From Oscillospiraceae bacterium (lineage in GTDB: Bacteria; Bacillota; Clostridia; Oscillospirales; Oscillospiraceae), in contig JAFSJZ010000048.1 of the NCBI GenBank assembly GCA_017449185.1, positions 2,937-66,936 of the forward strand: a stretch of 64,000 bases of DNA, given 5' to 3'. Under the pieces are notes generated by a model that worked only from the letters and a program-made list of their open reading frames with translations, made no database searches and had not been told where the DNA came from. Each line of letters begins with the position of its first letter. Positions within the stretch are counted from its first letter, which is position 1. The translations under genes and the position numbers were made by a program. Positions 1-64,000 of the stretch are shown here, one piece after another.

Positions 1-972
1 CTGGATATCTGGATGAAGGACTACTGCGGCGACAAGAAGTATTCGACTCTCAAGCACTATCGCGCGCTTGTCAATGCGCATATCAAACCGGAACTCGGCA
101 AGGTTGAGCTGGGAAAGCTGACCACTCCGGAAGTGCAGAAGTTTTATAACCGACTCATACAGCCTCCGGACGGCTCGCCGGGCATCTCACCCAAAACGGT
201 CAAAAACGCCCATGGCGTTTTGAGTAAAGCCATGGCTGTGGCGGTGGTAAGCGGCCATATCCGGCGCAATCCCTGCCAGGGAGCGATTCTGCCGCGGATC
301 GAGAAGCATGAGATCGAACCGCTGACGGACGATCAGGTCGCGCTGCTCCTGCAGATGGCCGAGCAGGACGAGGAATACGGTATCCTGCTGAAGGTGATCC
401 TGCTCACCGGCGTTCGAAAGGCAGAAGCACTGGGTATCACCTGGGACTGCGTGGATTTTAGGCGCGGCGTGATCCGCATCAACAAACAGCTGCAAAAGCG
501 CCCGATCCGCGACGGCGGCGTAGTGTTCGCGTCCCTGAAAAACGGCAAAGGCCGCACGCTGAAGCCGGCACCCTATGTGATGGAGCTGATGCGAAAGCAG
601 TATAATTTGCAGATCCGGCAGAGGGAAGACGCTTCCGCCGCCTGGAAAGGCTGGAATACGGAGGCGGAGCACCGGACCTCGCTGGCCTTTCTGACAGTCT
701 TCGGAACGCCGCTGCAGCCCCAGACCACGTCCAATCACTTCAAGAAGCTCGCCGCCGAGATCGGTGCACCAAATGCCCGAGTCCATGATCTGCGACACAC
801 CTATGCGGTGCTCTCGCTGCAGAACGGGGACGACGTGAAAACGGTGCAGGGAAACCTCGGCCATGCCACGGCGGCTTTTACACTGGACGTGTACGGTCAC
901 GTTTCCGACGCCATGAAGGCGGCCAGCGCGAGCCGGATGGAAGAATATGTGCGTCAGATCCCGGGCATATAA
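1..972 (+). CDS. Tyrosine-type site-specific integrase, 5'-truncated by the window edge
   Basis: The reading frame is open from base 1 (listed ORF 13..972). The C-terminal catalytic signature is present: GVRKAEAL (Arg box), HDLRHTYA, LGH, and YGH (catalytic Tyr). The gene ends 158 bp from the 3' end of a tRNA gene. Confidence 0.85.
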   Translation: MDIWMKDYCGDKKYSTLKHYRALVNAHIKPELGKVELGKLTTPEVQKFYNRLIQPPDGSPGISPKTVKNAHGVLSKAMAVAVVSGHIRRNPCQGAILPRIEKHEIEPLTDDQVALLLQMAEQDEEYGILLKVILLTGVRKAEALGITWDCVDFRRGVIRINKQLQKRPIRDGGVVFASLKNGKGRTLKPAPYVMELMRKQYNLQIRQREDASAAWKGWNTEAEHRTSLAFLTVFGTPLQPQTTSNHFKKLAAEIGAPNARVHDLRHTYAVLSLQNGDDVKTVQGNLGHATAAFTLDVYGHVSDAMKAASASRMEEYVRQIPGI

Positions 973-1030
973 AATCCAAACAGTACCAAAATACCGTGTT
1001 TTTTCTCACTGTTTTACCCTGTTCAAACGC

Positions 1031-1075
1031 GGTAAGGGTACGGGTAAGGGTAAAGAATAACTTTTGAAAGTTATT
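1031..1075. repeat. Direct repeat ggtaagggta x2 (1031..1040, 1043..1052) plus a 9-bp-arm palindrome aataacttt-tg-aaagttatt (1056..1075)
   Basis: Read directly from the sequence. It lies between the integrase stop and the tRNA-Gln 3' end, so it is a candidate recombinase-binding/att-flanking site. Confidence 0.5.
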
Positions 1076-1091
1076 AAATATGCCAAAAACC

Positions 1092-1130
1092 AAAAAAATC
1101 GACCTGAATCTAACGATTCAAGTCGATTTT
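1092..1130 (-). terminator. Hairpin plus T-run downstream of tRNA-Gln(CUG)
   Basis: On the minus strand the stem is atcgac(t)tgaatc/gattca(g)gtcgat with one mismatch, followed by ttttttt. Confidence 0.55.
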
Positions 1131-1204
1131 TGGCAGCGGGAGAAGGATTCGAACCCTCACATACGGAGTCAGAGTCCGCTGTGCTACCTTTACACAATCC
1201 CGCT
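1131..1204 (-). tRNA. tRNA-Gln (anticodon CUG), CCA encoded
   Basis: Manual cloverleaf of 74 nt. Acceptor AGCGGGA/TCCCGCT, D stem GTGT/GCAC, anticodon stem GCGGA/TCCGT with loop CTCTGAC, T arm GAGGG-TTCGAAT-CCTTC, discriminator G plus CCA. Confidence 0.85.
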
Positions 1205-1217
1205 AAACGCAAAAGTT

Positions 1218-1245
1218 ATTATACAGAAAAAACGCCCTTTGTCAA
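1218..1245 (-). promoter_or_regulatory. Sigma-A-like promoter for tRNA-Gln(CUG)
   Basis: Minus strand reads TTGACA (1245..1240), a 16-nt spacer, then TATAAT (1223..1218), ending about 14 nt upstream of the tRNA 5' end. Confidence 0.5.
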
Positions 1246-1292
1246 GCACTTTTTTCCCGTCCCTCCCGAGCGGCAAAAACAGGGAGGGCCGC

Positions 1293-1730
1293 TCACTCGA
1301 TCGCGAGCAGACGCACGCTCTCCACACCGCCGACGGATTCCAGCGCGGAGACGAGCGAGCTGATCCCGCGGGACACGCCGCCCACGTCGATCGTGAGCGT
1401 GACGCTGGCCTTGCCGAGCACGGGCAGACTCTGCGTGATGGTCAGGATATTCGCGCCCGCTCCGAAGAGGCGCGAGAGCACGGCGCTGAGCACGCCCGGC
1501 TGGTGGTCGAGCATCAGCTCCAGCACGGCCTTGCGGCTGCCGGAGGCCTCTGCGGGTTCGAAGACGTGATCCTTGTATTTATAATACGTGCTGCGCGAGA
1601 TGCCGGCCATGCGCGCGGCTTCGCTGACCTCGCGCACCTTGCCGGACTCGAGCAGGCGGCGGGCTTCGAGCACTTTGGCGTAATAGTCGGGCAGAACGCT
1701 TTTGTGGATGATCAGATACTCTTCGGACAT
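1293..1730 (-). CDS. pheB: UPF0735/PheB-like ACT-domain protein with N-terminal HTH-like segment
   Basis: The internal ATG at 1730 is preceded by GGGAGG. MSEEYLIIHKSVLPDYYAKVLEARRLLESGKV...STYYKYKDHVF... plus a C-terminal ACT domain closely resembles B. subtilis PheB (recalled from memory). Confidence 0.8.
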   Translation of the reverse strand: MSEEYLIIHKSVLPDYYAKVLEARRLLESGKVREVSEAARMAGISRSTYYKYKDHVFEPAEASGSRKAVLELMLDHQPGVLSAVLSRLFGAGANILTITQSLPVLGKASVTLTIDVGGVSRGISSLVSALESVGGVESVRLLAIE

Positions 1731-1863
1731 GGCGATCCCTCCCTTTGGAAACATGATACACTCTGTGAGGATAAAAAACAAGCGTCCTTTGCTGCCGCCG
1801 GTCGGTTGAAAAGAAACCGCGCGTATGTTATATTGAGATTCGCGAGAACTTAAGAAAGGAAGC

Positions 1864-3303
1864 ATGATCGTGAAAGCACCCTTTTCCCCTTACCTCGATG
1901 CGATCGCGCCGGGGCTGAAAAAGCTCGTGGCGCTGCTCGGCGAGGATTATGATTACGTCAGCGTTCTGTCCACGGATTCCGTTGGCTTTGTCGTTTCGAT
2001 CTCCCAGCGCGCAAAGCACGTCGACCATTCGACGATGATGACCGAGCGCGGCAGCGTCGTCCGCGTCCGCCGCGGAGGACTGTACAGCGAGTTTGCCTTC
2101 AACCGTTTTGACCCCGCCTGCCCCGAGCAGACCGCCGCCGAAGCGCGGCGCGTACTGAACGAGCAGTTTGCCCTGCTCGAGGAGACGAAGAGCGAGATCT
2201 ACGACACGCCCGCCCTGCCGGATGAGCCCTGTGAGCTCCGCGAGGAGATGGAGACCGGCGAGCTGCCGGAGAACTGCGATCTCGGCGAGCTGGTCGACAG
2301 CTTTTCGGAGATGTCGGCGCGCGGCGTCGCCTGCGGCGAGCACGCCGTCGACTGTCATGTGCGCGGCCAGTCCACCCACGTGTGCAAGATGTTCCTCACG
2401 GCGAAGCGCGACATGCGCCAGAGCTACGTCTATTCCGAGGGCGTCGTTGCGGTGATCGCGGCGGGCGAAGCGGGCGTCAAGTTCGGCTATGAGAGCGTCT
2501 CCGACCGCAAAGGCCCTGAGATTTTCGCCCTGCTCGGAGAAAAGGTCGAAAAGGTCGCAAAGAGCGCCGAGGAGCTGCTCACGGCCGAAAGGATCGAGCC
2601 GGGCGAGTACGAGGTCATCGTCTCGCCGGAGGTCAGCGGTCTGATCGCGCACGAGGCCTTCGGCCACGGCGTGGAGATGGACATGTTTGTGAAGAACCGC
2701 GCGCTCGGCGCAGAGTATATCGGCAAGCGCGTCGGCAGTGATCTCGTGACGATGCACGAGGGCGCAAAGCCGGAGATCCAGGTCGCGAGCTATGCCTTCG
2801 ACGACGAGGGCACGCTCGCCCATGACACCGTGGAGATCCGAAACGGCATCCTGCAGACCGGCGTGTGCGACGCCCTCGCGGCTCTGCGCCTTGGCGTCGA
2901 GCCTACCGGCAACGGCAAACGCCAGAACTTCGAGCACAAGGTTTACACCCGCATGACCAACACGGTGTTCGAATCGGGCGAGTCGACGCTCGAGGAAATG
3001 ATCGCGACGGTGAAATACGGCTATCTCCTCAAGGGCATGCAGTCCGGCATGGAGGACCCCAAGCACTGGGGCATCCAGTGCATTATCGACCGCGGCTACG
3101 AGATCCGCGACGGCAAGCTGACCGGCAAGGTCGTCTCCCCGATCGTGATGACAGGCTATGTGCCGGATCTGCTCGGCTCGATCTCGATGCTCAGCCGCGA
3201 CCATGAGCTCTTCGGCTCCGGCGGCTGCGGCAAGGGGCACAAGGAATGGGTCAAGGTCTCGGACGGCGGCCCCTATATGAAAGCGAAAGCGAGGCTCGGA
3301 TAA
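1864..3303 (+). CDS. tldD: TldD-family metalloprotease
   Basis: 479 aa. It has the HEAFGHGVEMD zinc motif and TldD/PmbA-family C-terminal GGCGKG, and is immediately followed by its PmbA partner. Confidence 0.9.
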   Translation: MIVKAPFSPYLDAIAPGLKKLVALLGEDYDYVSVLSTDSVGFVVSISQRAKHVDHSTMMTERGSVVRVRRGGLYSEFAFNRFDPACPEQTAAEARRVLNEQFALLEETKSEIYDTPALPDEPCELREEMETGELPENCDLGELVDSFSEMSARGVACGEHAVDCHVRGQSTHVCKMFLTAKRDMRQSYVYSEGVVAVIAAGEAGVKFGYESVSDRKGPEIFALLGEKVEKVAKSAEELLTAERIEPGEYEVIVSPEVSGLIAHEAFGHGVEMDMFVKNRALGAEYIGKRVGSDLVTMHEGAKPEIQVASYAFDDEGTLAHDTVEIRNGILQTGVCDALAALRLGVEPTGNGKRQNFEHKVYTRMTNTVFESGESTLEEMIATVKYGYLLKGMQSGMEDPKHWGIQCIIDRGYEIRDGKLTGKVVSPIVMTGYVPDLLGSISMLSRDHELFGSGGCGKGHKEWVKVSDGGPYMKAKARLG

Positions 3304-4590
3304 ATGGAAAACTATATTCTTGATCTGCTCCGCAGCTCCGGAGCCGACGCCTGGACCGTATCGGACGTGCGCCGCAGAGGATGGGAATTCTATTTCGTCC
3401 GCCACGCGCTCGACCAGAACCGCGCCCGCGACGCCGAGCACATCACTTTGACGGTGTACAGACAGTTCTCCGAGGGAGAACAGAGCTTCCTCGGAAGCGC
3501 TTCGGCCGAGATCGCGCCCAGCGCATCGCCCGCCGAGGCCGAAAAGCTGATCGCGCAGCTGCTGGACGAGGCGAAGCTGATCCGCAACCCCTTCTACACG
3601 CTCAACGAGCCGCGCGGCGAGGCCGTGCTCACCGCTCAGGCGCCCGACCTGCGCGCCATCTCCGGCGACTTCCTGCGCGCGATGCGCTCCGTGGAAGAGA
3701 GCGCGGACGCGTTCATCAATTCCTACGAGATCTTCGCCGACTGCGTCGAGCGCCGCTTTATCTCCTCGACGGGCATCGACGTGACGGACGTCTATCCCGC
3801 CTCGATGACGGAGGTCGTCGTCAACGCCCGCAGGGCCGGTCACGAGATCGAGCTCTACCGCATGTACAAATCCGGCAGCTGCGACGCCGCCGGACTGAAG
3901 GCGAACGTCGAGGAAACGCTGCGCTTCGGCCGTGACAAGCTGCGCGCGCAGAAAACGCCTGCGCTCGGCAAGTGCGACGTCGTGTTCTCCACGGACGACG
4001 CGCTGGAAATCTACAGCTATTTCATCGACCGCATGAGCACGAACATGGTCTTTCAGCGCATCTCCGACCTTGAGATCGGCAAGCGCGTCTGCGAGGACGC
4101 GGGCGGCGATGCTCTCACGGTCAGGGCGCTGCGCAGCCTCGAGAATTCCTCGCACAACGGCGCCTACGACGAAGAGGGCGCGCCGGTTCGCGAGCTGACG
4201 ATCATCGACAAGAGCGTTGCGAAGAGCTACTTCGGCAGCCGCATGTTCTCGCAATACCTCGGCCTGGAGGACAGCTTCATGCCCGGCAACATCGCCGTCG
4301 ACGGCGGCGCCGCCTCCGCGGCGGAGCTGCGCACGGGCCGGTATCTCGAGATCGTCGAGTTCTCCGATTTCCAGGTCGACGCGATGTGCGGCGACATCGC
4401 CGGCGAGATCCGCCTGGGCTACCTGCACGACGGCGACACGGTCACGGTCGTGGAGGGCGGCTCGGTCTCCGGCACGATGCGCGAGCTGGCCGGCTCGATG
4501 CGATTCTCGAAGGAGCAGAGACAGTACGACAACTATCTCATCCCCGCCGTCACGCGTTTGCAGGGCGTGAGCATCACCGGCGCAGAATAA
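3304..4590 (+). CDS. pmbA: PmbA/TldE-family protein (TldD partner)
   Basis: 428 aa with TldD/PmbA-family similarity but lacking the HExxxH motif. The start is adjacent to the tldD stop (TAAATG). Confidence 0.85.
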   Translation: MENYILDLLRSSGADAWTVSDVRRRGWEFYFVRHALDQNRARDAEHITLTVYRQFSEGEQSFLGSASAEIAPSASPAEAEKLIAQLLDEAKLIRNPFYTLNEPRGEAVLTAQAPDLRAISGDFLRAMRSVEESADAFINSYEIFADCVERRFISSTGIDVTDVYPASMTEVVVNARRAGHEIELYRMYKSGSCDAAGLKANVEETLRFGRDKLRAQKTPALGKCDVVFSTDDALEIYSYFIDRMSTNMVFQRISDLEIGKRVCEDAGGDALTVRALRSLENSSHNGAYDEEGAPVRELTIIDKSVAKSYFGSRMFSQYLGLEDSFMPGNIAVDGGAASAAELRTGRYLEIVEFSDFQVDAMCGDIAGEIRLGYLHDGDTVTVVEGGSVSGTMRELAGSMRFSKEQRQYDNYLIPAVTRLQGVSITGAE

Positions 4591-4613
4591 GGAATAAGAA
4601 AGAAGAAAAACGC

Positions 4614-4648
4614 AAGGCCGCTGCGATATTCCGCAGCGGCCTTGTTTT
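4614..4648. terminator. Bidirectional intrinsic terminator between convergent genes
   Basis: 12-bp stem aaggccgctgcg/cgcagcggcctt flanked by an A-run and a T-run. Confidence 0.65.
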
Positions 4649-4663
4649 GCAAAACAGGGGGAA

Positions 4664-5506
4664 TTATTCGAGATTGAGGTGCTTTTTGAGAATGAAGCGC
4701 GAGAGGAAGAAGAAGCCGGTGCCAAGCAGGACCTCCCAAAACAGGACCGAGCCCATCGCTCCGGCCATCATCCCGAGACCGTGTGCGGTAATCTCGCCGC
4801 TGTCAGCGAAGAAGCCCCAGCTTCCGCTGCCGAGGATGCGCATGAGCAGGCCGCTGGACACGCCGAAGCCGAAGAGGATGTTCAGCACGACGTCGATGCC
4901 GACATAGGCGAGGACCGCCCAGAGCACGCGGTGCTTTTTCGCCAGATGACCCAGCGAGATCGCCGCGTAGATCTTCAGCGTCTCGGCGGCAGTCGCGGCG
5001 ATCGCGACGATCACGCCCTCGGCGACGAGCCAAGGCGTTGCGGCGGGGAAGTCAAGCTGACGGAACATCGCCAGGAACTCCCGCCAGCCGCGGAGAAGTT
5101 CCTCGCCGCTGTAAGTGACGGCGACCAGCGTGATGCACAGCAGCGCGACAAGGCCGGAGACGATCTCGAGGATCAAGGCGGTCAGACCCTTCGAGGCGAT
5201 ATGCGCGCCCGCCGTGACGGGCAGCGTGTGCATCAGATAACCCTCATCGCCGAGCAGGCCACTGTAAAAGCGGCTGCAGACGAAGATCAGCGCCATCACG
5301 GCCATCGCCACGAAGATGCCGAAGAGCGCCGCGGGGAGCAGACCGACAAACATCTTCATCAGAAAGTTGCTGGAAGAGACACTGTCCATCAGGCGGAAGT
5401 AGAGACCGCAGACCACGCTCAGCGCCACAGCGGCGATCCAGAGCGGGCCGAACTTGCGCAGCATGGAGCGCAGGTCGTATTTCATCAGTTTACCGAGCAT
5501 TGTCAT
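4664..5506 (-). CDS. ABC-2-type membrane permease (YtrC/D-like)
   Basis: 280 aa polytopic hydrophobic protein directly downstream of an ABC ATPase and a GntR regulator. Confidence 0.7.
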   Translation of the reverse strand: MTMLGKLMKYDLRSMLRKFGPLWIAAVALSVVCGLYFRLMDSVSSSNFLMKMFVGLLPAALFGIFVAMAVMALIFVCSRFYSGLLGDEGYLMHTLPVTAGAHIASKGLTALILEIVSGLVALLCITLVAVTYSGEELLRGWREFLAMFRQLDFPAATPWLVAEGVIVAIAATAAETLKIYAAISLGHLAKKHRVLWAVLAYVGIDVVLNILFGFGVSSGLLMRILGSGSWGFFADSGEITAHGLGMMAGAMGSVLFWEVLLGTGFFFLSRFILKKHLNLE

Positions 5507-5516
5507 TTCCTCCTAT

Positions 5517-6221
5517 TCAGATCTGCGCGCGGAACATGTCGCGGAAGAGCTGATCGACGCTGCCGCCGGTGCGCTCGCGGATGCTGTCCACGCTCTCGTG
5601 CAGGACCACCTCGCCCTGCCGCAGAAAGACCGCCTCGTCGAGCACCTGCTCGACGTCGAGGATCAGGTGCGTGGAGATCAGCACCGTGCCGTCCTCGCTG
5701 TAATTCGTCAGGATCGTGCGCAGGATGAACTCGCGCGCCGCCGGATCCACGCCTGCGATCGGCTCGTCGAGCAGATACAGCTTTGCGGCGCGGGACATGA
5801 CGAGCATGAGCTGCATCTTCTCGCGCGTGCCCTTCGAGAGCGTCTTGATCGGCAGCTTTTTGTCCAGCCCCAGTACGCGGCACATCTCGTCGGCCTTGGA
5901 GCGGTCGAAGTCGGCATAGAAGTCGGCGAAGAGCTCAATCATGTCGCCCACGCGCATCCACGCGGGGAAGTAGCCGCGGTCGGGCAGATAGCTGACGATC
6001 TGCTTGGTCTCGACGCCCGGCGCGTTCCCGGCGATGCGCACCTCGCCGGAAGTGGGCTGCAGCAGCCCGTTGAGGATCTTGATCAGCGTCGTCTTGCCCG
6101 AGCCGTTGGGGCCGAGAAGACCGACGATCCTGCCGGAGGCAAGGCTGAGATTGACGCAGTCGAGAGCGCGTACGTTTTCAAAATTGCGGCACAGGTTCGT
6201 GCATCTTACCAATTCATTCAT
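5517..6221 (-). CDS. ABC transporter ATP-binding protein
   Basis: Walker A GPNGSGKTT, signature LSKGTREK, Walker B LYLLDEP. It overlaps the upstream GntR gene by 4 nt. Confidence 0.9.
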   Translation of the reverse strand: MNELVRCTNLCRNFENVRALDCVNLSLASGRIVGLLGPNGSGKTTLIKILNGLLQPTSGEVRIAGNAPGVETKQIVSYLPDRGYFPAWMRVGDMIELFADFYADFDRSKADEMCRVLGLDKKLPIKTLSKGTREKMQLMLVMSRAAKLYLLDEPIAGVDPAAREFILRTILTNYSEDGTVLISTHLILDVEQVLDEAVFLRQGEVVLHESVDSIRERTGGSVDQLFRDMFRAQI

Positions 6222-6592
6222 GTCGTTTCCTCCTTTTTGTCCGCCGCGGCAAGCTCCGCGGCCTGAGCACGGGTAAAGCCCAGTTCTTTCATGGCCGAAA
6301 AGAATTGTTCGGTCAGCTCTGCGGCGAGACGCTTTCGCATCGCGTCGAGCACGCCCACGTCCTCGGTCACGGTGCGGCCGGCGGTGCGGTTCGTGATGAC
6401 GAGACCCTCGTTCTCCAGCTGCCCCAGCGCGCGCTGCATCGTGTTCGGGTTGACGCCCGCTTCCGCAGCAAGCTCGCGCACGGTGGGGAAGCGGGAGGCG
6501 GGCGGGTAAACGCCGGTCACGATCCGCCGGGCGAGCTGTTCGGCAAGCTGCTGCCAGATCGGCCGCGAGCTCTGCAGTTCAAAATCCATCAT
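6218..6592 (-). CDS. GntR-family (YtrA-subfamily, short) transcriptional regulator
   Basis: 124 aa with a winged-helix N-terminus (PIWQQLAEQLARRIVTGVYPPASRFPTVRELAAEAGVNPNTMQRALGQLENEGLV). Confidence 0.9.
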   Translation of the reverse strand: MMDFELQSSRPIWQQLAEQLARRIVTGVYPPASRFPTVRELAAEAGVNPNTMQRALGQLENEGLVITNRTAGRTVTEDVGVLDAMRKRLAAELTEQFFSAMKELGFTRAQAAELAAADKKEETT

Positions 6593-6782
6593 GGCCCTCC
6601 TTTGTATGTTTGTATTAAGCGATTAACACAATACTACAACAATACAATTCTGTCAAGGGGTTTTTCAAAAAAATTTTTGGAAGGGGGAAAATCTGAATAA
6701 TTCTGAAATCTGCGCCGGATCGCTGTACATTTCCGCGCGCCGGGGGTATAACATGAGCGTTCCATGAAAGGAGGACCTTTCC

Positions 6783-7352
6783 ATGACTGCGATCAAAGTA
6801 TGTATCTGTGTCCTGTTCGCGCTGCTCCTGCTCGCAGGCTGCGGCCCGCAGAACAGGGACGCCGCCCCGAACCCGACGGAGGAGATCATCGAGCCGGCCA
6901 GTCTCGAGAGTGAGGAGATCGACGAGATGATCGCCGAGCAGATCGAGGAATCCGGCGAAGTGCTGCCGGAGGAACAGACAGGCGGGGACGAAGAAAAAGC
7001 CGCGGCGCTTGCCGCGCTGCTCGAGGACGTCCGCACGAGCGTTTTTCCCGGCACGGCCGGAAATTCCCTTAGAGCCGCGGGCCGCGCTGCCGCGATGGCG
7101 GACTTCTTTGCCGAAGGCGGCATGAGCCCCGACGAGGCCGACCGCGCCGTGCAGGACTATATCGCCTCGCTCTCCGCGGAGGATGCGGAGCTCTTTGAAA
7201 TGCAGCTTGACGCCGTCCTCGGCGCCTTCAGCTCGCTCACGGGCGAGAACGGCGCGGACCTGCTGGAGGACTGCGGCTATGAGAGCGCATATTTCCCCTG
7301 GAGCGAGGAGAATGTGCGAAATTGCTTCGCCGCGCTTCCGGGTTCGGATTGA
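6783..7352 (+). CDS. Acidic lipoprotein of unknown function
   Basis: Good RBS (AAAGGAGG). Signal peptide with lipobox LLLAGC. No recognised domain. Confidence 0.6.
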   Translation: MTAIKVCICVLFALLLLAGCGPQNRDAAPNPTEEIIEPASLESEEIDEMIAEQIEESGEVLPEEQTGGDEEKAAALAALLEDVRTSVFPGTAGNSLRAAGRAAAMADFFAEGGMSPDEADRAVQDYIASLSAEDAELFEMQLDAVLGAFSSLTGENGADLLEDCGYESAYFPWSEENVRNCFAALPGSD

Positions 7353-7355
7353 GAG

Positions 7356-7478
7356 TAGTTTCTAGTGTCTAGATTCCAGTTTCTAGAGGACGAGAGTTAC
7401 GATAAAAAATAAAAGAGTGCGGAGATTACTCCGCACTCTTTTTTTTACTAGACACCAGATACCGGATTCTAGAAACTA
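7356..7478. repeat. CTAG-rich palindromic-arm element around a bidirectional terminator (copy 1)
   Basis: Left arm tagtttctagtgtctagattccagtttctag (7356..7386), terminator hairpin 7411..7446, right arm ctagacaccagataccggattctagaaacta (7448..7478). A homologous copy lies at 35476..35597. Confidence 0.65.
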
Positions 7479-9043
7479 TCCAGCACCGCTTCGGCACAGC
7501 GCAGGCCGTCCACGGCGGCGGAGGTGATGCCCCCCGCGTAGCCGGCACCCTCCCCGCAGGGGTAGAGCCCGCGCACGGCGGGCGAAGAAAAGTCCTCTCC
7601 GCGCAGGATGCGGACGGGGGAGGAGGAGCGCGTCTCCGGCGCGGTCAGCACGGCGTCGGGGTCGTCGAAGCCGCGCAGCTTTTTCCCAAGCTCCGGGATG
7701 GCGCGCGCGAGCACGGACGTGATCTTGTCGGGCAGCACCTCGCGCAGCTCGCCCCAGATCACGCCGGGGCGGTAGGAAGGCTGAACGCTCCGCGCACCGA
7801 TGCTCGGCCGGGCGGCGAGAAAGTCGCCGACGAGCTGCGCGGGAGCCAGGTAATTCCCGCCGCCGTAAGCCCAGGCCGCGCGCTCGATCTGCCGCTGCCA
7901 GGCCATGCCCGCGAACAGATCGTCGCCTGGGAAATCCTCCGGCCGCAGCGTGACGAGCAGGGCGGCGTTGGCATTTTGCCCGCTGCGGCGGGAATCACTC
8001 ATGCCGTTCGTGACGACGCCGCCCGCCTCCGAGGCGGCGGCGAAGACCTCGCCGCCGGGGCACATGCAGAAGGTATAGGCGCTCTCGCCGTCGGGAAGGC
8101 GGACGTTCAGCGAGTAGTCGGCGGGCGGCAGCTCACCGCGCTCGCACCCGTACTGGGAAAGGTCGATCGCGCGCTGCAGGTGCTCAATGCGCACGCCCAT
8201 CGAGAAGGGCTTTCTTTGCATCGGCAGGTCCAGCGCACGCAGCGCCGCAAAGGTGTCGCGCGCCGAGTGCCCGATCGCCAGGATCAGCCGTGAGCAGGGG
8301 AGTGTATAGTCCCCCTCCGGCGAATGCACGCGCGCAGCGCACAGCGTTCCGTTCTTGATCTCCAGTCCCTCAAGCCGGTGTGAGAAACGGATCTCGCCTC
8401 CGTGCGCGAGGATATCCTCCCGGATCGACCTGACCACGCCCGCGAGCACGTCCGTTCCGATATGCGGCTTGGCGTCGTACAGGATCTCCTCCTGCGCGCC
8501 GTGCTCGTAAAACTGCCGCAGCACCCAGGCGATGCGCGGATCGTGCGTGCCGGTGTTCAGCTTGCCGTCGGAGAAGGTGCCCGCGCCGCCCTCGCCGAAC
8601 TGCACGTTGTTCTCGCCATCGAGCTCTCCGCCCGCGCGGAAGCGTTCGACCGCTTCCCGCCGCGCGTCCACGTCCCGGCCGCGCTCGAGTACAATCGGTT
8701 TTGCACCCGCATAAGCGAGCAGGAGCGCGGCAAACATCCCCGCCGGGCCGAAGCCTACGACGACGGGGCGCTCGGCGCTCTCCACATGCGGGATGCGGTA
8801 TTTCTTTTCCTGATAGAGGGAACAGCCCGCGCGCTTGCAAAGGCGCGCCTCGCCGCCCTTAACGGTCACGGCGAGAGAGCAGACGAAATGAATGTCGTCC
8901 TTCTTCCGCGCGTCGAGCGAGCGGCGGATAAGCTTGATCTCGCGGAGCTCCTCAGAACGCACGCCCAGCTTTTTCGCCGCGCGGGAGCGCAGCGCGGAGA
9001 CGTCCTCGCCCGGGGCGAGGCGCAGATCGCGCACAAGGATCAT
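7469..9043 (-). CDS. FAD-dependent protein (COG2509-type NAD(FAD)-utilising dehydrogenase)
   Basis: The start at 9043 (MILVRDLRL...) forms an ATGA overlap with the upstream gene. Dinucleotide-binding VVVGFGPAGMFAALLLA and a C-terminal GEGAGYAGGI motif are present. Confidence 0.85.
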   Translation of the reverse strand: MILVRDLRLAPGEDVSALRSRAAKKLGVRSEELREIKLIRRSLDARKKDDIHFVCSLAVTVKGGEARLCKRAGCSLYQEKKYRIPHVESAERPVVVGFGPAGMFAALLLAYAGAKPIVLERGRDVDARREAVERFRAGGELDGENNVQFGEGGAGTFSDGKLNTGTHDPRIAWVLRQFYEHGAQEEILYDAKPHIGTDVLAGVVRSIREDILAHGGEIRFSHRLEGLEIKNGTLCAARVHSPEGDYTLPCSRLILAIGHSARDTFAALRALDLPMQRKPFSMGVRIEHLQRAIDLSQYGCERGELPPADYSLNVRLPDGESAYTFCMCPGGEVFAAASEAGGVVTNGMSDSRRSGQNANAALLVTLRPEDFPGDDLFAGMAWQRQIERAAWAYGGGNYLAPAQLVGDFLAARPSIGARSVQPSYRPGVIWGELREVLPDKITSVLARAIPELGKKLRGFDDPDAVLTAPETRSSSPVRILRGEDFSSPAVRGLYPCGEGAGYAGGITSAAVDGLRCAEAVLDSF

Positions 9044-10251
9044 GACAGCAGCCTCCCGGCGAGCGCGCCGCTGGACCAGGCCCATTGCAGGTTGAAGCCG
9101 CCGCAGTCGCCGTCGATATCGAGCACCTCGCCGCAGGCATAGAGCCCCGGCACGAGACGGCTCTGCAGCGTCGCGGAGTCGAACTGCGCGGTGGACACGC
9201 CACCCGCCGTGACCTGCGCGGCGTCGAAGCCCGCCGTGCCGCGCACTTCGAGCGCGAAACCGCGGCAGACGGAGAGGACGCGGGAAAGATCGCCGTCGGA
9301 AAGCTTTTTCAGCGGCTGCGTGCCGCCGATCCCGGCATATTTCACGCACATGCGCCCGAGCCGGTTGTGCAGCATGCCGCACAGCAGCTCGCTCGCCTCC
9401 AGCTCCGGCAAAGCCTCGCGCCGCGCGCGGAGCATGCCGAGGAGTTCCTCGTCAGCGCGGCCGCGGAAGAAGTCGAAAGAGATCTCCGTCCCGCTTCCGC
9501 ACAGAGAGGCCGCGCGCGAGACGTCGAACACGGCCGGGCCGGAGACGCCTGTCTCGGTGAACTGGACCTCGCCTTCACTGCGTGCGAGGATCTCGCCGTC
9601 GAGCCGCAAAGCTACGGCGGCGTCGGCGCGGATGCCCTTGAGCGCACGCGGATACTCCGGCGCGGTGAGAAGCGGCACGAGCGCGCCGAAGAGCTTCGTG
9701 CGCTCGTGGCCGAAATGCTTCAGCAGCTCATAACCGTCCGTCACGCCGCCGAGCTTCCGCCCCGCCATGCCGCCGCAGGCGACGATCAGCGCGTCGCAGG
9801 CAAAGCGCTCGTTTTCGCATTCCACGACAAAGCCGCTCTTTTCGCGCCGCGCACGCACCGCGCAGCTGGCCGTGTGCAGCTCGACGCCCATGCGCTCGAG
9901 AGCGAGGCGCAGCACGTCAAGCACGCTGTTGGCGGAATTCGACAGCGGATAGACGCGCCCGCCGTATTCCTCCTCGGTCAGCAGGCCGAGCGAGGAGAAA
10001 AAGGCGAGCGTATCGGCGCAGGAAAATGCCTCGAGCGCGGGACGCGCGAAGGCCGGGTCCTCGCCGTGGTAGCGCGAAAGCGAGCAGGCGGTATTCGTCA
10101 GATTGCAGCGCCCGTTGCCCGTGGCGAGCAGCTTGCGTCCCGGGCGCTGCTGCCGCTCGAGGATCAGGACGCGGTTTTCCGGCTCCCTTGCGGCGGTGAG
10201 CGCGGCCATCAGGCCGGAGGCGCCGCCGCCGATCACAATGACGGTCTTCAT
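9040..10251 (-). CDS. BaiN/HI0933/YhiN-family NAD(P)/FAD-dependent oxidoreductase
   Basis: MKTVIVIGGGASGLMAALTAA... plus a C-terminal ACGEVLDIDGDCGGFNLQWAWSSG motif typical of the family. Confidence 0.9.
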   Translation of the reverse strand: MKTVIVIGGGASGLMAALTAAREPENRVLILERQQRPGRKLLATGNGRCNLTNTACSLSRYHGEDPAFARPALEAFSCADTLAFFSSLGLLTEEEYGGRVYPLSNSANSVLDVLRLALERMGVELHTASCAVRARREKSGFVVECENERFACDALIVACGGMAGRKLGGVTDGYELLKHFGHERTKLFGALVPLLTAPEYPRALKGIRADAAVALRLDGEILARSEGEVQFTETGVSGPAVFDVSRAASLCGSGTEISFDFFRGRADEELLGMLRARREALPELEASELLCGMLHNRLGRMCVKYAGIGGTQPLKKLSDGDLSRVLSVCRGFALEVRGTAGFDAAQVTAGGVSTAQFDSATLQSRLVPGLYACGEVLDIDGDCGGFNLQWAWSSGALAGRLLS

Positions 10252-10254
10252 GGT

Positions 10255-11253
10255 CTAACCTCTGTACAGCATGTCGTGCGCCACGGGCGTATAGAAGCGC
10301 GCGGCGACCTCTTGCGGATCGCGCGTCTCGGCGAGGATCCACATGATCTTCGCCAGCGCCGCTTCCGTCGTCATGTCGTAGGCCTCCAGCACGCAGGGAT
10401 TCTCCTTGAGCCGGTGGCCGACGCTGTAGACGGACAGATCCGAACCCTCGTTCTGCACCTGCGTCGTGACGACAATGAATTTTCCCTCTGCCGTGCGGCG
10501 GCGGACGACCTCAAAGAGCGCGTCGTCGCTGTAGGAGGGCAGCCCTCCCACGCCGAAGCACTCCATGACCACGGCGTCCTTGCGCGCGAGCAGGAAATCC
10601 ATGAGCTCGACGTCCGTGCCGGGGATCATCTTGATCAGGCCCACGTTGGCGTCGAGCGCTGCGGAAAAGAGCGGCACTGGCTCGTACGCGCTCTCAATGT
10701 AGCACAGCAGCCTTCCGTCCTGCAGCGTGCCGATGTCGGGATAGTTGATGCTCGAGAAGGCCGTATAGCTTTTCGAGCAGGTCTTCCTTGCGCGGGTGCC
10801 GGTAATGACACGCCCCGAAAAGACGATGTTCACGCCGTGGATCTTCTCCGAGCAGGCGCAGACAAAGGCGTCGGCGAGGTTGATCTTCGAGTCGGTCGAA
10901 TCGAAGTTGATCGGCTTCTGCGCTCCGGTGAGGATGATGGGCTTTTTCGCCCCGCGCACAAGATAGGACAGCGCGGCGGCGGTGTAGGCCATCGTGTCCG
11001 TGCCGTGGGAGATGACAAAGCCGTCATAGTGCCCGTAATGCTCGCAGAGCGCGCCGGCCAGGCGCAGATAGTGCGCGGGCGTGATGTTCGTCGAGTCGAT
11101 GGAAAACAGGCTCAGACAGTCCACCTCGCACAGCGAGGAGATCGCGGGCACGGCGCGCAGCAGCTGCGCGGGCGTGAGGTCGGGACTAAGGCCCTCCGGC
11201 GTCATCGCCGAGGCGATCGTTCCGCCCGTACCGATCATCAGGATGCGTTTCAT
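10255..11253 (-). CDS. ansA: Type I L-asparaginase
   Basis: ILMIGTGGTIAS (catalytic Thr motif) and HGTDTMAYTAAAL. 332 aa. Confidence 0.9.
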   Translation of the reverse strand: MKRILMIGTGGTIASAMTPEGLSPDLTPAQLLRAVPAISSLCEVDCLSLFSIDSTNITPAHYLRLAGALCEHYGHYDGFVISHGTDTMAYTAAALSYLVRGAKKPIILTGAQKPINFDSTDSKINLADAFVCACSEKIHGVNIVFSGRVITGTRARKTCSKSYTAFSSINYPDIGTLQDGRLLCYIESAYEPVPLFSAALDANVGLIKMIPGTDVELMDFLLARKDAVVMECFGVGGLPSYSDDALFEVVRRRTAEGKFIVVTTQVQNEGSDLSVYSVGHRLKENPCVLEAYDMTTEAALAKIMWILAETRDPQEVAARFYTPVAHDMLYRG

Positions 11254-11268
11254 CTCTTTTCTCCCTCC

Positions 11269-12018
11269 TCAAAGCCGCCGCGCGAGCTCCAGCGCGAGCT
11301 GGAGCTTGTATGCGGCATGATTGGCCTCCTGCAGACCCTCGGGCGTGTACGCCTCGTCGGAAAAGCTGTCGCCGGTCTCCAGGAAGGCATAGAGCGAGAA
11401 GCCGTAAAAGTCGCAGACGGCCTGCACCCCGGCGATCTCCATCTCCACGGCGATGCAGCCCTCGGCGCGCCGCCGCGCGACCTGTCCGGACGTTTCGCGC
11501 AGAAAGGCGTCCGTCGTCCAGACGCGGCCCTCCGCGTAGGGGACGCCTTTTTCACGAAAGAACTCCGCGACCGTGCGGTGCCCGGGCACGGCGATATAGT
11601 CCGCCGGCGGGGCATAGTGATAGCTCATGCCCTCGTCGCGGTAGGCCTCGGTCGGCAGAACGTAGCGCCCGGCGGTCTTCTCCGCGTCCAGACTCCCGGC
11701 GGAGCCGAAGAGGATGAAGCGCGTCGCGCCGCAGATCCAGTTGGCCTCAATGCAGTACTGCGCCGCCATCGTCGAGCCGACGGGGGAGAGGTAAAAGGCC
11801 AGCGGCCTGCCGTCAAGATCAAAGCACCAGATCGGCGTCATGCCGTTGACCGAGCCGATCTCGCCGATCTGTCGGCAGGGGAAGCGCCCGAGAAGCTCGT
11901 CGTGGAGACGGCGCGAGAAGACGAGCAGACAGCGATCGGCTGTGTGCCTCTGTTCGCCGTAGAAGGCCTCGAGGCTGATCAGGGTTTTCGTTTGGTTGTC
12001 AAAGGAATCGGTGATCAT
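11269..12018 (-). CDS. Nucleoside phosphorylase-family protein (PNP/UDP family)
   Basis: Internal ATG at 12018 with a GGAGG RBS. LFGSAGSL and VEMEIAGV motifs typical of uridine/purine nucleoside phosphorylases. Confidence 0.8.
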   Translation of the reverse strand: MITDSFDNQTKTLISLEAFYGEQRHTADRCLLVFSRRLHDELLGRFPCRQIGEIGSVNGMTPIWCFDLDGRPLAFYLSPVGSTMAAQYCIEANWICGATRFILFGSAGSLDAEKTAGRYVLPTEAYRDEGMSYHYAPPADYIAVPGHRTVAEFFREKGVPYAEGRVWTTDAFLRETSGQVARRRAEGCIAVEMEIAGVQAVCDFYGFSLYAFLETGDSFSDEAYTPEGLQEANHAAYKLQLALELARRL

Positions 12019-12133
12019 GGGATCCTCCGGGTTGATGGTTGATCGTATTACATTAATTATAGCGCCAAAGCGCGGGAACTGCAACTTGAATCGAAGGCCC
12101 GAAGCAATCGGAAAAAGAAGAACAAAGGGAGCG

Positions 12134-12162
12134 TTGAAATTTGCGCAGATCGGTGATACAAT
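12134..12162 (+). promoter_or_regulatory. Sigma-A-like promoter of the VTC operon
   Basis: TTGAAA (12134..12139), 17-nt spacer, TACAAT (12157..12162). Confidence 0.55.
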
Positions 12163-12193
12163 AAATTGGTTAAATAGAGAAGGAGGCTGCGGG

Positions 12194-12916
12194 GTGGAAG
12201 AGACAAAACTGACCTTCAAGCGCTACGAGAAAAAATATCTTCTCTCCCACGAGCAGTACGAAAAGCTGTTCCGCGAGCTGGAGGATCATATCAAGCCCGA
12301 TCTCTACTTCCGCAGCGTCGTGTGCAGTCTCTATTACGACACCGACGACTATGCGCTCATCCGCCATTCCATCGACGCCCCGGTCTACAAGGAAAAGCTG
12401 CGGCTGCGCAGCTACGGCGTGCCCGGCCCGGAGGACGAGGTGTTCATCGAGCTGAAAAAGAAATACAAGGGCATGGTCTACAAGCGGCGCGTCGCCATGA
12501 GCGCGAAGGCCGCCGCGGCCTACCTCGCGGGCGAGACGCCGCCGCCCGAAGAATCGCAGATGACGCGCGAGCTCGACTGGTTCCTGCACGAAAACGCGGT
12601 AAAGCCCAAGGCCTACATCGCCTGCGACCGCACCGCCTGGGTCGCGAAGGACGACCCGGAACTGCGCATCACCTTCGACGAAAACCTGCGCTGGCGCGAG
12701 CACGATCTGGATCTCACCCTCGGCAGCGAGGGCGAGAGCCTGACCGAGCCGGGCTGTGTCCTCATGGAGATCAAGATTCCCGGCGTGTCGCCGCTGTGGC
12801 TGGCGCGTCTGCTCTCAGAACTGGAGCTCTTCCCTACGACCTTTTCCAAATACGGTACCTGTTATAAGGACCATATTCTCAGCGAATACTTTCATGGAGT
12901 GATCGAGTGTGTTTAA
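12194..12916 (+). CDS. VTC-domain (polyphosphate polymerase / triphosphate tunnel-like) protein
   Basis: GTG at 12194 lies 7 nt after AGGAGG. FKRYEKKYLL...YYDTDDYALIRHS...KEKLRLRSYG... matches bacterial VTC-domain proteins (family recalled, not searched). Confidence 0.8.
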   Translation: MEETKLTFKRYEKKYLLSHEQYEKLFRELEDHIKPDLYFRSVVCSLYYDTDDYALIRHSIDAPVYKEKLRLRSYGVPGPEDEVFIELKKKYKGMVYKRRVAMSAKAAAAYLAGETPPPEESQMTRELDWFLHENAVKPKAYIACDRTAWVAKDDPELRITFDENLRWREHDLDLTLGSEGESLTEPGCVLMEIKIPGVSPLWLARLLSELELFPTTFSKYGTCYKDHILSEYFHGVIECV

Positions 12917-13571
12917 TTGTGTGATCCCCGGCTATATGACCGTTTCCGCGTTTTTGATCTGCCTCGTCGGCGCGCTCGTGCTGGGCATACTGACCGCGCT
13001 GGTCTTTTGCTTCCGCAGCGAGCACAGCGGCAATCTGCCCTTTGCGCTGGTGCTGGTGCCGCCCATCGTCACGCTGGTGATCATGATGGTCAACGGCAAC
13101 ATCGGCGCGGGCCTGGGCGTCGCGGGCGCCTTCTCGCTGATCCGCTTCCGCAGCGCCCCCGGCACCGCGCGCGAGCTCAGCGGCCTGTTCACCGGAACGG
13201 CCATCGGCCTCGCCTGCGGCATGGGCTACGTCGGCATCGCGGCCCTGTTCTTCCTGGTCGTGGCGGTCACCGTGCTTGCGCTGACGCTGCTGCGCTTCGG
13301 CGAAAAGAGCCGCAGCTACCGCCACCTGCGCATCACGATCCCGGAGAATCTCGATTACGACGGGCTCTTCGACGACGTCTTTGAGAAGTATACCGTCGAC
13401 CACAATCTGGCCAAGGTCAAGACCACCAATATGGGCACGCTCTATGAGCTGAGCTACGACATCCATATCAAGGGCAGCGACGTCCCCAAGGACTTTATCG
13501 ACGAGCTGCGCTGCCGCAACGGCAATCTGAACATCGTCTGCGGTCGGGAATCCGACAAGGAAATGCTGTAA
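12909..13571 (+). CDS. DUF4956-family membrane protein
   Basis: N-terminal TM helices plus a soluble C-terminus. It overlaps the VTC stop. The start is uncertain (GTG 12909 or ATG 12936). Confidence 0.75.
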   Translation: MFNCVIPGYMTVSAFLICLVGALVLGILTALVFCFRSEHSGNLPFALVLVPPIVTLVIMMVNGNIGAGLGVAGAFSLIRFRSAPGTARELSGLFTGTAIGLACGMGYVGIAALFFLVVAVTVLALTLLRFGEKSRSYRHLRITIPENLDYDGLFDDVFEKYTVDHNLAKVKTTNMGTLYELSYDIHIKGSDVPKDFIDELRCRNGNLNIVCGRESDKEML

Positions 13572-15151
13572 TGATGAAAAAACTATCGGCTGCACTGCTG
13601 ATCCTTGCGCTGTGCTTCGGCGCGCTTACCGGCTGCGGCGACATCGTGATCGGCGCTCAGCCCACGCCCGCGCCCGCGCCTGAACCCATACAGAATACGC
13701 CGGGCGGGATCGTGATCGACCCCGTCGACACCTCTCCCAAGGGCGGCGACATCACCCTCAACGGCAGCGGCGCTTCCTTTACCGGCAGCGGCGTCTCGAT
13801 CTCCGGCAGCACGGTGACGATCGCCTCGCCGGGCAGTTATACCGTGTCCGGTACGCTGGACGACGGCTGCATCGTCGTCAACACCGGCGAGGTCAAGGGC
13901 GACGTCACGCTCACGCTCAAGGGCGCGGACGTCACCTGCCTCAGCGGCCCCGCGATCCATGTGATCGAGGCCAAAAACTTCAACCTCGTCCTGGCACAGG
14001 ACACGCAGAACCGTCTCGTTTCCGGCTCGGAGGAGACGGAGGTCGTCGTCAAGCAGGACGGCGCGGCCCTCTTCTGCGAGGACGACCTGAACATCCGCGG
14101 CAGCGGCTCGCTTGAGGTGCTGGGCTGGCTCAACAACGGCATCACCTGCAAGGACGACCTCGACATCGAGGACGGGATCATCCGCGTGACGGCCGTCTAT
14201 AACGGCGTCAAGGGCTCCGAGTCCGTGGAGATCTTCGGCGGAAGCCTTACCGTCAGCGCCGGCAACGACGGCGTCAAGACGAGCTCCGCGAAGAAAGAGG
14301 GCAAGGGCTTTCTCACCGTCGAGGGCGGCACGCTGGATATCACAGCCGGCGGCGACGGCCTCTCGGCCGAGACTGCGCTGACGGTTTCCGGCGGCGAGAT
14401 CCGCGTTACGACGAGCGCCGAAAGGGAGGACGGCAGCAGCAAGGCTCTCAAGGCCAAGACGCTGCTGACAGTCTCCGGCGGCACGCTGACGATCGACAGC
14501 GCGGATCACGCGCTCCACTGCACGGGCGACATCGAGCTCTCCGGCGGCACGCTGACGATCGACAGCGCGGATCACGCGCTCCACTGCACGGGCGACATCG
14601 AGCTCTCCGGCGGCACGCTGACGGTCGACTCCCGCGCGGGCAAGGGCGTATCGGCCCACGGAACGCTGACGCTCTCGGGCAGCATGCTCGATATCACCTC
14701 CTCCGACGACGGCGTCGAGGCCGAAGAGGCTGTCACGATCTCCGGCGGAGAGCTGCGGCTGTTTACCGGCGGCGACGGCATCAAGGCCGGCAGCAAGAGC
14801 GGCGCCGGAGCGGGGACGCTTTCGATCACCGGCGGCAGCGTGACGCTCAGCGCCCACGGCGATCCCTTCGACGCCAAGGGCGGCGCGACGATCTCCGGCG
14901 GCAGCTTTACCGGCGTCGGCAGCCCGAAAACGCCGCAGGGCTTTTCTCCCGAAAGCCCGCAGCGCTCGCTGCTTTTCCTCTTCAACGGGGGAGCGAACAC
15001 GGCCGCCGAGGTCCGGAGCGCTTCGAACGAGCTTGTCGGCGCGGTCGAGGCCCGCTGCGGCTATACCTGCGCGATCATTTCACGCGCGGGGCTTGCCTCG
15101 GGGACCTATACGATCGAACTCGGAACGCTCAAGGCCTCCGCAGAGGCTTAA
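13571..15151 (+). CDS. Secreted lipoprotein, Cthe_2159-like beta-helix 'carbohydrate-binding domain-containing protein'
   Basis: TAATG overlap with the upstream gene. Lipobox LTGC. Periodic G-x-L-x-I/V rungs (SGGTLTIDS..., GGSVTLSA...). Confidence 0.75.
   Translation: MMKKLSAALLILALCFGALTGCGDIVIGAQPTPAPAPEPIQNTPGGIVIDPVDTSPKGGDITLNGSGASFTGSGVSISGSTVTIASPGSYTVSGTLDDGCIVVNTGEVKGDVTLTLKGADVTCLSGPAIHVIEAKNFNLVLAQDTQNRLVSGSEETEVVVKQDGAALFCEDDLNIRGSGSLEVLGWLNNGITCKDDLDIEDGIIRVTAVYNGVKGSESVEIFGGSLTVSAGNDGVKTSSAKKEGKGFLTVEGGTLDITAGGDGLSAETALTVSGGEIRVTTSAEREDGSSKALKAKTLLTVSGGTLTIDSADHALHCTGDIELSGGTLTIDSADHALHCTGDIELSGGTLTVDSRAGKGVSAHGTLTLSGSMLDITSSDDGVEAEEAVTISGGELRLFTGGDGIKAGSKSGAGAGTLSITGGSVTLSAHGDPFDAKGGATISGGSFTGVGSPKTPQGFSPESPQRSLLFLFNGGANTAAEVRSASNELVGAVEARCGYTCAIISRAGLASGTYTIELGTLKASAEA
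14472..14603 (+). repeat. Perfect 66-bp tandem duplication (2 copies; a third partial copy follows)
   Basis: Period 66: 14472..14537 equals 14538..14603. It encodes SGGTLTIDSADHALHCTGDIEL twice. Confidence 0.9.
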
Positions 15152-15175
15152 CTGCTTGACAAGGAGGGATAATCC

Positions 15176-16009
15176 ATGAAATACCCTAAAATTCTGACCA
15201 TTCAGGACATCTCCTGCGTGGGCCAGTGCTCGCTGACCGTCGCGCTGCCGATCCTTTCGGCCGCGGGGATCGAAACCTGCATCCTGCCCTCGGCTGTCCT
15301 GTCCACCCACACGGCGGGCTTTTCCGGCTTCACCGTACGTGACCTGACCGAGGATATCCCCGCCATCGCCGCACACTGGCGCAAAGAGAAGATCGCCTTC
15401 GACGCGGTCTACACCGGCTATCTCGGGTCCACCGAGCAGATCGCCTATGTGCAGGATATTTTCGACACCCTGCAAAAGCCCGGCGCTCTTACGATCGTCG
15501 ATCCGGCCATGGCCGACAACGGCAAGCTTTACCCGGCCTTTGACCAGGCCTACGTCGAAGCGATGAAGACCCTGGCCTTCGGCGCGGACGTGATCCTGCC
15601 GAACATTACCGAGGCCTGCTTCCTCACGGGCATGGAGTACCGCGAGAGCTATGACGAGAGCTATATCGCCGCGCTGCTCGACCGGCTCACGGCCGCCGGC
15701 GCGAAAACGATCGTGCTCACCGGCGTGGGCTACGCCCCGGACAAGACGGGCGTGGTCGTGCGCGAGAGCGGCGTGACGCGCTATTACGAGCATAAGAAGA
15801 TCGCCAAGGGCTGCCACGGCACGGGCGACGTGTACGCCTCGGCCTTCGTCGGCGCGCTGGAGAACGGTTTTTCGTCCTACGACGCCGCGGTGCTGGCCGC
15901 GGATTACACGGTCCGCTGCATCGAGCTCACCCAGGGCGACCCCGAGCACTGGTACGGCGTGAAGTTCGAGCTCGCGCTGCCGGAGTTCATCCGTATGCTG
16001 GGGAAATAA
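15176..16009 (+). CDS. pdxK: Pyridoxamine/pyridoxal kinase
   Basis: ILTIQDISCVGQCSLTVALPILSAAG..., DPAMADNGKLY, and GTGDVYASAF (ribokinase-fold anion hole). Confidence 0.9.
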   Translation: MKYPKILTIQDISCVGQCSLTVALPILSAAGIETCILPSAVLSTHTAGFSGFTVRDLTEDIPAIAAHWRKEKIAFDAVYTGYLGSTEQIAYVQDIFDTLQKPGALTIVDPAMADNGKLYPAFDQAYVEAMKTLAFGADVILPNITEACFLTGMEYRESYDESYIAALLDRLTAAGAKTIVLTGVGYAPDKTGVVVRESGVTRYYEHKKIAKGCHGTGDVYASAFVGALENGFSSYDAAVLAADYTVRCIELTQGDPEHWYGVKFELALPEFIRMLGK

Positions 16010-16020
16010 GCGTTTATCAG

Positions 16021-16059
16021 AAAAACCGCCTCGGGCCTATGACCCGAGGCGGTTTTTTA
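16021..16059. terminator. Bidirectional intrinsic terminator
   Basis: aaaaa-ccgcctcggg...cccgaggcgg-tttttt. Confidence 0.7.
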
Positions 16060-16788
16060 TTTCAGAAGATCTGTCAGCTCCGCGATCTCGACACAGCCCT
16101 CCGGCAGGGGAGAGCGCCGCGGCGGGGACTGCCAGGTATGGATATAACAGCCCGGCATCCCGACGGAGGCCGCGCCGCGCATATCCGCGTCCGGGTCGTT
16201 GCCGACCATCAGCGCCTCCTCCGGCGAAACGCCCGCACTTGCGAGCGCCGCGGCAAAAAAGACGGGGGAAGGTTTTTTGCAGCCGAAGTCGGACGAGAGA
16301 AAGATCGTGTCAAAGGCTTCGTCGAGGCCGAGCTTCCGCAGCTCCGGCATCGTGAAGCAGTTCTGCGCGTTCGAGAGCAGAAAGATCCGCGCCCCGCGCC
16401 GCCGCAGCTCCGCCAGCGTCTCCCGCGCGCCGCGCATCAGCCGCGGGGAGCGGCGATAGGAAAGCGCACGGAAGAGCAGCGCCGCGTCGGCCGCGCGCTC
16501 ATCCGAAACGGGGGCGCTTTTCTCCTCAAACAAGCGTCGAAATACGTTCCGCAGTTCGATCTCCACGCCCTCCTCGCCCAGCTCGGGCCGTGCGGCGGCG
16601 AGAGAAGAGCTCTCCTCCGCACAGAGGGCGAGATAGCGCTCCCGCAGCTCCGCGCTTCGATAGGCCGCGCCGCAGAGCGAATAGAATTCCGCCGCTCCGC
16701 GCCAAAGCGAGGACTTCGTCTCATCCGTACGGATATCGACGAGCGTGCCGTATAAATCAAAGAAATAAACCGTTTGCTTTTGATTCAT
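16057..16788 (-). CDS. HAD-superfamily hydrolase
   Basis: FFDLYGTLVD motif I, and SNAQ and GNDPDADM motifs. Confidence 0.85.
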   Translation of the reverse strand: MNQKQTVYFFDLYGTLVDIRTDETKSSLWRGAAEFYSLCGAAYRSAELRERYLALCAEESSSLAAARPELGEEGVEIELRNVFRRLFEEKSAPVSDERAADAALLFRALSYRRSPRLMRGARETLAELRRRGARIFLLSNAQNCFTMPELRKLGLDEAFDTIFLSSDFGCKKPSPVFFAAALASAGVSPEEALMVGNDPDADMRGAASVGMPGCYIHTWQSPPRRSPLPEGCVEIAELTDLLK

Positions 16789-16815
16789 CGCTTCTCCGCG
16801 GCAGCGATGCCGGCT

Positions 16816-17988
16816 TTATGCCCGGCGCTGCCATCTGTCTGAAATAAGGCCTGCGTACTCCGTCATCGAGAGCATCAGAAGAACAAAAAACACCAGATAG
16901 ACCGGGTACCACCGCATCCCGGCCCAGTCGCTGATCCATCCGAAAATCTTCGGCGCCAGGGTAGAACCCAAATAGGCGCTGGCCATCTGGATGCCCACCA
17001 GGGACTGGGAATTCTCCCGGCCGAAGCGCTCCGGCGTGGAGTGGATGATACTGGGATAGATCGGGGCGCAGCCCAGACCGATGAGCACCAGCGCGAGCTT
17101 GGCCGGCGCGAGCCGCGAGGCCAGCAGCAGGATCAGCACGCCGGCGCCCGCGATACCCTCTCCCAGACGGATCATATTCCGGTCGCCCAGCCTCTCGGCG
17201 ATAAAGCCGGAGGCGCCGCGCCCGGCCGTGATGCCGAGATAGAAAAGCGCGGCCAGCCCGGCGGCCTCGGCGGCGGAGATCCCCTTGACCGAGACCAGCC
17301 AGCTGGCGGCCCACAGTCCGGTGCTGGTCTCCATTCCGCAGTAGCAGAAGAAGGCGATCAGGATGGCCTTCGCGCCCGGCAGAGAGACGGCTTGCTTCAG
17401 CGAGAGCACGTTTCGCTCCTTCTCTTCGTCTTTCCCGCCGGCGTCCCTCTCCCACAGGGGCACGGACAGCGCCAGGATCACAGCCAGCACGATCTGGAAA
17501 ACACCGATGATCCGGTAGCCCGCCGGCCAGCGCGCGCCGCCGCTGAGACACAGGCCCATAATCAGCGGGCCGACGGTCGCGCCGACGCCCCACATGCAGT
17601 GGAGCCAGGACATGTGCTTCGAGCTGTAATGCAGCGCCACATAGTTGTTCAGCGCCGAATCCACCGCGCCCGCGCCGAGCCCGTAAGGGATGCACCACAG
17701 GACAAGCTGGAAATAGGAGCGGGAGAAGGAAAAGCCGAACAGGGCCGCGGCGGTCATCGCCACGGAGACCGTCGTGACACGAACCGTGCCAAAGCGGTGG
17801 ATCACCCGGTCCGCCGCAAGACTGGAGACGATCGTGCAGGCGCTGATGAGCATGGCCAGCGTTCCCGCGCCGGTGATCGTCGAGCCCATCTCCGCGAACA
17901 TGCTGGGCCACGCGCTGCCCAGCAGGGAGTCCGGCAGCCCCAGGGAAATAAAGGCCAGATAGATGACTGCGATGAGAAGTGCCGTCAT
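16816..17988 (-). CDS. MFS transporter
   Basis: 390 aa, about 12 TM segments, with an AADRVIHRFG loop 2-3 motif. Confidence 0.9.
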   Translation of the reverse strand: MTALLIAVIYLAFISLGLPDSLLGSAWPSMFAEMGSTITGAGTLAMLISACTIVSSLAADRVIHRFGTVRVTTVSVAMTAAALFGFSFSRSYFQLVLWCIPYGLGAGAVDSALNNYVALHYSSKHMSWLHCMWGVGATVGPLIMGLCLSGGARWPAGYRIIGVFQIVLAVILALSVPLWERDAGGKDEEKERNVLSLKQAVSLPGAKAILIAFFCYCGMETSTGLWAASWLVSVKGISAAEAAGLAALFYLGITAGRGASGFIAERLGDRNMIRLGEGIAGAGVLILLLASRLAPAKLALVLIGLGCAPIYPSIIHSTPERFGRENSQSLVGIQMASAYLGSTLAPKIFGWISDWAGMRWYPVYLVFFVLLMLSMTEYAGLISDRWQRRA

Positions 17989-18055
17989 GTCGTGCCGCCC
18001 TTCTGCAGAAAATACTGGAACTTATCATAACATAGATCGCGTTTTTGTGGAAGAT

Positions 18056-18445
18056 AAAAAGCGATACGGATCCGCTTCGCGTTTGGTGTCCGGGGGAAAG
18101 ATGCTCCAGCGGGGATTCGCTGCGTTTGCGCCTTGCGGGGGGGAGGAGCATGCTGGGACCGACGCCTTCGGCGACTCGGGTACTTTTCGGCACAGAAAGC
18201 GGGGATTCGAACCCCGGAAGCCCGTCGCAAGGCGACGGACTTCATTTATCCGCTCCGCTCTCGATAAAGACCGCTCCAGCGGATGATTCGCTGCGTTTGC
18301 GCCTTGCGGGGGATCGGCGCAAACCAAGGTATCGACCAGTTTGCGAACTGGTCGATGCACACGCCCCCGGCGTGTGCGATACTGATTCGAATCCCCGCGG
18401 AGCGAAAAAAGGACAAGACCCCACATGGGGGTCTTGCCTTTTTGG
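18056..18445. repeat. Non-coding mosaic of tRNA-Lys-3'-end-like and T-arm-like fragments and GC hairpins
   Basis: Exact matches to the tRNA-Lys locus: 18073..18095 equals 23684..23706 (23 nt), and 18198..18218 equals 23777..23797 (21 nt, T-arm). There is an internal direct repeat of about 38 nt at 18104..18141 and 18274..18312. tttatccgctc occurs at 18246 and also at 23655. Confidence 0.7.
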
Positions 18446-18577
18446 CACATCTGCATAAACTTGATACAATGAACAGATTCTGAGGGCATCTGTTCATTTT
18501 TCCTCCTCAAGAAAGTGCAGACATCAATGGGGATTCACATCGGCGTGACAAAACGGACAAAAGGGACAAAAGAGACC

Positions 18578-19774
18578 TTACCAAACGTCTGCCAGCAGAA
18601 AATCCTCCAGGTGCACGATGCGGACGCCGTTCTCATTCCCCGTCGCAAGGCGATCCAGCGTGACCACATATTTCGGATAGTTGTCCGGGATCTCCAGCAG
18701 ATTGTCCGTCTCGCGGGTAGTGTCCTCCGGAATAGTCACACAAGCCTGAACATAGAGCCGCTCACCGCGCTTTTCCGCCACGAAGTCGATCTCCTTGCTG
18801 CCGAGCTTGCCGATATAGACCTCATAGCTACGGCGGCGCATTTCCAAATAAATGATGTTCTCTAGCGCGGCCGCGCGCATCCGGCCGTTATAACCGCAGA
18901 GCGCGTACTTCAGTGACACATCCGCCAGATAGTACTTTTCCTGCGTTTTCAGGACTGCCTTTCCCTGCAGATCATAGCGCTTGCAGGGGTAGATGACAAA
19001 CGCCTGTTCCAGCCAGCGCAAATAATTATAGATAGTCTCCACCGAGACCGTCCTGTGCTCGCTCTTCAAAAAGGTGCTGATGGAGTTTGCAGAAAAGGTT
19101 TTGCCCATATTCTCGATCACAAAACGCACGACACGGTCAAACAGATCCTGCTTCGAGATACGGTGACGCTTTACGATATCGCGGGATACGACGGTGTGAT
19201 AGATGCCCTCTACGATCTGATACGCGGTCTGGTCATCGTATTCGCCCAGCGCCACAAGCGGAAAACCGCCCATGCGGATATAATCCTCCAGCCGTTCTGA
19301 CCGGCTGCGGTTACTCCCTTTTTTGAATTCCAGATATTCCTGGAAAGAAAGCGTATAGACAGAAATCGGCACACAGCGGCCTGTGAGATAGGTGGAGATC
19401 TCACTGCTCATCAGCTTAGAGTTGGAGCCGGTCACATAAATGTCCACATCGGCGCTTTCAAGCAAGCTGTTGACGGCCTTTTCCCAGCCCTTGATCTCCT
19501 GCACCTCGTCCAGAAGCAAGTAGCAGCGGTCTTTTTGGGTGATTGCGGCTTTCAAGTCCTCGTACATCCGACGCTGGTCGAAGTCATCAAGCTCCATATC
19601 CGTATAGCGCCGGGAAACGATTCTTTCTTCCGCTATTCCTCTGTTGCGCAGTTCATCGTGAAGCATCAGAAAGATGGTTGATTTTCCACACCGGCGTATG
19701 CCGGTAAGGATTTTAACCAACGGGGCGTCCATAAAAGGACGGATCGCCTCCAAATAATCCGGTCGAAGAATCAT
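18578..19774 (-). CDS. AAA+ ATPase (AAA_14 / DUF4143 type)
   Basis: RBS GGAGGTG. Walker A GIRRCGKST, Walker B YLLLDEVQ, and a C-terminal DUF4143-like region. GC is lower than the flanks (by eye). Confidence 0.9.
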   Translation of the reverse strand: MILRPDYLEAIRPFMDAPLVKILTGIRRCGKSTIFLMLHDELRNRGIAEERIVSRRYTDMELDDFDQRRMYEDLKAAITQKDRCYLLLDEVQEIKGWEKAVNSLLESADVDIYVTGSNSKLMSSEISTYLTGRCVPISVYTLSFQEYLEFKKGSNRSRSERLEDYIRMGGFPLVALGEYDDQTAYQIVEGIYHTVVSRDIVKRHRISKQDLFDRVVRFVIENMGKTFSANSISTFLKSEHRTVSVETIYNYLRWLEQAFVIYPCKRYDLQGKAVLKTQEKYYLADVSLKYALCGYNGRMRAAALENIIYLEMRRRSYEVYIGKLGSKEIDFVAEKRGERLYVQACVTIPEDTTRETDNLLEIPDNYPKYVVTLDRLATGNENGVRIVHLEDFLLADVW

Positions 19775-20042
19775 GATCCCACCTCCAACCCGATACTACC
19801 AAAAAAGTCCGTCGAAAGCAAGAGTTTTTCCGGTTGAACTTGAAAAACTTTTCCTTTGCACCAATTTTTTATATTCAACTCCAGAAATAAACCAAACAGG
19901 AAGAAAAGAGTTTTCAGATAATAAGTCTTGTTTTAAGATATACAATATCACTAATTCCTTGACGGCCCTGTATATGGTATGGTAAAGTAAATTTGATACA
20001 ATATTTCCATTTAACGCGCGAAAGAAACGGAGGTCCTCCGGC

Positions 20043-22238
20043 ATGAACATGACAAAACCCATCCCCGGCGCGCGCCGCCCGCAAAAGCTTTTGCGGACGC
20101 TTGCGCTGCTGCTTGTCCTCGTTTTCGCCTCGCAGCTGCTCGCCTGCCCCGTCCACGCGGACGGCGGGCGCGAGATCACGCTGCTGGAGCTCTCCGGCAC
20201 CTGCCGGGTCGAGCGCGGCGGCGAAAGCCTTGCCGCGGAGGAGGGCATGGCCCTCGCCTCCGGCGACACGCTGGTGACGGGCGAGGACGGCAGCCTCCGC
20301 CTGTGCCTCGACGGCGACAAGTTCCTGTATCTCGGCGCCGCCTCCCGCGTGCAGATCACCGCGGAGGGCACGGCCGCGTGCAGCCGCACCGTCGTGCTCG
20401 TCGAGAGCGGCTCCGTCCTGACGGAGGTCAGGCAGAAGCTCTCGGACGATTCGAGCTTTCAGATCGTCAGCTCGAACTCCGTCATGGAGATCCGCGGCAC
20501 CAAGACGTTGACCGAGGTCATCGAGGACCTTGTGACCGGCCACGTCCAGACGAGCAACGCCGTCCTGGAGGGGCAGGTCAAGATCAAGGCCGTCAAGGTC
20601 AAGGCGGACGGGACGGTCGTCTCCGTCGAGCGGGATCTCGGCGCCGGCGAAGGGAACGCCTTCAAATCGGCAAAGGAAGAGCTCGTTTCCAGAGAGGAGA
20701 TGCAGGCCATCGCCGAGACGGGCGCGTCCGTAAGCGGGATCCGCGTGGAGATCGTCTCCGAAGAAGAGGCCGGCGTCGTATTCGACGTGGCGACCTTTGA
20801 CGCCACCTTCCTCGAGAGCGTCAAGAGCATCCTGATCGCGGACGCGGAAGCCGCTGCCGGGGAGAGCCTTTCGGATGAGGAGCTGGACGCGATCAATGCG
20901 CAGATCGACAAAGCGATCAAGTCTCTTGACACGATCCGCGAAGAGTCGCAGGAGGCGGTCAACGCGGCAGCCGAAGCCGGAGCGCAGCCCGAGAACGAGC
21001 CGATGCCGGTCGTTCAGCCGGAGCCCGCGCCGGTCATTCAGCCCGAGCCCGTGCCGGTCATTCAGCCGGTCCCCGTGCCCGCAACGGACGAAACGCAGGA
21101 TGAGGGCACCACGCTCGTAGACGGCGACACCAATCTCATCGACATAGACGACGCCGACGATGAAGACGACAACGCGGGCGACGCCGGAGACGACGAAGGC
21201 GAGACCGAAGAAGAGAGATTGGCCCGCGAGGAAGCGGAACGTCTCGAGGAGGAAGAACAGGAACGTCTCGAGAAAGAAGAACAGGAACGTCTCGAGAAAG
21301 AAGAACAGGAAAAGAAAGAGCGGGAAGCCGCGGAACAGGCGGCCCGCGAGCAGGCGGAACAGGAAGCCCAGCAGGAGCAATCCTCGTCGGGCGGCGGCTC
21401 CGAGCAGGACAGCTCGCCTGACGAGCCCGACCAACCGACCGAGCCCGAGCAGCCCGATGAGCCCGACGAGCCCGACGAACCCGACGAGCCCGACGAGCCC
21501 GACGAGCCCGACGAACCCGACGAACCCGACGAGCCCGACGAACCCAACGAGCCCGATGAGCCCGATGAACCCGACGAGCCCGACGAGCCCGACGAGCCCG
21601 ACGAGCCCGACGAGCCCGACGAACCCGACGAGCCCGACGAGCCCGACGAACCCGACGAGCCCGACGAGCCCGACGAGCCCGACGAGCCCGACGAGCCCGA
21701 CGAGCCCGACGAGCCCGACGAACCCGCGGAGTCTTGTGACGAGCTCGGCCACGACTGGGGCGACTGGGCCGTCACGACCGAGCCCTACGCGGAAACCAAT
21801 GCGGACGGCGCCGTGCTCGCCTGGCACGCCGGCGCAGAGTCCAGGAGCTGCGGCCGCTGCGGCGAAGAGGAGCAGAGGCCGGTCTATGTGGCGCCCGTTC
21901 TCGCGAGCGAAGAATACGAGGACGCGACGAAGCTGCCTATCGACTTCTTCTGGGCCGAGGGCGAGACGGCCCCCGCGGAAGGCATGACGCTGGCGGATCA
22001 CGAATTCCCGTACTGGTGGGCCTCTTCCCCGATGTACAACAACGATCCGGAGACGCGGCTGGATATCCAGGGAGCCGAAATAAGCTGGGAGGACGACAGT
22101 ATCCTTCTGTCCTCGCTGGAGGTCGACGACACGCTTGTGGTCCACATCGCCGTGCCCGAGGAATACCGCGACGCCTTTGAGGACACGGACGTGGCCGTCA
22201 CGCTGATCGAGCGCGGGGCCGTCAACCCTCTGTCCTGA
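20043..22238 (+). CDS. Secreted FecR-domain protein with long acidic low-complexity repeats
   Basis: Signal peptide, FecR-like beta-sandwich region (GDTLVTGEDGSLRLCLDGDKFLYLGAASRV), then E/Q-rich, PVxQPEP and (PDE)n tracts, and a Cys-containing C-terminal domain. Confidence 0.8.
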   Translation: MNMTKPIPGARRPQKLLRTLALLLVLVFASQLLACPVHADGGREITLLELSGTCRVERGGESLAAEEGMALASGDTLVTGEDGSLRLCLDGDKFLYLGAASRVQITAEGTAACSRTVVLVESGSVLTEVRQKLSDDSSFQIVSSNSVMEIRGTKTLTEVIEDLVTGHVQTSNAVLEGQVKIKAVKVKADGTVVSVERDLGAGEGNAFKSAKEELVSREEMQAIAETGASVSGIRVEIVSEEEAGVVFDVATFDATFLESVKSILIADAEAAAGESLSDEELDAINAQIDKAIKSLDTIREESQEAVNAAAEAGAQPENEPMPVVQPEPAPVIQPEPVPVIQPVPVPATDETQDEGTTLVDGDTNLIDIDDADDEDDNAGDAGDDEGETEEERLAREEAERLEEEEQERLEKEEQERLEKEEQEKKEREAAEQAAREQAEQEAQQEQSSSGGGSEQDSSPDEPDQPTEPEQPDEPDEPDEPDEPDEPDEPDEPDEPDEPDEPNEPDEPDEPDEPDEPDEPDEPDEPDEPDEPDEPDEPDEPDEPDEPDEPDEPDEPDEPDEPAESCDELGHDWGDWAVTTEPYAETNADGAVLAWHAGAESRSCGRCGEEEQRPVYVAPVLASEEYEDATKLPIDFFWAEGETAPAEGMTLADHEFPYWWASSPMYNNDPETRLDIQGAEISWEDDSILLSSLEVDDTLVVHIAVPEEYRDAFEDTDVAVTLIERGAVNPLS
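21453..21726 (+). repeat. In-frame 9-bp microsatellite (ccc-gac-gag)n, about 30 units, encoding (Pro-Asp-Glu)n
   Basis: Read directly. The only variation is at synonymous or near-synonymous positions (gac/gat, gag/gaa, and one aac). Confidence 0.95.
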
Positions 22239-22284
22239 CCGGCGCACGCCCCTGTTTGCGCAGAAAAAGCTTCAACACAAACCC

Positions 22285-22620
22285 GTAGGGGAGCAGCTTG
22301 CTGCTCCCTCTTTTTACGCGCACAGCCTTCGCTTCACATTGTAGGGGCGGCCTTTGCGGCCGCCCGTTTCCCCCGTCATTGCGAGGCCCCAACGGGGCCG
22401 CGGCAATCCGTACCCCGTCCCCTCCGTCCCCCCCGTAGGGGCGGCCCTTGCGGCCGCTCGTTTTGCTGCGCTCGCTCGTGAATCGCCCGCCGTTTCCCTC
22501 CCCTCGTCATTGCGAGGAGCGAAGCGACGCGGCAATCCGTATTTCCTTTCCCACGCGGGCCGTCGAGGACGCCATCCCCTACAAATCTAAAACCTAAGCG
22601 GGCGGCCCTTGGGCGCGCTC
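22285..22620. repeat. Cluster of REP/BIME-like elements (GTAG plus GC palindrome) and two cgtcattgcgagg...cggcaatccgta modules
   Basis: GTAGGGG heads at 22285, 22341 and 22435, and an inverted one (cccctac) at 22577..22582. Palindromes ggcggcc/ggccgcc. Modules at 22374..22412 and 22504..22541. Confidence 0.5.
22289..22315 (+). terminator. Intrinsic terminator of the FecR-domain gene
   Basis: gggagcag-cttg-ctgctccc followed by tcttttt. Confidence 0.65.
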
Positions 22621-22676
22621 ACACAGGGATACGGCAGCCGGAACAATAAGCTAAGTATTTCAGGATGAGATGATTT

Positions 22677-23336
22677 ATGGCTATTACAAAAACTGATTTT
22701 ATGCGTGGGATGCAATGTCCCAAAATGCTGTGGCTGGACAAGCACAAACCTGGACTGAAAGTCATTCCTCCTGAAATTCAGGCGCGGCTGGACGCGGGGA
22801 ACGATTTCGGAGATCTGGCAATGGGCATGTTTGGCCCTTATGAAGAAATGACAGTCTATCTTCCAGGAACAACCATTCCTGACAAGGCAGCTATGCTGAA
22901 GCGGACGCAGGATCATTTGGCTGCTGGCACACCAGTAATCTGTGAGGCGGCCTTTTCCAACTATAACAACTATTGTGCCGTTGATATACTTCGGAAGACT
23001 GAGAGCGGCTACGATTTTTACGAAGTCAAAAATGCTCCGGAAGTGTATCCTCAGTTTGTAAAAGATACTGGCTTTCAGTATTACATCATGGCTCGGTGCG
23101 GAATAAACATCGGTAAGATCTTTATCGTTATCCACGGGCCAGACGAGAACAATCCGTTTGTTCCCGTTGAAGTAACAATGCAAGCTAAGAGCTATTACAA
23201 GTGGATCAATGATCACATCTGGGATCTTAATCGCATGCAGAAACAGGCTGAAGAAGTTGATACAGAACCTGGTGAACAATGCTCCACACCATATGAGTGT
23301 TGGTATTATGGGTACTGTCATGGAAGAAAAGAATAA
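22677..23336 (+). CDS. Short PD-(D/E)XK (Cas4/RecB-like, DUF2779-like N-terminus) nuclease-fold protein
   Basis: N-terminal MRGMQCPKMLWLDK, D-x-Y-E-V-K motif (GYDFYEVK), and a C-terminal CSTPYECWYYGYC Cys triad. Clearly AT-richer than the flanks. Confidence 0.6.
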   Translation: MAITKTDFMRGMQCPKMLWLDKHKPGLKVIPPEIQARLDAGNDFGDLAMGMFGPYEEMTVYLPGTTIPDKAAMLKRTQDHLAAGTPVICEAAFSNYNNYCAVDILRKTESGYDFYEVKNAPEVYPQFVKDTGFQYYIMARCGINIGKIFIVIHGPDENNPFVPVEVTMQAKSYYKWINDHIWDLNRMQKQAEEVDTEPGEQCSTPYECWYYGYCHGRKE

Positions 23337-23351
23337 GACTACTCGTAACCT

Positions 23352-23408
23352 GAATACCCATCTCGCATACGAATACCCATTTCGCACACGAATACCCATC
23401 TCGCATAC
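23352..23408 (+). repeat. Three tandem 19-bp direct repeats (gaatacccatctcgcatac), iteron or arm-site-like
   Basis: Copies 1 and 3 are identical and copy 2 has 2 mismatches. An inverted partial copy gtattcgtgtgcga lies at 23495..23508. Confidence 0.9.
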
Positions 23409-23601
23409 GAAATGAAAATGAGTAAAAAGATAAAACAGCTCGTAAATGCAAAGATCCCCGGCAGAATGGCTCTGTCGGGGATCTGCAATTCTTTGTATTC
23501 GTGTGCGAGAAGCAGAAAAGCCTCTTGCTGCATGGGCCTTACTGGCAGGGCGGGGTGCAAAGCAATAGGACCCTAATCGTATCAAGATTAGAGTCCTATT
23601 A

Positions 23602-23726
23602 TGGTGCTCCAGCGGGGATTCGAACCCCGTGACCGCGGCTGCGCCGCGATCACATTTATCCGCTCGCGTTGCTCGCTCAAAAACGCTTCGCGTTTGGTGT
23701 CCGGGGTTCGAGAGTTCCGAGGTATC
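23602..23726 (-). repeat. tRNA-Lys-linked module: inverted T-arm copy, conserved core, hairpin, and direct copy of the tRNA 3' end with CCA
   Basis: 23602..23629 equals 23768..23795 (28 nt direct). 23696..23711 is the exact reverse complement of 23786..23801. The core aaacgcgaagcgtttttgagcga...gcggataaa is shared with 39951..39989. Confidence 0.7.
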
Positions 23727-23767
23727 AAAAAAGATACGGACAGGCCGTTGGCCTGTCCGTATCTTTT
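23727..23767 (-). terminator. Intrinsic terminator of the tRNA cluster
   Basis: 14-bp stem gatacggacaggcc/ggcctgtccgtatc, loop of 3 nt, T6 on the minus strand. Confidence 0.75.
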
Positions 23768-23843
23768 TGGTGCTCCAGCGGGGATTCGAACCCCGGACAC
23801 CCTGCTTAAAAGGCAGGTGCTCTGCCTACTGAGCTACTGGGGC
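23768..23843 (-). tRNA. tRNA-Lys (anticodon UUU), CCA encoded
   Basis: Manual fold of 76 nt. Anticodon arm CCTGC-CTTTTAA-GCAGG, T arm CGGGG-TTCGAAT-CCCCG. The acceptor stem has one C:A mismatch at 3:70. Confidence 0.8.
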
Positions 23844-23846
23844 GGG

Positions 23847-23920
23847 TGGCTGGGATGGCGGGACTCGAACCCACTATATCGGAGTCAAAGTCCGGTGTGT
23901 TACCATTACACTACATCCCA
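23847..23920 (-). tRNA. tRNA-Gln (anticodon UUG), CCA encoded
   Basis: Acceptor TGGGATG/CATCCCA, loop containing CTTTGAC, T arm GTGGG-TTCGAGT-CCCGC, discriminator G. Confidence 0.85.
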
Positions 23921-23970
23921 AAGCTGTTATGAAAGAAACCGGCGGCCGCGGCCGCCGGCCTCTTTTTAAG

Positions 23971-24047
23971 TGGGGTGGGATATGGGGCTCGAACCCACGA
24001 CACCCGGAACCACAATCCGGTGCTCTGCCAACTGAGCTAATCCCACC
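23971..24047 (-). tRNA. tRNA-His (anticodon GUG) with encoded G-1, CCA encoded
   Basis: G-1 opposite C73. Anticodon arm CCGGA-TTGTGGT-TCCGG. T arm with TTCGAGC. Confidence 0.85.
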
Positions 24048-24213
24048 AAATCGTCCTCGCAAGCGCGAGGATTTTCCTTTTCACCGTCTAACCAAATCAA
24101 AGCCCGGCGAAGCGGGTTTGATTTGGAAAAGGAAGAAGGAACTGACGGATGTGCAGTTTTCGCGGCTCTTACGCAAACCGCGGAAACGGAACGCAGTCTG
24201 TTTCTTCTGACGC

Positions 24214-24290
24214 TGGCACGCCAAGAGGGATTCGAACCCCCGACCTATTGCTTAGAAGGCAATTGCTCTATCCTGCTGAGCTATTGGCGC
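24214..24290 (-). tRNA. tRNA-Arg (anticodon UCU), CCA encoded
   Basis: Anticodon arm ATTGC-CTTCTAA-GCAAT, acceptor GCGCCAA/TTGGCGT (G1:U72). Confidence 0.85.
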
Positions 24291-24326
24291 ATATCGATGC
24301 TGCCACTCAACTCCCAAAGCAAATAC

Positions 24327-24400
24327 TGGAGCGGGTGATGGGAATCGAACCCACGTATCCAGCTTGGAAGGCTGGTGTTCTACCATTGAACTACACCCGC
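24327..24400 (-). tRNA. tRNA-Gly (anticodon UCC), CCA encoded
   Basis: Acceptor GCGGGTG/CACCCGC, anticodon arm CCAGC-CTTCCAA-GCTGG. Confidence 0.85.
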
Positions 24401-24706
24401 AGGGGGAGGCGCAACGGGCTCGAACACCTGTCGCCTGTGAGCGCATTTTTTCGGCGCTTTTTGTCTTGTCATCCTTGGCTTGCGCCGGCAAGCCTGCGTC
24501 TTCCGCAACAAAAATCACTCGAAAAACTCCTGCTCACAGGTGCGAAGCAGTTTTCGGGGAGCTGATTCGCGCCTGAGGCGAGGCGCATCCCGCAGGAAAT
24601 ACGTGGGTATATTCAAGGGATGCAACAAAGCATCAGAGGGAATCGGCCAGCGAAAACCGACAGGAGCTCGAGTCCGCTGCGCCTTCTATCCACATTCAGC
24701 CAAGAG

Positions 24707-24736
24707 ATAATACCATAAGCGGCGCGGCAATGTCAA
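24707..24736 (-). promoter_or_regulatory. Strong sigma-A-like promoter pointing at the tRNA cluster, about 300 nt upstream of tRNA-Gly
   Basis: Minus strand reads TTGACA (24736..24731), 18-nt spacer, TATTAT (24712..24707). Confidence 0.45.
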
Positions 24737-24884
24737 CCATTTTATCTTCTTTTTTGCCGCCGGGCGCTTTCTGTGGAAGAAAAAGGAAGACGGCAGAGAA
24801 AAATCTGTAGATGTGGCACAAATTTCACTTAATCTTTTTGGTCGATTTAGTGAAAGAAAGAGCTTTTTTATGTCCCTTTTTCAA

Positions 24885-24913
24885 TTGACAAAGGGAAAGA
24901 CAGCCGCTATAAT
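24885..24913 (+). promoter_or_regulatory. Consensus sigma-A promoter of the peptide ABC importer operon
   Basis: TTGACA (24885..24890), 17-nt spacer, TATAAT (24908..24913). Confidence 0.6.
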
Positions 24914-24981
24914 ATAGTGGTAAAAATACATACTCAAATCCAAAATCGCGTATGTATTCAAAAAAAACAGGAGGAAATGAA

Positions 24982-27054
24982 ATGAAAAGATTTCTCGCAA
25001 TTCTTCTTGCAGTTGTGATGGTCCTCACCATGGCTGCCTGCGGTCAGCAGGCTGCCCCGGCGACGTCCGCCCCCGCTGCAGAAGCTCCGGCGGCTGAAGC
25101 CCCCGCGGCTGAAGCCCCCGCTGCCGAGGCCCCGGCCGAAGCTCCCGCGGAGCCCGAAGTGGTCGAGGAGCCCTATACCGGCCCCGACACCTATTCGATG
25201 ATCGCGAACTTCGACATCACCACGCTGGACTATGTTTACAACAACAAGTCCTCCAACGGTGACTACACCTGCAACTTCATCGAAGGCCTGATCACGCAGG
25301 ACTCCCACGGCACGCTGGTTCCCGGCATGGCCACCGAGTGGAGCCCCAACGCTGACGCCTCCGAGTGGACCTTCATCATCCGCGACGACGCGGTGTGGTC
25401 CACCAACAGCGGCGAAGAGTATGACGCTGTCACCGCCGAAGACTTCGTCACCGGCCTCAAGCATGCCGCTGACTCCAAGTCCGAGACTCTCGGCCTCGTC
25501 GCCGACCTGATCGTCGGTCTGCGCGCCTACTCCGAAGGCACCGGCGCTTGGGAAGACGTCGGCATCAAGGCTGACGGCAACAAGCTCGTCTACACCCTTA
25601 CCGGCCCCTGCGGCTACTTCGACGGCATGACCACCTACTCCATCCTGTGGCCGATCAACGCCGAGTTCCTCGAGTCCAAGGGTGAGGACTTCGGCGCCGT
25701 CCAGGCCGACTCCATCCTCTACAACGGCTGCTACATCCTGTCCTCCCTGGTTCCTGCCCAGGAGGTCCGCTTCGACGCCAACCCCAACTACTACGATGCT
25801 GACCACGTCTACGTCCAGCACGTCGTCGTTTCCTACTCCGACGGCCAGGATCCCGCCCAGAACTTCAACATGTTCGTCAACGGCGAGGTCACTGCCACCG
25901 CCATCAACAGCTCTCTGCCCGACGTCGTGGAGAAGGCCAATGAGCTCTATGCCGACAACCAGTACAAGAGCATGACCACCTCCACCTCCTTCTGGGGCGC
26001 CTTCAACTGGGACCGCCGTCTGTACAACCTGTACAACGATCCCTCTGTCTCCACCACCAGCAAGACCACCGATCAGCAGAAGGCTGACACCCATGCCGCC
26101 ATCCTGAACGCCAACTTCCGCCGTGCCGTCTACGCCGCCTACTCGGCTCACGCCGTTGAGGCCGTCACCCGCGGCGAGGAGCTTGCCGATGACGTCATCC
26201 GCAACACCCTTGTTCCCTACACCTTCTCCACGATGTCCGACGGCACGCCGATCGGCGCCCTCGTTGAGAAGTACGTTGCCGAGGCCGTTCCCGAATACGC
26301 CGGCATCAACCTCTCCGACGGCCAGGACGCCTGGTACAATCCCGAGCTGGCCAAGGTCTTCGCCGAGAAGGCCAAGGAAGAGCTGGGCGACAGCGTTGCC
26401 GAGTGGCCTGTCCACCTCGACGTCCCCGTGTATGCTGCTTCTGAGAACCAGAAGAACATGCAGCTCGCGTTCAAGAACTCCGTTGAAGCTGCGATCGGCG
26501 ATTACGTTGTGATCGACCTGCAGTACCTCGAGGGCAACTCCTCCGTCTACTACTCCGCGTTCTACAACCAGCCCGACGGCGTGTCCAACTCCATCGACGT
26601 CGTCTTCGGCGCCGGCTGGGGCCCGGACTACGGCGATCCTCTGACCTACCTGCACTGCTTCGACATCCATGACGGCGACATGCTGAACTACTCCGGCATC
26701 AACTACGAGAGCCAGGGCCAGGACGACGTTCAGAAGGAAGTCCTCAAGACCCTCGGCCTCGAGGAAGTCCAGGCCATCGTTGAGAAGGCCACCGTCGCTA
26801 CCGGCGACGAGCGTGTCGACCTGTTTGCTCAGGCCGAGGCCCTGCTCCTCGCCAACGGCATCCTGCGTCCTTACTCCACGAGCGGCGCCAGCCTCTCCGT
26901 CAGCAAGGTTCAGCCCTTCTCCGCTGCCTACGGCATGTACGGCCAGGCGTCCTGGAACCAGGTGCCTTACTTCAAGTACATGAAGCTCCTTGACGAGCCC
27001 GTTCTCGCTTCCGACTACTACGCTGCCAAGGAGGCTTGGCTGGCCGGCGAATAA
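24982..27054 (+). CDS. ABC transporter substrate-binding lipoprotein, family 5 (peptide/nickel, OppA-like)
   Basis: ATG at 24982 after AGGAGG. Lipobox LTMAAC. (AEAPA)n linker. Large SBP_bac_5-like body. Confidence 0.85.
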   Translation: MKRFLAILLAVVMVLTMAACGQQAAPATSAPAAEAPAAEAPAAEAPAAEAPAEAPAEPEVVEEPYTGPDTYSMIANFDITTLDYVYNNKSSNGDYTCNFIEGLITQDSHGTLVPGMATEWSPNADASEWTFIIRDDAVWSTNSGEEYDAVTAEDFVTGLKHAADSKSETLGLVADLIVGLRAYSEGTGAWEDVGIKADGNKLVYTLTGPCGYFDGMTTYSILWPINAEFLESKGEDFGAVQADSILYNGCYILSSLVPAQEVRFDANPNYYDADHVYVQHVVVSYSDGQDPAQNFNMFVNGEVTATAINSSLPDVVEKANELYADNQYKSMTTSTSFWGAFNWDRRLYNLYNDPSVSTTSKTTDQQKADTHAAILNANFRRAVYAAYSAHAVEAVTRGEELADDVIRNTLVPYTFSTMSDGTPIGALVEKYVAEAVPEYAGINLSDGQDAWYNPELAKVFAEKAKEELGDSVAEWPVHLDVPVYAASENQKNMQLAFKNSVEAAIGDYVVIDLQYLEGNSSVYYSAFYNQPDGVSNSIDVVFGAGWGPDYGDPLTYLHCFDIHDGDMLNYSGINYESQGQDDVQKEVLKTLGLEEVQAIVEKATVATGDERVDLFAQAEALLLANGILRPYSTSGASLSVSKVQPFSAAYGMYGQASWNQVPYFKYMKLLDEPVLASDYYAAKEAWLAGE

Positions 27055-27156
27055 GCCATCGGCTTATTCCGAAACAGCTTTGATTAACTAAACAGGGGGG
27101 AGCCAGACGAATCGCTTCTCTGGCTCCCTTCTTTCTAACCAAAGGAGCGGTGCCTT

Positions 27157-28656
27157 ATGCAAAAGGGCTATATATGGAGACGACTGGTCAGGTCGCTCAT
27201 TTCCATTGTGATCATCATGATCATCGTGTTCACGATGGTGTACACGATGGTGCCGCGCGAAAACATTTTCTTTGAGGACAGCACCTACCGCAAGCTGTCC
27301 AGCAAATCCGACGACAAGACGGAATACGTATATTCCACTTGGCAGAAGCTCGGCTATCTCGACTACGTGAGGGTCAACGATTACTGTCTCACGCTCTACG
27401 AGGCCGGCAGCCCGGAGATGGTCGCGGCCGTCGAGCCCGACTCTCCCGAGAGCCAGGACTTCGTGCGCATTTACTCCGAAAAGGGTTATTCGATCGCCAA
27501 ATACGAGATCAACGGCCGCTACTATGCCTATAAGGACATCCCGGTCATCAAGCAGATGGGCAAGTGGCTGTCCCAGATGATCGTGATCGATACGATCCAT
27601 TCCGTGAAGGATGAGAACAACCCCGATCTCGAGCGCAAGCTCTCCTTCGGCCGGACGCCTTCGGGCGGCCTCGCTCTCATCGGAAGCGGCTCTACCCACA
27701 AGTATCTGCTCTATACCGACAGCAGATTCCCGTGGATCCACCAGAATTTTATCAAGCTGAATCTCGGCACCTCCTACCCCACCTATCAGGGCCTCGAGGT
27801 GCTGCGGGTGCTGTTCCAGACCCAGGGCACTGAGGTCAAGCGCCACGTCGTCTTCGAGACGGGCTACGAGGCGGAATCCGGCATCAATTTCGGCACGCTG
27901 AAATATAAGCCCATCGTCGACAGAATGGACAGAAAGAAGTTCGTCGACAACTACGCCACATACGAGACCTTCAAGGACCAGCCCTCCATGGTCGGGACCT
28001 CCTTCACCATGGGCATCATCGCGATGCTGCTGGCATACGGCATCGGCCTGCCGGTCGGCATCCTGATGGCCCGCCGGAAGGACAAGCTGGCGGACAAGCT
28101 CGGCATGGCTTACATCATCTTCATCATCGCCGTGCCTTCGCTTGCCTATATCTATCTGTTCCGATACATCATGACGTCGATCACCGACCTGCCGTCGGTG
28201 TTCACCACCTACGGCCCGGCCGACGTACGCTCCTGGATCCTGCCGGTCATCTCGCTGGCCATGCCCTCGATCGCCGGCCTCATGCTGTGGTCGCGGCGCT
28301 ACATCGTCGACCAGATGAACACCGACTACGTCAAGTTCGCCAAGTCGAAGGGCCTGAACCAGCGCGAGATCTTCAACCGGCACATCTTCAAGAACGCCAT
28401 CATCCCGATCGCGCACGGCATCCCCACCTCGCTGGCCGGCTGCATCACCGGCGCCCTGATCACCGAGTCGATCTATTCCGTCGGCGGCATGGGCAAGATG
28501 CTGCCGAACGCGATCCGGCAGTACAACAACGTGATGGTCATCGCCCTCGCGTTCATGTTCTCCGGCATCTTCATTCTCTCGGTCCTGCTGGGCGACGTTC
28601 TGATCACGAAGATCGATCCGCGTATTTCACTCAGTGAGAAAGCAGGGAGGTCGTAA
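27157..28656 (+). CDS. ABC transporter permease (OppB/DppB-like) with a very long first extracytoplasmic loop
   Basis: 499 aa: TM1, an approximately 245-aa loop, then a typical BPD_transp_1 core (EAA-like YVKFAKSKGL). Confidence 0.85.
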   Translation: MQKGYIWRRLVRSLISIVIIMIIVFTMVYTMVPRENIFFEDSTYRKLSSKSDDKTEYVYSTWQKLGYLDYVRVNDYCLTLYEAGSPEMVAAVEPDSPESQDFVRIYSEKGYSIAKYEINGRYYAYKDIPVIKQMGKWLSQMIVIDTIHSVKDENNPDLERKLSFGRTPSGGLALIGSGSTHKYLLYTDSRFPWIHQNFIKLNLGTSYPTYQGLEVLRVLFQTQGTEVKRHVVFETGYEAESGINFGTLKYKPIVDRMDRKKFVDNYATYETFKDQPSMVGTSFTMGIIAMLLAYGIGLPVGILMARRKDKLADKLGMAYIIFIIAVPSLAYIYLFRYIMTSITDLPSVFTTYGPADVRSWILPVISLAMPSIAGLMLWSRRYIVDQMNTDYVKFAKSKGLNQREIFNRHIFKNAIIPIAHGIPTSLAGCITGALITESIYSVGGMGKMLPNAIRQYNNVMVIALAFMFSGIFILSVLLGDVLITKIDPRISLSEKAGRS

Positions 28657-28658
28657 AC

Positions 28659-29585
28659 ATGGATACGGAAAACCTGAATCTGTTTGAGTTTGCGGCCTTT
28701 GACGAGCTCGAATCCGAGCACATCGCCGCCCCCCGCTATTCCTACTGGAAATCCGTCTGGAGGACCTTCTTCCGCAGCAAATTCACGGTCGCCGTGTCGA
28801 TCCTGATGGTCGCGCTCGTGCTCTTCGCGCTGATCCAGCCGCTCTATTCCGGTTACGATCCGAAGGTCGCGCCCAACATCAACGACCCGGACATGAAGTT
28901 CCTCACCCCCAGCGCCAAGCATATTTTCGGCACGGACAACATCGGCAACGAGGTCTTCGACGCGGTCTGGGCCGGCGCCCGCAACTCGATCATCGTCAGC
29001 TTCGCTGCGACGGGCATCAACATGGTCATCGGCGTGCTGGTCGGCGCGGTGTGGGGCTTTTCCAAGAAAATGGACAAGTGGATGATCGAGATCTACAACG
29101 TCATCGCCAACATCCCCTTCCTGCTGCTGGCCATGATCCTGTCCTACGTGCTGGGCGCGGGCATGTGCTCGCTGATCATCACGATGACCTGCACGAGCTG
29201 GATCGTTGTCGCCTACTTTATCCGCACCCAGGTCATGATCATCCGCGACCGCGAGTACAACCTGGCATCCAAGTGCCTCGGCACGAGTACCTGGACGATC
29301 ATCACCAAGAACATCCTGCCCTATCTCGTCTCGGTCATCATGACCTATGTGGCCCGCGAGATCCCCACGGTCATTTCCTATGAGGTGTTCCTGTCCTACC
29401 TGGGTCTCGGCCTCGGCGCGTCGAACGCCTCGCTCGGCCGCATGATCTCGCTGTACACCTCGTTCATGAAGGGCTATCCGCACCTGTTCTGGATCCCCGT
29501 CAGCGTCGTCGCGATCCTCTCCATCTCCCTGTATATCGTGGGACAGAAGCTCGCCGACGCGACCGATCCGCGCACGCATATGTAA
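28659..29585 (+). CDS. ABC transporter permease (OppC/DppC-like)
   Basis: 308 aa, GGGAGG RBS, OppC-type N-terminus and permease core. Confidence 0.9.
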   Translation: MDTENLNLFEFAAFDELESEHIAAPRYSYWKSVWRTFFRSKFTVAVSILMVALVLFALIQPLYSGYDPKVAPNINDPDMKFLTPSAKHIFGTDNIGNEVFDAVWAGARNSIIVSFAATGINMVIGVLVGAVWGFSKKMDKWMIEIYNVIANIPFLLLAMILSYVLGAGMCSLIITMTCTSWIVVAYFIRTQVMIIRDREYNLASKCLGTSTWTIITKNILPYLVSVIMTYVAREIPTVISYEVFLSYLGLGLGASNASLGRMISLYTSFMKGYPHLFWIPVSVVAILSISLYIVGQKLADATDPRTHM

Positions 29586-29598
29586 GGGGGGCAGGACA

Positions 29599-30672
29599 AT
29601 GGACGAAAACAGAAACGTGATCATTTCCGCCAAGGACGTCGAGGTCAAGTTCCGCGTACGCGACAACTATCTCACGGCGATCCGCAACGTCTCCCTTGAC
29701 CTCTACGAGGGCGAGACCTTCGCCATCGTGGGCGAGTCCGGCTCCGGCAAATCCGTCTTTACCAAGACCTTTACCGGCATGCTGGAATCCAACGGCATGA
29801 TCTCGAACGGCTCGGTCATGTTCCACGGCATCGATCTGACCAAGCTCAAGACCGACAAGGACTGGGAAGGCATCCGCGGCGCGAAGATCTCCACGATTTT
29901 CCAGGACCCGATGACCTCCCTCAACCCCCTGCGCACGATCGGCTATCAGATCACCGAGGTCATCGAGAAGCACCAGAAGATCTCGAAGGCCGAGGCGAAA
30001 AAGCAGGCCATCGACATCATGGAGCGCGTCGGCATCCCCAACGCGGCCGACCGCTTTGACGAGTATCCCTTCCAGTATTCCGGCGGCATGCGCCAGCGCA
30101 TCGTCATCGCGATCGCGCTTTCCTGCCACCCGGAGATCCTGATCTGCGACGAGCCGACGACGGCTCTGGACGTCACGATCCAGGCGCAGATCATCGCTCT
30201 GATCCGCGATCTGCAGAAGGAGCTGGGCTTCACCACGCTCTACATCACGCACGACCTCGGCGTCGTGGCCAACGTGGCCGACCGCGTCGGCGTCATGTAC
30301 GGCGGCCAGATCATCGAGTACGGCACGGTCGAGGAGATCTTCTTCGACCCGAAGCACCCCTACACCTGGGCGCTGCTGTCCTCGCTGCCGCAGCTCGGCG
30401 TGAAGGGACAGGATCTGTACTACATCACCGGCACGCCGCCCTCTCTGTACAACAAGATCAAGGGCGACGCCTTCGCTCCGCGCAACGAGCGCGCGCTCAA
30501 GATCGACTTCGAGCAGGAGCCGCCGTTCTTCAAGGTGAGCGATACCCACTATGCCAAGACCTGGCTGCTTGATCCGCGTGCGCCGAAGCTGGAGAAGCCG
30601 GAGGCGATCCGCAATCTGCACGAAAAGATCAAGGGAATGACGGACAAGGGAGGTGCTTTCCATGTCGAATGA
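29599..30672 (+). CDS. ABC transporter ATP-binding protein (OppD-like)
   Basis: Walker A GESGSGKS, signature FSGGMRQR, Walker [12 protein letters not shown], and an oligopeptide C-terminal extension. Confidence 0.9.
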
Positions 30673-31624
30673 AGACAGAGAAGTGATCCTGTCCATCAAG
30701 CATGTGGACGTGACCTTTGAAACGGGGCATAAGAAGAAGCTCGTCGCCGTCAAGGATGCGAACTTCGACATCTACAAGGGCGAGACCTTCGCCCTGGTGG
30801 GCGAGTCCGGCTCCGGCAAAACGACGCTCGGCCGCGCGATCATGCGCATCAATCCCTGCAGCGCCGGCGAGATCGACTTCGAGGGCAAGCGCATCTCCGG
30901 CAAGATCTCCCGTGAAGAGGACCGCAACGTGGTCCGCAACATCCAGATGATCTTCCAGGATCCCGCCGCGTCTCTCAACGAGCGCGCCACGATCGAGTAC
31001 TGCGTCTCCGAGGGCCTGTACAACTTCCATCTCTACAAGGATGAGGAGGACAGACTCGCCAAGGTGGACCGCGCGCTCGAGTCCGTGGGTCTGCTGCCCG
31101 AGCACAAATCCCGCTATCCGCACGAGTTCTCCGGCGGCCAGCGTCAGCGTGTCGGCATCGCGCGCGCCATGATCATGGACCCGAAGTTCATCGTCGCGGA
31201 CGAGCCGATCTCCGCGCTGGACGTCTCGATCCGCGCGCAGGTGCTCAACCTGATGAACAAGCTCAAGGCCGAAAGGAACCTGACCTATCTCTTCATCGCG
31301 CACGACCTGTCCGTCGTCCGCTTCATCGCAGACCGGATCGCGGTCATCCATCTCGGCGAGATCGTCGAGATCGCCGAATCCGAGACGCTGTTCAAGTACC
31401 CGATGCACCCCTATACGACCTCGCTGCTCTCCGCGGTGCCGATGCCGGACCCGGTCGTGGAAAAGACCAGAAAGCACATCGTCTACGATCCCTCCGTGCT
31501 CGACCAATCGGGCGAAAAACGCGAGATGCGCGAGATCCGCCCCGGCCATTTCGTCTTCTGCACGAGCAAAGAGTTCGAAGGCTACGAAGCGAAAATGGCT
31601 CAGATGGAGCAGGAAAAGGGCTGA
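30662..31624 (+). CDS. ABC transporter ATP-binding protein (OppF-like)
   Basis: ATG at 30662 after [34 protein letters not shown]. Confidence 0.9.
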
Positions 31625-31640
31625 AAGTCTCAAAAAAGCA

Positions 31641-31682
31641 AAAAAGAAGATCAAACCGTTCCGGTTTGATCTTCTTTTTTTG
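31641..31682. terminator. Bidirectional intrinsic terminator
   Basis: aaaaaagaagatcaaaccg-ttc-cggtttgatcttcttttttt. Confidence 0.75.
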
Positions 31683-31693
31683 ATTCCGATCGC

Positions 31694-32098
31694 TCAGGAC
31701 AGAAAACCCCAGGCGAGCACGGCCGAGACAGCCAGACTCAGGATCCCGAGAAAGAGCGGATAATTGAAGGCCTCCGCCCGCTTTTCCTTCGCCTCGCTGA
31801 GATAATCGACGATGGCCTCCTGCTTCGCGGGATCGCTGCCGCGCCGCGTGAAGAGACGGCCGATGCCCCGCGCGCCGCGCTGGAGATAGAAGGCGCTGAG
31901 ATCGAAGTCGCCGTGCAGGATCATCGAGTAAAGGACGCCGATGATCACCAGGATCAGGCCGATCACGGTCAGGCCGTTCGTAAAGTACAGAAGACGGTTG
32001 TTTTGGACGGAGAAGGCCTTGATGATCGGATAAGCCAGCGTGATGACCACCTGGGGGATCAGGACCTGCAGCCGGATATTTCTGAATCTTTTGAACAT
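31694..32098 (-). CDS. DUF3899-like small membrane protein
   Basis: About 134 aa from the ATG at 32098. Three or four TM helices. The domain assignment is from memory of the family. Confidence 0.6.
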   Translation of the reverse strand: MFKRFRNIRLQVLIPQVVITLAYPIIKAFSVQNNRLLYFTNGLTVIGLILVIIGVLYSMILHGDFDLSAFYLQRGARGIGRLFTRRGSDPAKQEAIVDYLSEAKEKRAEAFNYPLFLGILSLAVSAVLAWGFLS

Positions 32099-32263
32099 CG
32101 TTTTATCCACCTTGAGCAAGAACACGTCAATGTCGGCCCGCCGCTGCGGGCCGACCCCATTTTAACAGAGGCGGAGCGCCCGCGTCAACACAAAGCATCG
32201 CCTTGCCAGGAAAAGGCATCGGTGATATAATATGCTTATCTATCGTTAAGGAAGGGATCAGGC

Positions 32264-33946
32264 ATGGCGAAGAGCGATTGGTACAAGAATATGTCCGTCT
32301 ATCAGATCTGGCCGCGCAGCTTCTGCGACGGAAACGGCGACGGCATCGGCGACCTGTGGGGCGTGCTGGAGAAGCTGGATTATATCAAATCCCTGAATGT
32401 GGACGCAATCTGGTTTTCGCCGCTCTTTCCCTCTCCGAACGCCGACTACGGCTACGATATCTCGGACTACATGGACATCCACCCCGACTACGGCAACCTT
32501 GAGGTCTTCCGGAAGGTGCTGGACGGGGCGCACGCGCGCGGCCTGAAGGTGTTCATGGATCTCGTCGTCAACCACACTTCCGACGAGCACAAATGGTTTA
32601 TCGAGAGCCGCAGGGACAAGTCGAGCCCCTACCACGACTACTACTTCTGGCGCAAGGGCAGACGCACGCGCGGCGGCCATCGCCTCCCGCCCAACAACTG
32701 GTCCAGCGTCTTCGAGGGCGGCGCCTGGGAATACGACGCGACGCTCGACGAGTACTATCTGCACGTCTTCGCCAAAAAGCAGCCGGATCTGAACATGGCC
32801 AACCCCCGCGTGCGCGAAGAGGTCAAGAATATCCTGCGCTTCTGGCTGAACATGGGGGTGGACGGCTTCCGCGAGGACGTCATCACCTTCATCGCCAAGG
32901 ACGAGGGCCTGCCGAGCTCCTACCCGCCGCTGCCTGTGGCCAACGGCGTCAACCACTACGTCAACCGCCCGAAGGCGCATGCATATCTCAAGGAATTCAA
33001 ACGCGACGTGCTGGACTTCTATGACTGCTTCACCGTCGGCGAGAGCCCCATGACCACCGCGGAGGTCGCGCTCAGCTACGTGGCCGAGGGCGAGAACAAG
33101 GTCCTTGACGAGATGATCTCCTTCAAGCACATGGAAGCGGACTGCTTCATGCTTGACATGCTGCAGCTGCCCTTCAACCTGGTGAAGATGAAGCGCGCCT
33201 TTACAGAGTGGCAGGAAAAGCTGCAGGGAAAGGCCTGGAACGCGCTCTACATCGAAAACCACGACCATCCGCGCATCATCAGCCGCTACGGAAGCGAGGA
33301 ATACCGCACCGAAAGCGGCAAAATGCTCGCGGCCATGTACATCCTCCAGCAGGGCACGCCCTTTATCTACCAGGGTCAGGAGATTGGCATGCTCAATATC
33401 AATCTCCCGGAGCTGAGCATGTATAAGGACGTGATGGCGCAGAACAATATCGACGTCGCCACGCGCTTCATGCCGCGCTCGACGGCGATGAAGCTGCTTG
33501 CGCGCTCTTCCCGCGACAACGCCCGCACGCCCGTCCAGTGGTCGGCGGAGGAGAACGCCGGCTTCACGACCGGCACGCCCTGGTTCTTCGTCAACGAGAA
33601 CTATCGCGAGATCAACGTCGCGCAGCAGGAGGACGATCCGAACTCGCTGCTGAACTTCTACCGCAGGGTCCTGAAGTTCAAAAAGGAAACGCCTGTAGCC
33701 GTCTGGGGCGATTACAAAGAGTATTTTCCAAAGGATAAAAACTTCTACGTCTATGAACGAAGCTACGAGGGAAGGCGGCTTCTCGTGATCTGCTCGTTCA
33801 GCAAAAAGCTGCTGCGCTTTGAGGCTCCGGAAGGCTTTGATCTGGAGAAGGGCGAGCTGGTGCTCTCCAACTACGAGAACAATTTCGTCATCATGAACGG
33901 CTTCACCTCACATCCCTACGAAATGAGAGTGTATTACTTTGAGTGA
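32264..33946 (+). CDS. GH13 alpha-glucosidase / oligo-1,6-glucosidase-type enzyme
   Basis: YQIWPRSFCDGNGDGIGD, DLVVNHTS, GVDGFREDV, ENHDHPR conserved regions I-IV. Confidence 0.9.
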   Translation: MAKSDWYKNMSVYQIWPRSFCDGNGDGIGDLWGVLEKLDYIKSLNVDAIWFSPLFPSPNADYGYDISDYMDIHPDYGNLEVFRKVLDGAHARGLKVFMDLVVNHTSDEHKWFIESRRDKSSPYHDYYFWRKGRRTRGGHRLPPNNWSSVFEGGAWEYDATLDEYYLHVFAKKQPDLNMANPRVREEVKNILRFWLNMGVDGFREDVITFIAKDEGLPSSYPPLPVANGVNHYVNRPKAHAYLKEFKRDVLDFYDCFTVGESPMTTAEVALSYVAEGENKVLDEMISFKHMEADCFMLDMLQLPFNLVKMKRAFTEWQEKLQGKAWNALYIENHDHPRIISRYGSEEYRTESGKMLAAMYILQQGTPFIYQGQEIGMLNINLPELSMYKDVMAQNNIDVATRFMPRSTAMKLLARSSRDNARTPVQWSAEENAGFTTGTPWFFVNENYREINVAQQEDDPNSLLNFYRRVLKFKKETPVAVWGDYKEYFPKDKNFYVYERSYEGRRLLVICSFSKKLLRFEAPEGFDLEKGELVLSNYENNFVIMNGFTSHPYEMRVYYFE

Positions 33947-34826
33947 TCAAGCCCCTGCTTTTCCGATCACGGAAAAGGCCTACGCCAAGCTGAATATCTC
34001 TCTGGACGTCACCGCACGGCGTGCCGACGGCTATCACGACATGCTCATGATCATGCAGACAGTCTCGCTCTGCGACGAGCTGACGATCACGCCGGAGAGC
34101 GACGGGAACGTCTTTGCCGCTTCCGGTCTGCCCTACGTGCCGGGGGACAAGCGCAATCTCGCCGTGCGCGCCGCGCTGAAATATCTCGAGCTCGTCGGCG
34201 ACGAAGGGCGCGGCATGAAGATCGCGCTGCGCAAGCGCATTCCCGTCGGCGCGGGCATGGCAGGCGGCTCGGCGGACGCGGCGGCGGTGCTGCGCGCGCT
34301 CAACCGCGCCTACGGCGAGCCGCTCACGGCCGAGGAGCTGTGCGCTGCGGGGCAGACCGTGGGCTCGGACGTGGCCTTCTGCCTGCGGGGCGGCACAGCG
34401 CTGGCCTCCGGACGCGGCGAGATCCTCACGCCGCTCGCAGCGCTGCCGGACTGCCGCTTTGTCATCTGCAAGCCGGATTTTTCGATCTCGACACCGGAGC
34501 TCTTCAAAAAACTCGACGAGAGCAGGACAAGCTGTCATCCGGACACCGACGGCCTGCTTGCCGCGCTCGGGAGAGGGGATCTCGACGGCATCTGCCGCAG
34601 GATGTACAACGTCTTTGAGGACGTGCCCGATCGCCGCATGCGTACGATCCGCGCGGCGAAGGGGGCGCTGCTGGACTGCGGCGCACTCGGCGCGCTCATG
34701 ACCGGGACGGGCTCGGCCGTGTTCGGGGTCTTCCGCGATGCGGAGCGGGCTGAGAGAGCCCGCGCGGAGCTTGCAAAGGAGTATCGCTTCTGCTGTACGG
34801 CCGTGGCCGTCGGAGCGCAGCTGTAA
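33939..34826 (+). CDS. ispE: 4-(cytidine 5'-diphospho)-2-C-methyl-D-erythritol kinase
   Basis: AYAKLNISLDV..RADGYH, and GHMP motif PVGAGMAGGSADAAAV. TTG start overlapping the upstream stop. Confidence 0.9.
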   Translation: MSDQAPAFPITEKAYAKLNISLDVTARRADGYHDMLMIMQTVSLCDELTITPESDGNVFAASGLPYVPGDKRNLAVRAALKYLELVGDEGRGMKIALRKRIPVGAGMAGGSADAAAVLRALNRAYGEPLTAEELCAAGQTVGSDVAFCLRGGTALASGRGEILTPLAALPDCRFVICKPDFSISTPELFKKLDESRTSCHPDTDGLLAALGRGDLDGICRRMYNVFEDVPDRRMRTIRAAKGALLDCGALGALMTGTGSAVFGVFRDAERAERARAELAKEYRFCCTAVAVGAQL

Positions 34827-34845
34827 ACAGAAGAATAAAAAGAAC

Positions 34846-34892
34846 AAAAACCGCCGATACTGTGTGTGAATACACAGCAAAGGCGGTTTTTT
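34846..34892 (+). terminator. Intrinsic terminator after ispE
   Basis: aaaaaccgcc...ggcggtttttt with an inner hairpin ctgtgtg/cacacag. Confidence 0.6.
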
Positions 34893-35492
34893 ATGTCTGA
34901 ACATACGCAAAGCCGTTTCAGGGCATGGGAGACGGCGCTGCTCTGCGCGCTGTGCCTCACGCTGCTCTGCGCCGTGTGGGCGCAGGGACGCACGGAGACG
35001 ATCGACTCCGCGCTCGTACGGCTTCACGTCCTCGCGGTCAACGACAGCCAAGCGGAGCAGGAGATCAAGCTGCGCGTGCGAGACGCGGTGCTGGCGTATC
35101 TGACGCCGCGCCTCGAGGACGCGGAGAGCAAGGCGGAGACAAAAGAGATCCTCGCCGATTCGCTCGGCGGGATCCGCCGCGCCGCCGCGTCCGCCGCAGA
35201 AGGAAGGCCCGTCACGGTCACACTGACGCGGGAGAGCTATCCCACGCGGACTTACGGCGCGCTCAGCCTGCCCGTCGGAGAGTATGATTCGCTGCGCGTG
35301 ATTCTCGGCGAAGGGGCGGGGCATAACTGGTGGTGCGTCGTGTTCCCGCCGCTGTGCATGAGCCTCGAGAGCACGGAAGAACTGGAAGAGGCGGTCGGAG
35401 AGAAGACATTTGAGATCCTCTCGTCCGACGGCACGACCGCTTATCGCTTCCGGCTGCTCGAACTCTGGGGGAAGATAGTTTCTAGTTTCTAG
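34893..35492 (+). CDS. spoIIR: Stage II sporulation protein R
   Basis: VRLHVLAVNDSQAEQEIKLRVRDAVL... and NWWCVVFPPLC are hallmark motifs. The start could be ATG 34893 or GTG 34866. Confidence 0.85.
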   Translation: MSEHTQSRFRAWETALLCALCLTLLCAVWAQGRTETIDSALVRLHVLAVNDSQAEQEIKLRVRDAVLAYLTPRLEDAESKAETKEILADSLGGIRRAAASAAEGRPVTVTLTRESYPTRTYGALSLPVGEYDSLRVILGEGAGHNWWCVVFPPLCMSLESTEELEEAVGEKTFEILSSDGTTAYRFRLLELWGKIVSSF

Positions 35493-35597
35493 ATTCTGGT
35501 TTCCAGCACCCGAGGACGAAGATTTGCAAAAAGGGACTGCTGCGAAATCGCAGCAGTCCCTTTTACCAGACACTAGATACTAGATACCAGACACTAG
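35476..35597. repeat. CTAG-rich palindromic-arm element around a bidirectional terminator (copy 2)
   Basis: Left arm tagtttctagtttctagattctggtttccag (35476..35506), terminator 35527..35564, right arm ccagacactagatactagataccagacactag (35566..35597). Homologous to 7356..7478. Confidence 0.65.
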
Positions 35598-37501
35598 TCG
35601 GCCTTGCGGCAGGTAAAGAGGATGACCTGACGCTCCTTGGCGATCTCGGAGAGAAGCTCCATCGCCTGCTTGAGGCGCGTCTCGTCGAGATTGACCAGCG
35701 CGTCGTCGATGATGAGCGGGCAGGGCTCGCCCTCCGGCAGCGCCAAGCGGCAGACCGCAAGGCGCACCGCGAGATAGAGCAGATCCATCGTTCCGGCGCT
35801 GAGATAGCTGCTGTCGTGTGCCACCGCGTCCGCATCCGTGCGTGTCATGGCTGAGAAGTCGCGGTTGATGAGCACCTGGGAGTAGCGCCCGCCGGTCACG
35901 CGCGACATATACTCCGCCGCCACGCGTCCCAGCTCGGGCGAAAAGCGGCTCTGCAGCTCCTCATCGGCGCTGCGCAGCGTCTCGGCGGCGAGAGAGATGT
36001 CCTCATATTCCTGCTCGAGCTGCGCGCGTTCGGTCTCCATCGTGCCCAGCTCGCTGCGCAGCACCATCGTGTCGCCCATGGCCGAGAGGCGGCCCTTGAG
36101 CGTCGCGATCTGCGCGGAGAGGCGCTCGGCCTCGGCACGGCGGGAATTCAGCTCGCGTCCGAGTCGTGCGGCAGGAGAGCTGCCGGCAACAAAATCGAGA
36201 TCGGCCAGGGCCGTCTCCTCCAGCTTCTCCTGCCGGCGCCGTGCCTGCTCATAGTTCTCGCGCGTTCTGCGTTCGTTGTCCTCGGCGGAGGCGACGGCTG
36301 AGAAGCGCTTGCGATAGTCCTCCAGCGCGGCGGAGAGCTCGGAGGCATGCGAGACGCCGTAGCTTCTGAGGATCTTTCCGCGCTGCTCCCGCGCTTCGTC
36401 CGCGGCCCGGCGCGCCTTGAGATAGAGCGTGAGGAACACGACCGCGCCGACGAGAAAGACGCCCGCGGCGATGATCCACACCAGCGCATCGTAAACCGTA
36501 TAGAGCGTCACGCCCACGGCGGTCAGCAGAAACATAAGGAGCAGCGGCAGCGGCGAGATCTTTTTCTTATACACCGCTTTGAGCTCGGCCATGCGCGTGA
36601 GGTCTTTTCCGGCCTTTTCCTCGACCGCGCCGAGATCGGCGCCGCCGAAAGCGCCCTGCCGCAGCTCGCTGCGGCACTCGGAGAGACGCTCCATCGCGGC
36701 GTCGTGTTCGGCGCTTGCCTCGGCCAGCGCGGTCCGCCCGCGGTTGAGCGTTTCAAGCGATTCCCTGCGCTGGAGTTTGCGGCTCTCGGTCACCGCGTCC
36801 TCAAGACGGGCGCAGTCGGCCTTCGTCTTCTCGAGACGCTGCTCGAGCGCGTCGATGTTCTCCGCCGAGCCGTCCATGTCCTCGAGAAGGCGGCGGGACT
36901 CTTCGATCCGGCTCTCGATATCCGGCAGCATGCCGCGGCGGTTGTAGCGCCGCTTGCGCAGCCAGGCGCGCAGCCGTGCGTCGGCCTCGGTATAGGAGGT
37001 CTCCTCCTCGCCGGTGGAGACGATGGCGTTGATGCGCCTCTCCAGGTCCGGACTGCCAGACACGGCGACGGAGCCCTGCTCGATAAAGGCGCTGCGGCGG
37101 AATACGTCGCGCGTAACGCCCGTGAGCTGTTCGCCCGCGTTTGTGCCGGTCATGCCCTCCACGCGCACGTTTGTGCCGGTGTAGGTGGCGGTGAATTCGC
37201 GCATCGGAGCGCTCTTCATGCGGGTGGTGCGCGTCAGCGTGATGTTGCAGCGGTCGACCGTGAGGTCCATCTGCCCCTCCATCGGGGCGCCGGACCAGGG
37301 GGCATAGCGCTGCTTGTCCGGCAGAAAGCTCCCGCGCGCCCGTTCGCCGGAGTCGACGCCATAGAGCATCGCGCGGATGAAGGCGCACCAGGTGGACTTG
37401 CCGCTCTCGTTCGGGGCGTGGATCACGTTCAACCCGTCATGGAAGCTCAGTGTTTCGTTCTCGAGCTTGCCGAAGGAGGCCGTCAGCTTATTGATCGTCA
37501 T
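35594..37501 (-). CDS. AAA/SMC-like ATPase with central TM hairpin (YhaN/SbcC-like)
   Basis: Start at 37501 (MTINKL...). Walker A APNESGKST, long coiled-coil region interrupted by two TM helices, C-terminal LSAGT...PLIIDDALVNLD. Confidence 0.85.
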   Translation of the reverse strand: MTINKLTASFGKLENETLSFHDGLNVIHAPNESGKSTWCAFIRAMLYGVDSGERARGSFLPDKQRYAPWSGAPMEGQMDLTVDRCNITLTRTTRMKSAPMREFTATYTGTNVRVEGMTGTNAGEQLTGVTRDVFRRSAFIEQGSVAVSGSPDLERRINAIVSTGEEETSYTEADARLRAWLRKRRYNRRGMLPDIESRIEESRRLLEDMDGSAENIDALEQRLEKTKADCARLEDAVTESRKLQRRESLETLNRGRTALAEASAEHDAAMERLSECRSELRQGAFGGADLGAVEEKAGKDLTRMAELKAVYKKKISPLPLLLMFLLTAVGVTLYTVYDALVWIIAAGVFLVGAVVFLTLYLKARRAADEAREQRGKILRSYGVSHASELSAALEDYRKRFSAVASAEDNERRTRENYEQARRRQEKLEETALADLDFVAGSSPAARLGRELNSRRAEAERLSAQIATLKGRLSAMGDTMVLRSELGTMETERAQLEQEYEDISLAAETLRSADEELQSRFSPELGRVAAEYMSRVTGGRYSQVLINRDFSAMTRTDADAVAHDSSYLSAGTMDLLYLAVRLAVCRLALPEGEPCPLIIDDALVNLDETRLKQAMELLSEIAKERQVILFTCRKAD

Positions 37502-38603
37502 GCCGGACCACCTCCTCCCGGTTGTCGATCGCGGCGAGACCCCAGCGCGCGGCCTGCTCGATGTGCAGGCGCTCGGCCTCGCTCGACGCGGCGTCATAGC
37601 GCTCGCGCAGCTTCAGCAGAAACAGCCCGCGCAGCGAATCGTCGCCTGAGCGCTCCCACACGCTCTGGCGCAGGCGCGTCTCGTCGCGCAGCTGCAGCTC
37701 GAAGAAAAACTCGCTTAAATTTTCGCGCAGCCGTCCCAGATCGGGCGGCACATCCGTCTCGCCCGTGAGGACGATGCGGTAGATGTCCCGCACGGTCTCG
37801 TCCGGCAGCATGGTGTGGATGGCCAGCAGCGGTTCGACGCCGGAGACATCCGCCTCCATTACCTCGTAGCGGCGCGAGGCAACCGACACGGTGCGCAGCG
37901 TGCATTCCTCGCCGTCGAGCTCGATGAGGTTGACGGTCTTATCTCCCGTCTCGTCAAAGCCGCGTCCCTCGGGACAGCCCGGCCAGGAATACCAGGTCTT
38001 CCCGGCGCGGAGCAGACCGCCCGTCTTGTGCACGTGGCCGAGCGCGGCGTAGTCGAGCCCGCTTCCGGAGAGATCCTCTTCGCTGATCGGGTCGTAGAGC
38101 GAGTCGCGCACGCCCACCTCGCCGTGCAGGCAGAGGATGTTGTACACGCCCTCCGTCCGCTCGGCGTGAAAGCCCTGCAGCAGAGGAGCGCTCTGCCGCT
38201 CAGTAAAGGCGGCGCCGTACACGCGCATGCCGAGCGCGGCAAGATCGACGCAGCGTATCTCATTTTCGGAAAAGATGTGGATGTTCTCCGGCAGCTTCAG
38301 CCGCGCGTAAGGTGAGCGTTCGGAGTAATAATCGTGGTTGCCCGGCGCGATAAAGACCGGCACGCGGATCTGCCGCAGCGCGCGGATAAGCTCCTCGCCC
38401 GTCTCGTAAAAGGTGTTGTCGCTGTCGAGCAGATCGCCGGAGAAAAGCACGAGGTCGACCTTCTCCTCCGCCGCGAGCAGGGCGATACGGCCGAGCAGAT
38501 CACGCTGTTCGCGCCGACGGACCGTGGCCTTCGCGGCCCCGAGTCCCTCGAAGGGCGAGTCCATGTGCAGATCGGCCGTGTGCAGGATACGCAGCCTGTT
38601 CAC
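37488..38603 (-). CDS. Metallophosphoesterase, SbcD/YhaO-like DNA exonuclease
   Basis: ILHTADLHMDS, GDLLD, GNHD, and LGHVH motifs. It overlaps the downstream ATPase gene by 14 nt. Confidence 0.85.
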   Translation of the reverse strand: MNRLRILHTADLHMDSPFEGLGAAKATVRRREQRDLLGRIALLAAEEKVDLVLFSGDLLDSDNTFYETGEELIRALRQIRVPVFIAPGNHDYYSERSPYARLKLPENIHIFSENEIRCVDLAALGMRVYGAAFTERQSAPLLQGFHAERTEGVYNILCLHGEVGVRDSLYDPISEEDLSGSGLDYAALGHVHKTGGLLRAGKTWYSWPGCPEGRGFDETGDKTVNLIELDGEECTLRTVSVASRRYEVMEADVSGVEPLLAIHTMLPDETVRDIYRIVLTGETDVPPDLGRLRENLSEFFFELQLRDETRLRQSVWERSGDDSLRGLFLLKLRERYDAASSEAERLHIEQAARWGLAAIDNREEVVRHDDQ

Positions 38604-39373
38604 GTCAGCCTCACCCCCTCCGCGGAGAGGCAGCGGCCGGTCTCGGGATCGATCTCAAACAGGCAGCCCTCCAGCTTGACGGGCCCCTTTGCGCTCTCAT
38701 AGCGTCGCGGGGGATCGCCCATGAACTTGCCGATGCTCTGCTCGGGGTCGATGCCGAGCACCGAGTTCGCCGCCCCGGTCATGCCGAGGTCGGTGATGTA
38801 GCCCGTGCCGCCGGGCAGCACCTGCGCGTCGGAGGTCTGCACATGCGTGTGCGTGCCCCATACCGCGCTGGCGCGGCCGTCGAGAAGGAAACCCATCGCG
38901 CGCTTTTCGCTGGTGCCCTCGGCGTGGAAGTCCACCAGAATGATCTTCTCCTTGATCTCCTCCATGAAGCCGTCGGCGATCACGAAGGGGTTGTCGGTGT
39001 TGACGTCCAGCGTGAAGCGGCCCATCAGATTGAGCACGCACACGTCGCCGAAATCGGTCGAATAGACCTCGATGCCCTTGCCGGGGCATTGCGGCGCAAA
39101 GTTGGCCGGGCGCAGGATGCGGCGGCGCTCCTCCAGATAGGGGCGCAGCTCCGTCCGCGTCCAGGTGTGATTGCCCAGCGTCACGACATCCGCGCCGGCG
39201 TGCAGGATCAGGTCGGCCTGCTTGGGCGTGATGCCGACGACGTTGGCGTTCTCGCCGTTGACGACGACAAAGCTGATGCCCATCTCCTTGCGGTAGTCCC
39301 GCAGCTTGTTGTTCAGGAAGGACAGCCCGGGCTCGCCGCACACGTCGCCCACGGCCAGGATCTTTACGCTCAT
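38600..39373 (-). CDS. ymdB: YmdB-family (TIGR00282-type) metallophosphoesterase
   Basis: Start at 39373 with a GGGAGG RBS. MSVKILAVGDVCG..., VVNGENA, GNHTW, DFHAE..SEK, GTHTHVQTSD. Confidence 0.9.
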   Translation of the reverse strand: MSVKILAVGDVCGEPGLSFLNNKLRDYRKEMGISFVVVNGENANVVGITPKQADLILHAGADVVTLGNHTWTRTELRPYLEERRRILRPANFAPQCPGKGIEVYSTDFGDVCVLNLMGRFTLDVNTDNPFVIADGFMEEIKEKIILVDFHAEGTSEKRAMGFLLDGRASAVWGTHTHVQTSDAQVLPGGTGYITDLGMTGAANSVLGIDPEQSIGKFMGDPPRRYESAKGPVKLEGCLFEIDPETGRCLSAEGVRLT

Positions 39374-39550
39374 AGTCTTCGCCTCCCGTAGAGAAACCGA
39401 TTTTTTCCTAATGATATAATAGCACAATCGCCCTGCTGCTATCAATGGACAATCTGTTACGAAACACAAAAAGCGGATGGAACGCCTTTCTCTGCGCATA
39501 ATAAGAAATGAAAAACGCCGCGTATGCAGCGCGGAGAAGGGGAGAAGAAC

Positions 39551-39721
39551 ATGAATAACGACAAAATGAACAGCGAGCTCTATCTGGGCATGGGCGTGGG
39601 GCTGGCCGTCGGCGTGGTCTCGACGCTGCTGATGCGCCCGCGAAGGAAGGACGTCAAGAGCGCCGTCGCCCGTGTGATCGGTGACATGGCGGATTCCGTT
39701 TCGAAAAACATGGGCTGGTAA
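39551..39721 (+). CDS. Small single-TM protein (hypothetical)
   Basis: 56 aa, RBS GAAGGGGAG, one hydrophobic helix (LYLGMGVGLAVGVVSTLLM). No homolog recognised. Confidence 0.4.
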   Translation: MNNDKMNSELYLGMGVGLAVGVVSTLLMRPRRKDVKSAVARVIGDMADSVSKNMGW

Positions 39722-39750
39722 AAGTTTTCGCCCAAAGCGAGAAAAAACTC

Positions 39751-39779
39751 TTGCAATTCTATCCAAGCTGTGCTAATAT
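39751..39779 (+). promoter_or_regulatory. Sigma-A-like promoter of tRNA-Arg(ACG)
   Basis: TTGCAA (39751..39756), 17-nt spacer, TAATAT (39774..39779). Confidence 0.55.
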
Positions 39780-39808
39780 ATGCAAGCTGTCGATGATACA
39801 TCCGACAT

Positions 39809-39885
39809 GCGCCTTTAGCTCAGCTGGATAGAGCGTCTGGCTACGGACCAGAAGGTCAGGGGTTCGAATCCCTTAAGGCGTGCCA
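39809..39885 (+). tRNA. tRNA-Arg (anticodon ACG), CCA encoded
   Basis: Acceptor GCGCCTT/AAGGCGT (G1:U72), anticodon arm TCTGG-CTACGGA-CCAGA, T arm AGGGG-TTCGAAT-CCCTT. Confidence 0.85.
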
Positions 39886-39920
39886 AAACACGGGACACCC
39901 ATCCGGGTGCCCCGTGTTTT
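39886..39920 (+). terminator. Intrinsic terminator after tRNA-Arg(ACG)
   Basis: aaaacacggg(a)cacc-catcc-gggtg(c)cccgtgtttt. Confidence 0.7.
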
Positions 39921-40051
39921 GCATCCGACCTGCGAATTCGAACCCCTGACCTCAAAACGCGGAGCGTTTTTTGAGCGAAGCGGATAAAAGCTGCGCAGCG
40001 TGTCGCAAAGCGACATGCGAAGCAGGGGTTCGAATCCCTTAAGGCGTGCCA
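39921..40051 (+). repeat. tRNA-Arg-linked module: inverted T-arm copy, conserved core, hairpin, and direct copy of the tRNA 3' end with CCA
   Basis: 39936..39951 is the exact reverse complement of 39854..39869. 40023..40051 equals 39857..39885 (29 nt direct). The core aaaacgcggagcgttttttgagcgaagcggataaaag is homologous to the tRNA-Lys module. Confidence 0.7.
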
Positions 40052-40194
40052 AGAAGAACCACCGTTTTTATCAAAAATCGGTGGTTCTTGGTATTTTTTA
40101 GGCGTTTTCTTTTTTCGCGCTTGCTCAAAAATTCAACTTTAATTCAACTCGCTCTCAAAATCATGCCCTTTTCAAGAAGGCATTTTTACACGGA

Positions 40195-41427
40195 TTACTG
40201 TACCGTAAGCATCGCTGTATCAGAGATTAGTTCTTTTCCGTCCAGGCCCATGATGACGCAACGGAATTCATAGCCGTTGAGGCGGCTTTCGGCCAATATG
40301 GTGCACTTAGTCCAATTGCTTCCGCTTGTGACCAATATGGTGTCGGGGATATTGCTCCAGTCAGATGTTCCGGGGGATCTGTACTGCCACTGTATTGTGT
40401 CAGCACCTCGTGCAGTTATATTGAAAACTGCGTTTTCGCCTTCTGCAACAGCAACGCTCTCAGGCTGAACCAAAATGGCGGAAAAGAAAGTTATCGTTGC
40501 CGTCTGACTTGCGAGTTTTTTCCCGTAGGCATTTGTGATCAAACACCGAAGCATCCAATGGTTCATATCCGCCGTTGCATGAATGATCAGTTGGCTCATC
40601 GTTGCCGATGTGGGGCCTGAAAGCTTATACCAGGTGGAGCCGCCGTCCTTGCTGAAGATCCATTGATAGGTCAGGCCTGTTCCCGATGCCTTGACCCTGA
40701 ATTCCAGGGTTCCTCCTCCGGGAAAAAACGTGTTTATACTATCTGGCTGTCTCGTAATATTCGGCAGCACCGTGAGCGTAGCTGGATTTGAGATGGATGA
40801 GCCGTTCTGACTCGTTACGATACAGCGGAACTGATAGTCGTTCATCGTATCACGGGCTTTGATGACCAGATGAGACGTCGCCGCGCTGCTGGCGTTTGTT
40901 AAATTGCTCCAGCTTTCGCCGTTGCTGCTGACCTGCCACTGATAGCGCAGATTCGAGCCCGTGGCACTGACTGTGAAACTTGTTTGGCAGGATTCATAAC
41001 CGCTGTGTGTTTTCGGATGCACGGTGATGCTGGGGCCCGTACCGGTCGTGTCGGACAAAACCGTCAGCGTTGACGCGCTGCTGGTCATCGTGTTCCCTTT
41101 GCTGTCCGATATCCTGCAGCGGAACTTCATGCCATTCATGCTTTCGCTTGCCGTGAGCCGCAAATTGGATGTTTTTGCGCTGGTTGCCCTGGTAATACTG
41201 GCCCAGACTTCGCCGCCGGGGCTTGACTCCCATTGATAGGTCAGCGTTCCGCTTCCGTTTGCGGTAACTGAAAACTGCGCGATGTTGCCTGCAAAAACGC
41301 TTGTTTGCGCAGCCGGCTGGCGGGAGATCGTGATGGAGTCGCTTGCCGCGTCGATGGGAGTCGGAAGAATCAGCAAGTATAACGCCAATAACGCCAACAG
41401 CAGCGCTGTTATTTTACGCAAACGCAT
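40195..41427 (-). CDS. Secreted protein with four tandem Ig-like repeats
   Basis: Signal peptide. Four units of about 90 aa, each with Q-P...F.V.A.G..L.YQW......W..........L.I......N...F.C......G......A.LTV. AT-richer than the flanks. Confidence 0.75.
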   Translation of the reverse strand: MRLRKITALLLALLALYLLILPTPIDAASDSITISRQPAAQTSVFAGNIAQFSVTANGSGTLTYQWESSPGGEVWASITRATSAKTSNLRLTASESMNGMKFRCRISDSKGNTMTSSASTLTVLSDTTGTGPSITVHPKTHSGYESCQTSFTVSATGSNLRYQWQVSSNGESWSNLTNASSAATSHLVIKARDTMNDYQFRCIVTSQNGSSISNPATLTVLPNITRQPDSINTFFPGGGTLEFRVKASGTGLTYQWIFSKDGGSTWYKLSGPTSATMSQLIIHATADMNHWMLRCLITNAYGKKLASQTATITFFSAILVQPESVAVAEGENAVFNITARGADTIQWQYRSPGTSDWSNIPDTILVTSGSNWTKCTILAESRLNGYEFRCVIMGLDGKELISDTAMLTVQ

Positions 41428-41852
41428 TTTTCCTCCTTCTTTTCCGTGGCCGAAACGGTCTTCTCGCCTGAGCGCTTCGTTTATTGAGACACATCAATTG
41501 AATAACTATGTTATATATTTTTGCATTTTTTGATGCGGATGTCAATGAGAAATCAATAGTTGCCATGGAAAGACCGTGTATGACTACAATACATCTTGGA
41601 CACATGCTCCCCAAAAAGAAAGTGCAGGAAGATGCGAAATCGGTTATTGTTGAGCTGAAGCAACAACGAAGCCAAAAGGAGCATAGCCTATATTTCTGTA
41701 AGCTATGCCGCTTTTCTTAACGAGTTAAATGCTCCCTAATCCGCACGAGCAAAATGGGTCGGGCTTTTTGGCACTTCTTGCAGAGCTTTTCGTTTTGCCC
41801 CCTGACCATAAACCGGTCGGTACGCGTTTTTTGCTTTTCAAGCGGCAGACGC

Positions 41853-41881
41853 TTGACTTTCTCCTGCCTATCTGTTATATT
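41853..41881 (+). promoter_or_regulatory. Sigma-A-like promoter upstream of leader ORF/MFS gene
   Basis: TTGACT (41853..41858), 17-nt spacer, TATATT (41876..41881). Confidence 0.5.
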
Positions 41882-41918
41882 TTCCCTGCTAATTCCAAAG
41901 AAAGAGAGGTGATCATAC

Positions 41919-41990
41919 ATGCGCAATAACAACAGAAAAAACGCATTCGAATTTTATATGATGACCTCGGTTCATGCCTGTCAGTCCTGA
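41919..41990 (+). CDS. Candidate 23-aa leader peptide MRNNNRKNAFEFYMMTSVHACQS
   Basis: RBS GAGAGG lies 9 nt upstream of the ATG. The ORF sits between a promoter and a terminator/antiterminator. It is too short for the ORF track. Confidence 0.4.
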   Translation: MRNNNRKNAFEFYMMTSVHACQS

Positions 41991-42013
41991 AGCGACGATG
42001 ATCTGACGACTGG

Positions 42014-42089
42014 ACCGTGGCGTTGCCGTCACGGTATTTTTATGTCTTCTGTCAAACCGTGACCGGATGTCACGGTTTTTTGCTTTTTT
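42014..42089 (+). promoter_or_regulatory. Transcription attenuator (two terminator hairpins with a mutually exclusive antiterminator)
   Basis: Hairpin 1 is 42014..42035 (9 bp) plus atttttat. Hairpin 2 is 42056..42076 (8 bp) plus T-run. GTCACGGT (42028..42035) can pair with ACCGTGAC (42056..42063) instead. Confidence 0.55.
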
Positions 42090-42195
42090 ACGCGGGCCTG
42101 TCACCCTGTCGGCCCGACCGGGGTCAGAAAAACATGTTTAGAAAAGAACGAACAACGAATCAGTATAAAGGAAAACCCTTCAGCGAGGAAACACC

Positions 42196-43422
42196 ATGAC
42201 ACTCTTCAATCAATACCGCGGGCTGCGGCGCGAGATCTACATCCTCTGCTTCGGCAGGATGGTCACGAATCTCGGCAGCATGATCTGGCCCGTCATGACC
42301 ATGATACTCAGCCAGAAGCTCGGCCTCTCGGCTGCGCAGATATCCTATTATTTTGTCGGCTCCAGCCTGATCATGCTGCCGGCCAACATCATCGGCGGCA
42401 GGCTGGCCGACCGTCTGAACAAAAAATGGCTGATCGTATGCTGCGACTGCGTCAGCATCCTCTGCTTCTTCATCAGCGCGGCGATCCCGCTCGGGATCGG
42501 CACGATCATCCTCTTTATCGTCGGAGGCATTTTCCAGAGCGTGGAATACCCCTCATACGACACCCTGTTTGCCGATCTGTCGACGACAAAGGACCGGGAG
42601 CGCGCCTATTCGCTCGAGTACCTCGGGGGCAACCTCGGGCTTGTCCTCTCGCCGACCATCGCGGGGCTCCTCTTCAAGGACTATCTGTGGCTGAGCTTTC
42701 TCATCAGCGGCTTTTCCATCGCGGTCTCGACCGTCCTCATCGCCGTTCTCGTCAAGGACGTCACGCCCGTCGAGGATACCGGCGAGGAGGCGACTTACCA
42801 GGAGAAAAAGGACGGAGCGAGCGTTTTCGCCATCCTCAGGGAGAACCCGCTCATCCTGCTCTATCTTCTCTGCGGAACTTTCTATTCCGCGGCCTACGGA
42901 CAATACAACTTTATCATGCCGCTCGACATGGCCGCCGTCCACGGCGACGCGGGCGCCGTCATCTTCGGCACGGTCTCCAGTCTCAACTGCATCACGGTCG
43001 TCATCTGTACGCCCCTTATTACCCGGCTCTTTGCAAGGGTGCGCGATACCGGCAAGATGCTCGCGGGCAGACTGCTCGTTTTCGCGGGATACATGGTCTT
43101 CCTCCTGCTGTTGGGCTTTATCCCGGGCTACTATCTCGCCATGCTGATCTTCACCTGGGGAGAGATCTTCGACGTGCTTTCGTCGGGGCCCTATGTCTCG
43201 ACCCGCATCCCCGCGAGTCACCGCGGCCGGATCAACGGCTTCATGAGCGTCGTTTACACGTTCGTGACGGGCGGGATCGACCTGGTCGTCGGGCAGCTGT
43301 ACGACCGCGCCGGCTCCTCCGCAACCTGGGCGCTCATCCTTACGGTGACGCTCTTCTCCGCCGCGCTGACGCTCCTTCTCAAGGCCTTCGATAAAAAGAG
43401 GTATCCGAAGCTGTATACATGA
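42196..43422 (+). CDS. MFS transporter (Mef/EntS-like exporter architecture)
   Basis: 408 aa, 12 predicted TM segments, and a GGRLADRLNKKWLIV loop motif resembling macrolide-efflux-type MFS proteins (from memory). Confidence 0.85.
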   Translation: MTLFNQYRGLRREIYILCFGRMVTNLGSMIWPVMTMILSQKLGLSAAQISYYFVGSSLIMLPANIIGGRLADRLNKKWLIVCCDCVSILCFFISAAIPLGIGTIILFIVGGIFQSVEYPSYDTLFADLSTTKDRERAYSLEYLGGNLGLVLSPTIAGLLFKDYLWLSFLISGFSIAVSTVLIAVLVKDVTPVEDTGEEATYQEKKDGASVFAILRENPLILLYLLCGTFYSAAYGQYNFIMPLDMAAVHGDAGAVIFGTVSSLNCITVVICTPLITRLFARVRDTGKMLAGRLLVFAGYMVFLLLLGFIPGYYLAMLIFTWGEIFDVLSSGPYVSTRIPASHRGRINGFMSVVYTFVTGGIDLVVGQLYDRAGSSATWALILTVTLFSAALTLLLKAFDKKRYPKLYT

Positions 43423-43514
43423 TGCTGTTGTTTCCGGCAGCGGCGTATGGTATACTGTCTTCAGCATTACAGCAGCTCAATGACCGAAAGAACGACGATA
43501 CAGGAGAGCGTCTC

Positions 43515-44324
43515 ATGAAAACAGCGGTGATCACAGGCAGCACGCGCGGACTGGGCTTTGAGATGGCCAAGCGCTTCCGTGCGGCGGGATGGAATCTGGT
43601 TATCAACGGCGTGAGCGAGGCGCGGCTCGCTCAGGCGGTGGAAACGCTGCGCGCGCTGCCCGGCGCGGGCGCGGTGGAAGGCTGCCGCGGCAGCGTCGCG
43701 GACGCAAACGAGCTGCAGGCGCTGGCGGACTTTGCCTTCGAAACATTCGGCACGGCCGAGATCTGGATCAACAACGCCGGCGTCAACCAGCCCATGAAGC
43801 CGATCTGGGAACTGAGCGAGCAGGAGATCGACGCGATCCTCGACATCGACCTGCGCGGCGCCGTGCTGGGCAGCCGTCTGGCCATACAGCGCATGGAGTC
43901 CCAGACAGAGGGCGGTTTCGTCTACAACCTCGAAGGCTACGGCAGCAACGACGCGATGATGCTGGGCCTGAACATGTACGGCACCAGCAAGCGCGCCGTG
44001 ACGCACTTTACCCAGGCTCTGGCCAAGGAACTGGAAGAACGCGGCAGCCGCGTGAAGGCCGGGCGGCTCTCGCCGGGCATCATGATCACCGACTTTACCG
44101 TGAAGGCTCTCGGCGGAAAGGAGAGCATTGCCCTGCCGGAGAAGACGAAGAAGGTCTACAACATTCTGGGCGACTACCCGGACGTCGTGGCCGCGCATCT
44201 GGTAAAAGGCATGCTGGAGAACACGAAGAACAACGCCCACATCGAATGGCTGACGAGCGGCAAGGCCGCCTGGCGCTTCCTGACCGCGGCCTTCAACAAG
44301 CGCGACTTTTTCGCGGAGCAGTAA
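43515..44324 (+). CDS. SDR-family oxidoreductase
   Basis: ATG at 43515 after AGGAGAG. TGSTRGLG cofactor motif, NNAG, and YGTSK catalytic motif. Confidence 0.9.
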   Translation: MKTAVITGSTRGLGFEMAKRFRAAGWNLVINGVSEARLAQAVETLRALPGAGAVEGCRGSVADANELQALADFAFETFGTAEIWINNAGVNQPMKPIWELSEQEIDAILDIDLRGAVLGSRLAIQRMESQTEGGFVYNLEGYGSNDAMMLGLNMYGTSKRAVTHFTQALAKELEERGSRVKAGRLSPGIMITDFTVKALGGKESIALPEKTKKVYNILGDYPDVVAAHLVKGMLENTKNNAHIEWLTSGKAAWRFLTAAFNKRDFFAEQ

Positions 44325-44332
44325 GCAAAGAC

Positions 44333-44375
44333 AAAAAGACGCTCGCACCCCTGCCGGGGGTGCGAGCGTCTTTTT
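44333..44375. terminator. Bidirectional intrinsic terminator
   Basis: aaaaagacgctcgcaccc-ctgcc-gggggtgcgagcgtcttttt. Confidence 0.75.
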
Positions 44376-44384
44376 GCGTTGTAT

Positions 44385-45026
44385 TTACTTGAAGCTCGAG
44401 ATACCGTAACTGTTGACCAGCGCATCGAGCTTGACGCCGGCCTTGCACAGCGGGCACTGGGAGGCGGGAACGGAGCTGTAATCCTCCAGCACTTTGGCGT
44501 GGAAGATCGTCGTGACCGGAAATTCGCCGCACTTGTCCAGGCAGGAGAAGATGCTGCAGATACCGACGGGGATGCCGCCGTAATAGCGCACGGCCTCAAT
44601 GGCCTCCAGCACGGCGCCGCCGGTCGTGACCGAGGCGGCCAGCACCAGGATATGACGGCCCCGGATCAGATGGGCGATGTTCTCGCGGAAGATCTGCATG
44701 TTGCCGGTGGTAATCTCCGGCGTGACGACATAGAGGGTGTTGTGCTCGTTCTCATTGCGGATGCCCTGCTCGATCAGCTCATCGGCGAGGCATGCGCCGA
44801 GCACCTCCGTCCCGTCAAGGCAGAGGATCGTATCCACGACCTCGGAGCTCTGGTACTTGATCGCCAGCTCGCGGGCGGCCTGCCGCGCCTCGGCGAGGCG
44901 GTGCTTGGTGAAGGTCATGTCGACGAAGTAGTTGATATGGCTGTGGCTCGTGGCAAAATGCCCCTTGGCGATGCGCAGGGGAATCTCGCTGTATTCGCTG
45001 CGGAAATGGACGGTCGGGATCACCAT
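44385..45026 (-). CDS. Phosphoribosyltransferase-fold protein
   Basis: PRPP-binding-like ILVLAASVTTGG motif. The start is uncertain (ATG 45026 or GTG 45062). Confidence 0.7.
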   Translation of the reverse strand: MVIPTVHFRSEYSEIPLRIAKGHFATSHSHINYFVDMTFTKHRLAEARQAARELAIKYQSSEVVDTILCLDGTEVLGACLADELIEQGIRNENEHNTLYVVTPEITTGNMQIFRENIAHLIRGRHILVLAASVTTGGAVLEAIEAVRYYGGIPVGICSIFSCLDKCGEFPVTTIFHAKVLEDYSSVPASQCPLCKAGVKLDALVNSYGISSFK

Positions 45027-45379
45027 AGAAACGCGCGCTCCTTTCTGCTTTATACTATCCACTGATAAAACTCTTTAAATCTTTCCGGCAAAAACGCCGC
45101 CATGCTGCGTTGCTTCCCTTGACCATATATTTCCATTATGCTCTGCGGAAAGCGCCTTGCCTGACGCCTTTTTTGCTTGGAAATCTAATGAAGCTTTTTA
45201 TCAGTGAATAGTATTACAAAAATACAAACCGAATGCTCGATATCAACATTTTAGCACAGCGCCGCACGGCATACAAGCGGAAAATGCGCCGTCCCGGGGC
45301 GGAAAAAGCCGAGCCTTCGGCATAGTGCGCAGAATGGCGCATTATTTCTTGGAAGATTCTCCAATCTGCCGCGTTTCCG

Positions 45380-45408
45380 TTGACAGATTTCCCTTGTTCC
45401 TGTATGAT
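45380..45408 (+). promoter_or_regulatory. Sigma-A promoter (extended -10) of the tat-flavoprotein-nrfA-ccs operon
   Basis: TTGACA (45380..45385), 17-nt spacer, TG-TATGAT (45401..45408). Confidence 0.6.
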
Positions 45409-45470
45409 AATTGTGTACGTTTATATCTGTTTCATGGCTTTTTTATCTGATTCCGGAGGAAGAAAACGCA

Positions 45471-45761
45471 ATGAAGATCGGCGCGCTGGAACTTATCGTC
45501 GTGTTCATCGTGGCCCTGCTCGTGATCGGGCCGGACAAGCTGCCGCAGTATGCCAGGAAATTCGGCGCCGCCATGCGGGAATTCCGCAAGGCCTCTCAGG
45601 ACGTGACGCAGGAGATCCGCGAGAGCGTGATCGATCCGCTCGAGGAGGCGCAGAAGCCCCTGAAGGATGCGATAGAGCCGATCGAAGAGCTGGAAAAGGG
45701 CTTGAAGGACGACGTGAAGAGCGTTGAAAAAGACCTCAGAGATCTCGGGAAAGCCAAATAA
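45471..45761 (+). CDS. tatA: Twin-arginine translocase TatA/TatB-family protein
   Basis: GGAGGA RBS. Has the TM helix + G-P + amphipathic helix layout of TatA/B: MKIGALELIVVFIVALLVIGPDKLP. Confidence 0.85.
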   Translation: MKIGALELIVVFIVALLVIGPDKLPQYARKFGAAMREFRKASQDVTQEIRESVIDPLEEAQKPLKDAIEPIEELEKGLKDDVKSVEKDLRDLGKAK

Positions 45762-45782
45762 ACGGAGCGGAGGAAAAACAGT

Positions 45783-46013
45783 ATGAGAATCGGAACACAG
45801 GAGCTTATCATCATCCTGATCGTCGTCATCATCATTTTCGGACCCACGCAGATCCCCAAGCTGACGAAGATGTTCGGCAAGAGCGTGAAAAGCTTCAAGG
45901 ACGGCATGGAAGAGGTCGTCTCCGGCGACGCGCCGGAAGAGGACAAGGAACAGAAGCCGCAAAAGGCCAAGGCCGTAAAGGAGGCCGAGGCTGCCGATGA
46001 AGACGAAAGCTGA
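45783..46013 (+). CDS. tatA: Twin-arginine translocase TatA/E-family protein
   Basis: MRIGTQELIIILIVVIIIFGPTQIPKLTKMFGKSVKSFK. Confidence 0.9.
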   Translation: MRIGTQELIIILIVVIIIFGPTQIPKLTKMFGKSVKSFKDGMEEVVSGDAPEEDKEQKPQKAKAVKEAEAADEDES

Positions 46014-46755
46014 CGCCGCTTCCCCCAATCCGGACGGGAGCATGACGCTCTCCGGCCACCTGCGGGAGCTGCGCCGCCGCATCCTGGTGTGCGTCGTGCT
46101 GCTGCTCGTCGTGTTCGGCGTCTGTCTGGCCTTCGCCCCGCGCATCGTCACACTGCTGACCGACATGGGCACGCGCTACGCCTACGTCTACGTGTACATC
46201 GCCCCGCAGGAGCTGCTGCTGGTCTATCTCAACGTCGCCCTCGTCGCGGCGCTGATGCTCTGCTTCCCCGTGCTGGCCTACGAGGCCTACGCCTTCTGCA
46301 GCCCGGGGCTGAAAGCGAAGGAGCGGCGCTATACGATCGGCGCGCTCTTTGCCGGAACGCTCTGTTTCCTGCTCGGCGCGGCCTTCGCGTACTTTATCAG
46401 TCTGCCCTTCATGCTGCGCTTTCTGATTCAGTTCACCGCGGACGTGGACGTTGCGGCGTCCATCAGCATCGACCAGTACGTCAGCTTTTTGCTGACGGTG
46501 TTCATCATTTTCGGCCTCGTGTTCGAACTGCCGGTCGTCTCCGTGCTGCTGACGGCGCTGGGCGTCATTCAGCCGGCCTGGCTCGTGAAGGGGCGGCGCG
46601 TGATGATCGTCGTGATCTTCTTCCTGGCTGCCGTCATCACCCCGCCGGACGTGGTCTCCCAGATCATGCTGGCCCTGCCGATGATGGCGCTCTACGAGCT
46701 GAGCATCCTGCTCAGCCGCGCGGTCGGACGGGCAAAGGCGCAGGCCGCGGCATAG
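45997..46755 (+). CDS. tatC: Twin-arginine translocase subunit TatC
   Basis: HLRELRRRIL N-terminal motif, six TM segments, 252 aa. Confidence 0.9.
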   Translation: MKTKADAASPNPDGSMTLSGHLRELRRRILVCVVLLLVVFGVCLAFAPRIVTLLTDMGTRYAYVYVYIAPQELLLVYLNVALVAALMLCFPVLAYEAYAFCSPGLKAKERRYTIGALFAGTLCFLLGAAFAYFISLPFMLRFLIQFTADVDVAASISIDQYVSFLLTVFIIFGLVFELPVVSVLLTALGVIQPAWLVKGRRVMIVVIFFLAAVITPPDVVSQIMLALPMMALYELSILLSRAVGRAKAQAAA

Positions 46756-46825
46756 CCGTCGGCAGGGGAGCGCGTTTAACACAGGGTACTCTATTTTCGG
46801 AAATAAAAATATAGGAGGACACACC

Positions 46826-48868
46826 ATGGCAAACAAAGAGCTTTCCCGCAGAGACTTTCTCAAAGGCATGGCTGCGGGTGCCGTGGGGATGGCCACGATG
46901 GGCGTCCTGAGCGGCTGCGGCGAGGCCGCGACCGCGAGCGCGCCCGCCGCCGCAACGGAGGCGCCTGTCGCCGCCGCGGCAGCCGCAGAGGCCATCTACA
47001 CCCCCGGTACATACTCCGCAGCCGCAAAAGGCATTGCCAGCGACGTCAAGGTCACGATGACCTTCAGCGAGACCGCCATCACCGACTGCAAGATCGACGT
47101 CTCCGGCGAAACCAAGGACATCGGCGGCAAGATCGGCCCCGCGATGGAGCAGGCCGTTCTGGACGCCCAAAGCCCCGATGTCGACGCCGTCTCCGGCGCG
47201 ACCGTCACTTCCGACGCGATCAAAAAAGCCGTGGCCGACTGTATTTCCCAGGCCAGCGGCAAGGACGTCACGGTCGCGCAGACCGTCGTCGCCAGCGCCG
47301 ACTGGCTGGGCGAGGCTCCGGCCATCTCCGAGGGCGACATCACCGAGACCCTCGACACCGAGGTGCTCGTCGTCGGCTGCGGCACCGGCGGCATCATGGC
47401 CACAATGACCGCTGCCGAGGAAGGCGCGAAGGTCCTTGTGATCGAAAAGCGCGAGACCCCGACCGGCATCCGCGAGGACATCGGCTCGATCAACTCCAGA
47501 CTCCAGCTCGAGAGCTTCGCCGAGTATCCCGAGTTCGAGATCGACAAGGACGAGGCCCTGCATGAGCTTGTGCGCTACGCGGGCGGCTATGTGGATTCCG
47601 ACCTCATCAAGGTCTGGATCGACAATTCCGGCGAGCTGGTCGACTGGCTGACGGACCTCATGGAGTCCACCGGCGACTGGTACATGAGCCTGGAGGGCGG
47701 CATCGGCCAGCCCGAGTTCTACAAGGCCTATGCCACCGGCCACAGCCCCCACAAGACCGCGCAGGGCACGGAGAAGGGCGTCACCACCACCTCGACCTTC
47801 CGCGACTTCTGCGACAAGACCGGCAACGTCGACTGGCGCTTCCAGACCTCTCTCATCAAGCTCGAGCAGACCTCCGACGGAAAGGTCACGGGCGTCATCG
47901 CACAGGACGCGACCGACGGCCACTATCTGCGCATCAACGCCTCCAAGGGCGTCATCATGGCCACCGGCGGCTACGCCACCAACACACAGATGATGCTGGC
48001 CCTCCAGCCCCAGACCATGAAGATGAAAGCCAACGTTCCCATCGGCTCGACCGACGACGGCTCCGGCATCAAGGCGATGCTCTGGGCGGGCGCCGAGCTC
48101 GACCCGACCCACGCCTCCATGATGTTCAACCGCTGCTCCGTCAAGCCCGACGAGACCGCCGGCTACCAGACCAACGGCAAGTGGTACTGGTTCGGCGAGC
48201 AGCCCTTCCTGAAGGTCAATCTCAATGGCAAGCGCTTCTGCAACGAGTCCGGCCCCTACGAGCATATGCTGCACTCGATGTACATGCAGCCCAACCACAC
48301 CTACTGCGATATCTTCGACTCCAACTGCAAGAAATACGCCGAGCAGTTCGACGAGGTCGGCTGCTGCCGCCTCTTCGCCTTCCCGAACGGAGCCGAGAGC
48401 AACATGCCCTTCGATTACGTCTGGGGCCAGATGACCGAAGGCGAGAACTCCCACCTTGCGCTGGGCTATCTGCAGAAGGCCGACACGCTCGACGAGCTGG
48501 CCGAGAAGCTGAACATCCCGGTCGACGCCTTCAAGGAGACCGTCTGGCGCTACAACACCTTCTGCGCCAGAGGCCTGGACGAGGATTACGGCAAGCCCGA
48601 GCACCGTCTCACGCCGGTGGACACGCCGCCCTTCTACGGCATCCGCACCTGCGCCTGGCATCTGACCACGCTCAACGGCTGCCGCATCAACACCGACATG
48701 CAGGTCATCCGTGAGGACGGCACGCCCATCGAGGGCCTCTACGCCACGGGCGACTGCACCGGCGGCTTCTTTGCCCAGACCTATCCGAACCTCTTCACCG
48801 GCCTCGCCTGCGGCCGTACGATGACCTTCGGCCGCCGCGCGGCCAAGAAGGTCTGCGCGAAGAGATAA
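46826..48868 (+). CDS. Tat-signal lipoprotein flavoenzyme: FMN_bind domain plus FAD_binding_2 (fumarate/urocanate-reductase-like) domain
   Basis: SRRDFLKG twin-arginine motif, lipobox LSGC, flavinylation-type motif DAVSGATVTS (SGAT at 47192..47203), VVGCGTGGIMA dinucleotide fold, C-terminal YATGDCTGG. Confidence 0.85.
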   Translation: MANKELSRRDFLKGMAAGAVGMATMGVLSGCGEAATASAPAAATEAPVAAAAAAEAIYTPGTYSAAAKGIASDVKVTMTFSETAITDCKIDVSGETKDIGGKIGPAMEQAVLDAQSPDVDAVSGATVTSDAIKKAVADCISQASGKDVTVAQTVVASADWLGEAPAISEGDITETLDTEVLVVGCGTGGIMATMTAAEEGAKVLVIEKRETPTGIREDIGSINSRLQLESFAEYPEFEIDKDEALHELVRYAGGYVDSDLIKVWIDNSGELVDWLTDLMESTGDWYMSLEGGIGQPEFYKAYATGHSPHKTAQGTEKGVTTTSTFRDFCDKTGNVDWRFQTSLIKLEQTSDGKVTGVIAQDATDGHYLRINASKGVIMATGGYATNTQMMLALQPQTMKMKANVPIGSTDDGSGIKAMLWAGAELDPTHASMMFNRCSVKPDETAGYQTNGKWYWFGEQPFLKVNLNGKRFCNESGPYEHMLHSMYMQPNHTYCDIFDSNCKKYAEQFDEVGCCRLFAFPNGAESNMPFDYVWGQMTEGENSHLALGYLQKADTLDELAEKLNIPVDAFKETVWRYNTFCARGLDEDYGKPEHRLTPVDTPPFYGIRTCAWHLTTLNGCRINTDMQVIREDGTPIEGLYATGDCTGGFFAQTYPNLFTGLACGRTMTFGRRAAKKVCAKR

Positions 48869-48919
48869 GCGCACGCATCCACGGCTGCAAGAAAACGTGA
48901 ATGAATGCAGGAGAGGATT

Positions 48920-50530
48920 ATGAACGCTAAACTGAAACAAAAAAGGCTTGCCGACATCATCGGCATCGCCTGCGGCGTGTTCGTGCTGCTCGTCGGCATC
49001 GTGACCGGCATCGTCAAGAGCCGGCCCGCCACCGTCGGCGCGAACGCCGGGGATATCCCTGCCAGCGCCCAGCATCTGACGGGCACGGCCGAGGGACGCA
49101 ACGGCCCCATCACGGTCGAGATCATCGCGGACGAGAGCCAGATCTATCAGATCAACGTCGTCAGCCACACCGAGACCGACGGCATCGGCACCGTCGCGGT
49201 CGAAAAGCTCCCCGCCTCGATCTACGAGGCGCAGAGCCTGGAGGTCGACAGCGTCTCCGGCGCGACCCTGAGCTCCGACGGCATCAAGGCGGCGGTGCTC
49301 AACGCGATGGAGAGCGGCGGTCTTTCGACCGACAGCTTCGGCGGGGCCGAAGTCGCCGCGGCGGCCTCCGCGCCCGTCAAACTGGCCGAAAAGGTCGAGA
49401 CCAACTCCGGCGTCACGGTGCTGCATGCTTCCGACTGGGCCGCGCAGTACCCCAACGAGTACAACACCTGGCTGATGACCTCCGAGAGCTCCGAAGCCGA
49501 GGATTATCTCGAGATCTACCCGATGCTCCGCACCCTCTACGAGGGCTACGGCTTCGCCATCGACTACAAGGCGGCGCGCGGACATTACTACGACGTCGAG
49601 GATATCGAGGCCACCGGCCGTCCCCATCCGATGGCCAACTGCTGGACCTGCAAGACGCCCGACTTCACGAACATGGTCAACGAGGAGGGCATCGAGGCCT
49701 ACAAGTACGCCTGGACCGACGTCCAGGGCCAGGTCGTCGAGGGCATCAGCTGCTACAACTGCCACGGAAACGATCCGACGACGATCACGATCACCCACAC
49801 CTACTGGATCGACGCGCTGGGCGACGATTTCGAGAATGTCGCGGCGGCGAATCTCGCCTGCGGCCAGTGCCACAACGAGTACTACTTTGCGCCCGACACC
49901 AAGGCGACCACGATCGCTCACGACAGCCTCGAGAGCATGGATCCCGCAACGATGCTGGCCTACTTCAACGACGGGGCAAACTTCTCCAACGGCGAGATGT
50001 TCGCCGACTGGACGAATCCCCGCACCGGCGTCAAGCAGATCAAGGTCCAGCACCCCGAGTTCGAGACCTTCCTCGGCAAGGGCAGCCAGCACGCCAATGA
50101 TTTCACCTGCGCCGACTGCCACATGCCCGAAGCCACGGCCGAGGACGGGACTGTGTATATGAGCCACAACATCATCAGCCCCCTGGATAACGAGGAGCTG
50201 ATCGAAAACACCTGCTCGCAGTGCCACTACAACCTGGTCGAAGAGGTGCAGAAGACGCAGCAGGCGGTCGAGCAGCGCACCTATGCCGTCGGCTATCAGC
50301 TGGAGTATCTCACCGAGCTCCTGGCCAACGCAGTGGCGAGCGGCGAGTACACCGACGCCGACCTCGCGCAGATCCGCATGCTCGCCCGCAACGCCCAGTT
50401 CTACTGGGACTTCGTGTTCGTGGAGAACGCCGAGGGCGCGCACAACCCGACGCTGACCTACGAGTGCCTTGACAAGGCGGAATCCCTCTGCTCCCAGGCG
50501 ATCACCCTGATCCTGAAGCTGACCGCGTAA
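48920..50530 (+). CDS. nrfA: FMN_bind-domain::NrfA (pentahaem cytochrome c552 nitrite reductase) fusion, membrane-anchored
   Basis: N-terminal TM anchor and FMN_bind-like domain with DSVSGATLSS (SGAT at 49256..49267). Haem motifs are CWTCK (Lys-ligated active-site haem, 49640..49654), CYNCH, CGQCH, CADCH and CSQCH. Confidence 0.85.
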   Translation: MNAKLKQKRLADIIGIACGVFVLLVGIVTGIVKSRPATVGANAGDIPASAQHLTGTAEGRNGPITVEIIADESQIYQINVVSHTETDGIGTVAVEKLPASIYEAQSLEVDSVSGATLSSDGIKAAVLNAMESGGLSTDSFGGAEVAAAASAPVKLAEKVETNSGVTVLHASDWAAQYPNEYNTWLMTSESSEAEDYLEIYPMLRTLYEGYGFAIDYKAARGHYYDVEDIEATGRPHPMANCWTCKTPDFTNMVNEEGIEAYKYAWTDVQGQVVEGISCYNCHGNDPTTITITHTYWIDALGDDFENVAAANLACGQCHNEYYFAPDTKATTIAHDSLESMDPATMLAYFNDGANFSNGEMFADWTNPRTGVKQIKVQHPEFETFLGKGSQHANDFTCADCHMPEATAEDGTVYMSHNIISPLDNEELIENTCSQCHYNLVEEVQKTQQAVEQRTYAVGYQLEYLTELLANAVASGEYTDADLAQIRMLARNAQFYWDFVFVENAEGAHNPTLTYECLDKAESLCSQAITLILKLTA

Positions 50531-50613
50531 GCGCGCGCTTCCCATTCACCGGGCCGTCCCGGACAAGTCATCCGCCCGCCCTCCGGGGCGGGCGGCTTCG
50601 TGAAGGGAAATCC

Positions 50614-51831
50614 ATGAAACAAATTCTGCGTCTTCTTCGCTCGATGCGTTTTGCCAATATCCTGCTTGCGCTCGTCGCGCTTTTGTGCGGCGTGAGTTCG
50701 CTGCTGCCTCAGGGCAACGAACTGGCCTACTACGCGCAGAACTATCCGCGCCTCTATCCGCTTATCTACCGCGCGCAGCTCTACGACGTGTTCCGCAGCT
50801 GGTATTTCATCCTGCTTGTCGCACTGCTGAGCCTGAGCATGCTCGCATGCACGGCCTCCATGCTGCGCCGCGCGCTGCGCTCGGGCAGGGGAGCGGTCGA
50901 AAAAGCCGCCGCCCTCCCGAATGCCGAAGCGCTCGACGCTGCAGGGCTGGAAAAGCTGCGGCTTTATCTGGCCTCGATCCGCTGCAAAGAGGAGAAGATC
51001 GGGCAGAGCTTTGTCTTCCACAAAAATGGCTTTGGCCGCTGGGGGACCTTTCTGATCCATCTCTCGATCCTGCTGACGATCGCTTTCGGCGCGATGGCAC
51101 TGTACCTGCCGCAGGTGACAGACCGGAGCTGCTGGCCGGGCGAGACGCTCACGCTGGAGGACGGGACGCAGATCGCGGTGGATTCCTTCTCCATGTACAA
51201 CGCGGAGGGGCAGCTCGATTATGCCAGCGTGATCCGCATCACGCTGCCCGACGGGAGGAGCGCCGGCCCGCAGGAGATCCGCGTGAACTATCCGATGACC
51301 TTCGGCAAGTACAAGGTCTTTCAGTGGAGCTACGGGGCGGGAGGCGCCGTCTCCGCGCGCAGCCTCTCCACCGGCGGAACAGACCGTTTTACCTCTCTTG
51401 ACAGCGGCAGCGTCCTTTCAATCGACGAGAAGAATCTGATCGAATTTCTGGGCGTCTATGAGGCGACGCCCACGGACGGGAGCGAAGAAAAGTTCGTATT
51501 CTATCAGGTGCGCACCGTGCGCGACGGCGTCTATGAGGATGCCGCGGAATACCGCCCGGGCGAAAGCGTCACGCTCGGGGACGTGGAGTTCACCTTCCTC
51601 GACCCCTATTATCCCGGCCTGCGCATCAAGACCCTGCCCGTCCGCGCGGCCAATTCGCTGCTTGAGGCGGCCTTTGTGCTGATGCTCGTCGGGCTGTTTA
51701 TCTGCTTCTATCTCCAGCCCGTGCTGGTCAAGGCGGACGAGAAGGGCTATACCGTCGCCGGACCGCGTGCGGAAAAGCTGCGGCTGGAGCTGCGGGGCAG
51801 ACTGGCCGGGGAGAAGGAGGCGCAGACATGA
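50614..51831 (+). CDS. resB: Cytochrome c biogenesis protein ResB/Ccs1 (System II)
   Basis: 405 aa with an N-terminal TM cluster, a large extracytoplasmic domain and a C-terminal TM. It overlaps ccsA (ATGA). Confidence 0.8.
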   Translation: MKQILRLLRSMRFANILLALVALLCGVSSLLPQGNELAYYAQNYPRLYPLIYRAQLYDVFRSWYFILLVALLSLSMLACTASMLRRALRSGRGAVEKAAALPNAEALDAAGLEKLRLYLASIRCKEEKIGQSFVFHKNGFGRWGTFLIHLSILLTIAFGAMALYLPQVTDRSCWPGETLTLEDGTQIAVDSFSMYNAEGQLDYASVIRITLPDGRSAGPQEIRVNYPMTFGKYKVFQWSYGAGGAVSARSLSTGGTDRFTSLDSGSVLSIDEKNLIEFLGVYEATPTDGSEEKFVFYQVRTVRDGVYEDAAEYRPGESVTLGDVEFTFLDPYYPGLRIKTLPVRAANSLLEAAFVLMLVGLFICFYLQPVLVKADEKGYTVAGPRAEKLRLELRGRLAGEKEAQT

Positions 51832-52625
51832 CGATGACGACGCTGTTTTATATATCCCTCGGCCTCTACGCCGCCGCGCTTCTCGTCGAGCTTGCGGGCG
51901 TGGCCGTGAAACGGGACAAATGGAAAAACCTGGCCTGGTGGGTCTTCGTGCTCGCGCTGCTGACGCACCTGGGCTATTTCGTCTGGCGCGGCCTTGTCGC
52001 GCAGCGTCTGCCGCTCTCGAGCCAGTTTGAGTTTTCCTGCGGCTTTGCGCTGGGCGTGTCGCTGCTGCTGCTCGTGGCGCGCACGCGCCTGAGCGCCGAC
52101 TGGATCGCCGCCGCGGGCATGGCCGCCGTCACGCTGCTGATGGTCTATGCCTCCCGCCAGAAGATGGAGATCAGCGAGCTGATGCCCGCCCTGCGCAGCT
52201 TCTGGTTCGACTTCCATATCGGCGCCGCGGTCTTCTCCTACGCCGCCTTCCTGGTGGCCGGCTGCGTCAGCCTGCGCTATGTGCTGCAGCACCGGAAAGG
52301 CGAGGCCCCGGACAGCCTGAAGATGAAAAAGCTCGAGTACCTCAGCTATCGCCTGGTGGCGCTGGGCTTCCTGCTGCTCACGGCGGTGATCGTCATCGGC
52401 GCGATCTGGGCCGAGGCCGCCTGGTCGGCCTACTGGACCTGGGACCCCAAGGAGGTCTGGGCGCTCATTACCTGGATCATCTACGCGGTGTATCTCCACA
52501 TCCGCCTGCGGCGGCAGTACAGCGACCTGTTTCTGAGCTGGTACGTGATCCTTGCGATCCCGGCCTTCCTCTTTACCTTCGCCGGCGTCAACAAGCTGCT
52601 GCCTGGCCTGCATTCCTACGCATGA
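51828..52625 (+). CDS. ccsA: Cytochrome c biogenesis protein CcsA/ResC (System II)
   Basis: Trp-rich haem-handling motif WAEAAWSAYWTWDPKEVWALITW. Confidence 0.9.
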   Translation: MTMTTLFYISLGLYAAALLVELAGVAVKRDKWKNLAWWVFVLALLTHLGYFVWRGLVAQRLPLSSQFEFSCGFALGVSLLLLVARTRLSADWIAAAGMAAVTLLMVYASRQKMEISELMPALRSFWFDFHIGAAVFSYAAFLVAGCVSLRYVLQHRKGEAPDSLKMKKLEYLSYRLVALGFLLLTAVIVIGAIWAEAAWSAYWTWDPKEVWALITWIIYAVYLHIRLRRQYSDLFLSWYVILAIPAFLFTFAGVNKLLPGLHSYA

Positions 52626-52644
52626 GAAAAGGTTAATAAAACAC

Positions 52645-52673
52645 TTGACGTGTTATTCTATAAAGGGTATAAA
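52645..52673 (+). promoter_or_regulatory. Sigma-A-like promoter of argS
   Basis: TTGACG (52645..52650), 17-nt spacer, TATAAA (52668..52673). Confidence 0.5.
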
Positions 52674-52697
52674 TGAACTCCCCAAAGGAGAAAAACC

Positions 52698-54362
52698 ATG
52701 AGCGATTTTGAATCGAAATTCTACGAAGCCGTGCGCGAGGCCGTCCGCGACGTGTGGGAGATCGAGCCCGAGGAGGGCCTCTACGTCGTGGAGACGCCGC
52801 AGAATCCCGATTTCGGCGACTATTCCACGAACGTCGCGATGAAGCTCGCCCGCGCGCTGCGCCGCAGCCCCATGGACATCGCCGCGCCGCTCGCCGACAA
52901 GCTCGCCGAGATCCTGCCCGAAGCCGAGAGCGTCACCGTCGCGCGGCCGGGCTTCATCAACTTCAAGCTCAAGGCCGACGCGCTCAGCAGCCTCATCAAC
53001 ACGGTCATCGAGCTCGGCGTCGACTACGGCAAAAACGACAGCGGCAGGGGGCAGCGCTGGCTGATCGAGTGGGTGTCCGCCAACCCGACGGGACGACTGC
53101 ACTGCGGCCACGCCCGCAACGCCGCCTGGGGCGACTGCATCTGCCGCCTCATGGAGGCGAGCGGCTACGAGGTACTGCGCGAGTACTACGTCAACGACGC
53201 CGGCAACCAGATCGTGATGCTGGGCAAGTCGATCAGCGCCCGCTATTTCGAGCACTTCGGCCGCGCGGAGGACTGCCCCATGCCCGAGGACGGCTATCAC
53301 GCCGAGGACATCCGCGCCATCGCCGACGAGATCGCCGCCGAGGATGGGGACAAATGGCTCTCCGCGCCCGAGGACGAACGCATGGCCTATTTCATGCAGA
53401 CGGGCAAGGAACGGGAGCTGAAGGTGATCGAGGAGGATCTGCTGTCCTACGGCGTGAAGATCGACTCCTGGATGCACGAGACCTTCTTCTACGAGAACGA
53501 CCGTGCGCGCATCGAGTCCTGCCTCAAACGCATGGAAGAGCTGGGGCTGACCTACGAGCAGGACGGCGCGCTGTGGTTCCGCTCGACGGACTACGGCGAC
53601 GACAAGGACCGCGTCCTGCGCAAGAGCGACGGCACGCTGTCCTATCTCACACCGGACGTCGCCAACCACGTCTACAAGGTCGAGCGCGGTTATCCGCGGC
53701 TCGTCGACCTCTGGGGCGCGGATCATCACTCCTACGTTGTCCGCATGCAGGCCGCGCTCCGCGCCCTCGGCTATCCGGAGGACACCCTCGCGGTCGACCT
53801 CATCCAGATGGTCCGCATGATCGAAGACGGCAAGGAGGTCAAGATGTCCAAGCGCACCGGCAACGCGCTGAGCCTGCGCGAGCTGTGCGAGGACATCGGC
53901 GTGGACGCCGCGCGCTGGTTCTTTGTCTCCAAGGACGTGGCTACGCACATGGATCTCGACCTGCGCCTCGCGCGCAGCCGCGACAATGACAACCCGGTCT
54001 ATTACGCCCAGTACGCCCATGCCCGCATGAATTCCGTGCTGACGAATCCCAAGATCGCGAAGTTCGAAAAGGCCGCTCGCTACGACCGCCTGACGGACGA
54101 GCGCGAGCTGCTGCTGCTCCGGAAGATCAGCGAGTTCCCCGCGGAGGTCGCCGCCGACGCGGCCCTGCGCAAGCCCAACAAGATGACGGACTATATCCTC
54201 TCGCTGGTCAAGACCTTCCACGCCTATTACAACGCCGTGCGCGTGAACAACCCCGACGATCCGGAACTGACCAACCAGCGTCTCGGCCTCGTGACCGCGA
54301 CGATGATCACGCTGAAGAACGCGCTGAATCTGATCGGCGTCTCCGCGCCGGACAGCATGTGA
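52698..54362 (+). CDS. argS: Arginine--tRNA ligase
   Basis: SANPTGRLHCGHARN (HIGH-type) and KMSKRTG (KMSK) motifs. 554 aa. Confidence 0.95.
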   Translation: MSDFESKFYEAVREAVRDVWEIEPEEGLYVVETPQNPDFGDYSTNVAMKLARALRRSPMDIAAPLADKLAEILPEAESVTVARPGFINFKLKADALSSLINTVIELGVDYGKNDSGRGQRWLIEWVSANPTGRLHCGHARNAAWGDCICRLMEASGYEVLREYYVNDAGNQIVMLGKSISARYFEHFGRAEDCPMPEDGYHAEDIRAIADEIAAEDGDKWLSAPEDERMAYFMQTGKERELKVIEEDLLSYGVKIDSWMHETFFYENDRARIESCLKRMEELGLTYEQDGALWFRSTDYGDDKDRVLRKSDGTLSYLTPDVANHVYKVERGYPRLVDLWGADHHSYVVRMQAALRALGYPEDTLAVDLIQMVRMIEDGKEVKMSKRTGNALSLRELCEDIGVDAARWFFVSKDVATHMDLDLRLARSRDNDNPVYYAQYAHARMNSVLTNPKIAKFEKAARYDRLTDERELLLLRKISEFPAEVAADAALRKPNKMTDYILSLVKTFHAYYNAVRVNNPDDPELTNQRLGLVTATMITLKNALNLIGVSAPDSM

Positions 54363-54381
54363 GAGGCGGGGGAAGAGCGAT

Positions 54382-55614
54382 ATGAATTCGATCCACGTCA
54401 AAAGCGAGATTGCGCCGCTGAAAAAGGTGCTGCTCCACCGCCCGGGACGCGAGCTGTTAAAGCTCACGCCCAAGCGGCTGGGAGAGCTGCTCTTCGACGA
54501 CATCCCCTTTCTGAAGGTCGCCCAGCGCGAGCATGACGCCTTTGCCGACATCTTGAGAGAAAACGGCGTCGAGGTCGTCTATCTCGAGGATCTGATGACG
54601 GAGGTGCTGGAAGCGCAGCCCGAGCTCATCCGCCCCTTCCTGTACCAGTGGCTGACCGAGGGCAATATCCGCACCGGCAAATGGCAGGACAAGCTCTGCG
54701 ACTATCTGCTGGAGAACTACTCCGGCAAGGCGCTCGTGGAAAAAACCATGGAGGGCATCACGCTCGAGGAGATGGGCGGCGCCTCCGCCTATTCGCTGCA
54801 GGATCGGATCGCTCCGGCGGACGACCTGATCGTCGATCCGATGCCGAACCTCTATTTCGCGCGCGATCCCTTCGCCTCGGTCGGCAGCGGCATTTTCCTC
54901 AACAGCATGCGCTTCCCGCCGCGCCGCCGCGAGACGATCTACGCCGAGTATATTTTCAATCATCACCCCGACTATACAGACGTGCCGCGCTACTGCGAGC
55001 GGGACAGCTTCGCAAGCATCGAGGGCGGCGACGTGCTCAACCTGCGCGCGGACACGATCGCCGTCGGCATCTCCGAGCGCACCACGCCCGACGGCATCGA
55101 GGGCGTGGCCCGGCGGCTCTTCAGCGATCCGGAGGCGGAGGTGCGCACGGTGCTGGCCTTCGACATTCCCCATACCCGCGCCTTCATGCACCTCGACACG
55201 GTCTTTACGCAGATCGACACCGACAAATACATCGTCCATCCGGCCATCCTCGGCACGCTGACGGTCTATGAGATCACGCCGGGAAAAACCGATCCCGCGG
55301 AGCTTTCGATCGAACGCATTGACGACAGCCTGGAACACATTCTGGAAAAGTACACGCATACCGATCGCGTCCAGCTGATCAACTGCGGCGGCGGCGACAT
55401 GATCGCCGCGGCGCGCGAGCAGTGGAACGACGGCTCGAACACCCTGGCGATCTCGCCGGGCAGGGTCGTCGTGTACGAGCGCAACGACGTGACCAACCCC
55501 ATCCTGCGGGACCACGGGATCGAGATCCTGGAGATGCCCTCCGCGGAGCTCTCCCGCGGCCGCGGCGGCCCGCGCTGCATGTCCATGCCGCTCATCCGGG
55601 CGGACATATCATAA
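54382..55614 (+). CDS. arcA: Arginine deiminase
   Basis: EIAPLKKVLLHRPG, LFDDIPFL, and a C-terminal GGPRCMSMPL motif with the catalytic Cys. Confidence 0.95.
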   Translation: MNSIHVKSEIAPLKKVLLHRPGRELLKLTPKRLGELLFDDIPFLKVAQREHDAFADILRENGVEVVYLEDLMTEVLEAQPELIRPFLYQWLTEGNIRTGKWQDKLCDYLLENYSGKALVEKTMEGITLEEMGGASAYSLQDRIAPADDLIVDPMPNLYFARDPFASVGSGIFLNSMRFPPRRRETIYAEYIFNHHPDYTDVPRYCERDSFASIEGGDVLNLRADTIAVGISERTTPDGIEGVARRLFSDPEAEVRTVLAFDIPHTRAFMHLDTVFTQIDTDKYIVHPAILGTLTVYEITPGKTDPAELSIERIDDSLEHILEKYTHTDRVQLINCGGGDMIAAAREQWNDGSNTLAISPGRVVVYERNDVTNPILRDHGIEILEMPSAELSRGRGGPRCMSMPLIRADIS

Positions 55615-55632
55615 ACGGAGGAACACACAGAC

Positions 55633-56625
55633 ATGGGACTGAACATCAGAGGCAGAAGCTTTCTTACCCTGCTGGACTACACGCCCGAGGAAATCAATTA
55701 TCTTCTGGATCTCGCGGCGGAGTTCAAACGCATGAAGTACAACGGGATCGAGCACAAGTGGCTGACCGACAAGCAGATCGTGCTGCTGTTTGAGAAGACC
55801 TCCACCCGCACGCGCTGCTCTTTCGAGGTGGCCGCGCGCGACCTCGGCATGGGCGTCACCTTCCTTGACCCCGGCTCCTCGCAGATGGGGAAGAAGGAGT
55901 CGATCGCCGACACGGCGAAGGTGCTCGGCAGGATGTACGACGGCATCGAATACCGCGGCTTCAAGCAGTCCACGGTCGAGGATCTGGCGAAGTACTCCGG
56001 CGTTCCGGTGTGGAACGGCCTGACCGACGATTTCCACCCCACGCAGATGCTTGCGGACATCCTGACCGCGCGCGAGGAGTTCGGCGATCTCAAGGGCCGA
56101 AAGCTGACCTTCTTCGGCGACGCGCGCAACAACGTCGCGAACTCCCTGATGGTCGTGTGCGCGAAGCTCGGGCTGCACTACTGCGCCTGCGGCCCGGCGG
56201 AGCTGATGCCTGCGGAATGGCTGATCGAAAAGTGCCACGAGATCGCCGGCGAGACCGGCGCGATCCTCGAGTTCACGGCCGACCCCGCCCAGGGCGCAAA
56301 GGACTGCGACATCCTTTACACCGATATCTGGCTGTCGATGGGCGAGCCGGCCGAGCTGTGGGCAAAGCGCATCGAGCTGCTGCTGCCCTATCAGGTCAAC
56401 GGCGCTCTGCTGGAAAAGGCCAAGCCGACGGCGATCTTCATGCACTGTCTGCCCGCTTTCCACGACCGTGAGACGACCGTGGGCGAGGAGATCTACCAGA
56501 AATTCGGTCTGAGCGCCATGGAGGTCACCGACGAGGTCTTCCTCGGCAGCCACGCGCGTCAGTTCCGCGAGGCGGAAAACCGCATGCACACGATCAAGGC
56601 CGTCGTCTACGCGACGCTGAAGTAA
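55633..56625 (+). CDS. arcB: Ornithine carbamoyltransferase
   Basis: STRTRCSFE, HPTQ, and HCLPA motifs. A catabolic versus anabolic role cannot be decided from the sequence. Confidence 0.9.
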   Translation: MGLNIRGRSFLTLLDYTPEEINYLLDLAAEFKRMKYNGIEHKWLTDKQIVLLFEKTSTRTRCSFEVAARDLGMGVTFLDPGSSQMGKKESIADTAKVLGRMYDGIEYRGFKQSTVEDLAKYSGVPVWNGLTDDFHPTQMLADILTAREEFGDLKGRKLTFFGDARNNVANSLMVVCAKLGLHYCACGPAELMPAEWLIEKCHEIAGETGAILEFTADPAQGAKDCDILYTDIWLSMGEPAELWAKRIELLLPYQVNGALLEKAKPTAIFMHCLPAFHDRETTVGEEIYQKFGLSAMEVTDEVFLGSHARQFREAENRMHTIKAVVYATLK

Positions 56626-56640
56626 AAAAACAGAACGACA

Positions 56641-56675
56641 GGGGAGGGGAAGGCAATTTCCCCTCCCCATTATTT
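56641..56675 (+). terminator. Hairpin terminator after the OTC gene
   Basis: ggggagggga-aggcaatt-tcccctcccc followed by a T-rich tail. Confidence 0.55.
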
Positions 56676-56707
56676 CCCGCTTGCGGCGGGGCGAAAAATG
56701 GCGTATC

Positions 56708-57844
56708 ATGCGGAGTATGGAAACGACGGTGACAAAAAAACACGGCCTCGCCGCCATCTTCAAGTGCTGCCCGAAGCGCCATGTGCTGCTCCTCGTCTCG
56801 GCGGGGCTGATCGCGCTGCACCTGCTCACGAGAGGAAACCACGACCTGATGGTCTTTCTCTCGGAAAGGGCAGTGCGGCCGCTGCACCGCGCGCTCGGGC
56901 GGCTCAACGCCCACGCCCCGTTTTCCGTGGCCGAGCTCCTGATCGCACTGGCGGTCCTTGCGACAACAGTTTACATAATATCTCAGACTGTACTGTTTAT
57001 CCGGAAAGGGGAGAGAGCCGCGCGGCTCTACCGCACGCTCGTCACGCTTCTCGGCGCCGTGACGGCCGTCTATGCGCTGTTTTGCCTGATGTGGGGCGTG
57101 TACTATTATGCCGACGACTTCTCGGCAAAGAGCGGCCTGGAAGACGGCGCGGTGAGCGCCGAGCAGCTCGCGTCCGTCACGCGCTTTTTCGCCGATAAGG
57201 CCAACGAATACGCCGCACAGGTGCCGCGGGACGAAAACGGTGTATGCGCCTCCGACCGCGAAAAGATCCTCGCGCAGTCGCCCGAGGTCTTTGCACAGAC
57301 GGAGCGGCAGCTTCCCTGCCTTGCCGGGCCGCCGCTCGCGGCCAAGGGCATTCTCTGCTCGCGCGTGATGAGCTATCTCGATTTCTCGGGATTTTTCTTC
57401 CCCTTCACGGCGGAGGCGAACGTCAACACGGACATGCCCGTGTGCGATCTCGCCGCCACGGTCGCGCACGAGCTGTCCCACCAGCGGGGCGTCGCCAAGG
57501 AGCAGGAGGCCAACTTCGCCGCCGTGCTCGCGTGCCTGAACTACGGAGATCCGGACTACGTATACAGCGCCTGCCTGCTGGCCTACACGCATCTCGGCAA
57601 CGCGCTCTACAAGGCCGACCGCGCGGCCTGGGAGACGGTCTACGACACGCTCGGCGAGGACGTACTGCGCGATCTGCTTGCACGCCTGGACTACTGGCAG
57701 CGCTTCGACACCCCGGTGCAGACGGCCTCAAACACCGTGTATGAGAATTTTCTGTACAGCTACGATCAGGAGCTCGGCCTGAAAAGCTACGGCGCCTGCG
57801 TGGATCTGCTGGTGAATTACTATTACGAGGAATCGATCAAATAA
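56708..57844 (+). CDS. DUF3810-like membrane zinc-metallopeptidase-like protein
   Basis: N-terminal TM helices, and HELSHQRG (HExxH) followed by EANF. The start is uncertain (TTG 56681, ATG 56708 or ATG 56717). Confidence 0.75.
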   Translation: MRSMETTVTKKHGLAAIFKCCPKRHVLLLVSAGLIALHLLTRGNHDLMVFLSERAVRPLHRALGRLNAHAPFSVAELLIALAVLATTVYIISQTVLFIRKGERAARLYRTLVTLLGAVTAVYALFCLMWGVYYYADDFSAKSGLEDGAVSAEQLASVTRFFADKANEYAAQVPRDENGVCASDREKILAQSPEVFAQTERQLPCLAGPPLAAKGILCSRVMSYLDFSGFFFPFTAEANVNTDMPVCDLAATVAHELSHQRGVAKEQEANFAAVLACLNYGDPDYVYSACLLAYTHLGNALYKADRAAWETVYDTLGEDVLRDLLARLDYWQRFDTPVQTASNTVYENFLYSYDQELGLKSYGACVDLLVNYYYEESIK

Positions 57845-57876
57845 AAAAAGATGCTGTGGAACACAGCATCTTTTTT
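57843..57876. terminator. Bidirectional intrinsic terminator
   Basis: aaaaaagatgctgtg-gaa-cacagcatctttttt. Confidence 0.75.
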
Positions 57877-57897
57877 CGTTATCGGAGGGAGAGACCG

Positions 57898-59244
57898 CTA
57901 AACGCCGAGGCCCTCGCTCTGCGCACGGCGGATCGCCCGCTGCCGGGCAAAACGGTAATAATAGATCAGAATGACCGCGCTGCACATGACCCAGCCGGAG
58001 GGATAGCCGAGCGCGATCGGCACGATCCCGCCGCCGAGGCGGTAAGCCGTGAAGAGATAGAGCTGACGGAACAGGACGAAGGAGAAGAGCATGATGACCA
58101 TCGTGGCCTTCGTGTCGCCCACGCCGCGCAGCGCGCCGGAATAGACCTGGTTGATCGTGCACAGCAGATAGAACGGAGAGATCAGCCGGATAAAGAGCGT
58201 ACCGAAGGCGACGACCTCTGCCTCCTGATTGAACAGCTTTACGAGCGACGGGGCAAAGATCATCATCGGCGTGAGGATCACGATCATCAGGACCGTGCCG
58301 ATGCCAAGCGCGTAGAGCGGCCCCTTTCGCGCGCGGTCGAGCTTGCCCGCGCCGTAGTTTTGCCCCACAAAGGTGGTCACGGCCATCGAAAAACCGAGCA
58401 GCGGCAGGAACGCGAAGGCGTCGAGCTTGTTGTAGGCCGCCCAGCCCGCCATGCAGGAGCTCTCGAAGCGGTTGATGTAGGACTGAACGAACACGTTCGA
58501 CACCGCCGTCACGCCCATCTGCAGCGAGGAGGGCACGCCGATGGCGCAGATGCGCCGCAGGATCGCGCGGTCGAAGCCGATCGCGCGCAGGTCGATCCGG
58601 TAGTCCGCGCGCGAGACGATCAGCATGCGCAGAACCAGCAGTGCGGAGAGAAACTGCGAGACCACGGTCGCGATCGCCGCGCCGGCGATGCCCCAGGAGA
58701 AGACCTTGACGAAGAGATAGTCCAGGATCGTGTTCGTCGTGGCGGAGAAGATCAGAAAATACAGCGGATGCGTCGAATCGCCCACCGCGCGCAGGATGCC
58801 CGCGCCGATGTTGTACAGGAGCATCCCCGAGATACCCCAGAAATACAGGCTCAGATAAGTCGAGGCCTCGCCGATCACGTCCTCGGGCGTGGCCATGAGG
58901 CGCAGCATGAAGGGCGTCATCGCCACGCCCAGCGCCGTGAGGGCGGCGCACATCACCAGCGTGAGCGCGATCGTGGTCTGCACCGCGCTGTGCAGCCTCT
59001 CGCGGTCCTTCGCGCCGTAGTACTGGCTGATCACGACGCCCGCGCCGGAAGCGAGCCCGCCGAACACGCCGATGAGCGTGTTGATGATCGGCCCCGTGCA
59101 GCCCACGGCGGCCAGAGCCTGCCGGCTGACGAAGTTGCCCACGATGATCGAGTCGACCGTGTTGTACAGCTGCTGAAAGATGTTGCCGATCATCAGCGGC
59201 AGGGCAAAGACGATCAGAAGACGGGGGATGCTGCCCTCGGTCAT
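57898..59244 (-). CDS. MATE-family efflux transporter
   Basis: Start at 59244 (MTEGSIPRLL...). 12 TM segments, with IGNIFQQLYNTVDSIIVG typical of MATE. Confidence 0.9.
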   Translation of the reverse strand: MTEGSIPRLLIVFALPLMIGNIFQQLYNTVDSIIVGNFVSRQALAAVGCTGPIINTLIGVFGGLASGAGVVISQYYGAKDRERLHSAVQTTIALTLVMCAALTALGVAMTPFMLRLMATPEDVIGEASTYLSLYFWGISGMLLYNIGAGILRAVGDSTHPLYFLIFSATTNTILDYLFVKVFSWGIAGAAIATVVSQFLSALLVLRMLIVSRADYRIDLRAIGFDRAILRRICAIGVPSSLQMGVTAVSNVFVQSYINRFESSCMAGWAAYNKLDAFAFLPLLGFSMAVTTFVGQNYGAGKLDRARKGPLYALGIGTVLMIVILTPMMIFAPSLVKLFNQEAEVVAFGTLFIRLISPFYLLCTINQVYSGALRGVGDTKATMVIMLFSFVLFRQLYLFTAYRLGGGIVPIALGYPSGWVMCSAVILIYYYRFARQRAIRRAQSEGLGV

Positions 59245-59384
59245 GTCGGTATCTTTTCTTTGAAATACGGCCACGGACGCGCCCCCTTTCCTCGATGCAT
59301 TCCATAACAATATAGCACGTTCCGACTGAAAAGGGAAATAAAAAATCAGGACAGAAGCTGTCCTGATCGACTTGAATTTCTTTC

Positions 59385-59873
59385 TTATTCCGCCGCGGTC
59401 TGTTGGGCGATATAATTTTCCACATCGCCGAGTTCGATGCCCAGTGCGACGGAGAGCTCGCCGTGCAGGATGTCCTTAGCGCGCTTCATGGTTGCCTCGG
59501 CGCGGCTGGACTTGGTCTTACGCTCGGACATGCGGGAATGGAGGCCCTTGATCACAGAGACCAGCGCCTCGTTGGAATGGAGCTTGAACAGCTCCTTGTA
59601 AAAAGCGTCTACATGGTTGAAGCGCGTGTCGCTGCAGATCGCGGGCTCGATATCGGGAATGGTGGCGATGAAGGCCTCGGCCTCATCCTTGCTCATGACA
59701 GGCCGCATATACGCGGCGGAATCGATGGGCGTGAAATACATCCCGTTTCCGATCAGGGGCTTGAGGTGATAATACACCTTGCCGCCGGATGGGTCCATCG
59801 GAAGCGCGCCGATGTCCGACACGGTACAGACGCCGTTTTCGCCGTATATGATTTTTTCGCCGACCGAAAACAT
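59385..59873 (-). CDS. CarD/CdnL-family transcription factor
   Basis: MFSVGEKIIYGENGVCTVSDI (Tudor-like RNAP-interacting domain). 162 aa. Confidence 0.85.
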   Translation of the reverse strand: MFSVGEKIIYGENGVCTVSDIGALPMDPSGGKVYYHLKPLIGNGMYFTPIDSAAYMRPVMSKDEAEAFIATIPDIEPAICSDTRFNHVDAFYKELFKLHSNEALVSVIKGLHSRMSERKTKSSRAEATMKRAKDILHGELSVALGIELGDVENYIAQQTAAE

Positions 59874-60013
59874 CCGAATAATCCCCCACAGTATTACTTA
59901 CAGTATAATCATACACTATTATCAGAAAAATTTCCAATGTTTTTTTCGCAAAATCCGCTTTTTTTTCTATCTTTTTTTGTTAAAATCCCTTGATTTTTCA
60001 ATTATTTTAACCG

Positions 60014-60042
60014 TTGTCATCTCCCGGATGGTCTGATATAAT
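60014..60042 (+). promoter_or_regulatory. Sigma-A-like promoter of hemZ-like gene
   Basis: TTGTCA (60014..60019), 17-nt spacer, TATAAT (60037..60042). Confidence 0.5.
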
Positions 60043-60117
60043 AAAAAAGCAAGATTTTCCCCTCCGTTTCCCGTCTGTAAACACCCTGCCGGGACGGAGG
60101 CACACGGGAGAAACAAC

Positions 60118-61593
60118 GTGAAGCTGTACTTCGAGGGACATGATTACCGCTATGCGGTCGAGCAGATGCTGCTCACGCTCTTTCCGGACGAGCGGCCGGA
60201 GTATCCGGCCGGGCCGCCGGAGGGGGAGGGGGCGGAGATCCGCCTTTCCCGTGGAGCGTGCTATACCAGGGCCGTCTGCGTTCTGCGCCGGGGCGGCACC
60301 TTTCGCGGCGCGGCGCGCGTGAAAACAGGCACGCCGACCGATGCGCTCGCACGCGAGCGCGCGGAGCAGCGCCTGATCAAAAACGCGATGTACCGCGCCG
60401 CACTCTCTGCCGGACACGAGCGCCCGGCCTGGGGCGCGCTCACCGGCGTGCGGCCCGGCAAGCTCTTCGCGCCGCTGCTGCGGCAGGGCCTGCGCGAGGA
60501 CGAGGCCATGCGGCGCTTTTGCGAGGAATACGACGTCACGCCGCGCCGCGCCGCGCTGTGCCTCGACGCCTCGCGTCATACCCTCGCGGCCGCGGACTCG
60601 CTGGGACAGAGGGACGTCTGCCTCTATCTCGGCGTGCCTTTCTGCCCGACCCGCTGTGCCTACTGCAGTTTTGTCAGCCAGTCGGTAGAGAAGAGCATGG
60701 GCCTCATCGCGCCGTTTCTGGACGCGCTGGAAAAGGAGATCGCGGCGACGGGAGCGCAGGCGCGCGCCCTCGGGCTGAGGCCGGTCGCCCTCTATTTCGG
60801 CGGCGGCACGCCCACGACGCTTTCCGCCGCGCAGCTTGAGTGCGTGTGTACAAAGCTGGAAGAGAGCTTCGATCTTTCCGCCCTGCGGGAGTTCACGGTC
60901 GAGGCCGGACGGCCCGACACGATCACGGAAGAAAAGCTCCGGGTGCTGCGCGCGCACGGGGTGGACCGGGTGAGCGTCAATCCGCAGACCATGTCCGACG
61001 CGGTGCTCGAGGCCATCGGCAGAAAGCACTCGGCTGCGGATATCCTCAGCGCGCTCGATACGGTGCGCAGCGTCGGCGGCTTTGCCGTGAACATGGATCT
61101 GATTGCCGGTCTGCCCGCCGATGACCTTGACGGCTTTTGCTCCACGCTCCGGCAGGTGCTTGCTCTTACGCCGGAGAACATCACCGTCCACACGCTCAGC
61201 CTGAAAAAGGGCTCGCGCATCCTCACCGAAGGCGCCGTGCTGCCCGGGGCAGGGGAGGTGGGACAGATGCTCGACTTCGCGGAGGAGAAGCTGCGCGCCT
61301 CCGGCTATGAGCCCTACTACCTCTACCGACAGAAATTCATGTCCGGCGGCTTTGAAAACGTCGGCTGGACGCGCGAGGGTCATGTCAACCTCTACAACAT
61401 CTGCATGATGGAAGAGCTCTGCAGCATCCTCGCCATGGGCGGAGGCGGCTCGACCAAGCTCGTGCGGCGCGACGGCGGGCGCAATCTGCGATTCATCGCG
61501 CCGAAATACCCGAGTGAATACATCGCCCTCATCGACGGCGTCTGCGCCGAAAAGGAAAAGATCGCCGCGTTTTATCAAGGACTGGAGGACTAA
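60118..61593 (+). CDS. hemZ: Radical-SAM coproporphyrinogen dehydrogenase HemZ-like protein
   Basis: GTG start. CPTRCAYCSF radical-SAM cluster motif and a HemN/HemZ-like body. Confidence 0.85.
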   Translation: MKLYFEGHDYRYAVEQMLLTLFPDERPEYPAGPPEGEGAEIRLSRGACYTRAVCVLRRGGTFRGAARVKTGTPTDALARERAEQRLIKNAMYRAALSAGHERPAWGALTGVRPGKLFAPLLRQGLREDEAMRRFCEEYDVTPRRAALCLDASRHTLAAADSLGQRDVCLYLGVPFCPTRCAYCSFVSQSVEKSMGLIAPFLDALEKEIAATGAQARALGLRPVALYFGGGTPTTLSAAQLECVCTKLEESFDLSALREFTVEAGRPDTITEEKLRVLRAHGVDRVSVNPQTMSDAVLEAIGRKHSAADILSALDTVRSVGGFAVNMDLIAGLPADDLDGFCSTLRQVLALTPENITVHTLSLKKGSRILTEGAVLPGAGEVGQMLDFAEEKLRASGYEPYYLYRQKFMSGGFENVGWTREGHVNLYNICMMEELCSILAMGGGGSTKLVRRDGGRNLRFIAPKYPSEYIALIDGVCAEKEKIAAFYQGLED

Positions 61594-61596
61594 GCT

Positions 61597-62532
61597 ATGT
61601 CATACGACCTTTCCGAACTCAACTATCGAACGGTGTCCGACCCCCGCGGTCTGATCGAGGAGGGAGACGCGAACTACCGCGCCGGCGTGGAAACGGCGGC
61701 GGAGAAGATCGCGGAGAATATCAGATACAGCCCCATCGTGCTGCTGTCCGGTCCGTCCGGCTCGGGCAAGACGACGACAGCCATGAAGCTCTCCGAAGAG
61801 CTGGAGCGCCGCGGCGTGCGCAGCCACTACGTCGGCATGGACGATTACTTCAACACCGTCAGCCCGGAGACTACCCCCCGCACGCCGGAGGGCGAATACG
61901 ACCTCGAAAGCCCGCTGTGTCTGGATATGGAGCTGCTGAACGAGCATTTCACCAAGCTCTCCCGCGGCGAACGCATCTACGTCCCGAAGTATGAGTTCTC
62001 CCGCCGGATGCGCGCCTTCGAGCCGTCCAAATCCCTCAAGCTGAAAAAGGATGAGATCGTGATCTTCGAAGGCATTCACGCCCTCAACGACATGATCACC
62101 GACCGCCATCCGGAGGCCTTCAAGCTCTATATCTCCGCGCGCAGCGACGTGCTTTTCGGCGGGACGGTGGTCTTCAAACGCACCTGGTTCCGTCTCGTGC
62201 GCCGCATCGTGCGTGACTTCAACTTCCGCGGTTCCTCCGCGGCGGAGACGATGGCCATGTGGGCCAACGTCCGCCGCGGCGAGAAGGCCTATATCTCGCC
62301 CTTCAAGGACAAGGCGGATTACCAGTTCGACTCCTCTCTGCCCTACGAGCTGCCGGTGTTCAACCACACGGCCACCGCCCTGTTTCAGACCGTGCCGGAG
62401 GGCGTCGAACGCTTTGAGGAGCTGCGCGCCGTGCTGCCCGCGCTGCAGCTCTTCGGCGACATCGACGAGAGCCTCGTCCCGGAGGATTCCCTCATCCGCG
62501 AGTTCATCGGCGGCGGCTGCTACGAATATTGA
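61597..62532 (+). CDS. Uridine-kinase-family nucleoside kinase
   Basis: P-loop GPSGSGKTTTA and a PRK/uridine kinase-like fold. 311 aa. Confidence 0.8.
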   Translation: MSYDLSELNYRTVSDPRGLIEEGDANYRAGVETAAEKIAENIRYSPIVLLSGPSGSGKTTTAMKLSEELERRGVRSHYVGMDDYFNTVSPETTPRTPEGEYDLESPLCLDMELLNEHFTKLSRGERIYVPKYEFSRRMRAFEPSKSLKLKKDEIVIFEGIHALNDMITDRHPEAFKLYISARSDVLFGGTVVFKRTWFRLVRRIVRDFNFRGSSAAETMAMWANVRRGEKAYISPFKDKADYQFDSSLPYELPVFNHTATALFQTVPEGVERFEELRAVLPALQLFGDIDESLVPEDSLIREFIGGGCYEY

Positions 62533-62547
62533 TCGATCAAGGAAGGC

Positions 62548-62585
62548 GGGAGGACGCAAACGCGTCCTCCCGTCTGTTTATTTCC
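62548..62585. terminator. Intrinsic terminator between convergent genes
   Basis: gggaggacgc-aaac-gcgtcctccc followed by gtctgtttattt. Confidence 0.6.
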
Positions 62586-62622
62586 ATGGGGCGTGTCCTG
62601 CTTCACGGCGGCCGTTTCCCTG

Positions 62623-63681
62623 TCAATCCAAAAGAGTTCCGTCGAAGCATTCCGGCGGGAGACAGTCGGCCAGGCCGACGAGCAGCGTTCCGACGTCGGC
62701 GGGCCCCTCCGGCTGCGGCGCGCCGAGCGAGGCTCCGCCGACGTGCCGTGAGAGCGATACCCGCGCCGAGGTGCCGCTTCCCGCGCGGCTCTCGATCAAC
62801 AGCGTGCCCTCGTGCAGACGGGCGACGCCGCGCACGACGCTCAGCCCCAGACCCGCGCCGCGGCTCATGCCGTCGAGCGCAAAGCCGTCGCGATAGCGCT
62901 CGAACACGCCGCCCATCGCCTCCTCGCCGATCCCGCAGCCGTCATCGCTGACCGACAGGATCAGATGCGTAGGCGTGGGCGTGATACGCAGCGTGACGCG
63001 GCTTAAGCCCTCAGCATGGACGAGGCAGTTGGAGATCAGGTTGAAGATCATCTGCTCGAGCAGCACGCGGTCGCCCGTCAGGCAGGTTTCACCCTCGGCA
63101 AAGAGCTCAAAGCGGATATCGCCGCGCAGAAGCGACACACTCTCAACGATCGAGCGGCACAGCGCCGCGAGGTCGAGCACCGACAGGGTCGCCTTCAGAT
63201 CGTCCGAGGCGACGCCGCGCACGACGGCGGCGTTGTCCAGCAGGCGAGAGATGCGGAACACGCCCGCGCGCATCGCGCGCAGACCGTCCGCCAGCTCCGC
63301 GTCGCCAAGCTTTTCACAGCGCGCACGGCAGAGCTCTTCGGACAGACGCAGATTCATCAGCGCGCTGCGCAGGGAATAGAGCAGCGCGTCGTTCACCGGC
63401 GCGGCGGAGAGACCGCCCTCCGACAGAAAGAAAGCCTGCATATCCTCAAGCTTCGAGGTACGCACGCTCAGTCGCTTCCCGCCAAAAGTCGTATCGGCGG
63501 CAAAGAGACGCGCCTGCGCCTCGGCGATCTCGGGCGGAAACAGCTCGCGCAGCGTCCTGCCGACACAGTCGGAGCCGACGAGCTTTTCCGCGCGGCTGTT
63601 GGCGTAGAGGATCCTGCCGCCGCGCACGAGCATGACCGCTTCGTTCGAAAGCGAGAGCACCTTCGAGGAAACCGTAAGCAT
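62623..63681 (-). CDS. Cytoplasmic histidine-kinase-like ATPase (PAS-like N-terminus, HATPase_c) lacking the H-box histidine
   Basis: N box LISNCLVHA, G1 DDGCGI, F VFERY and G2 GAGLGLSVV are present. The H-box position reads LLYSLRSAL. Confidence 0.8.
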   Translation of the reverse strand: MLTVSSKVLSLSNEAVMLVRGGRILYANSRAEKLVGSDCVGRTLRELFPPEIAEAQARLFAADTTFGGKRLSVRTSKLEDMQAFFLSEGGLSAAPVNDALLYSLRSALMNLRLSEELCRARCEKLGDAELADGLRAMRAGVFRISRLLDNAAVVRGVASDDLKATLSVLDLAALCRSIVESVSLLRGDIRFELFAEGETCLTGDRVLLEQMIFNLISNCLVHAEGLSRVTLRITPTPTHLILSVSDDGCGIGEEAMGGVFERYRDGFALDGMSRGAGLGLSVVRGVARLHEGTLLIESRAGSGTSARVSLSRHVGGASLGAPQPEGPADVGTLLVGLADCLPPECFDGTLLD

Positions 63682-63949
63682 ATGACCACCCACTCTCTGT
63701 CAGAAAATCCCATTTCAATGCTATTCTAACAAAAGCCGACAAAATAAACAATACCCGGGGTTCTTTTTTGCCGATCCGGGCATCAATTTCGGCAATTTTT
63801 GTGCGTCCGCATGCGAATGAAAACTTGCTTTTTGCCAATAGTATATGATACAATTTATAAAGTCAGTAAGGGAGAATTTGCCTTTCCTGCTGTTTGTGTG
63901 TCAACACAGCCCGATATGTTATTTTTATAAAAACGGAGGATAGAATTCA

Positions 63950-64000
63950 TGATCAAAGTCGGCATCAACGGTTTTGGCCGCATCGGTTCCCTCGCGTTCC
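63950..64000 (+). CDS. gap: Glyceraldehyde-3-phosphate dehydrogenase, N-terminal 17 codons (3'-truncated by the window)
   Basis: RBS GGAGGA. MIKVGINGFGRIGSLAF is the canonical GAPDH N-terminus. Confidence 0.8.

Follow-up and report, generated by a model that had tools for sequence, protein, structure and literature searches.

A widespread family of tRNA-linked, hairpin-rich non-coding cassettes in rumen Oscillospiraceae, with arms matching the adjoining tRNA gene

The window, by which the whole 64-kb stretch of analyzed DNA is meant, carries a Gly-Arg-His-Gln-Lys tRNA cluster whose final gene, tRNA-Lys(UUU) (23768-23843, minus strand; ARAGORN, and 69.3 bits with the Rfam tRNA model), is the host gene of a first non-coding module. 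All parts of this module lie on the minus strand. The tRNA is followed by terminator 1 (about 23727-23767), a long hairpin read directly, which looks bidirectional from its A-tract on the 5' side and T-tract on the 3' side; a simple terminator scan missed it because the T-run was counted into the stem. After a 15-nt spacer (23712-23726) comes an inverted arm of 16 nt (23696-23711), the exact reverse complement of tRNA positions 23786-23801, covering the variable loop, the 5' strand of the T-stem and the first 5 nt of the T-loop. The type A core (23655-23695) consists of a first hairpin, AAACGC-GAA-GCGTTT (23681-23695), with a T-run directly 3' of it, and a segment located by string search (23655-23678) that leads from GAGCGA through a 9-nt insert, GCAACGCGA, to GCGGATAAA. 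A variable GC hairpin, hp3 (23630-23654; 10-bp stem, GCA triloop), abuts the direct arm (23602-23629), whose 28 nt are identical to 23768-23795 and comprise the T-arm, the acceptor 3' strand and CCA. A terminator-like second hairpin, also read directly, occupies 23564-23600.

The same order of parts follows tRNA-Arg(ACG) (39809-39885, plus strand; ARAGORN and Rfam), the host gene of the second module. On the plus strand are found terminator 1 (39886-39920, read directly), an inverted arm of 17 nt (39936-39952) that is the exact reverse complement of the variable loop, T-stem and T-loop, a type A core (39954-39989) with an AAAACGC-GGA-GCGTTTT hairpin, a T-run and GAGCGAAGCGGATAAAA, hp3 (39990-40022; 9-bp inner stem, AAA triloop), a direct arm of 29 nt (40023-40051) copying the tRNA exactly from the T-arm to CCA, and terminator 2 (40052-40089, read directly). 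In the searches, hp3 of this module was used as the 34-nt string 39990-40023, which includes the first base of the direct copy. The letters of the inverted arm show that it is truly inverted, and that the palindromic T-arm was not copied in direct orientation: the arm reads CCCCT, the complement of the T-stem 5' strand, and not CCCTT, the T-stem 3' strand.

Both layouts had been proposed in a preliminary description of this DNA, and they were reproduced at the same coordinates by ARAGORN and Rfam, by direct reading and by string searches. Its statements that both pairs of arms are cognate to the adjoining tRNA and that the modules have no coding capacity also hold; the inverted copies of 16 and 17 nt and the direct copies of 28 and 29 nt are exact. 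In addition to the two modules noted there, the minus strand has a third site, at about 18069-18448, where module fragments form a degenerate cluster. In it are an Arg-like 3' end with a terminator (18405-18448) and a type C module, of which the inverted T-loop/T-stem arm (18383-18396) and a decayed copy of the Lys 3' end (18273-18307) can be recognized, together with a truncated type A module that has its core at 18245-18262, its hairpin at 18217-18244 and its T-arm copy at 18199-18216; more fragments lie at 18102-18136 and 18069-18094. The window thus holds two single units and one degenerate cluster.

The core pattern was scanned once over species-representative genomes and once over metagenomes, which yielded 69 loci; together with the window, 77 sites match it, whereas 100 dinucleotide shuffles of the window gave no match. 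The named genome records are those of uncultured rumen or gut Clostridia (Oscillospiraceae, Ruminococcaceae, Clostridiales, Candidatus Limivicinus), the one exception being a contig binned as Pseudobutyrivibrio. The suspicion that the modules are not products of random decay is borne out by these 77 matches, which form a family on at least six kinds of tRNA 3' end. As to placement, 40 of the 77 cores stand 60-110 nt after a complete tRNA on the same strand (24 Lys-UUU, 15 Arg-ACG, 1 Ala-CGC), another 14 belong to arrays that follow such a tRNA, 7 come from contigs whose shortness precludes placement, and for 16 a crude test detected neither an upstream tRNA nor a tRNA 3'-end copy. Some of these 16 are array members, rearranged loci or short contigs; true orphans after other genes are L008, L030, L041 and the L027 group. 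A position 3' of a tRNA, which the preliminary description had proposed to test for every copy, holds for at least 54 of the sites, directly or within arrays, but not for the orphans. Further tRNA 3' ends found among the modules are those of Ala-GGC and of two types ending in ...ctccacca.

Nearly throughout, 68-75 nt separate the end of the tRNA from the core, and each module sits between the tRNA's terminator and a second terminator. About 30 nt of the type A core are near-invariant in 54 unique copies; this conservation is partly forced by the search pattern, which inflates that of the first hairpin in particular. At least five other core types (B-F) share the same layout of inverted arm, structured core and direct copy, the last being 24-33 nt long in the relatives. 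The modules are thus confirmed as real members of a widespread family of tRNA-linked, non-coding, hairpin-rich cassettes in rumen Oscillospiraceae. To our knowledge, and within the literature searched, this family has not been described before.

The agreement of the arms with the local tRNA extends to the relatives, T-loop variants included. Scored against their own tRNA, Lys-type arms reach 12-17, compared with 8-12.5 for the best other tRNA, and the arms track lineage variants of the T-loop and T-stem (ttcgagt, ttcgagc, ttcaact, cggag/ctccg). The complementarity of the inverted arm to its cognate tRNA spans 16-21 nt and takes in the variable loop, which is absent from the module itself. The 4-6 nt that complement the variable loop have no partner within the module, and this portion of the arm is unexplained by simple helix selection. 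In types A, D and E, the inverted arm extends 4-6 nt across the start of the direct copy. The arms for Lys, Arg and a third tRNA have in common a one-base bulge, CCC-A-C, whose position is the same in all of them.

Minimum-energy folding predicts, for 52 of the 54 unique modules, a closing helix between the inverted arm and the opening 10-15 nt of the direct copy. This helix would enclose the first hairpin, a small 3-bp stem and hp3, which mostly end in G-N-A triloops, and would leave the T-stem 3' strand, the acceptor strand and CCA unpaired. In a 36-sequence alignment, 88.9% of the cells of the closing helix are paired and five pairs change on both sides, values that none of 500 shuffles reached; because both arms copy the same tRNA, this covariation is by itself not proof of selection for pairing. 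The stronger case for conserved structure is hp3, for which at least eight unrelated stem sequences all give hairpins of 10-14 bp that end exactly at the T-stem. RNAalifold on a MAFFT alignment did not recover hp3, owing to misalignment, and per-sequence folding was used instead. Folding z-scores of the modules range from -3 to -5.

The preliminary description had also considered a structured RNA whose arms close a domain ending in a tRNA-like minihelix-CCA. The closed domain agrees with the predicted folds and the covarying helix, but the ending does not. A minihelix-CCA is not the predicted fold because the closing helix takes up the T-stem 5' strand and the T-loop; no conserved partner is seen for the acceptor 3' strand, and the score under the tRNA model, 14.8 bits, falls short of the threshold of 29. 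ARAGORN likewise found no tRNA gene at the modules. A cloverleaf or other tRNA-like fold was rejected on the strength of the same score and because acceptor-stem pairing is good only for Arg: by direct inspection it amounts to 5-7 of 7 pairs for Arg, 4 of 7 for Lys and 3 of 7 for Ala. Read directly, GCGUUUU forms 7 of 7 pairs with the Arg acceptor strand of the window and 4 of 7 with that of Lys.

In one RNA-level reading, the cassette would be a small RNA that acts in trans as an anti-tRNA or tRNA sensor: a protein would bind the core, and the inverted arm would pair with the cognate tRNA or with its precursor, 3' halves or fragments. The 16-21 nt of complementarity, variable loop included, would be accounted for in this way, and the core of roughly 30 nt remains invariant although hp3 and the terminators have diverged. 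In addition, GCGGAUAAA in the core resembles a D-loop, and the 5' part is weakly similar to the 5' part of tRNA-Arg (shuffle p ~0.02). A further parallel is that RrB of Escherichia coli binds Hfq and CsrA (PMC8144298). The target segment, however, is hidden in the folded tRNA, the acceptor-stem pairing is confined to Arg, cassettes are missing from close relatives, and the sequences show no G-U strand bias. A scan found no promoter-like site in the modules; a candidate in the core (TTGAGC ... GATAAA) was discarded, as its spacing varies between 6 and 15 nt and the scan was negative. Any RNA would therefore have to come from read-through of terminator 1, by analogy with E. coli rrA, rrB and rrF. 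That terminator is strong, and the first core hairpin with its T-run resembles a further, weak one. Taken together, we regard a small RNA directed at tRNA as unlikely.

The folding energies can be read in terms of either nucleic acid. With RNA parameters, sense and antisense strands are equally stable (-48.7 versus -48.1 kcal/mol, p=0.21), whereas DNA parameters favor the sense strand in 40 of 52 modules (p=1.6e-5). The apical loop of hp3 has 3 nt in 33 of 41 unique cases and is mostly GCA, GAA, GGA or GTA closed by C:G, in contrast to the adjacent terminators, which have 4-nt loops in 38 of 57 cases. G-N-A triloops closed by C:G are best known as stable DNA minihairpins, and d(GCGNAGC) is the classic ultra-stable example; GCGAAGC occurs 3-5 times per module. 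Moreover, GAGCGAAGCGGAT is also present in reverse orientation in another module type. From the strand energies, the triloops and this reversal, a role at the DNA level would fit at least as well as one at the RNA level.

A DNA-level role could take the form of a non-autonomous site-specific recombination module that acts as folded single-stranded DNA, like CTX-phage attP or integron attC. The annealed inverted and direct arms would mimic the T-arm target in the tRNA gene, and a recombinase encoded elsewhere would exchange one strand; replication would then leave the element flanked on either side by a copy of the tRNA 3' end, the inverted arm and the loop being next to the right-hand one. The integrated layout predicted in this way equals the observed one, heterogeneous tandem arrays included. 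The overhang of 4-6 nt in the arms of types A, D and E is what a complement of the intact target predicts, and the recurrent bulge in the arms of three tRNAs, the G-N-A triloops, the GCGAAGC motif and the DNA-parameter preference for the sense strand point in the same direction. On the other hand, the arm helix of 10-15 bp falls below a full two-monomer site of a tyrosine recombinase, and a crossover in the T-loop with another tRNA would yield a chimeric, defective tRNA. The specific candidate of an integron attC site (R''/R' boxes RYYYAAC and GTTRRRY) was rejected: the arms read TTCGAAC and GTTCGAA, with C at an R position and hence a mismatch to GTTRRRY, and cassette ORFs are lacking.

The distribution of cassette types at individual sites bears on how the family moves. 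Arrays of 2-3 units occur at seven loci (L001, L009, L018, L023, L035, L054, L055); the tandem units are near-identical in L001 and L035 and divergent in L018 and L009, and types may alternate, as A-B-A-B in L023 and D-A in L069. Orthologous tRNA-Arg loci were retrieved through a YmdB-like neighbor gene. Empty-site alleles are seen there in species at 84-87% protein identity, which have the bare tRNA and its terminator, while some strains carry ordinary integrase islands at this locus. One relative at 89% has only type C and another relative only type B, and three contigs of relatives at 90-93% end in or right after the tRNA T-arm. Types A and B alternate at one site: the type B locus L092 and the type A loci L026 and L044 have flanks that are more than 95% identical and related copies of terminator 1, but different cassettes. 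Conversely, the second terminator-like hairpin of the Lys locus in the window and the flank beyond it are identical in L015, with differing module interiors. Differing cassettes at one orthologous site favor the folded single-stranded site, as do orphan copies away from tRNAs, which retain their own upstream terminator and spacer. However, terminator 1 looks orthologous across species whatever the cassette type, which argues that the element does not bring it along. An integrative element with precise empty and filled boundaries and differential loss from an A-B array, of the kind present in L021, would explain the A-only and B-only alleles equally well.

Exchange between loci has left further traces. 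In L007, L059 and L065, the direct arm is a Lys T-arm fused to an Arg acceptor strand; by sequence, it is a chimera between modules of two loci. The idea that truncated direct arms mark a fixed crossover point was dropped for the same reason. In the metagenome-assembled genome SIG466, the Arg and Ala modules share one rare core insertion. Ordinary recombination between repeats can, as far as the comparison of loci goes, account for the arrays, the A/B alternation, the chimera and the shared insertion, and this ability of homologous recombination to yield all the dynamics seen weighs against the single-stranded site.

The single-stranded site and the earlier suggestion of a trans-mobilized, CIME/MITE-like integrative element both call for a recombinase. 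None is linked to the modules in an all-against-all clustering of 604 flanking ORFs, in which the recurrent genes are syntenic housekeeping genes only, and Pfam searches of the ORFs flanking the Lys module of the window and those of L008 and L014 revealed no integrase in the window. At L014, a mobilizable element with a serine recombinase and MobA adjoins the module and does not contain it. The core pattern has no match in viral contigs, blastn against phages and plasmids gave none, and neither the relatives' loci nor the viral, phage and plasmid collections searched include a full-length prophage or ICE carrying the core between the repeats, nor an autonomous relative. Rfam at gathering threshold on the window and 10 loci, and at a permissive E-value on both modules, returned only tRNAs and chance hairpin matches. 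A MITE was rejected on further grounds: the inverted arms copy the very tRNA that is the target, no target-site duplication exists apart from the tRNA 3'-end copy, and the copies are almost all at tRNAs. With neither a linked nor a related recombinase, and no phage, plasmid or viral copy, mobilization of a CIME or MITE by an integrase finds no support. The folded single-stranded site, where the same searches must be set against the structural agreements above, is a live rival; we consider it unlikely, though less so than a small RNA.

A further reading is neutral debris, i.e., decayed tandem tRNA duplicates or scars of prophage or ICE deletion at the tRNA T-arm. These tRNA loci are hot spots of integration, as illustrated by the serine-recombinase element at L014 and by islands with a tyrosine integrase that occupy the same tRNA-Arg in relatives from the gut; integration classically leaves a direct 3'-end duplication as its scar, many module copies among the loci are truncated, and the core is weakly similar to the tRNA-Arg 5' part. 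Yet the integrated islands at these tRNAs have neither core nor inverted arm, and no larger element in the viral, phage and plasmid collections searched carries the core. A unit of about 115 nt with the same order of parts in dozens of species and on at least six tRNAs, with an invariant core, compensatory change in hp3 and cognate inverted arms, is unlike decay, and debris is accordingly a very unlikely explanation.

We favor, with a probability of about one half, the reading that the cassettes are repeats resembling the tRNA-linked repeats (TLRs) of E. coli, which are kept and moved by recombination through their tRNA-derived repeats and, if expressed at all, are read through from the tRNA operon. 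Comparative patterns suggest that unequal crossing-over and gene conversion with the neighboring tRNA gene would keep the direct arm identical to it; the same events would create tandem arrays, shorten them again and result in one site having alternative cassette types. Chimeras, and the transfer of a core to new tRNAs, would stem from recombination of cassettes that belong to different tRNAs. The complementarity of the inverted arm would be kept either by selection for the helix or by within-strand template switching. By analogy, the direct copy would give a read-through RNA a tRNA-type 3' end. Any function must be dispensable, given that the cassettes are absent from many relatives.

A bolder proposal, which we consider quite improbable, is that the cassettes are programmable single-stranded DNA attachment sites, with the inverted arm as a "guide" across the crossover, and that the TLRs of E. 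coli arose by the same process. If this were true, rewriting about 16 nt would retarget the same core machinery to any tRNA through a structure-specific recombinase. The Oscillospiraceae set supplies many natural variants with which RNA-level and DNA-level explanations can be tested: tRNA specificities number at least six and core families at least five, and arrays, chimeras and empty sites all occur. There is also a practical side: the module repeats imitate attL/attR pairs and will mislead programs that call the boundaries of genomic islands and prophages, and they may be the reason why contigs of several close relatives end at the tRNA T-arm.

Several known systems share part of this design. 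Like CIMEs and MITEs, the modules are small and non-coding, with direct repeats of a tRNA 3' end and inverted repeats at the ends of the core; unlike them, they have no related autonomous element or integrase, their inverted repeats are derived from the target, and there is no separate target-site duplication. The attP site of CTX phage, used by XerCD, and the integron attC site, used by IntI, have two inverted target-like arms some 60-100 nt apart that fold into a hairpin, an integrated form with the arms at one end, tandem cassette arrays and a recurrent single-base bulge in the stem, all as here. In the window, by contrast, the arms are copies of a tRNA T-arm and not dif sequences or R/L boxes, the stem is shorter and there are no cassette genes.

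The closest parallel is found in E. coli. Works reportedly devoted to its TLRs are those of Egan & Landy (1978) and Rudd (1999). E. coli has 22 such units, spread over 10 loci; the last 18-19 nt of every unit copy the tRNA or 5S gene upstream of it. Described first in 1978, they still have no explained function or origin (Stenum et al. 2021, PMC8144298). Three of the elements, rrA, rrB and rrF, lie between two terminators, are expressed by read-through of terminator 1 and are then processed (PMC8144298). They resemble the modules of the window in this position and in ending with a copy of the 3' end of the upstream RNA, and differ in having 5S rRNA as host and CsrA-binding GGA loops; a search of these units for inverted arms of at least 8 nt gave none. 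Every unit at the tyrT/tyrV and argVYZQ loci of E. coli, by contrast, carries such an arm (ggggaaggat or gggaggat), placed 45-100 nt ahead of its direct copy. The consensus of the Rfam family RtT (RF00391) pairs precisely these two arms, and its model gives the E. coli units 133-137 bits. The Tyr, Arg and 5S units of E. coli have the common core AACGTTGC...GCAACGG CCCGAAGGG..., with arms that match their own gene. The preliminary description had singled out just this property in the modules of the window, without drawing the parallel to E. coli.

Set against the window family, the TLRs are likewise non-coding and lie on the same strand directly 3' of a tRNA gene; their units stand alone or as several in tandem, and each closes with the 3' end of that tRNA, copied exactly. 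In both, an inverted arm pairs with the start of the direct copy in a closing helix, small GC hairpins, many with G-N-A triloops, lie between the arms, and a core is shared across tRNAs while both arms match the local one. Of the features by which TLRs are recognized, downstream placement on the same strand, identity to the tRNA 3' end and tandem units are found here; co-transcription with the stable-RNA operon, followed by processing, would be predicted for the modules. The assignment of the family as TLR-like by layout is well supported. The two families also differ. The direct copy is 28-33 nt long in the window family versus 18-19 nt in E. coli; the inverted arm covers the variable loop, the T-stem 5' strand and the T-loop here, but the T-stem 3' strand with the first part of the acceptor strand there; an intrinsic terminator separates tRNA and unit here, whereas the tRNA TLRs of E. 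coli lie inside operons; and at least five unrelated core families use one layout here, unlike in E. coli. The idea of homology was dropped, none being detectable: the RtT model (threshold 45 bits) matched neither module of the window at gathering threshold or E <= 10, nhmmer with an HMM of the type A core was not significant against the E. coli loci (E >= 0.2), and the common 12-mer GTTGCGAAGCAA and GAGCGAA(A)GCG motif were taken as a matter of style only. The same design in a distant phylum, without sequence homology, indicates that it has been produced or selected repeatedly and is no enterobacterial accident, and the long-unexplained design of the E. coli TLRs can now be compared across two phyla.

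Besides type A, the core family to which both modules of the window belong, at least five further core families share a common layout, in which an inverted arm is followed by a structured core and a direct copy of the tRNA 3' end, and these families were found at several different tRNAs. Among the genome and metagenome loci compared with the window (L numbers), type B cores occur in L023, L021, L092 and L047, type C in L004, L011, L024 and L091, type D in L069, type E in L010 and L020, and type F in L054, L030, L040/L002 and L043. The junction at which the direct copy starts depends on the type, lying approximately at tRNA position 49 in type A, 56 in types B and C, 47 in type D and 44 in type E.

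The arms and the adjoining tRNAs have further features of their own. Type A modules of three different tRNAs share a one-base insertion (CCC-A-C) at an identical place in the inverted arm, namely those of tRNA-Lys (L006, L022, L023, L042, L064, L068), tRNA-Arg (L060) and a third tRNA (L054/L062). In the modelled closing helix, formed by the inverted arm and the start of the direct copy, the inserted base would be a bulged A. The acceptor stem of the window's tRNA-Lys(UUU) (23768-23843) contains a C3:A70 mismatch, and the A of this mismatch is also present in the direct copy downstream. In the terminators beside the tRNAs, at 23727-23767 and 39886-39920 in the window and in most relatives, a hairpin lies between an A-tract and a T-tract; given this symmetry, they could act on transcription arriving from either side. 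The terminators of one array are copies of one another that have diverged, with compensatory changes.

A degenerate third module cluster lies on the minus strand of the window at 18069-18448, 5 kb from tRNA-Lys. It contains an Arg-like 'gtgcca' with a terminator and a type C module, together with fused fragments and a truncated type A module whose T-arm copy is intact. The AAA_14/DUF4143 ATPase and FecR-like genes between this cluster and tRNA-Lys may have been inserted into an older array, splitting it.

Several of the compared loci carry mobile or MITE-like elements. In L014, tRNA-Ala(GGC) has a mobilisable element (2970-6779) inserted at its T-arm, which encodes a MobA/MobL relaxase, an HTH protein and a large serine recombinase of 508 aa. 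The ORF of this recombinase extends into a partial tRNA 3' end directly upstream of a type A module. In L047, a type A module is split by a small MITE-like insertion, in the stretch of about 190 bp that separates its inverted arm from its core; the insertion has AGTGAACGACA as terminal inverted repeats and shows a TA/TTA duplication. Islands bearing a tyrosine integrase or ParB lie directly 3' of tRNA-Arg(ACG) in the gut relatives L078, L083 and L084, whose YmdB-like protein is the same as in the empty-site contigs L079-L082; the presence versus absence of the islands is a strain-level polymorphism. These classical islands bring their own terminator and have neither an inverted arm nor a type A core.

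Some loci appear rearranged. In the L047 contig the left arm is Ala-type and the 3' end Arg-type, a junction that reflects either real recombination or an assembly chimera. In L009 and L002/L040, the tRNA-Arg genes lack a precisely bounded internal or 5' part, so that the promoter abuts the T-arm or the D-arm runs straight into 'gtgcca'; these may be genuine deletions between repeats, or the assemblies may have collapsed here. Among relatives, the contigs L087, L089 and L090 as well as many Logan contigs (L100-L107, L112-L117) stop inside or just after tRNA-Arg. The first three break off within the T-arm or directly behind it, which would fit assembly breaks induced by repeats at module arrays. 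The Logan breaks need another cause, because longer contigs of these species lack the module and most of the contigs stop earlier in the tRNA.

The E. coli loci inspected, L070 (tyrT/tyrV), L096 (argVYZQ) and L095 (rrnB), offer a comparison with a known system. The 12-mer GTTGCGAAGCAA is common to E. coli rrB and the type A hp3 hairpin, the HMM comparison being not significant. G-N-A triloops also occur in the hairpins of the E. coli tRNA-linked repeats (GUUGCC-GCA-GGCAAC, CCC-GAA-GGG and GCGC-GCA-GCGC), including GUUGC-GAA-GCAAC of rrB.

Follow-up and report, generated by a model that had tools for sequence, protein, structure and literature searches.

The question raised by this locus is what kind of module it is that stands behind a tRNA gene and carries two pieces of that gene, one inverted and one direct, around a short stretch of other sequence. 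The window, by which we mean the whole stretch of 64,000 nucleotides of Oscillospiraceae DNA that was analysed, contains on its plus strand a tRNA-Arg(ACG) gene with an encoded CCA end (39809-39885), which is called by ARAGORN, scores 65.3 bits in the Rfam tRNA family and is the source of both pieces, hereafter called arms. Immediately behind it the sequence forms a terminator-like hairpin, T1 (39886-39920), with a 13-bp stem that holds one A.C mismatch and is followed by TTTT. In the comparison of loci, T1 hairpins at related sites are homologous and show compensatory changes, and a variable spacer of 15 nt (39921-39935) separates T1 from the left arm (39936-39952), an exact inverted copy, 17 nt long, of tRNA nucleotides 44-60 (39853-39869). 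The left arm is followed by hairpin A (39954-39972), which consists of AAAACGC-GGA-GCGTTTT at 39954-39970 and two further T residues, by the conserved and unpaired linker GAGCGAAGCGGATAAAAG (39973-39990), and by the composite hairpin B (39991-40023), which is variable in sequence, conserved in structure and abuts the right arm. Hairpin A and the linker make up a 30-nt core (39955-39984). Hairpin B of the Arg copy is atypical and contains GACATGCG, which is present also at the tRNA leader/5' end. The right arm (40024-40051) is a 28-nt direct copy of tRNA nucleotides 49-76 including the CCA; counting C40023, positions 40023-40051 equal 39857-39885 exactly over 29 nt, and the match ends at 30 nt. 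For a 27-nt version of this repeat the chance expectation was 0.00 in 100 shuffles. The last part is hairpin T2 (40053-40095), unlike T1, in which an 11-bp stem, aagaaccaccg/cggtggttctt (40053-40089), precedes a T run.

An earlier note, made from the letters of the window, had described most of these parts. The tRNA gene, the hairpin of the core, the exact 29-nt direct copy (28 nt of which are tRNA-derived) and the hairpin behind it are all where it had placed them. Its inverted piece is indeed an exact inversion, but 17 nt long rather than 16, and what it had called a terminator at 39886-39920 does have the hairpin and the TTTT, but is not called by a simple terminator scan. It had also remarked that the DNA becomes AT-richer beyond the module, and this holds: the GC content drops from 0.64 (36000-39800) to 0.485 (40052-42195), and the similarity of the window to five related loci (L004, L012, L020, L027 and L034) ends at 40051-40056, i.e. 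0-5 nt past the direct copy. Conserved synteny with the relatives thus ends exactly at the right arm. By GC content and genome comparison, the AT-richer DNA (40096-42195) is variable and absent from related genomes; its sole gene, on the minus strand (40195-41427), encodes a secreted Ig/PKD-repeat protein, and no further tRNA-Arg fragment was found at its far end (to 42195).

The 137 nt bracketed by the direct repeat (39886-40022) contain no plausible ORF and no recombinase gene, and no sigma-70-like promoter was found within the unit. A tRNA-like fold was rejected by inspection, there being no 5' acceptor strand able to pair with the copied 3' strand of the tRNA. The unit is predicted to fold better than its shuffled versions (39932-40051, z = -5.0; none of 200 shuffles folds as well). 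In the Arg unit the 5' 12 nt of the left arm pair with the start of the direct copy.

A second unit of the same kind lies on the minus strand of the window (23602-23843), as identified by ARAGORN and from its sequence, behind tRNA-Lys(TTT) (23768-23843). It has the same order of parts as the Arg unit, i.e. T1, left arm, core, hairpin B and direct copy, with arms that match tRNA-Lys: its direct copy (23602-23629) is identical to 23768-23795 at 28 of 28 positions, its left arm spans 23696-23711 and its core 23673-23695, the linker carries an extra GCGAGC-type unit, and its T1 ends in six T. As predicted for single strands, the left arm pairs in both units with the first 10-13 nt of the direct copy and closes a junction that encloses hairpin A and hairpin B. 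Behind the Lys unit there is a 5.4-kb islet, at whose far end degenerate cassette pieces are found on the same strand (18050-18440), comprising a cassette of another type (type D, see below), a partial unit of the same type as the two described here (type A, see below) made of GAGCGGAGCGGATAAATG, a hairpin and GGGGTTCGAATCCCCGCT, and an additional fragment of left arm and core.

Both units belong to one family. The feature behind tRNA-Arg is one copy of what we call type A, a non-coding cassette of 110-140 bp that is placed behind the last tRNA gene of an operon, in tRNA sense. A scan for the core pattern, with one genome per species, gave 33 loci, 8 of which were chance matches and 25 true modules in 20 genomes, Candidatus Limivicinus being among the hosts; a scan of metagenomes, chiefly rumen data sets, added about 45 copies. 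Together the scans yielded 66 copies with both arms, 61 of them distinct, and among the copies found the hosts were exclusively Oscillospiraceae/Clostridiales assemblies from rumen and gut. In 52 copies a tRNA gene lies upstream on the same strand (Lys-TTT in 30, Arg-ACG in 19 and Ala in 3), and in none does it lie on the opposite strand. The suggestion of the earlier note that the module be sought at other tRNAs proved fruitful, as it also stands behind tRNA-Ala(GGC), tRNA-Ala(CGC) and further tRNA-Ala-like 3' ends, the last of these closing copies at loci L082, L118, L132 and L137. Modules do occur with the variable loops AGGTC and GTGTC that had been singled out for this search, but also with other loops (L082 and L118). 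The note had argued for a common mechanism of origin of the Arg and Lys modules, which these further copies behind several tRNAs support. Against this it had set the case that no other copies exist and that both loci go back to one ancestral duplication; since many copies were found behind several tRNAs, this is not the situation encountered.

The spacing of the cassette is fixed. From the tRNA end to the core, 42 of 43 first cassettes measure 68-76 nt, a distance that the variable spacer maintains across the family, and whole units measure 156-173 nt. The inverted and direct pieces take the same tRNA positions not only in the Arg and Lys units, as had been noticed before, but in all copies, and they track the local variants of the T-stem and T-loop. 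Thus, the direct copy is identical to the local tRNA over 28 of 28 nt in 27 of 42 copies and over 25-27 nt in 8 more, and the left arms follow the T-stem CAGGG in L017 and the T-loop TTCAA in L118, L132 and L137. The left arm also reaches into the variable loop, and for that part the only pairing partner is the tRNA itself, none being present within the cassette; in several Lys copies this arm contains one extra-helical A. The core consensus, AAACGCG(A/G)AGCGTTTTT(T)GAGCGAAGCGGA, is almost invariant over the family, as is hairpin A, whose loop is GAA or GGA, while the flanking genes at type A loci are only 73-88% identical to those of the window. Hairpin B behaves differently, with 56 distinct sequences; it nearly always stands beside the right arm, its stem has a median length of 12 bp and its fold a median z of -4.95. 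These values come from folds of individual sequences, the alignment-based approach (MAFFT, then RNAalifold) having misaligned the variable hairpin and recovered helix fragments only. In these predicted folds the arms pair and close a three-helix structure that is kept while the sequence of the hairpin drifts. The family is sizeable and previously unannotated, and the finding is real and non-random and has a clear known analogue. It should be noted that cassettes at orthologous loci, in species about 20% apart in DNA, could be old and vertically inherited, a point that bears against the reading we favour below.

The cassette behaves as an exchangeable unit. By following the neighbouring YmdB gene through related contigs, we found tRNA-Arg(ACG) sites that are empty, having their own terminator and nothing more (L035-L041 and L073, in other species), as well as occupied sites in the window, L004, L027, L034 and others. 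Occupied and empty sites thus exist among relatives, between species only, with the tRNA intact in both. Moreover, the same tRNA is followed by type D in L054 and by type C in L057. Locus L057 agrees with L034, which is occupied by type A, in its tRNA and in the flank downstream, CCTATTCATTACACTAAAGATGCC..., and the T1 hairpins of the two are homologous; type C and type A are therefore alternatives at one site. The interiors of types B, C and D are unrelated, yet their design is the same, with a left arm that inverts part of the T-arm (nt 44-54 or 55-63) and a direct copy that runs to the CCA; the stem formed by the two arms corresponds to tRNA nt 49-60 in type A, 44-54 in type B and 55-63 in types C and D. 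Cassettes of different types are combined in arrays (L013, L027 and L029) and units are repeated in tandem (L002, L012, L029, L089 and L121). In L139 one and the same segment is both the right arm of a type A cassette and the left arm of a type D interior. An exact duplication in L020, about 70 bp long, spans the direct copy and T1, and in type B of L013 and L018 the inverted 3' half of the tRNA directly extends the terminator stem. Loci L002 and L032, which lie behind different tRNAs of one genome (SIG466), have private features in common, and gene conversion between cassettes within one genome probably contributes. Presence and absence at orthologous tRNAs, replacement by unrelated cassettes and tandem amplification are hence all observed; for type A itself, no circular junction and no presence/absence pair within one species was seen.

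The same tRNA 3' ends are also visited by islands of the classical kind. In one species free of cassettes, the DNA after tRNA-Arg varies from strain to strain, and a comparison of L072 with L073 reveals a 2.8-kb element with a tyrosine integrase and its own terminator, the repeat of which is 45 nt long and starts in the anticodon loop. In L143 and L139, integrase elements have been inserted upstream of pre-existing cassettes. The tRNA-Arg of locus L060 is chimeric, its 3' end being foreign, a sign of heterologous integration in its T-arm region. Since one crossover within the T-arm would leave a chimeric tRNA of this kind, it is insufficient; on its own it fails to match the left arm and the tRNA-side repeat to a new tRNA, which also bears against our preferred reading.

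We searched for a partner that might move the cassettes. No recombinase, transposase or other gene was consistently linked to them in the loci examined, no integron integrase was seen there, and an autonomous version sharing their ends was not found. Genes for large serine recombinases whose 3' ends run into tRNA-Ala fragments lie next to cassettes in L018, L025 and L059; as these genes are parts of separate mobilisable elements or of prophages that have entered the array, and the window has none of them, they were rejected as partners. The genes that recur as neighbours were likewise set aside, being housekeeping genes or lipoprotein/solute-binding cargo without a Pfam match. Derivation of type A from the P' arm of the L072 element was not upheld, the similarity not being significant (83, 65 and 21 of 500 shuffles score as well). 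A phage origin was also rejected: in IMG/VR the type A core pattern gave one chance match and the type D core none, and the one match to the type C core lies just outside the serine-recombinase end of a prophage. A literature search on GCGAAGC with tRNA and on miniature integrative elements found nothing relevant.

The single strand under selection could be DNA or read-through RNA. The terminal loops are CGAAG (70), CGGAG (19) and CGCAG (17), and C-GNA-G mini-hairpins, the subject of work by Hirao et al. in 1992-94, are reportedly extremely stable in DNA and not in RNA. Two observations favour a folded single strand as such: hairpin B covaries in structure, and the tRNA-sense strand folds better than its complement, with DNA parameters in 56 of 61 copies and with RNA parameters in 45. 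The G.T/G.U pairs amount to 3-4% on either strand (63 of 1958 versus 86 of 1992), an absence of asymmetry that gives no basis for choosing the strand. Because G.T pairs are nearly absent and because of the C-GNA-G triloops, we lean towards a selected single strand of DNA rather than a read-through RNA.

Based on our current knowledge, we tentatively favour, at somewhat less than an even chance, the view that type A is a non-autonomous, exchangeable DNA cassette that spreads via its tRNA-identical repeat and is selected for its folded single strand. Such a cassette would be non-coding and would not move by itself; it would be gained, lost and duplicated by recombination through the direct repeat, whether of the Campbell type, site-specific within the T-arm region or by homologous exchange, and a factor supplied in trans may recognise the invariant core together with the fold. 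The right arm would be the displaced 3' end of the tRNA, behind which cassettes and islands, e.g. the AT-rich islet, could accumulate while the real tRNA stays intact. A wider proposal, which we regard as rather unlikely, is that types A-D and the E. coli RtT element form one unrecognised class of structure-defined mobile cassettes, the arms of which would be re-templated from the T-arm of the target, and which would move as folded single strands via a recombinase or replication-coupled copying, building integron-like arrays and landing pads for islands.

Other readings compete with this one. One of them, possible but doubtful, is that the cassette belongs with the RNA elements of the rtT type: transcription running on from the very strong tRNA promoter would produce a transcript in which the tRNA-like 3' end, made of T-arm, acceptor strand and CCA, is used by the tRNA 3'-processing enzymes to free a stable folded sRNA, whose linker and anti-T-arm left arm may act in trans on the tRNA, a tRNA-binding protein or the stringent response, the polymorphism at the DNA level being the ordinary gain and loss of an RNA gene. 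The invariable tRNA sense of the cassette agrees with this, as do the near-invariant unpaired linker between the helices, the drift of hairpin B in sequence while its structure is kept, and the better fold of the tRNA-sense strand in 45 of 61 copies with RNA parameters. T1 of the Arg copy, with four T and one mismatch, is weak enough to make read-through plausible; however, a terminator-like hairpin precedes almost every cassette, with six T in the Lys copy, and the cassette has no promoter of its own. The existence of four unrelated cores (types A-D) with only the arm design in common also speaks against an RNA, as do triloops that are said to be stable in DNA and not in RNA, the failure to match any Rfam family even at E<=10, and the rarity of G.U pairs (3-4%, equal on both strands), unlike in most structured RNAs. 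In favour of it again, E. coli RtT, which has the same architecture, is annotated as an sRNA and is reported, in a passage of PMC3318445, to be processed from the tyrT transcript. We consider it unlikely that the cassette is instead a folded single-stranded recombination site like an integron attC or the attP(+) of CTX phage, in which the annealed arms of the tRNA-sense strand would rebuild the duplex of the T-arm of the tRNA gene, a tyrosine recombinase would swap one strand with the tRNA gene or with an earlier right arm, and replication would resolve the product into integron-like cassette arrays behind the tRNA. The stem formed by the arms reproduces T-arm nucleotides in types A-D, the mixed-type arrays have only arms in common and an arm is shared in L139; the extra-helical A in the left arm of several Lys copies, the almost purely Watson-Crick stems, the DNA-stable GNA triloops and the better fold of the tRNA-sense strand all fit such a site. 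However, no linked integrase was found, the tyrosine integrases seen here belonging to ordinary islands with crossovers in the anticodon loop; the paired region has only 9-13 bp, about half a recombinase site, the variable-loop part of the left arm pairs with nothing inside the cassette, and the intact tRNA and T1 on the left are left unexplained.

Two further readings would make the cassette a relic or an accident. It is very unlikely to be a scar, i.e. the fused att arms of integrase-borne islands at the tRNA 3' end whose genes were later lost. Classical islands at the same tRNAs do give the same outer pattern (L072 versus L073; L143 and L139), in which the tRNA has a terminator brought by the element, the element follows and the 3' part of the tRNA is repeated directly behind it; the chimeric tRNA-Arg of L060 would come from heterologous integration, and degenerate pieces are scattered over 18050-18440. 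But scars should vary in size and decay, and yet the core is near-invariant across species about 20% apart in their genes, the spacing is fixed and the structure of hairpin B is kept; moreover, the P' arm of the one complete element examined has no significant similarity to type A, and the repeat of the islands seen is 45 nt long and begins in the anticodon loop instead of covering nt 49-76. Highly improbable, in our estimate, is a functionless by-product of replication errors at T-arm and terminator hairpins, where template switching would extend palindromes, and of unequal crossing-over, in which gene conversion would keep the likeness to the tRNA. The type B cassettes in which the inverted tRNA 3' half extends the terminator stem (L013 and L018) could have arisen in this way, tandem arrays are common, and the private features common to the cassettes of SIG466 (L002 and L032) fit gene conversion; random errors, however, would not put one 30-nt core behind five or more different tRNA genes of many species and keep it unchanged.

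The occurrence of the same design in unrelated bacteria and at several tRNAs turns a curiosity of one species into a class that can be studied comparatively. It also bears on the role of tRNA 3' ends as hot spots for islands, as the variable DNA here starts at the copy of a tRNA end rather than at the gene. At a practical level, these repeats break metagenome assemblies at tRNA T-arms, and they can pass for island boundaries or tRNA pseudogenes.

Several known systems resemble type A in part. Among the tRNA att sites of tyrosine integrases, Williams is said to have distinguished, in 2002, a T-loop sublocation class. As at att sites that target tRNAs, a direct repeat of the tRNA 3' end brackets the type A insert, and the insert brings a terminator; as at those of the T-loop type, the repeat starts at the 5' T-stem. 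The locus, too, is an island hot spot. The 137-nt insert differs from integrase elements, however, in having no genes, an inverted tRNA piece and a conserved structured core, and the islands found at these tRNAs have, unlike type A, a 45-nt repeat from the anticodon loop. Like integron attC sites and the CTX attP(+), type A forms an imperfect hairpin of roughly 100 nt whose basal stem is conserved and whose interior varies, with one base bulged out in some cases, and, compared by anatomy, its arrays resemble those of integrons in that unrelated cassettes are joined by folded sites. In contrast to these systems, there are no cassette genes and no IntI/Xer partner was found, and the basal stem, unlike that of attC, is a copy of the tRNA T-arm that changes with the tRNA. 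MITEs and REP/BIME elements are, like type A, small, non-coding, hairpin-rich and non-autonomous, with inverted arms of 9-13 bp in type A. Type A, however, is confined to positions behind tRNA genes, with two to three loci in a genome, and shows no short target-site duplication of the kind that defines a MITE; its arms copy the target rather than a transposase-binding end, and no RAYT or other transposase is linked to it.

The closest analogue is RtT. The repeats of E. coli tyrT have been known since 1978, and RtT has long been an Rfam family (RF00391; gene rttR); we know of no accepted function or origin for it. In the E. coli tyrT-tyrV region, each tRNA-Tyr is followed by a 59-nt spacer and a 22-nt inverted copy of the T-arm region (86%). 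Next come GC-rich hairpins whose loops are of the C-GNA-G kind, GCGAAGC and GCGCAGC among them, and the unit, which has a period of 178 bp, closes with 19 nt that directly repeat the tRNA 3' end, CCA included. In the Rfam consensus structure the closing helix is formed by the left arm and the direct copy. E. coli genomes contain 0-14 copies of RtT, with 685 of 5426 having none. According to passages in PMC3318445, which refer to Bosl and Kersten 1991, RtT is processed from the tyrT transcript into a stable RNA; an influence on the stringent response is mentioned there and in a passage of bioRxiv 10.1101/2024.07.17.603846, with the same reference.

As with RtT, a tRNA gene immediately precedes type A on the same strand, and its 3' end, CCA included, is repeated directly at the end of the unit; the inverted T-arm copy pairs with this repeat and encloses internal hairpins, and tandem arrays are formed, the copy number of RtT differing between strains. 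In sequence only a short stretch is similar, GAGCGAAGCGAGAAAACG of RtT and GAGCGAAGCGGAAAAAAG of type A; the z value reaches 6.9 for L027, but the likeness is weak in the two copies of the window (4.2 for Arg and 1.5 for Lys). The two differ in phylum and in the tRNAs concerned, which for type A are Arg, Lys and Ala, and in the pairing of the arms, which involves nt 49-60 in type A and the 3' T-stem and acceptor strand in RtT; unlike RtT, type A has a terminator-like hairpin between the tRNA and the cassette, and no tpr-like ORF. The RF00391 model scores the E. coli units at 133-138 bits (gathering threshold, 45 bits), but does not match 39700-40250 or 17900-24500, even at E<=10 or E<=5, and an Rfam scan of the whole window gave only tRNAs at gathering scores, permissive scans of both module regions returning noise. 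As the architecture is the same but the model is blind to the window, we file type A as RtT-like rather than as a member of RF00391, and it probably works like RtT, as a variant of that design.

Acceptor-stem features of the two cassette-bearing tRNA genes in the window are kept in related loci, namely a C3:A70 mismatch in tRNA-Lys(TTT) (23768-23843, minus strand) and a G1.U72 wobble in tRNA-Arg(ACG) (39809-39885, plus strand). Behind the tRNA-Lys cassette lies an islet of 5.4 kb and lower GC content (18440-23600), which encodes an AAA_14/DUF4143 ATPase (18578-19774, minus strand), a FecR-domain protein of 731 aa (20043-22238, plus strand), which contains a long, acidic PDE/PEP repeat, and a 219-aa protein without a Pfam match (22677-23336, plus strand). 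The first ~120 nt of this islet are shared with locus L019, and no recombinase is encoded between 18440 and 23600. At a third tRNA locus, a tyrosine integrase gene truncated by the window start (1-972, plus strand; Phage_integrase, E 5e-22) adjoins tRNA-Gln(CTG) (1131-1204, minus strand), and this is probably the terminus of an integrated element; the type A cassette, the 110-140-bp non-coding unit found behind tRNA genes, is absent at this locus.

Large serine recombinase genes are present at L018 (2970-6779, minus strand), L025 (5-1093) and L059 (~300-900), and at all three loci a tRNA-Ala 3' fragment and its terminator supply the final codons of the recombinase gene. At L018 the gene is accompanied by those for an HTH protein and a MobA/MobL relaxase, and together they form a mobilisable element inserted in a cassette array, that is, in tandem or mixed cassettes behind one tRNA gene.

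At L060 (~2170-2410, minus strand), the 3' end of tRNA-Arg(ACG) is foreign and non-complementary (...CCCTTA joined to GGGTCCGCCA), and six GTCAAACGC/GCGTTTGAC-type repeats resembling arm-type binding sites come after the gene. The tRNA is a chimera, produced by heterologous integration or possibly during assembly. At L012 (~1430-1470, minus strand), nt 49-76 of tRNA-Arg come immediately after its promoter and leader, and two cassettes lie 3' of the shortened gene. The absence of nt 1-48 reflects either a genuine 5' deletion or an artefact of MAG assembly. Five metagenome contigs of the cassette-bearing lineage (L042, L062, L065, L066 and L061) terminate within the T-arm of tRNA-Arg (nt 49-53) or at the 3' end of this tRNA, where breaks would be expected if the repeated arms disrupt short-read assemblies.

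Finally, the type A core has 20 nt in common with an unrelated repeat of soil bacteria (GCGTTTTT(C)GAGCGAAGCGGATACCGGTTCGCGTGAAGAAAACGCGTCAAAACAA...), found in soil metagenomes at L076, L081, L087, L088, L094, L097, L100, L101, L104, L109, L119, L120, L127, L130 (two inverted copies) and L134; the motif common to both, possibly by coincidence, is GAGCGAAGCGGA.

Follow-up and report, generated by a model that had tools for sequence, protein, structure and literature searches.

An FMN_bind domain is fused to the pentahaem, ammonia-forming nitrite reductase NrfA in a 64 kb stretch of DNA (hereafter the window) from a Ca. Limivicinus-like Oscillospiraceae anaerobe. The protein belongs to an FMN_bind::NrfA family, and this family, rather than a seven-gene module, is our main finding. 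No description of such a fusion was found in the literature searched. In the window nrfA is the fifth of seven genes on one strand (+): tatB-like, tatA, tatC, flavoprotein, FMN_bind::NrfA, resB and ccsA (Table 1). On balance, we think it probable that two separable extracytoplasmic reductase cassettes are juxtaposed here, and that NrfA is fed by an Rnf or RnfG-like flavin relay encoded elsewhere.

Gene content and transcription

Profile matches located every gene and domain of the cluster, bearing out the identities first proposed; the Cytochrom_C552, FMN_bind and FAD_binding_2 domains were all matched. The gaps between the seven genes are, in order, 21, -17, 70, 51, 83 and -4 nt. The tatB-like protein scores 57.2 with TIGR01410 (tatB; cut-off 56.5), and an earlier TTG start at 45411 is probably too early. 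TatA scores slightly under the cut-offs of the TatA/E subfamily models, TatC reaches 190.6 with TIGR00945 (cut-off 132.7), and CcsA 194 with TIGR03144 (cut-off 187.6). For nrfA, a start at 48920, behind AGGAGAGG, is more likely than one at 48905.

Table 1. Features of the gene cluster (window positions; residue numbers refer to the respective protein)
Feature	Position	Strand	Evidence
Promoter, sigma-70-type, TTGACA-17-TATGAT	45380..45408	+	11/12 positions matched
tatB-like, TatA/B-family protein, 96 aa, starts MKIGAL	45471..45761	+	PF02416, E = 3e-15
tatA	45783..46013	+	PF02416, E = 2e-12
tatC	45997..46755	+	PF00902, E = 4e-62
Tat-exported lipoprotein, FMN_bind + FAD_binding_2 reductase	46826..48868	+	domain and motif matches
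Flavoprotein SRRDFLK (TAT_signal, residues 5-24)	46844-46864	+	
Flavoprotein lipobox LSGC, residues 28-31	46907-46918	+	
Flavoprotein FMN_bind, residues 69-140	47030-47245	+	
Flavoprotein DAVSGAT, residues 120-126	47183-47203	+	
Flavoprotein FAD domain (FAD_binding_2, residues 180-653)	47363-48784	+	
Membrane-anchored FMN_bind::NrfA, pentahaem ammonia-forming nitrite reductase	48920..50530 (ORF opens 48905)	+	domain/motif matches
NrfA signal-anchor helix, residues ~17-38	48953-49018	+	
NrfA FMN_bind, residues 64-136	49094-49312	+	
NrfA DSVSGAT, residues 115-121	49247-49267	+	
NrfA Cytochrom_C552, residues 177-539	49433-50521	+	
NrfA haem motifs CWTCK; CYNCH; CGQCH; CADCH; CSQCH	49640-49654; 49751; 49859; 50108; 50213	+	
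resB, System II cytochrome c maturation	50614..51831	+	PF05140, E = 1e-31
ccsA, System II haem-handling subunit (NCBIfam model named ccsB)	51828..52625	+	PF01578, E = 1e-36

No strong promoter-like site other than the promoter in Table 1 precedes the seven genes. It had been described as an extended -10 promoter; the promoter itself stands, but the scan found no TGn element in it. The tat-flavoprotein cassette is inserted directly upstream of nrfA, so one promoter probably serves both cassettes, and their co-transcription in the source genome is likely. The native region upstream of nrfA has been displaced by this cassette, with 51 nt left. No terminator was found after ccsA and argS starts 72 nt past it, so transcription may run beyond the seven genes.

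The FMN_bind::NrfA family

In the window protein a linker of about 40 aa joins the FMN_bind domain to the C552 domain, which has retained the catalytic residues R225, Y326 and H383 together with E325, K380 and Q382 of the Ca site. An alignment of 18 NrfA sequences (57-82% identity) shows no variation at D115, G119, A120 and T121, in any of the five haem motifs or at the catalytic and Ca-site positions. A survey of FMN_bind on NrfA homologs, as the original prediction had proposed, found it to be a conserved trait: the family occurs in about 50 species, and in it DxxSGAT, the haem motifs (CWTCK among the five) and the catalytic Arg, Tyr and His never vary. The FMN_bind domain matches structure 8p2b (E = 1e-10), one domain of a multi-FMN protein reported to carry covalent flavins (PMC10339131). 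With DSVSGAT in NrfA and DAVSGAT in the flavoprotein, both redox proteins do bear flavinylation-type FMN_bind domains, as had been suggested. An AlphaFold2 model is of low confidence (mean pLDDT 68) and so lends no geometric support to FMN-to-haem contact.

The best solved-structure matches of the window NrfA are the NrfA structures 3ubr, 1gu6, 2j7a and 1fs7. It resembles the NrfHA systems of Wolinella succinogenes and Desulfovibrio vulgaris in its five haems, CxxCK haem, catalytic Arg/Tyr/His and Ca site, and in its predicted location at the outer surface of the cytoplasmic membrane. The usual anchor and electron supplier of NrfA is NrfH, a tetrahaem quinol dehydrogenase of the NapC/NirT type (PMC8840924); the window, by contrast, has no NrfH, and its NrfA carries an N-terminal signal anchor and an FMN_bind domain in the same polypeptide. 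The Escherichia coli NrfABCD enzyme is of the same catalytic family (226 bits to NF008339 over residues 161-539, far under the equivalog cut-off of 595), but the window has neither the NrfB pentahaem carrier nor NrfCD, and its maturation genes are of System II (ResB/CcsA) instead of Ccm plus NrfEFG.

Among ORFs of at least 40 aa in all frames of the 64 kb window, none besides NrfA contains CxxCH, which agrees with the earlier statement that NrfH, NrfBCD and other CxxCH proteins are missing nearby. Likewise, no ORF with at least two CxxCH motifs other than nrfA was found within ±10 kb in about 60 Clostridia loci. The nearest Gram-positive relatives outside Clostridia, the NrfAs of Eggerthellaceae (43-46% identity), show the reverse of the window: they lack FMN_bind, and a membrane-anchored NapC/NrfH-like multihaem partner is encoded directly downstream. 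Such a Cgr1/NapC-like cytochrome follows nrfA in seven Eggerthellaceae loci, and the Cgr1-family cytochrome in L079 scores 390 bits with NF051471 (cut-off 340). The idea that a flavinylated domain replaces the haem partner is thus strengthened by the invariant motif, by relatives in which FMN_bind is repeated or RnfG is fused to the enzyme, and by the lack of NrfH nearby. A nested Oscillospiraceae NrfA clade has lost FMN_bind, retains only a signal peptide and still has no NrfH nearby, so the fused flavin domain is not indispensable.

The Tat-exported flavoprotein

The top solved-structure match of the flavoprotein is the flavocytochrome c fumarate reductase 1d4c (E = 4e-33), but the fumarate-binding Arg motif ANRLGGN aligns with PNLFTGL, so that this Arg is absent. 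In Listeria monocytogenes FrdA and Shewanella oneidensis UrdA an FMN_bind domain with [S/T]GA[S/T] is fused to the terminal reductase as the point of electron entry (PMC8238504). The flavoprotein has exactly this architecture, although it lacks the fumarate-binding Arg. The flavin domain of NrfA differs from those of FrdA and UrdA in that it would feed a multihaem enzyme, not an FAD domain. Comparing FrdA with FccA, a flavin domain replaces a haem domain, whereas NrfA would hold flavin and haems in one chain.

Two separable cassettes

About 130 related loci were compared. Downstream of nrfA, resB is present in 67 related loci and ccsA in 70. Of the 44 Oscillospiraceae species loci that could be evaluated, 43 keep nrfA-resB-ccsA intact, which supports the view that the Ccs genes are dedicated to the single cytochrome. 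The sole further recurrent neighbour of nrfA is a Crp/Fnr-type regulator (12 loci). The tat genes, for their part, travel with the flavoprotein across related loci, in keeping with the proposal that they serve the FAD protein. Maturation and export genes also adjoin what they serve in W. succinogenes nrfHAIJ, where nrfI (a CcsBA-type lyase) is a haem-attachment gene beside its one cytochrome, and in Bacillus subtilis tatAd/tatCd-phoD, where Tat translocase genes lie beside the substrate gene. The window differs in having two distinct genes for ResB and CcsA, which probably make up the sole Ccs system of the organism, and in the TatB-like third component of its Tat set.

The original prediction was that all seven genes look like one self-contained surface module. 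On this reading electrons would pass directly between the FMN_bind domains of flavoprotein and NrfA, the former oxidising, for instance, an extracellular substrate and the latter reducing nitrite, with no membrane partner required. Both proteins carry flavinylation motifs, and the gap of 36-51 nt between their genes is too small for a separate nrfA promoter. Moreover, the adjacency recurs far above chance expectation for two genes in a genome, in nine loci (the window, L005, L017, L022, L034, L071, L090, L110 and L127) spanning two NrfA subclades and several flavoprotein subclades. We nevertheless regard such a module as quite improbable, as the proposed survey of co-occurrence found adjacency in a minority of loci. 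The tatBAC-flavoprotein genes mostly occur without nrfA (adjacency in only about 10-14% of cases): the flavoprotein adjoins nrfA in 4/42 species loci, leaving about 90% of FMN_bind::NrfA loci without one, and nrfA follows the flavoprotein in about 3/22 flavoprotein loci, about 86% of orthologue loci having no nrfA. Linked cases show four arrangements (same order, divergent, tat downstream, two genes inserted), the divergent one in L005, the nearest NrfA relative with available sequence upstream of nrfA. Near-identical relatives differ by clean insertion or deletion; tatBAC-flavoprotein DNA is 95-97% identical between L127 and L101/L099, yet the presence of the nrfA module differs, and the window differs from the collinear L008, L024 and L033 by exactly the tat-flavoprotein cassette. 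In the flavoprotein tree nrfA-linked members are scattered among unlinked ones. The other reading offered at the outset, two independent reductases merely co-located, fits this separability better. Nor is the cluster self-sufficient, as it encodes no membrane electron source and no ApbE, and relatives suggest that Rnf or RnfG-like components lie elsewhere. In line with the earlier remark on ApbE, Pfam scans of 20 of the window's other plausible genes found none of its family, and tblastn of the whole window with relatives' Rnf subunits, ApbE and RnfG-like di-FMN protein gave no match.

Source of electrons for NrfA

In relatives of NrfA, FMN_bind domains number one to three at the N-terminus or two at the C-terminus. 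In L052 and P0244 full-length RnfG (TIGR01947, 131-134 bits, cut-off 102) is fused to FMN_bind and NrfA, and the window FMN_bind aligns with the NrfA-proximal FMN_bind of the RnfG fusions. In L046 and L070 about 1.2 kb separates an rnfCDGEAB operon from nrfA-resB-ccsA. Flavoprotein orthologues directly follow rnfB in L092, L093 and L096 and are less than 2 kb away from rnf in L087 and L089. L131 groups a flavoprotein paralogue, ApbE, an RnfG-like di-FMN protein and tatBAC 75-78% identical to the window Tat proteins. Together, RnfG-NrfA fusions and rnf genes beside both cassettes make flavin-to-haem entry from an Rnf-type or RnfG-like relay most likely. A multi-flavinylated RnfG with a multihaem cytochrome domain, in RNF-cluster context, has been described from Christensenellales (Méheust et al., 2021, Fig. 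6H). It likewise joins RnfG-type FMN_bind to a multihaem cytochrome, and the proteins of L052 and P0244 may be of the same kind; its haem domain was not named as NrfA/c552, and PF02335 does not appear in the accessible part of the supplementary file. The window NrfA differs from it in having an anchor and one FMN_bind, and in lying beside resB/ccsA, not rnf.

A canonical quinol-oxidising donor (NrfH, NrfBCD or a CymA-like cytochrome) might instead be encoded outside the 64 kb of genome in view, the FMN_bind domain being accessory or vestigial. FMN-less NrfAs of the same clade likewise work with no partner gene linked to them, which means that this lineage does have unlinked donors. We consider this very improbable, however, given the absence of multihaem ORFs within ±10 kb in the Clostridia loci, whereas Eggerthellaceae keep their NapC/NrfH-like gene adjacent, and given an invariant flavinylation motif down to 57% sequence identity. 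The ccs genes also travel with nrfA, as would be expected if its product were the genome's only c-type cytochrome, and a vestigial domain fits poorly with the independent multiplication or fusion of FMN_bind at one or the other terminus of NrfA. Flavin input could also be real with a donor other than Rnf, namely a Listeria-type quinone chain (NDH-2, demethylmenaquinone, EetAB, PplA-like), a membrane b-type cytochrome (DUF4405, PepSY or MsrQ-like) or free flavin shuttles. Electron supply to flavinylated extracytosolic reductases by these routes has been characterised or proposed (PMC8238504; PMC11334425), and one of the two studies expressed the DUF4405 cytochrome of an Oscillospiraceae bacterium (PMC11334425). 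The RnfG::NrfA fusions of L052, L132 and L133 lie outside rnf operons, so that the RnfG-like portion may serve as a flavin anchor paralogous to RnfG and not as a subunit of the complex. Such a donor seems unlikely, as recurrent neighbours of nrfA and the flavoprotein are limited to ResB/CcsA and the Crp/Fnr-type regulator, Pfam listings of loci looked up by exact protein held nothing EET-like, and rnf operons or RnfG-like modules do recur (seven adjacencies, at least two fusion lineages).

Proposed mechanism and physiological role

In the two-cassette arrangement that we favour, the Tat proteins would export their substrate, the FAD-loaded lipoprotein reductase, in folded form, while NrfA would be exported unfolded, held in the membrane by its N-terminal signal anchor and given its five haems outside the cell by ResB/CcsA. 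An ApbE encoded elsewhere probably flavinylates Thr121. Electrons would pass from an outward-facing flavin relay, most likely either Rnf, acting through RnfG, or a di-FMN membrane protein that resembles RnfG, to the tethered FMN, along the NrfA haem chain and to the CxxCK active-site haem. There nitrite, and probably also NO and hydroxylamine, would be reduced to ammonium.

It is quite possible, if somewhat short of probable, that the enzyme mainly detoxifies nitrite, NO and hydroxylamine under nitrosative stress and does not serve respiratory energy conservation, a role compatible with the flavin mechanism. In L132 an RnfG::FMN_bind::NrfA and a second NrfA are flanked by an Fe-S protein and Hcp (Prismane) on one side and a YgbA_NO protein on the other; Crp/Fnr-type regulators adjoin nrfA in 12 loci, and the Clostridia that host the enzyme are fermenters of the rumen and gut. 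With Rnf as the exit for electrons, however, the reaction could nonetheless be coupled to ion translocation, and an anchor, a flavin chain and a maturation system of its own are typical of a respiratory reductase. In the proposed mechanism, the FMN_bind domain and anchor would cover both jobs of NrfH, electron delivery and membrane attachment, and the flavoprotein would be wired alike through its own FMN_bind domain.

Gene content of the cluster

The seven genes and the domains that the original prediction assigned to 45380-52625 are borne out by profile scores (Pfam, NCBIfam), all on the plus strand. The gaps between them are, in order, 21, -17, 70, 51, 83 and -4 nt. The extended -10 element that had been claimed for the promoter did not hold, as a scan finds no TGn element there. 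Of the two candidate starts of nrfA, the one at 48920, which lies behind AGGAGAGG, is more likely than that at 48905. TatC, TatA-family components and an adjacent twin-arginine substrate make up a Tat translocase with its cargo, and System II cytochrome c maturation is represented by one protein of the ResB family and one haem-handling protein of the CcsA type. On the 3' side of ccsA no terminator was found, and argS starts 72 nt on. A perfect palindrome, TGCGC-N6-GCGCA, is present at 45326-45341, and the -35 hexamer of the tat promoter follows ~40 nt on. The palindrome is absent from the other loci compared, and may be a regulator site or chance.

Table. Promoter and genes of the tat-flavoprotein and nrfA-resB-ccsA cassettes in the window
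Feature	Position	Strand	Remarks
Promoter TTGACA-17-TATGAT	45380-45408	plus	11/12 matches
TatB-like	45471-45761	plus	TIGR01410 score barely over cut-off
TatA	45783-46013	plus	
TatC	45997-46755	plus	
Flavoprotein, 680 aa	46826-48868	plus	SRRDFLK twin-arginine signal, LSGC lipobox, FMN_bind (DAVSGAT), FAD_binding_2
FMN_bind::NrfA, 536/541 aa	48920/48905-50530	plus	Signal anchor, FMN_bind (DSVSGAT), ~40-residue linker, Cytochrom_C552
ResB	50614-51831	plus	PF05140, E = 1e-31
CcsA	51828-52625	plus	PF01578, E = 1e-36; TIGR03144 194 vs cut-off 187.6

NrfA and its family

Residues 177-539 of the window NrfA match Cytochrom_C552 (PF02335) at 260.6 bits against a cut-off of 24.1. The protein has five haem c motifs, the first of the lysine-ligated active-site type (CWTCK), followed by CYNCH, CGQCH, CADCH and CSQCH. 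R225 (RGH), E325-Y326 (CGQCHNEYYF) and K380/Q382/H383 (KVQHPE) align to the structures 1gu6 (E. coli) and 3ubr (S. oneidensis), and are the counterparts of the catalytic Arg/Tyr/His and of the Ca-site residues in the NrfA of E. coli and Shewanella; in E. coli numbering these are R106, Y216 and H264 (catalytic) and E215, K261 and Q263 (Ca site). All are invariant in an alignment of 18 FMN_bind::NrfA homologues (57-82% identity), as are the five haem motifs and D115, G119, A120 and T121 of the flavinylation motif. FMN_bind::NrfA is predicted to be a genuine ammonia-forming nitrite reductase. Its NCBIfam equivalog scores lie below the cut-offs (NF008339, 226 vs 595 bits; TIGR03152, 186 vs 692.5 bits), and the enzyme represents a divergent Gram-positive lineage, a member of the PF02335 family and no equivalog of the enterobacterial enzyme. 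An exact-sequence look-up returned no matching record.

A fused NrfH within this protein was rejected, as the NCBIfam matches to NrfH and NrfB are weak (E = 8e-5 and 2e-3) and no stretch passes alone; they reflect haem-motif similarity within the NrfA domain. An AlphaFold2 model made from the 18-sequence alignment (mean pLDDT 68, pTM 0.63, low confidence in the flavinylation loop and linker) is too poor for fold search or domain docking, and no conclusion rests on it.

FMN_bind and Cytochrom_C552 are found together in more than 120 clusters at 90% identity. The survey of FMN_bind on NrfA homologues that had been proposed gave 49 cases, plus the related locus L052, among 79 GTDB species loci. 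In a catalytic-domain tree the forms with an anchor and FMN_bind make up one large Oscillospiraceae clade, with Christensenella-like, Lachnospiraceae and Coriobacteriia genomes as outgroups without FMN_bind. Secondary losses of FMN_bind are nested in the tree, in a signal-peptide-only clade (loci L042, L045, L047-L050) and in L061, which retains the anchor only. The trees, built by neighbour joining on BLOSUM distances, are approximate, and ORF calling at related loci relied on a simple GC3 filter. Matches from among 1.84 billion representatives, scanned with Pfam/NCBIfam, gave further architectures, with two or three N-terminal FMN_bind domains, with two C-terminal ones, or with a full-length RnfG, then FMN_bind, then NrfA. 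Because FMN_bind and NrfA modules are repeatedly fused in different orders, they are likely to work together. The homologues and collinear contigs are nearly all rumen/gut MAGs labelled Oscillospiraceae, Ruminococcaceae or Candidatus Limivicinus, and the window has a SpoIIR gene, consistent with a Clostridium relative that forms spores.

Flavinylation-type domains and the flavoprotein

Both redox proteins had been said to carry FMN_bind domains with a [ST]GAT flavinylation-type motif, and both do. PF04205 is matched at 57.2 bits in NrfA and 49.5 bits in the flavoprotein (cut-off 22), with the motif at residues 115-121 (DSVSGAT) and 120-126 (DAVSGAT), respectively. The two domains also match the solved FMN4 domain 8p2b, which belongs to a multi-FMN protein reported with covalent flavins (PMC10339131). 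They are predicted to be extracytosolic, lying after the signal anchor in NrfA and after the Tat signal and lipobox in the flavoprotein. Among flavoprotein orthologues the Tat signal is nearly universal, the lipobox is found in some only, and the flavinylation motif has variants including SSAT, AGAT and SGVS.

The expected fumarate/urocanate-reductase-like FAD domain of the flavoprotein was recovered as FAD_binding_2 (144.9 bits) and as a match to 1d4c (E = 4e-33), and among solved structures the protein is closest to flavocytochrome c fumarate reductases, 3-ketosteroid dehydrogenases and urocanate reductase. The label of fumarate reductase was dropped: the C-terminal Arg motif of FccA, ANRLGGN, whose substrate-binding Arg we take to be R545 in Fcc3 numbering, aligns to PNLFTGL, so that the substrate Arg is missing, and the best NCBIfam match, vinyl phenol reductase, is far under its cut-off (198 vs 600 bits). 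The protein is best described as a member of the fumarate-reductase-like superfamily. With extracytosolic FMN_bind and FAD_binding_2 domains, it shares its architecture with Listeria FrdA and Shewanella UrdA (PMC8238504).

ApbE is absent from the window, as first reported, on a Pfam scan of 20 other genes and a whole-window tblastn with the ApbE of a relative, L131. In this one relative apbE adjoins similar tat genes. L131 2-5283 encodes, in order, a FAD_binding_2 paralogue, TatB/TatA/TatC, ApbE and an RnfG-like protein of 332 aa that has two FMN_bind domains, which together make up a full flavinylation-linked set in this related organism. Its FAD_binding_2 paralogue is 27% identical to the window flavoprotein, and its Tat proteins are 75-78% identical to those of the window.

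Haem partners and other neighbours of nrfA

Both textbook routes to NrfA, through NrfH and through NrfBCD, are quinol-dependent. The predicted lack of NrfH, NrfBCD or any other CxxCH protein near the cluster was upheld, with NrfA as the sole CxxCH ORF (at least 40 aa) in 64 kb, and no second ORF with two or more CxxCH was found within ±10 kb in ~60 Clostridia loci. In seven Eggerthellaceae loci (L078-L084), which served as a positive control, a 231-257-aa membrane-anchored cytochrome lies directly after nrfA. It belongs to the NapC/NirT/NrfH-like Cgr1 family (NF051471; over cut-off in L079), and such proteins may be the NrfH equivalents in Eggerthellaceae. The cytochrome encoded by the cardiac-glycoside reductase operon is also a member of NF051471.

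Apart from resB and ccsA, clostridial nrfA has one recurrent neighbour, a Crp/Fnr-type regulator gene at 12 loci. The regulator gene (cNMP_binding plus HTH_Crp_2) is found beside nrfA at L047 1537-2268, L077 9074-9763 and ten more loci; none is present in the scanned part of the window. When the regions ahead of nrfA at ~65 loci were searched for a common operator (5-Nx-5 palindromes), the motifs found were all lineage-restricted, such as GTTGC-N4-GCAAC in 5-7 loci, and these have no match in the window. At L042 6241-9352, an FMN-less nrfA is directly preceded by genes for porphobilinogen deaminase, a fused uroporphyrinogen methyltransferase/synthase and a siroheme-synthase-like NAD-binding protein, a hint that some species encode tetrapyrrole supply beside the cytochrome. 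Ndh2, EetA/EetB, DmkA/B, PplA and FmnA/FmnB did not turn up in a Pfam scan of 27 window proteins, nor among the recurrent neighbours at ~130 related loci.

Two cassettes at one locus

The original prediction of a single self-contained module was not upheld, since the flavoprotein is present at 4 of 42 evaluable nrfA loci and nrfA follows the flavoprotein in ~3 of 22. The constant companions of nrfA are ResB and CcsA, which come after it in 43 of the 44 loci evaluable among the 79 GTDB species loci. Five loci found by exact-protein look-up (L001-L004, L006) have nrfA, at 59-71% identity, then resB and ccsA; tat genes, the flavoprotein, NrfH and ApbE are all missing within 10 kb of nrfA. Flavoprotein orthologues (69-88% identity) normally lie elsewhere in the genome, in a four-gene tatB/A-tatA-tatC-flavoprotein cassette (L086, L087, L089, L095, L097, L101, L108 and others). 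The arrangement tatBAC-flavoprotein-nrfA-resB-ccsA occurs in the window and in L127. At L005 the tat-flavoprotein cassette has the opposite orientation and diverges from nrfA; at L017 and L022 flavoprotein-nrfA-resB-ccsA is followed by a small reverse-strand gene and tatBAC; and at L034 and L071 the flavoprotein gene is separated from tatC by two unrelated genes. A dedicated NrfA-associated flavoprotein lineage was rejected, as linked and unlinked flavoproteins are interspersed in the neighbour-joining tree. The tatBAC-flavoprotein DNA of L127, which is linked to nrfA, is 95-97% identical to that of L101 and L099, where it is unlinked. Adjacency of the two cassettes, at ~10-14%, is above chance, which allows for some link in function or regulation and not for an obligatory partnership.

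Three loci (L008, L024, L033) match the window collinearly for tens of kb at ~80% DNA identity, including the PRT-like gene (44385-45051), nrfA (from ~48933) and argS-arcA-OTC. What differs is the tat-flavoprotein cassette, at 45052-48932. The cassette has replaced the native upstream region of nrfA, and nrfA in this genome is therefore probably transcribed from the tat promoter, a coupling that is local and recent. More generally, tightly spaced co-directional genes can reflect the recent juxtaposition of two cassettes, and not an ancestral functional unit.

The left border of the insertion is a minus-strand gene (44385-45062) kept upstream of nrfA in L008, L024 and L033. Its 225-aa product has no Pfam match and a weak orotate-phosphoribosyltransferase-like match. 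Two deeply diverged ResB/CcsA types are found at one syntenic position across the window, L005, L008, L024 and L033. Window ResB and CcsA are 74-76% and 84-89% identical to those of L024/L033. Against L005/L008 the values are 43-44% and 51-53%, yet NrfA is 79-82% identical, and because of this disagreement the nrfA-resB-ccsA module is taken to be a mosaic.

Another insertion relative to the collinear L008, at 40064-44384, lies just after a tRNA gene (39809-39882), and may mark an integration hot spot. It holds a low-GC Ig-like-repeat surface protein gene (40195-41427, minus), an MFS transporter gene (42196-43422) and a short-chain dehydrogenase gene (43419-44324). At its left end the window also has a phage-type integrase gene beside a tRNA gene (13-972, 1134-1204), and a cluster of five tRNA genes is present at 23771-24400. 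Genes for a VTC-domain protein, a DUF4956 protein and a Cthe_2159-type carbohydrate-binding lipoprotein are found together at 11996-15151, unrelated to the NrfA finding.

The electron source of NrfA

In L052 and in a related protein, P0244, a complete RnfG (TIGR01947, 131-134 bits vs 102; model positions 2-186 of 187) is fused to a second FMN_bind domain and NrfA. The window FMN_bind aligns to the second, NrfA-proximal FMN_bind of this fusion (34% identity, E = 5e-10), and over its N-terminal 330 residues L052 shares 77% identity with the free 332-aa RnfG-like di-FMN protein, the one encoded in L131. The modules joined in cis in L052 and P0244 would then act in trans in the window organism. 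In L046 and L070 rnfCDGEAB lies ~1.2 kb from nrfA-resB-ccsA, and in L092, L093 and L096 a flavoprotein orthologue comes immediately after rnfB and is co-directional with it. In L087 and L089 the distance between the orthologue and rnf is under 2 kb. From gene order and domain fusion, then, the RnfG fusion, the di-FMN protein, and rnf beside nrfA and beside the flavoprotein gene point to Rnf or RnfG-like relays as a possible electron source. The window itself gave no tblastn match to Rnf subunits or to the relatives' RnfG-like di-FMN protein. The idea that the RnfG::NrfA fusion replaces rnfG within rnf operons failed in the three loci examined, and because RnfG::NrfA genes are seen outside rnf operons, the literal reading of the fusion as an Rnf subunit is weakened.

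We consider it probable that electrons enter this NrfA through flavin instead of NrfH; that they are supplied by Rnf is a more tentative proposal, possible but doubtful. In the proposed route Rnf would oxidise reduced ferredoxin or NADH, and electrons would exit at the outward-facing covalent FMN of RnfG or of an RnfG-like di-FMN protein. Flavin-to-flavin hops would carry them onto the reductase, NrfA or the flavoprotein, and within NrfA they would pass from FMN through the haem chain to nitrite. The most far-reaching form of this proposal, in which FMN_bind::NrfA and the flavoprotein are terminal branches of Rnf in a quinone- and NrfH-independent, possibly ion-motive ferredoxin:nitrite respiration, is speculative and rather unlikely.

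Physiological role and significance

Nitrite ammonification is the default reading of FMN_bind::NrfA, whose function, like all those proposed here, is read from sequence and gene context. It could serve energy-conserving respiration or the detoxification of nitrosative stress. Detoxification seems at least as likely, because of the Hcp and YgbA_NO genes at a related locus, L132, and the frequent Crp/Fnr-type neighbours; the two roles are compatible. L132 346-8684 encodes, in order, an Fe-S protein, Hcp, an apparently frameshifted RnfG::FMN_bind::NrfA, an FMN-less NrfA (429 aa), ResB, CcsA and YgbA_NO, and looks like a nitrosative-stress cluster around a flavin-wired NrfA.

NrfH and NrfBCD are the two donor systems given in reviews (PMC8840924), and the text of an nrfA survey across >1 million genomes mentions neither nrfH nor FMN. 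The two main papers on extracytosolic flavinylation (PMC8238504, PMC11334425) do not mention NrfA or c552, and PF02335 and nrfA were not found in the part of the supplement of the first (Méheust 2021) that was available. That paper describes multi-flavinylated RnfGs with a multihaem domain in Christensenellales (PMC8238504), the closest precedent and possibly of the L052 type. In full-text literature searches no paper came up in which NrfA is linked with flavinylation or FMN-binding domains. The modular logic is thus partly anticipated, and the FMN_bind::NrfA fusion itself is new to the searched literature.

A large clade of rumen/gut Clostridia has no NrfH or NrfBCD gene beside nrfA, and has one or more flavinylation-type domains, sometimes a whole RnfG, fused to the enzyme. 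If flavin is the entry point, this would be a third wiring of ammonia-forming nitrite reduction, and would show that flavin and cytochrome modules, known to replace one another, can also be joined in a mixed flavin-to-haem chain. If the Rnf-branch reading were true, it would give the first multihaem enzyme whose physiological donor is a domain with covalently bound flavin. With three genes plus ApbE, the system is small enough for direct tests by heterologous expression. The finding suggests a route of nitrite disposal in fermentative, probably quinone-poor anaerobes, with relevance to nitrate feeding of ruminants, where methane mitigation is set against nitrite toxicity, to nitrosative stress in the gut, and to the reading of nrfA-based surveys of nitrate ammonification.
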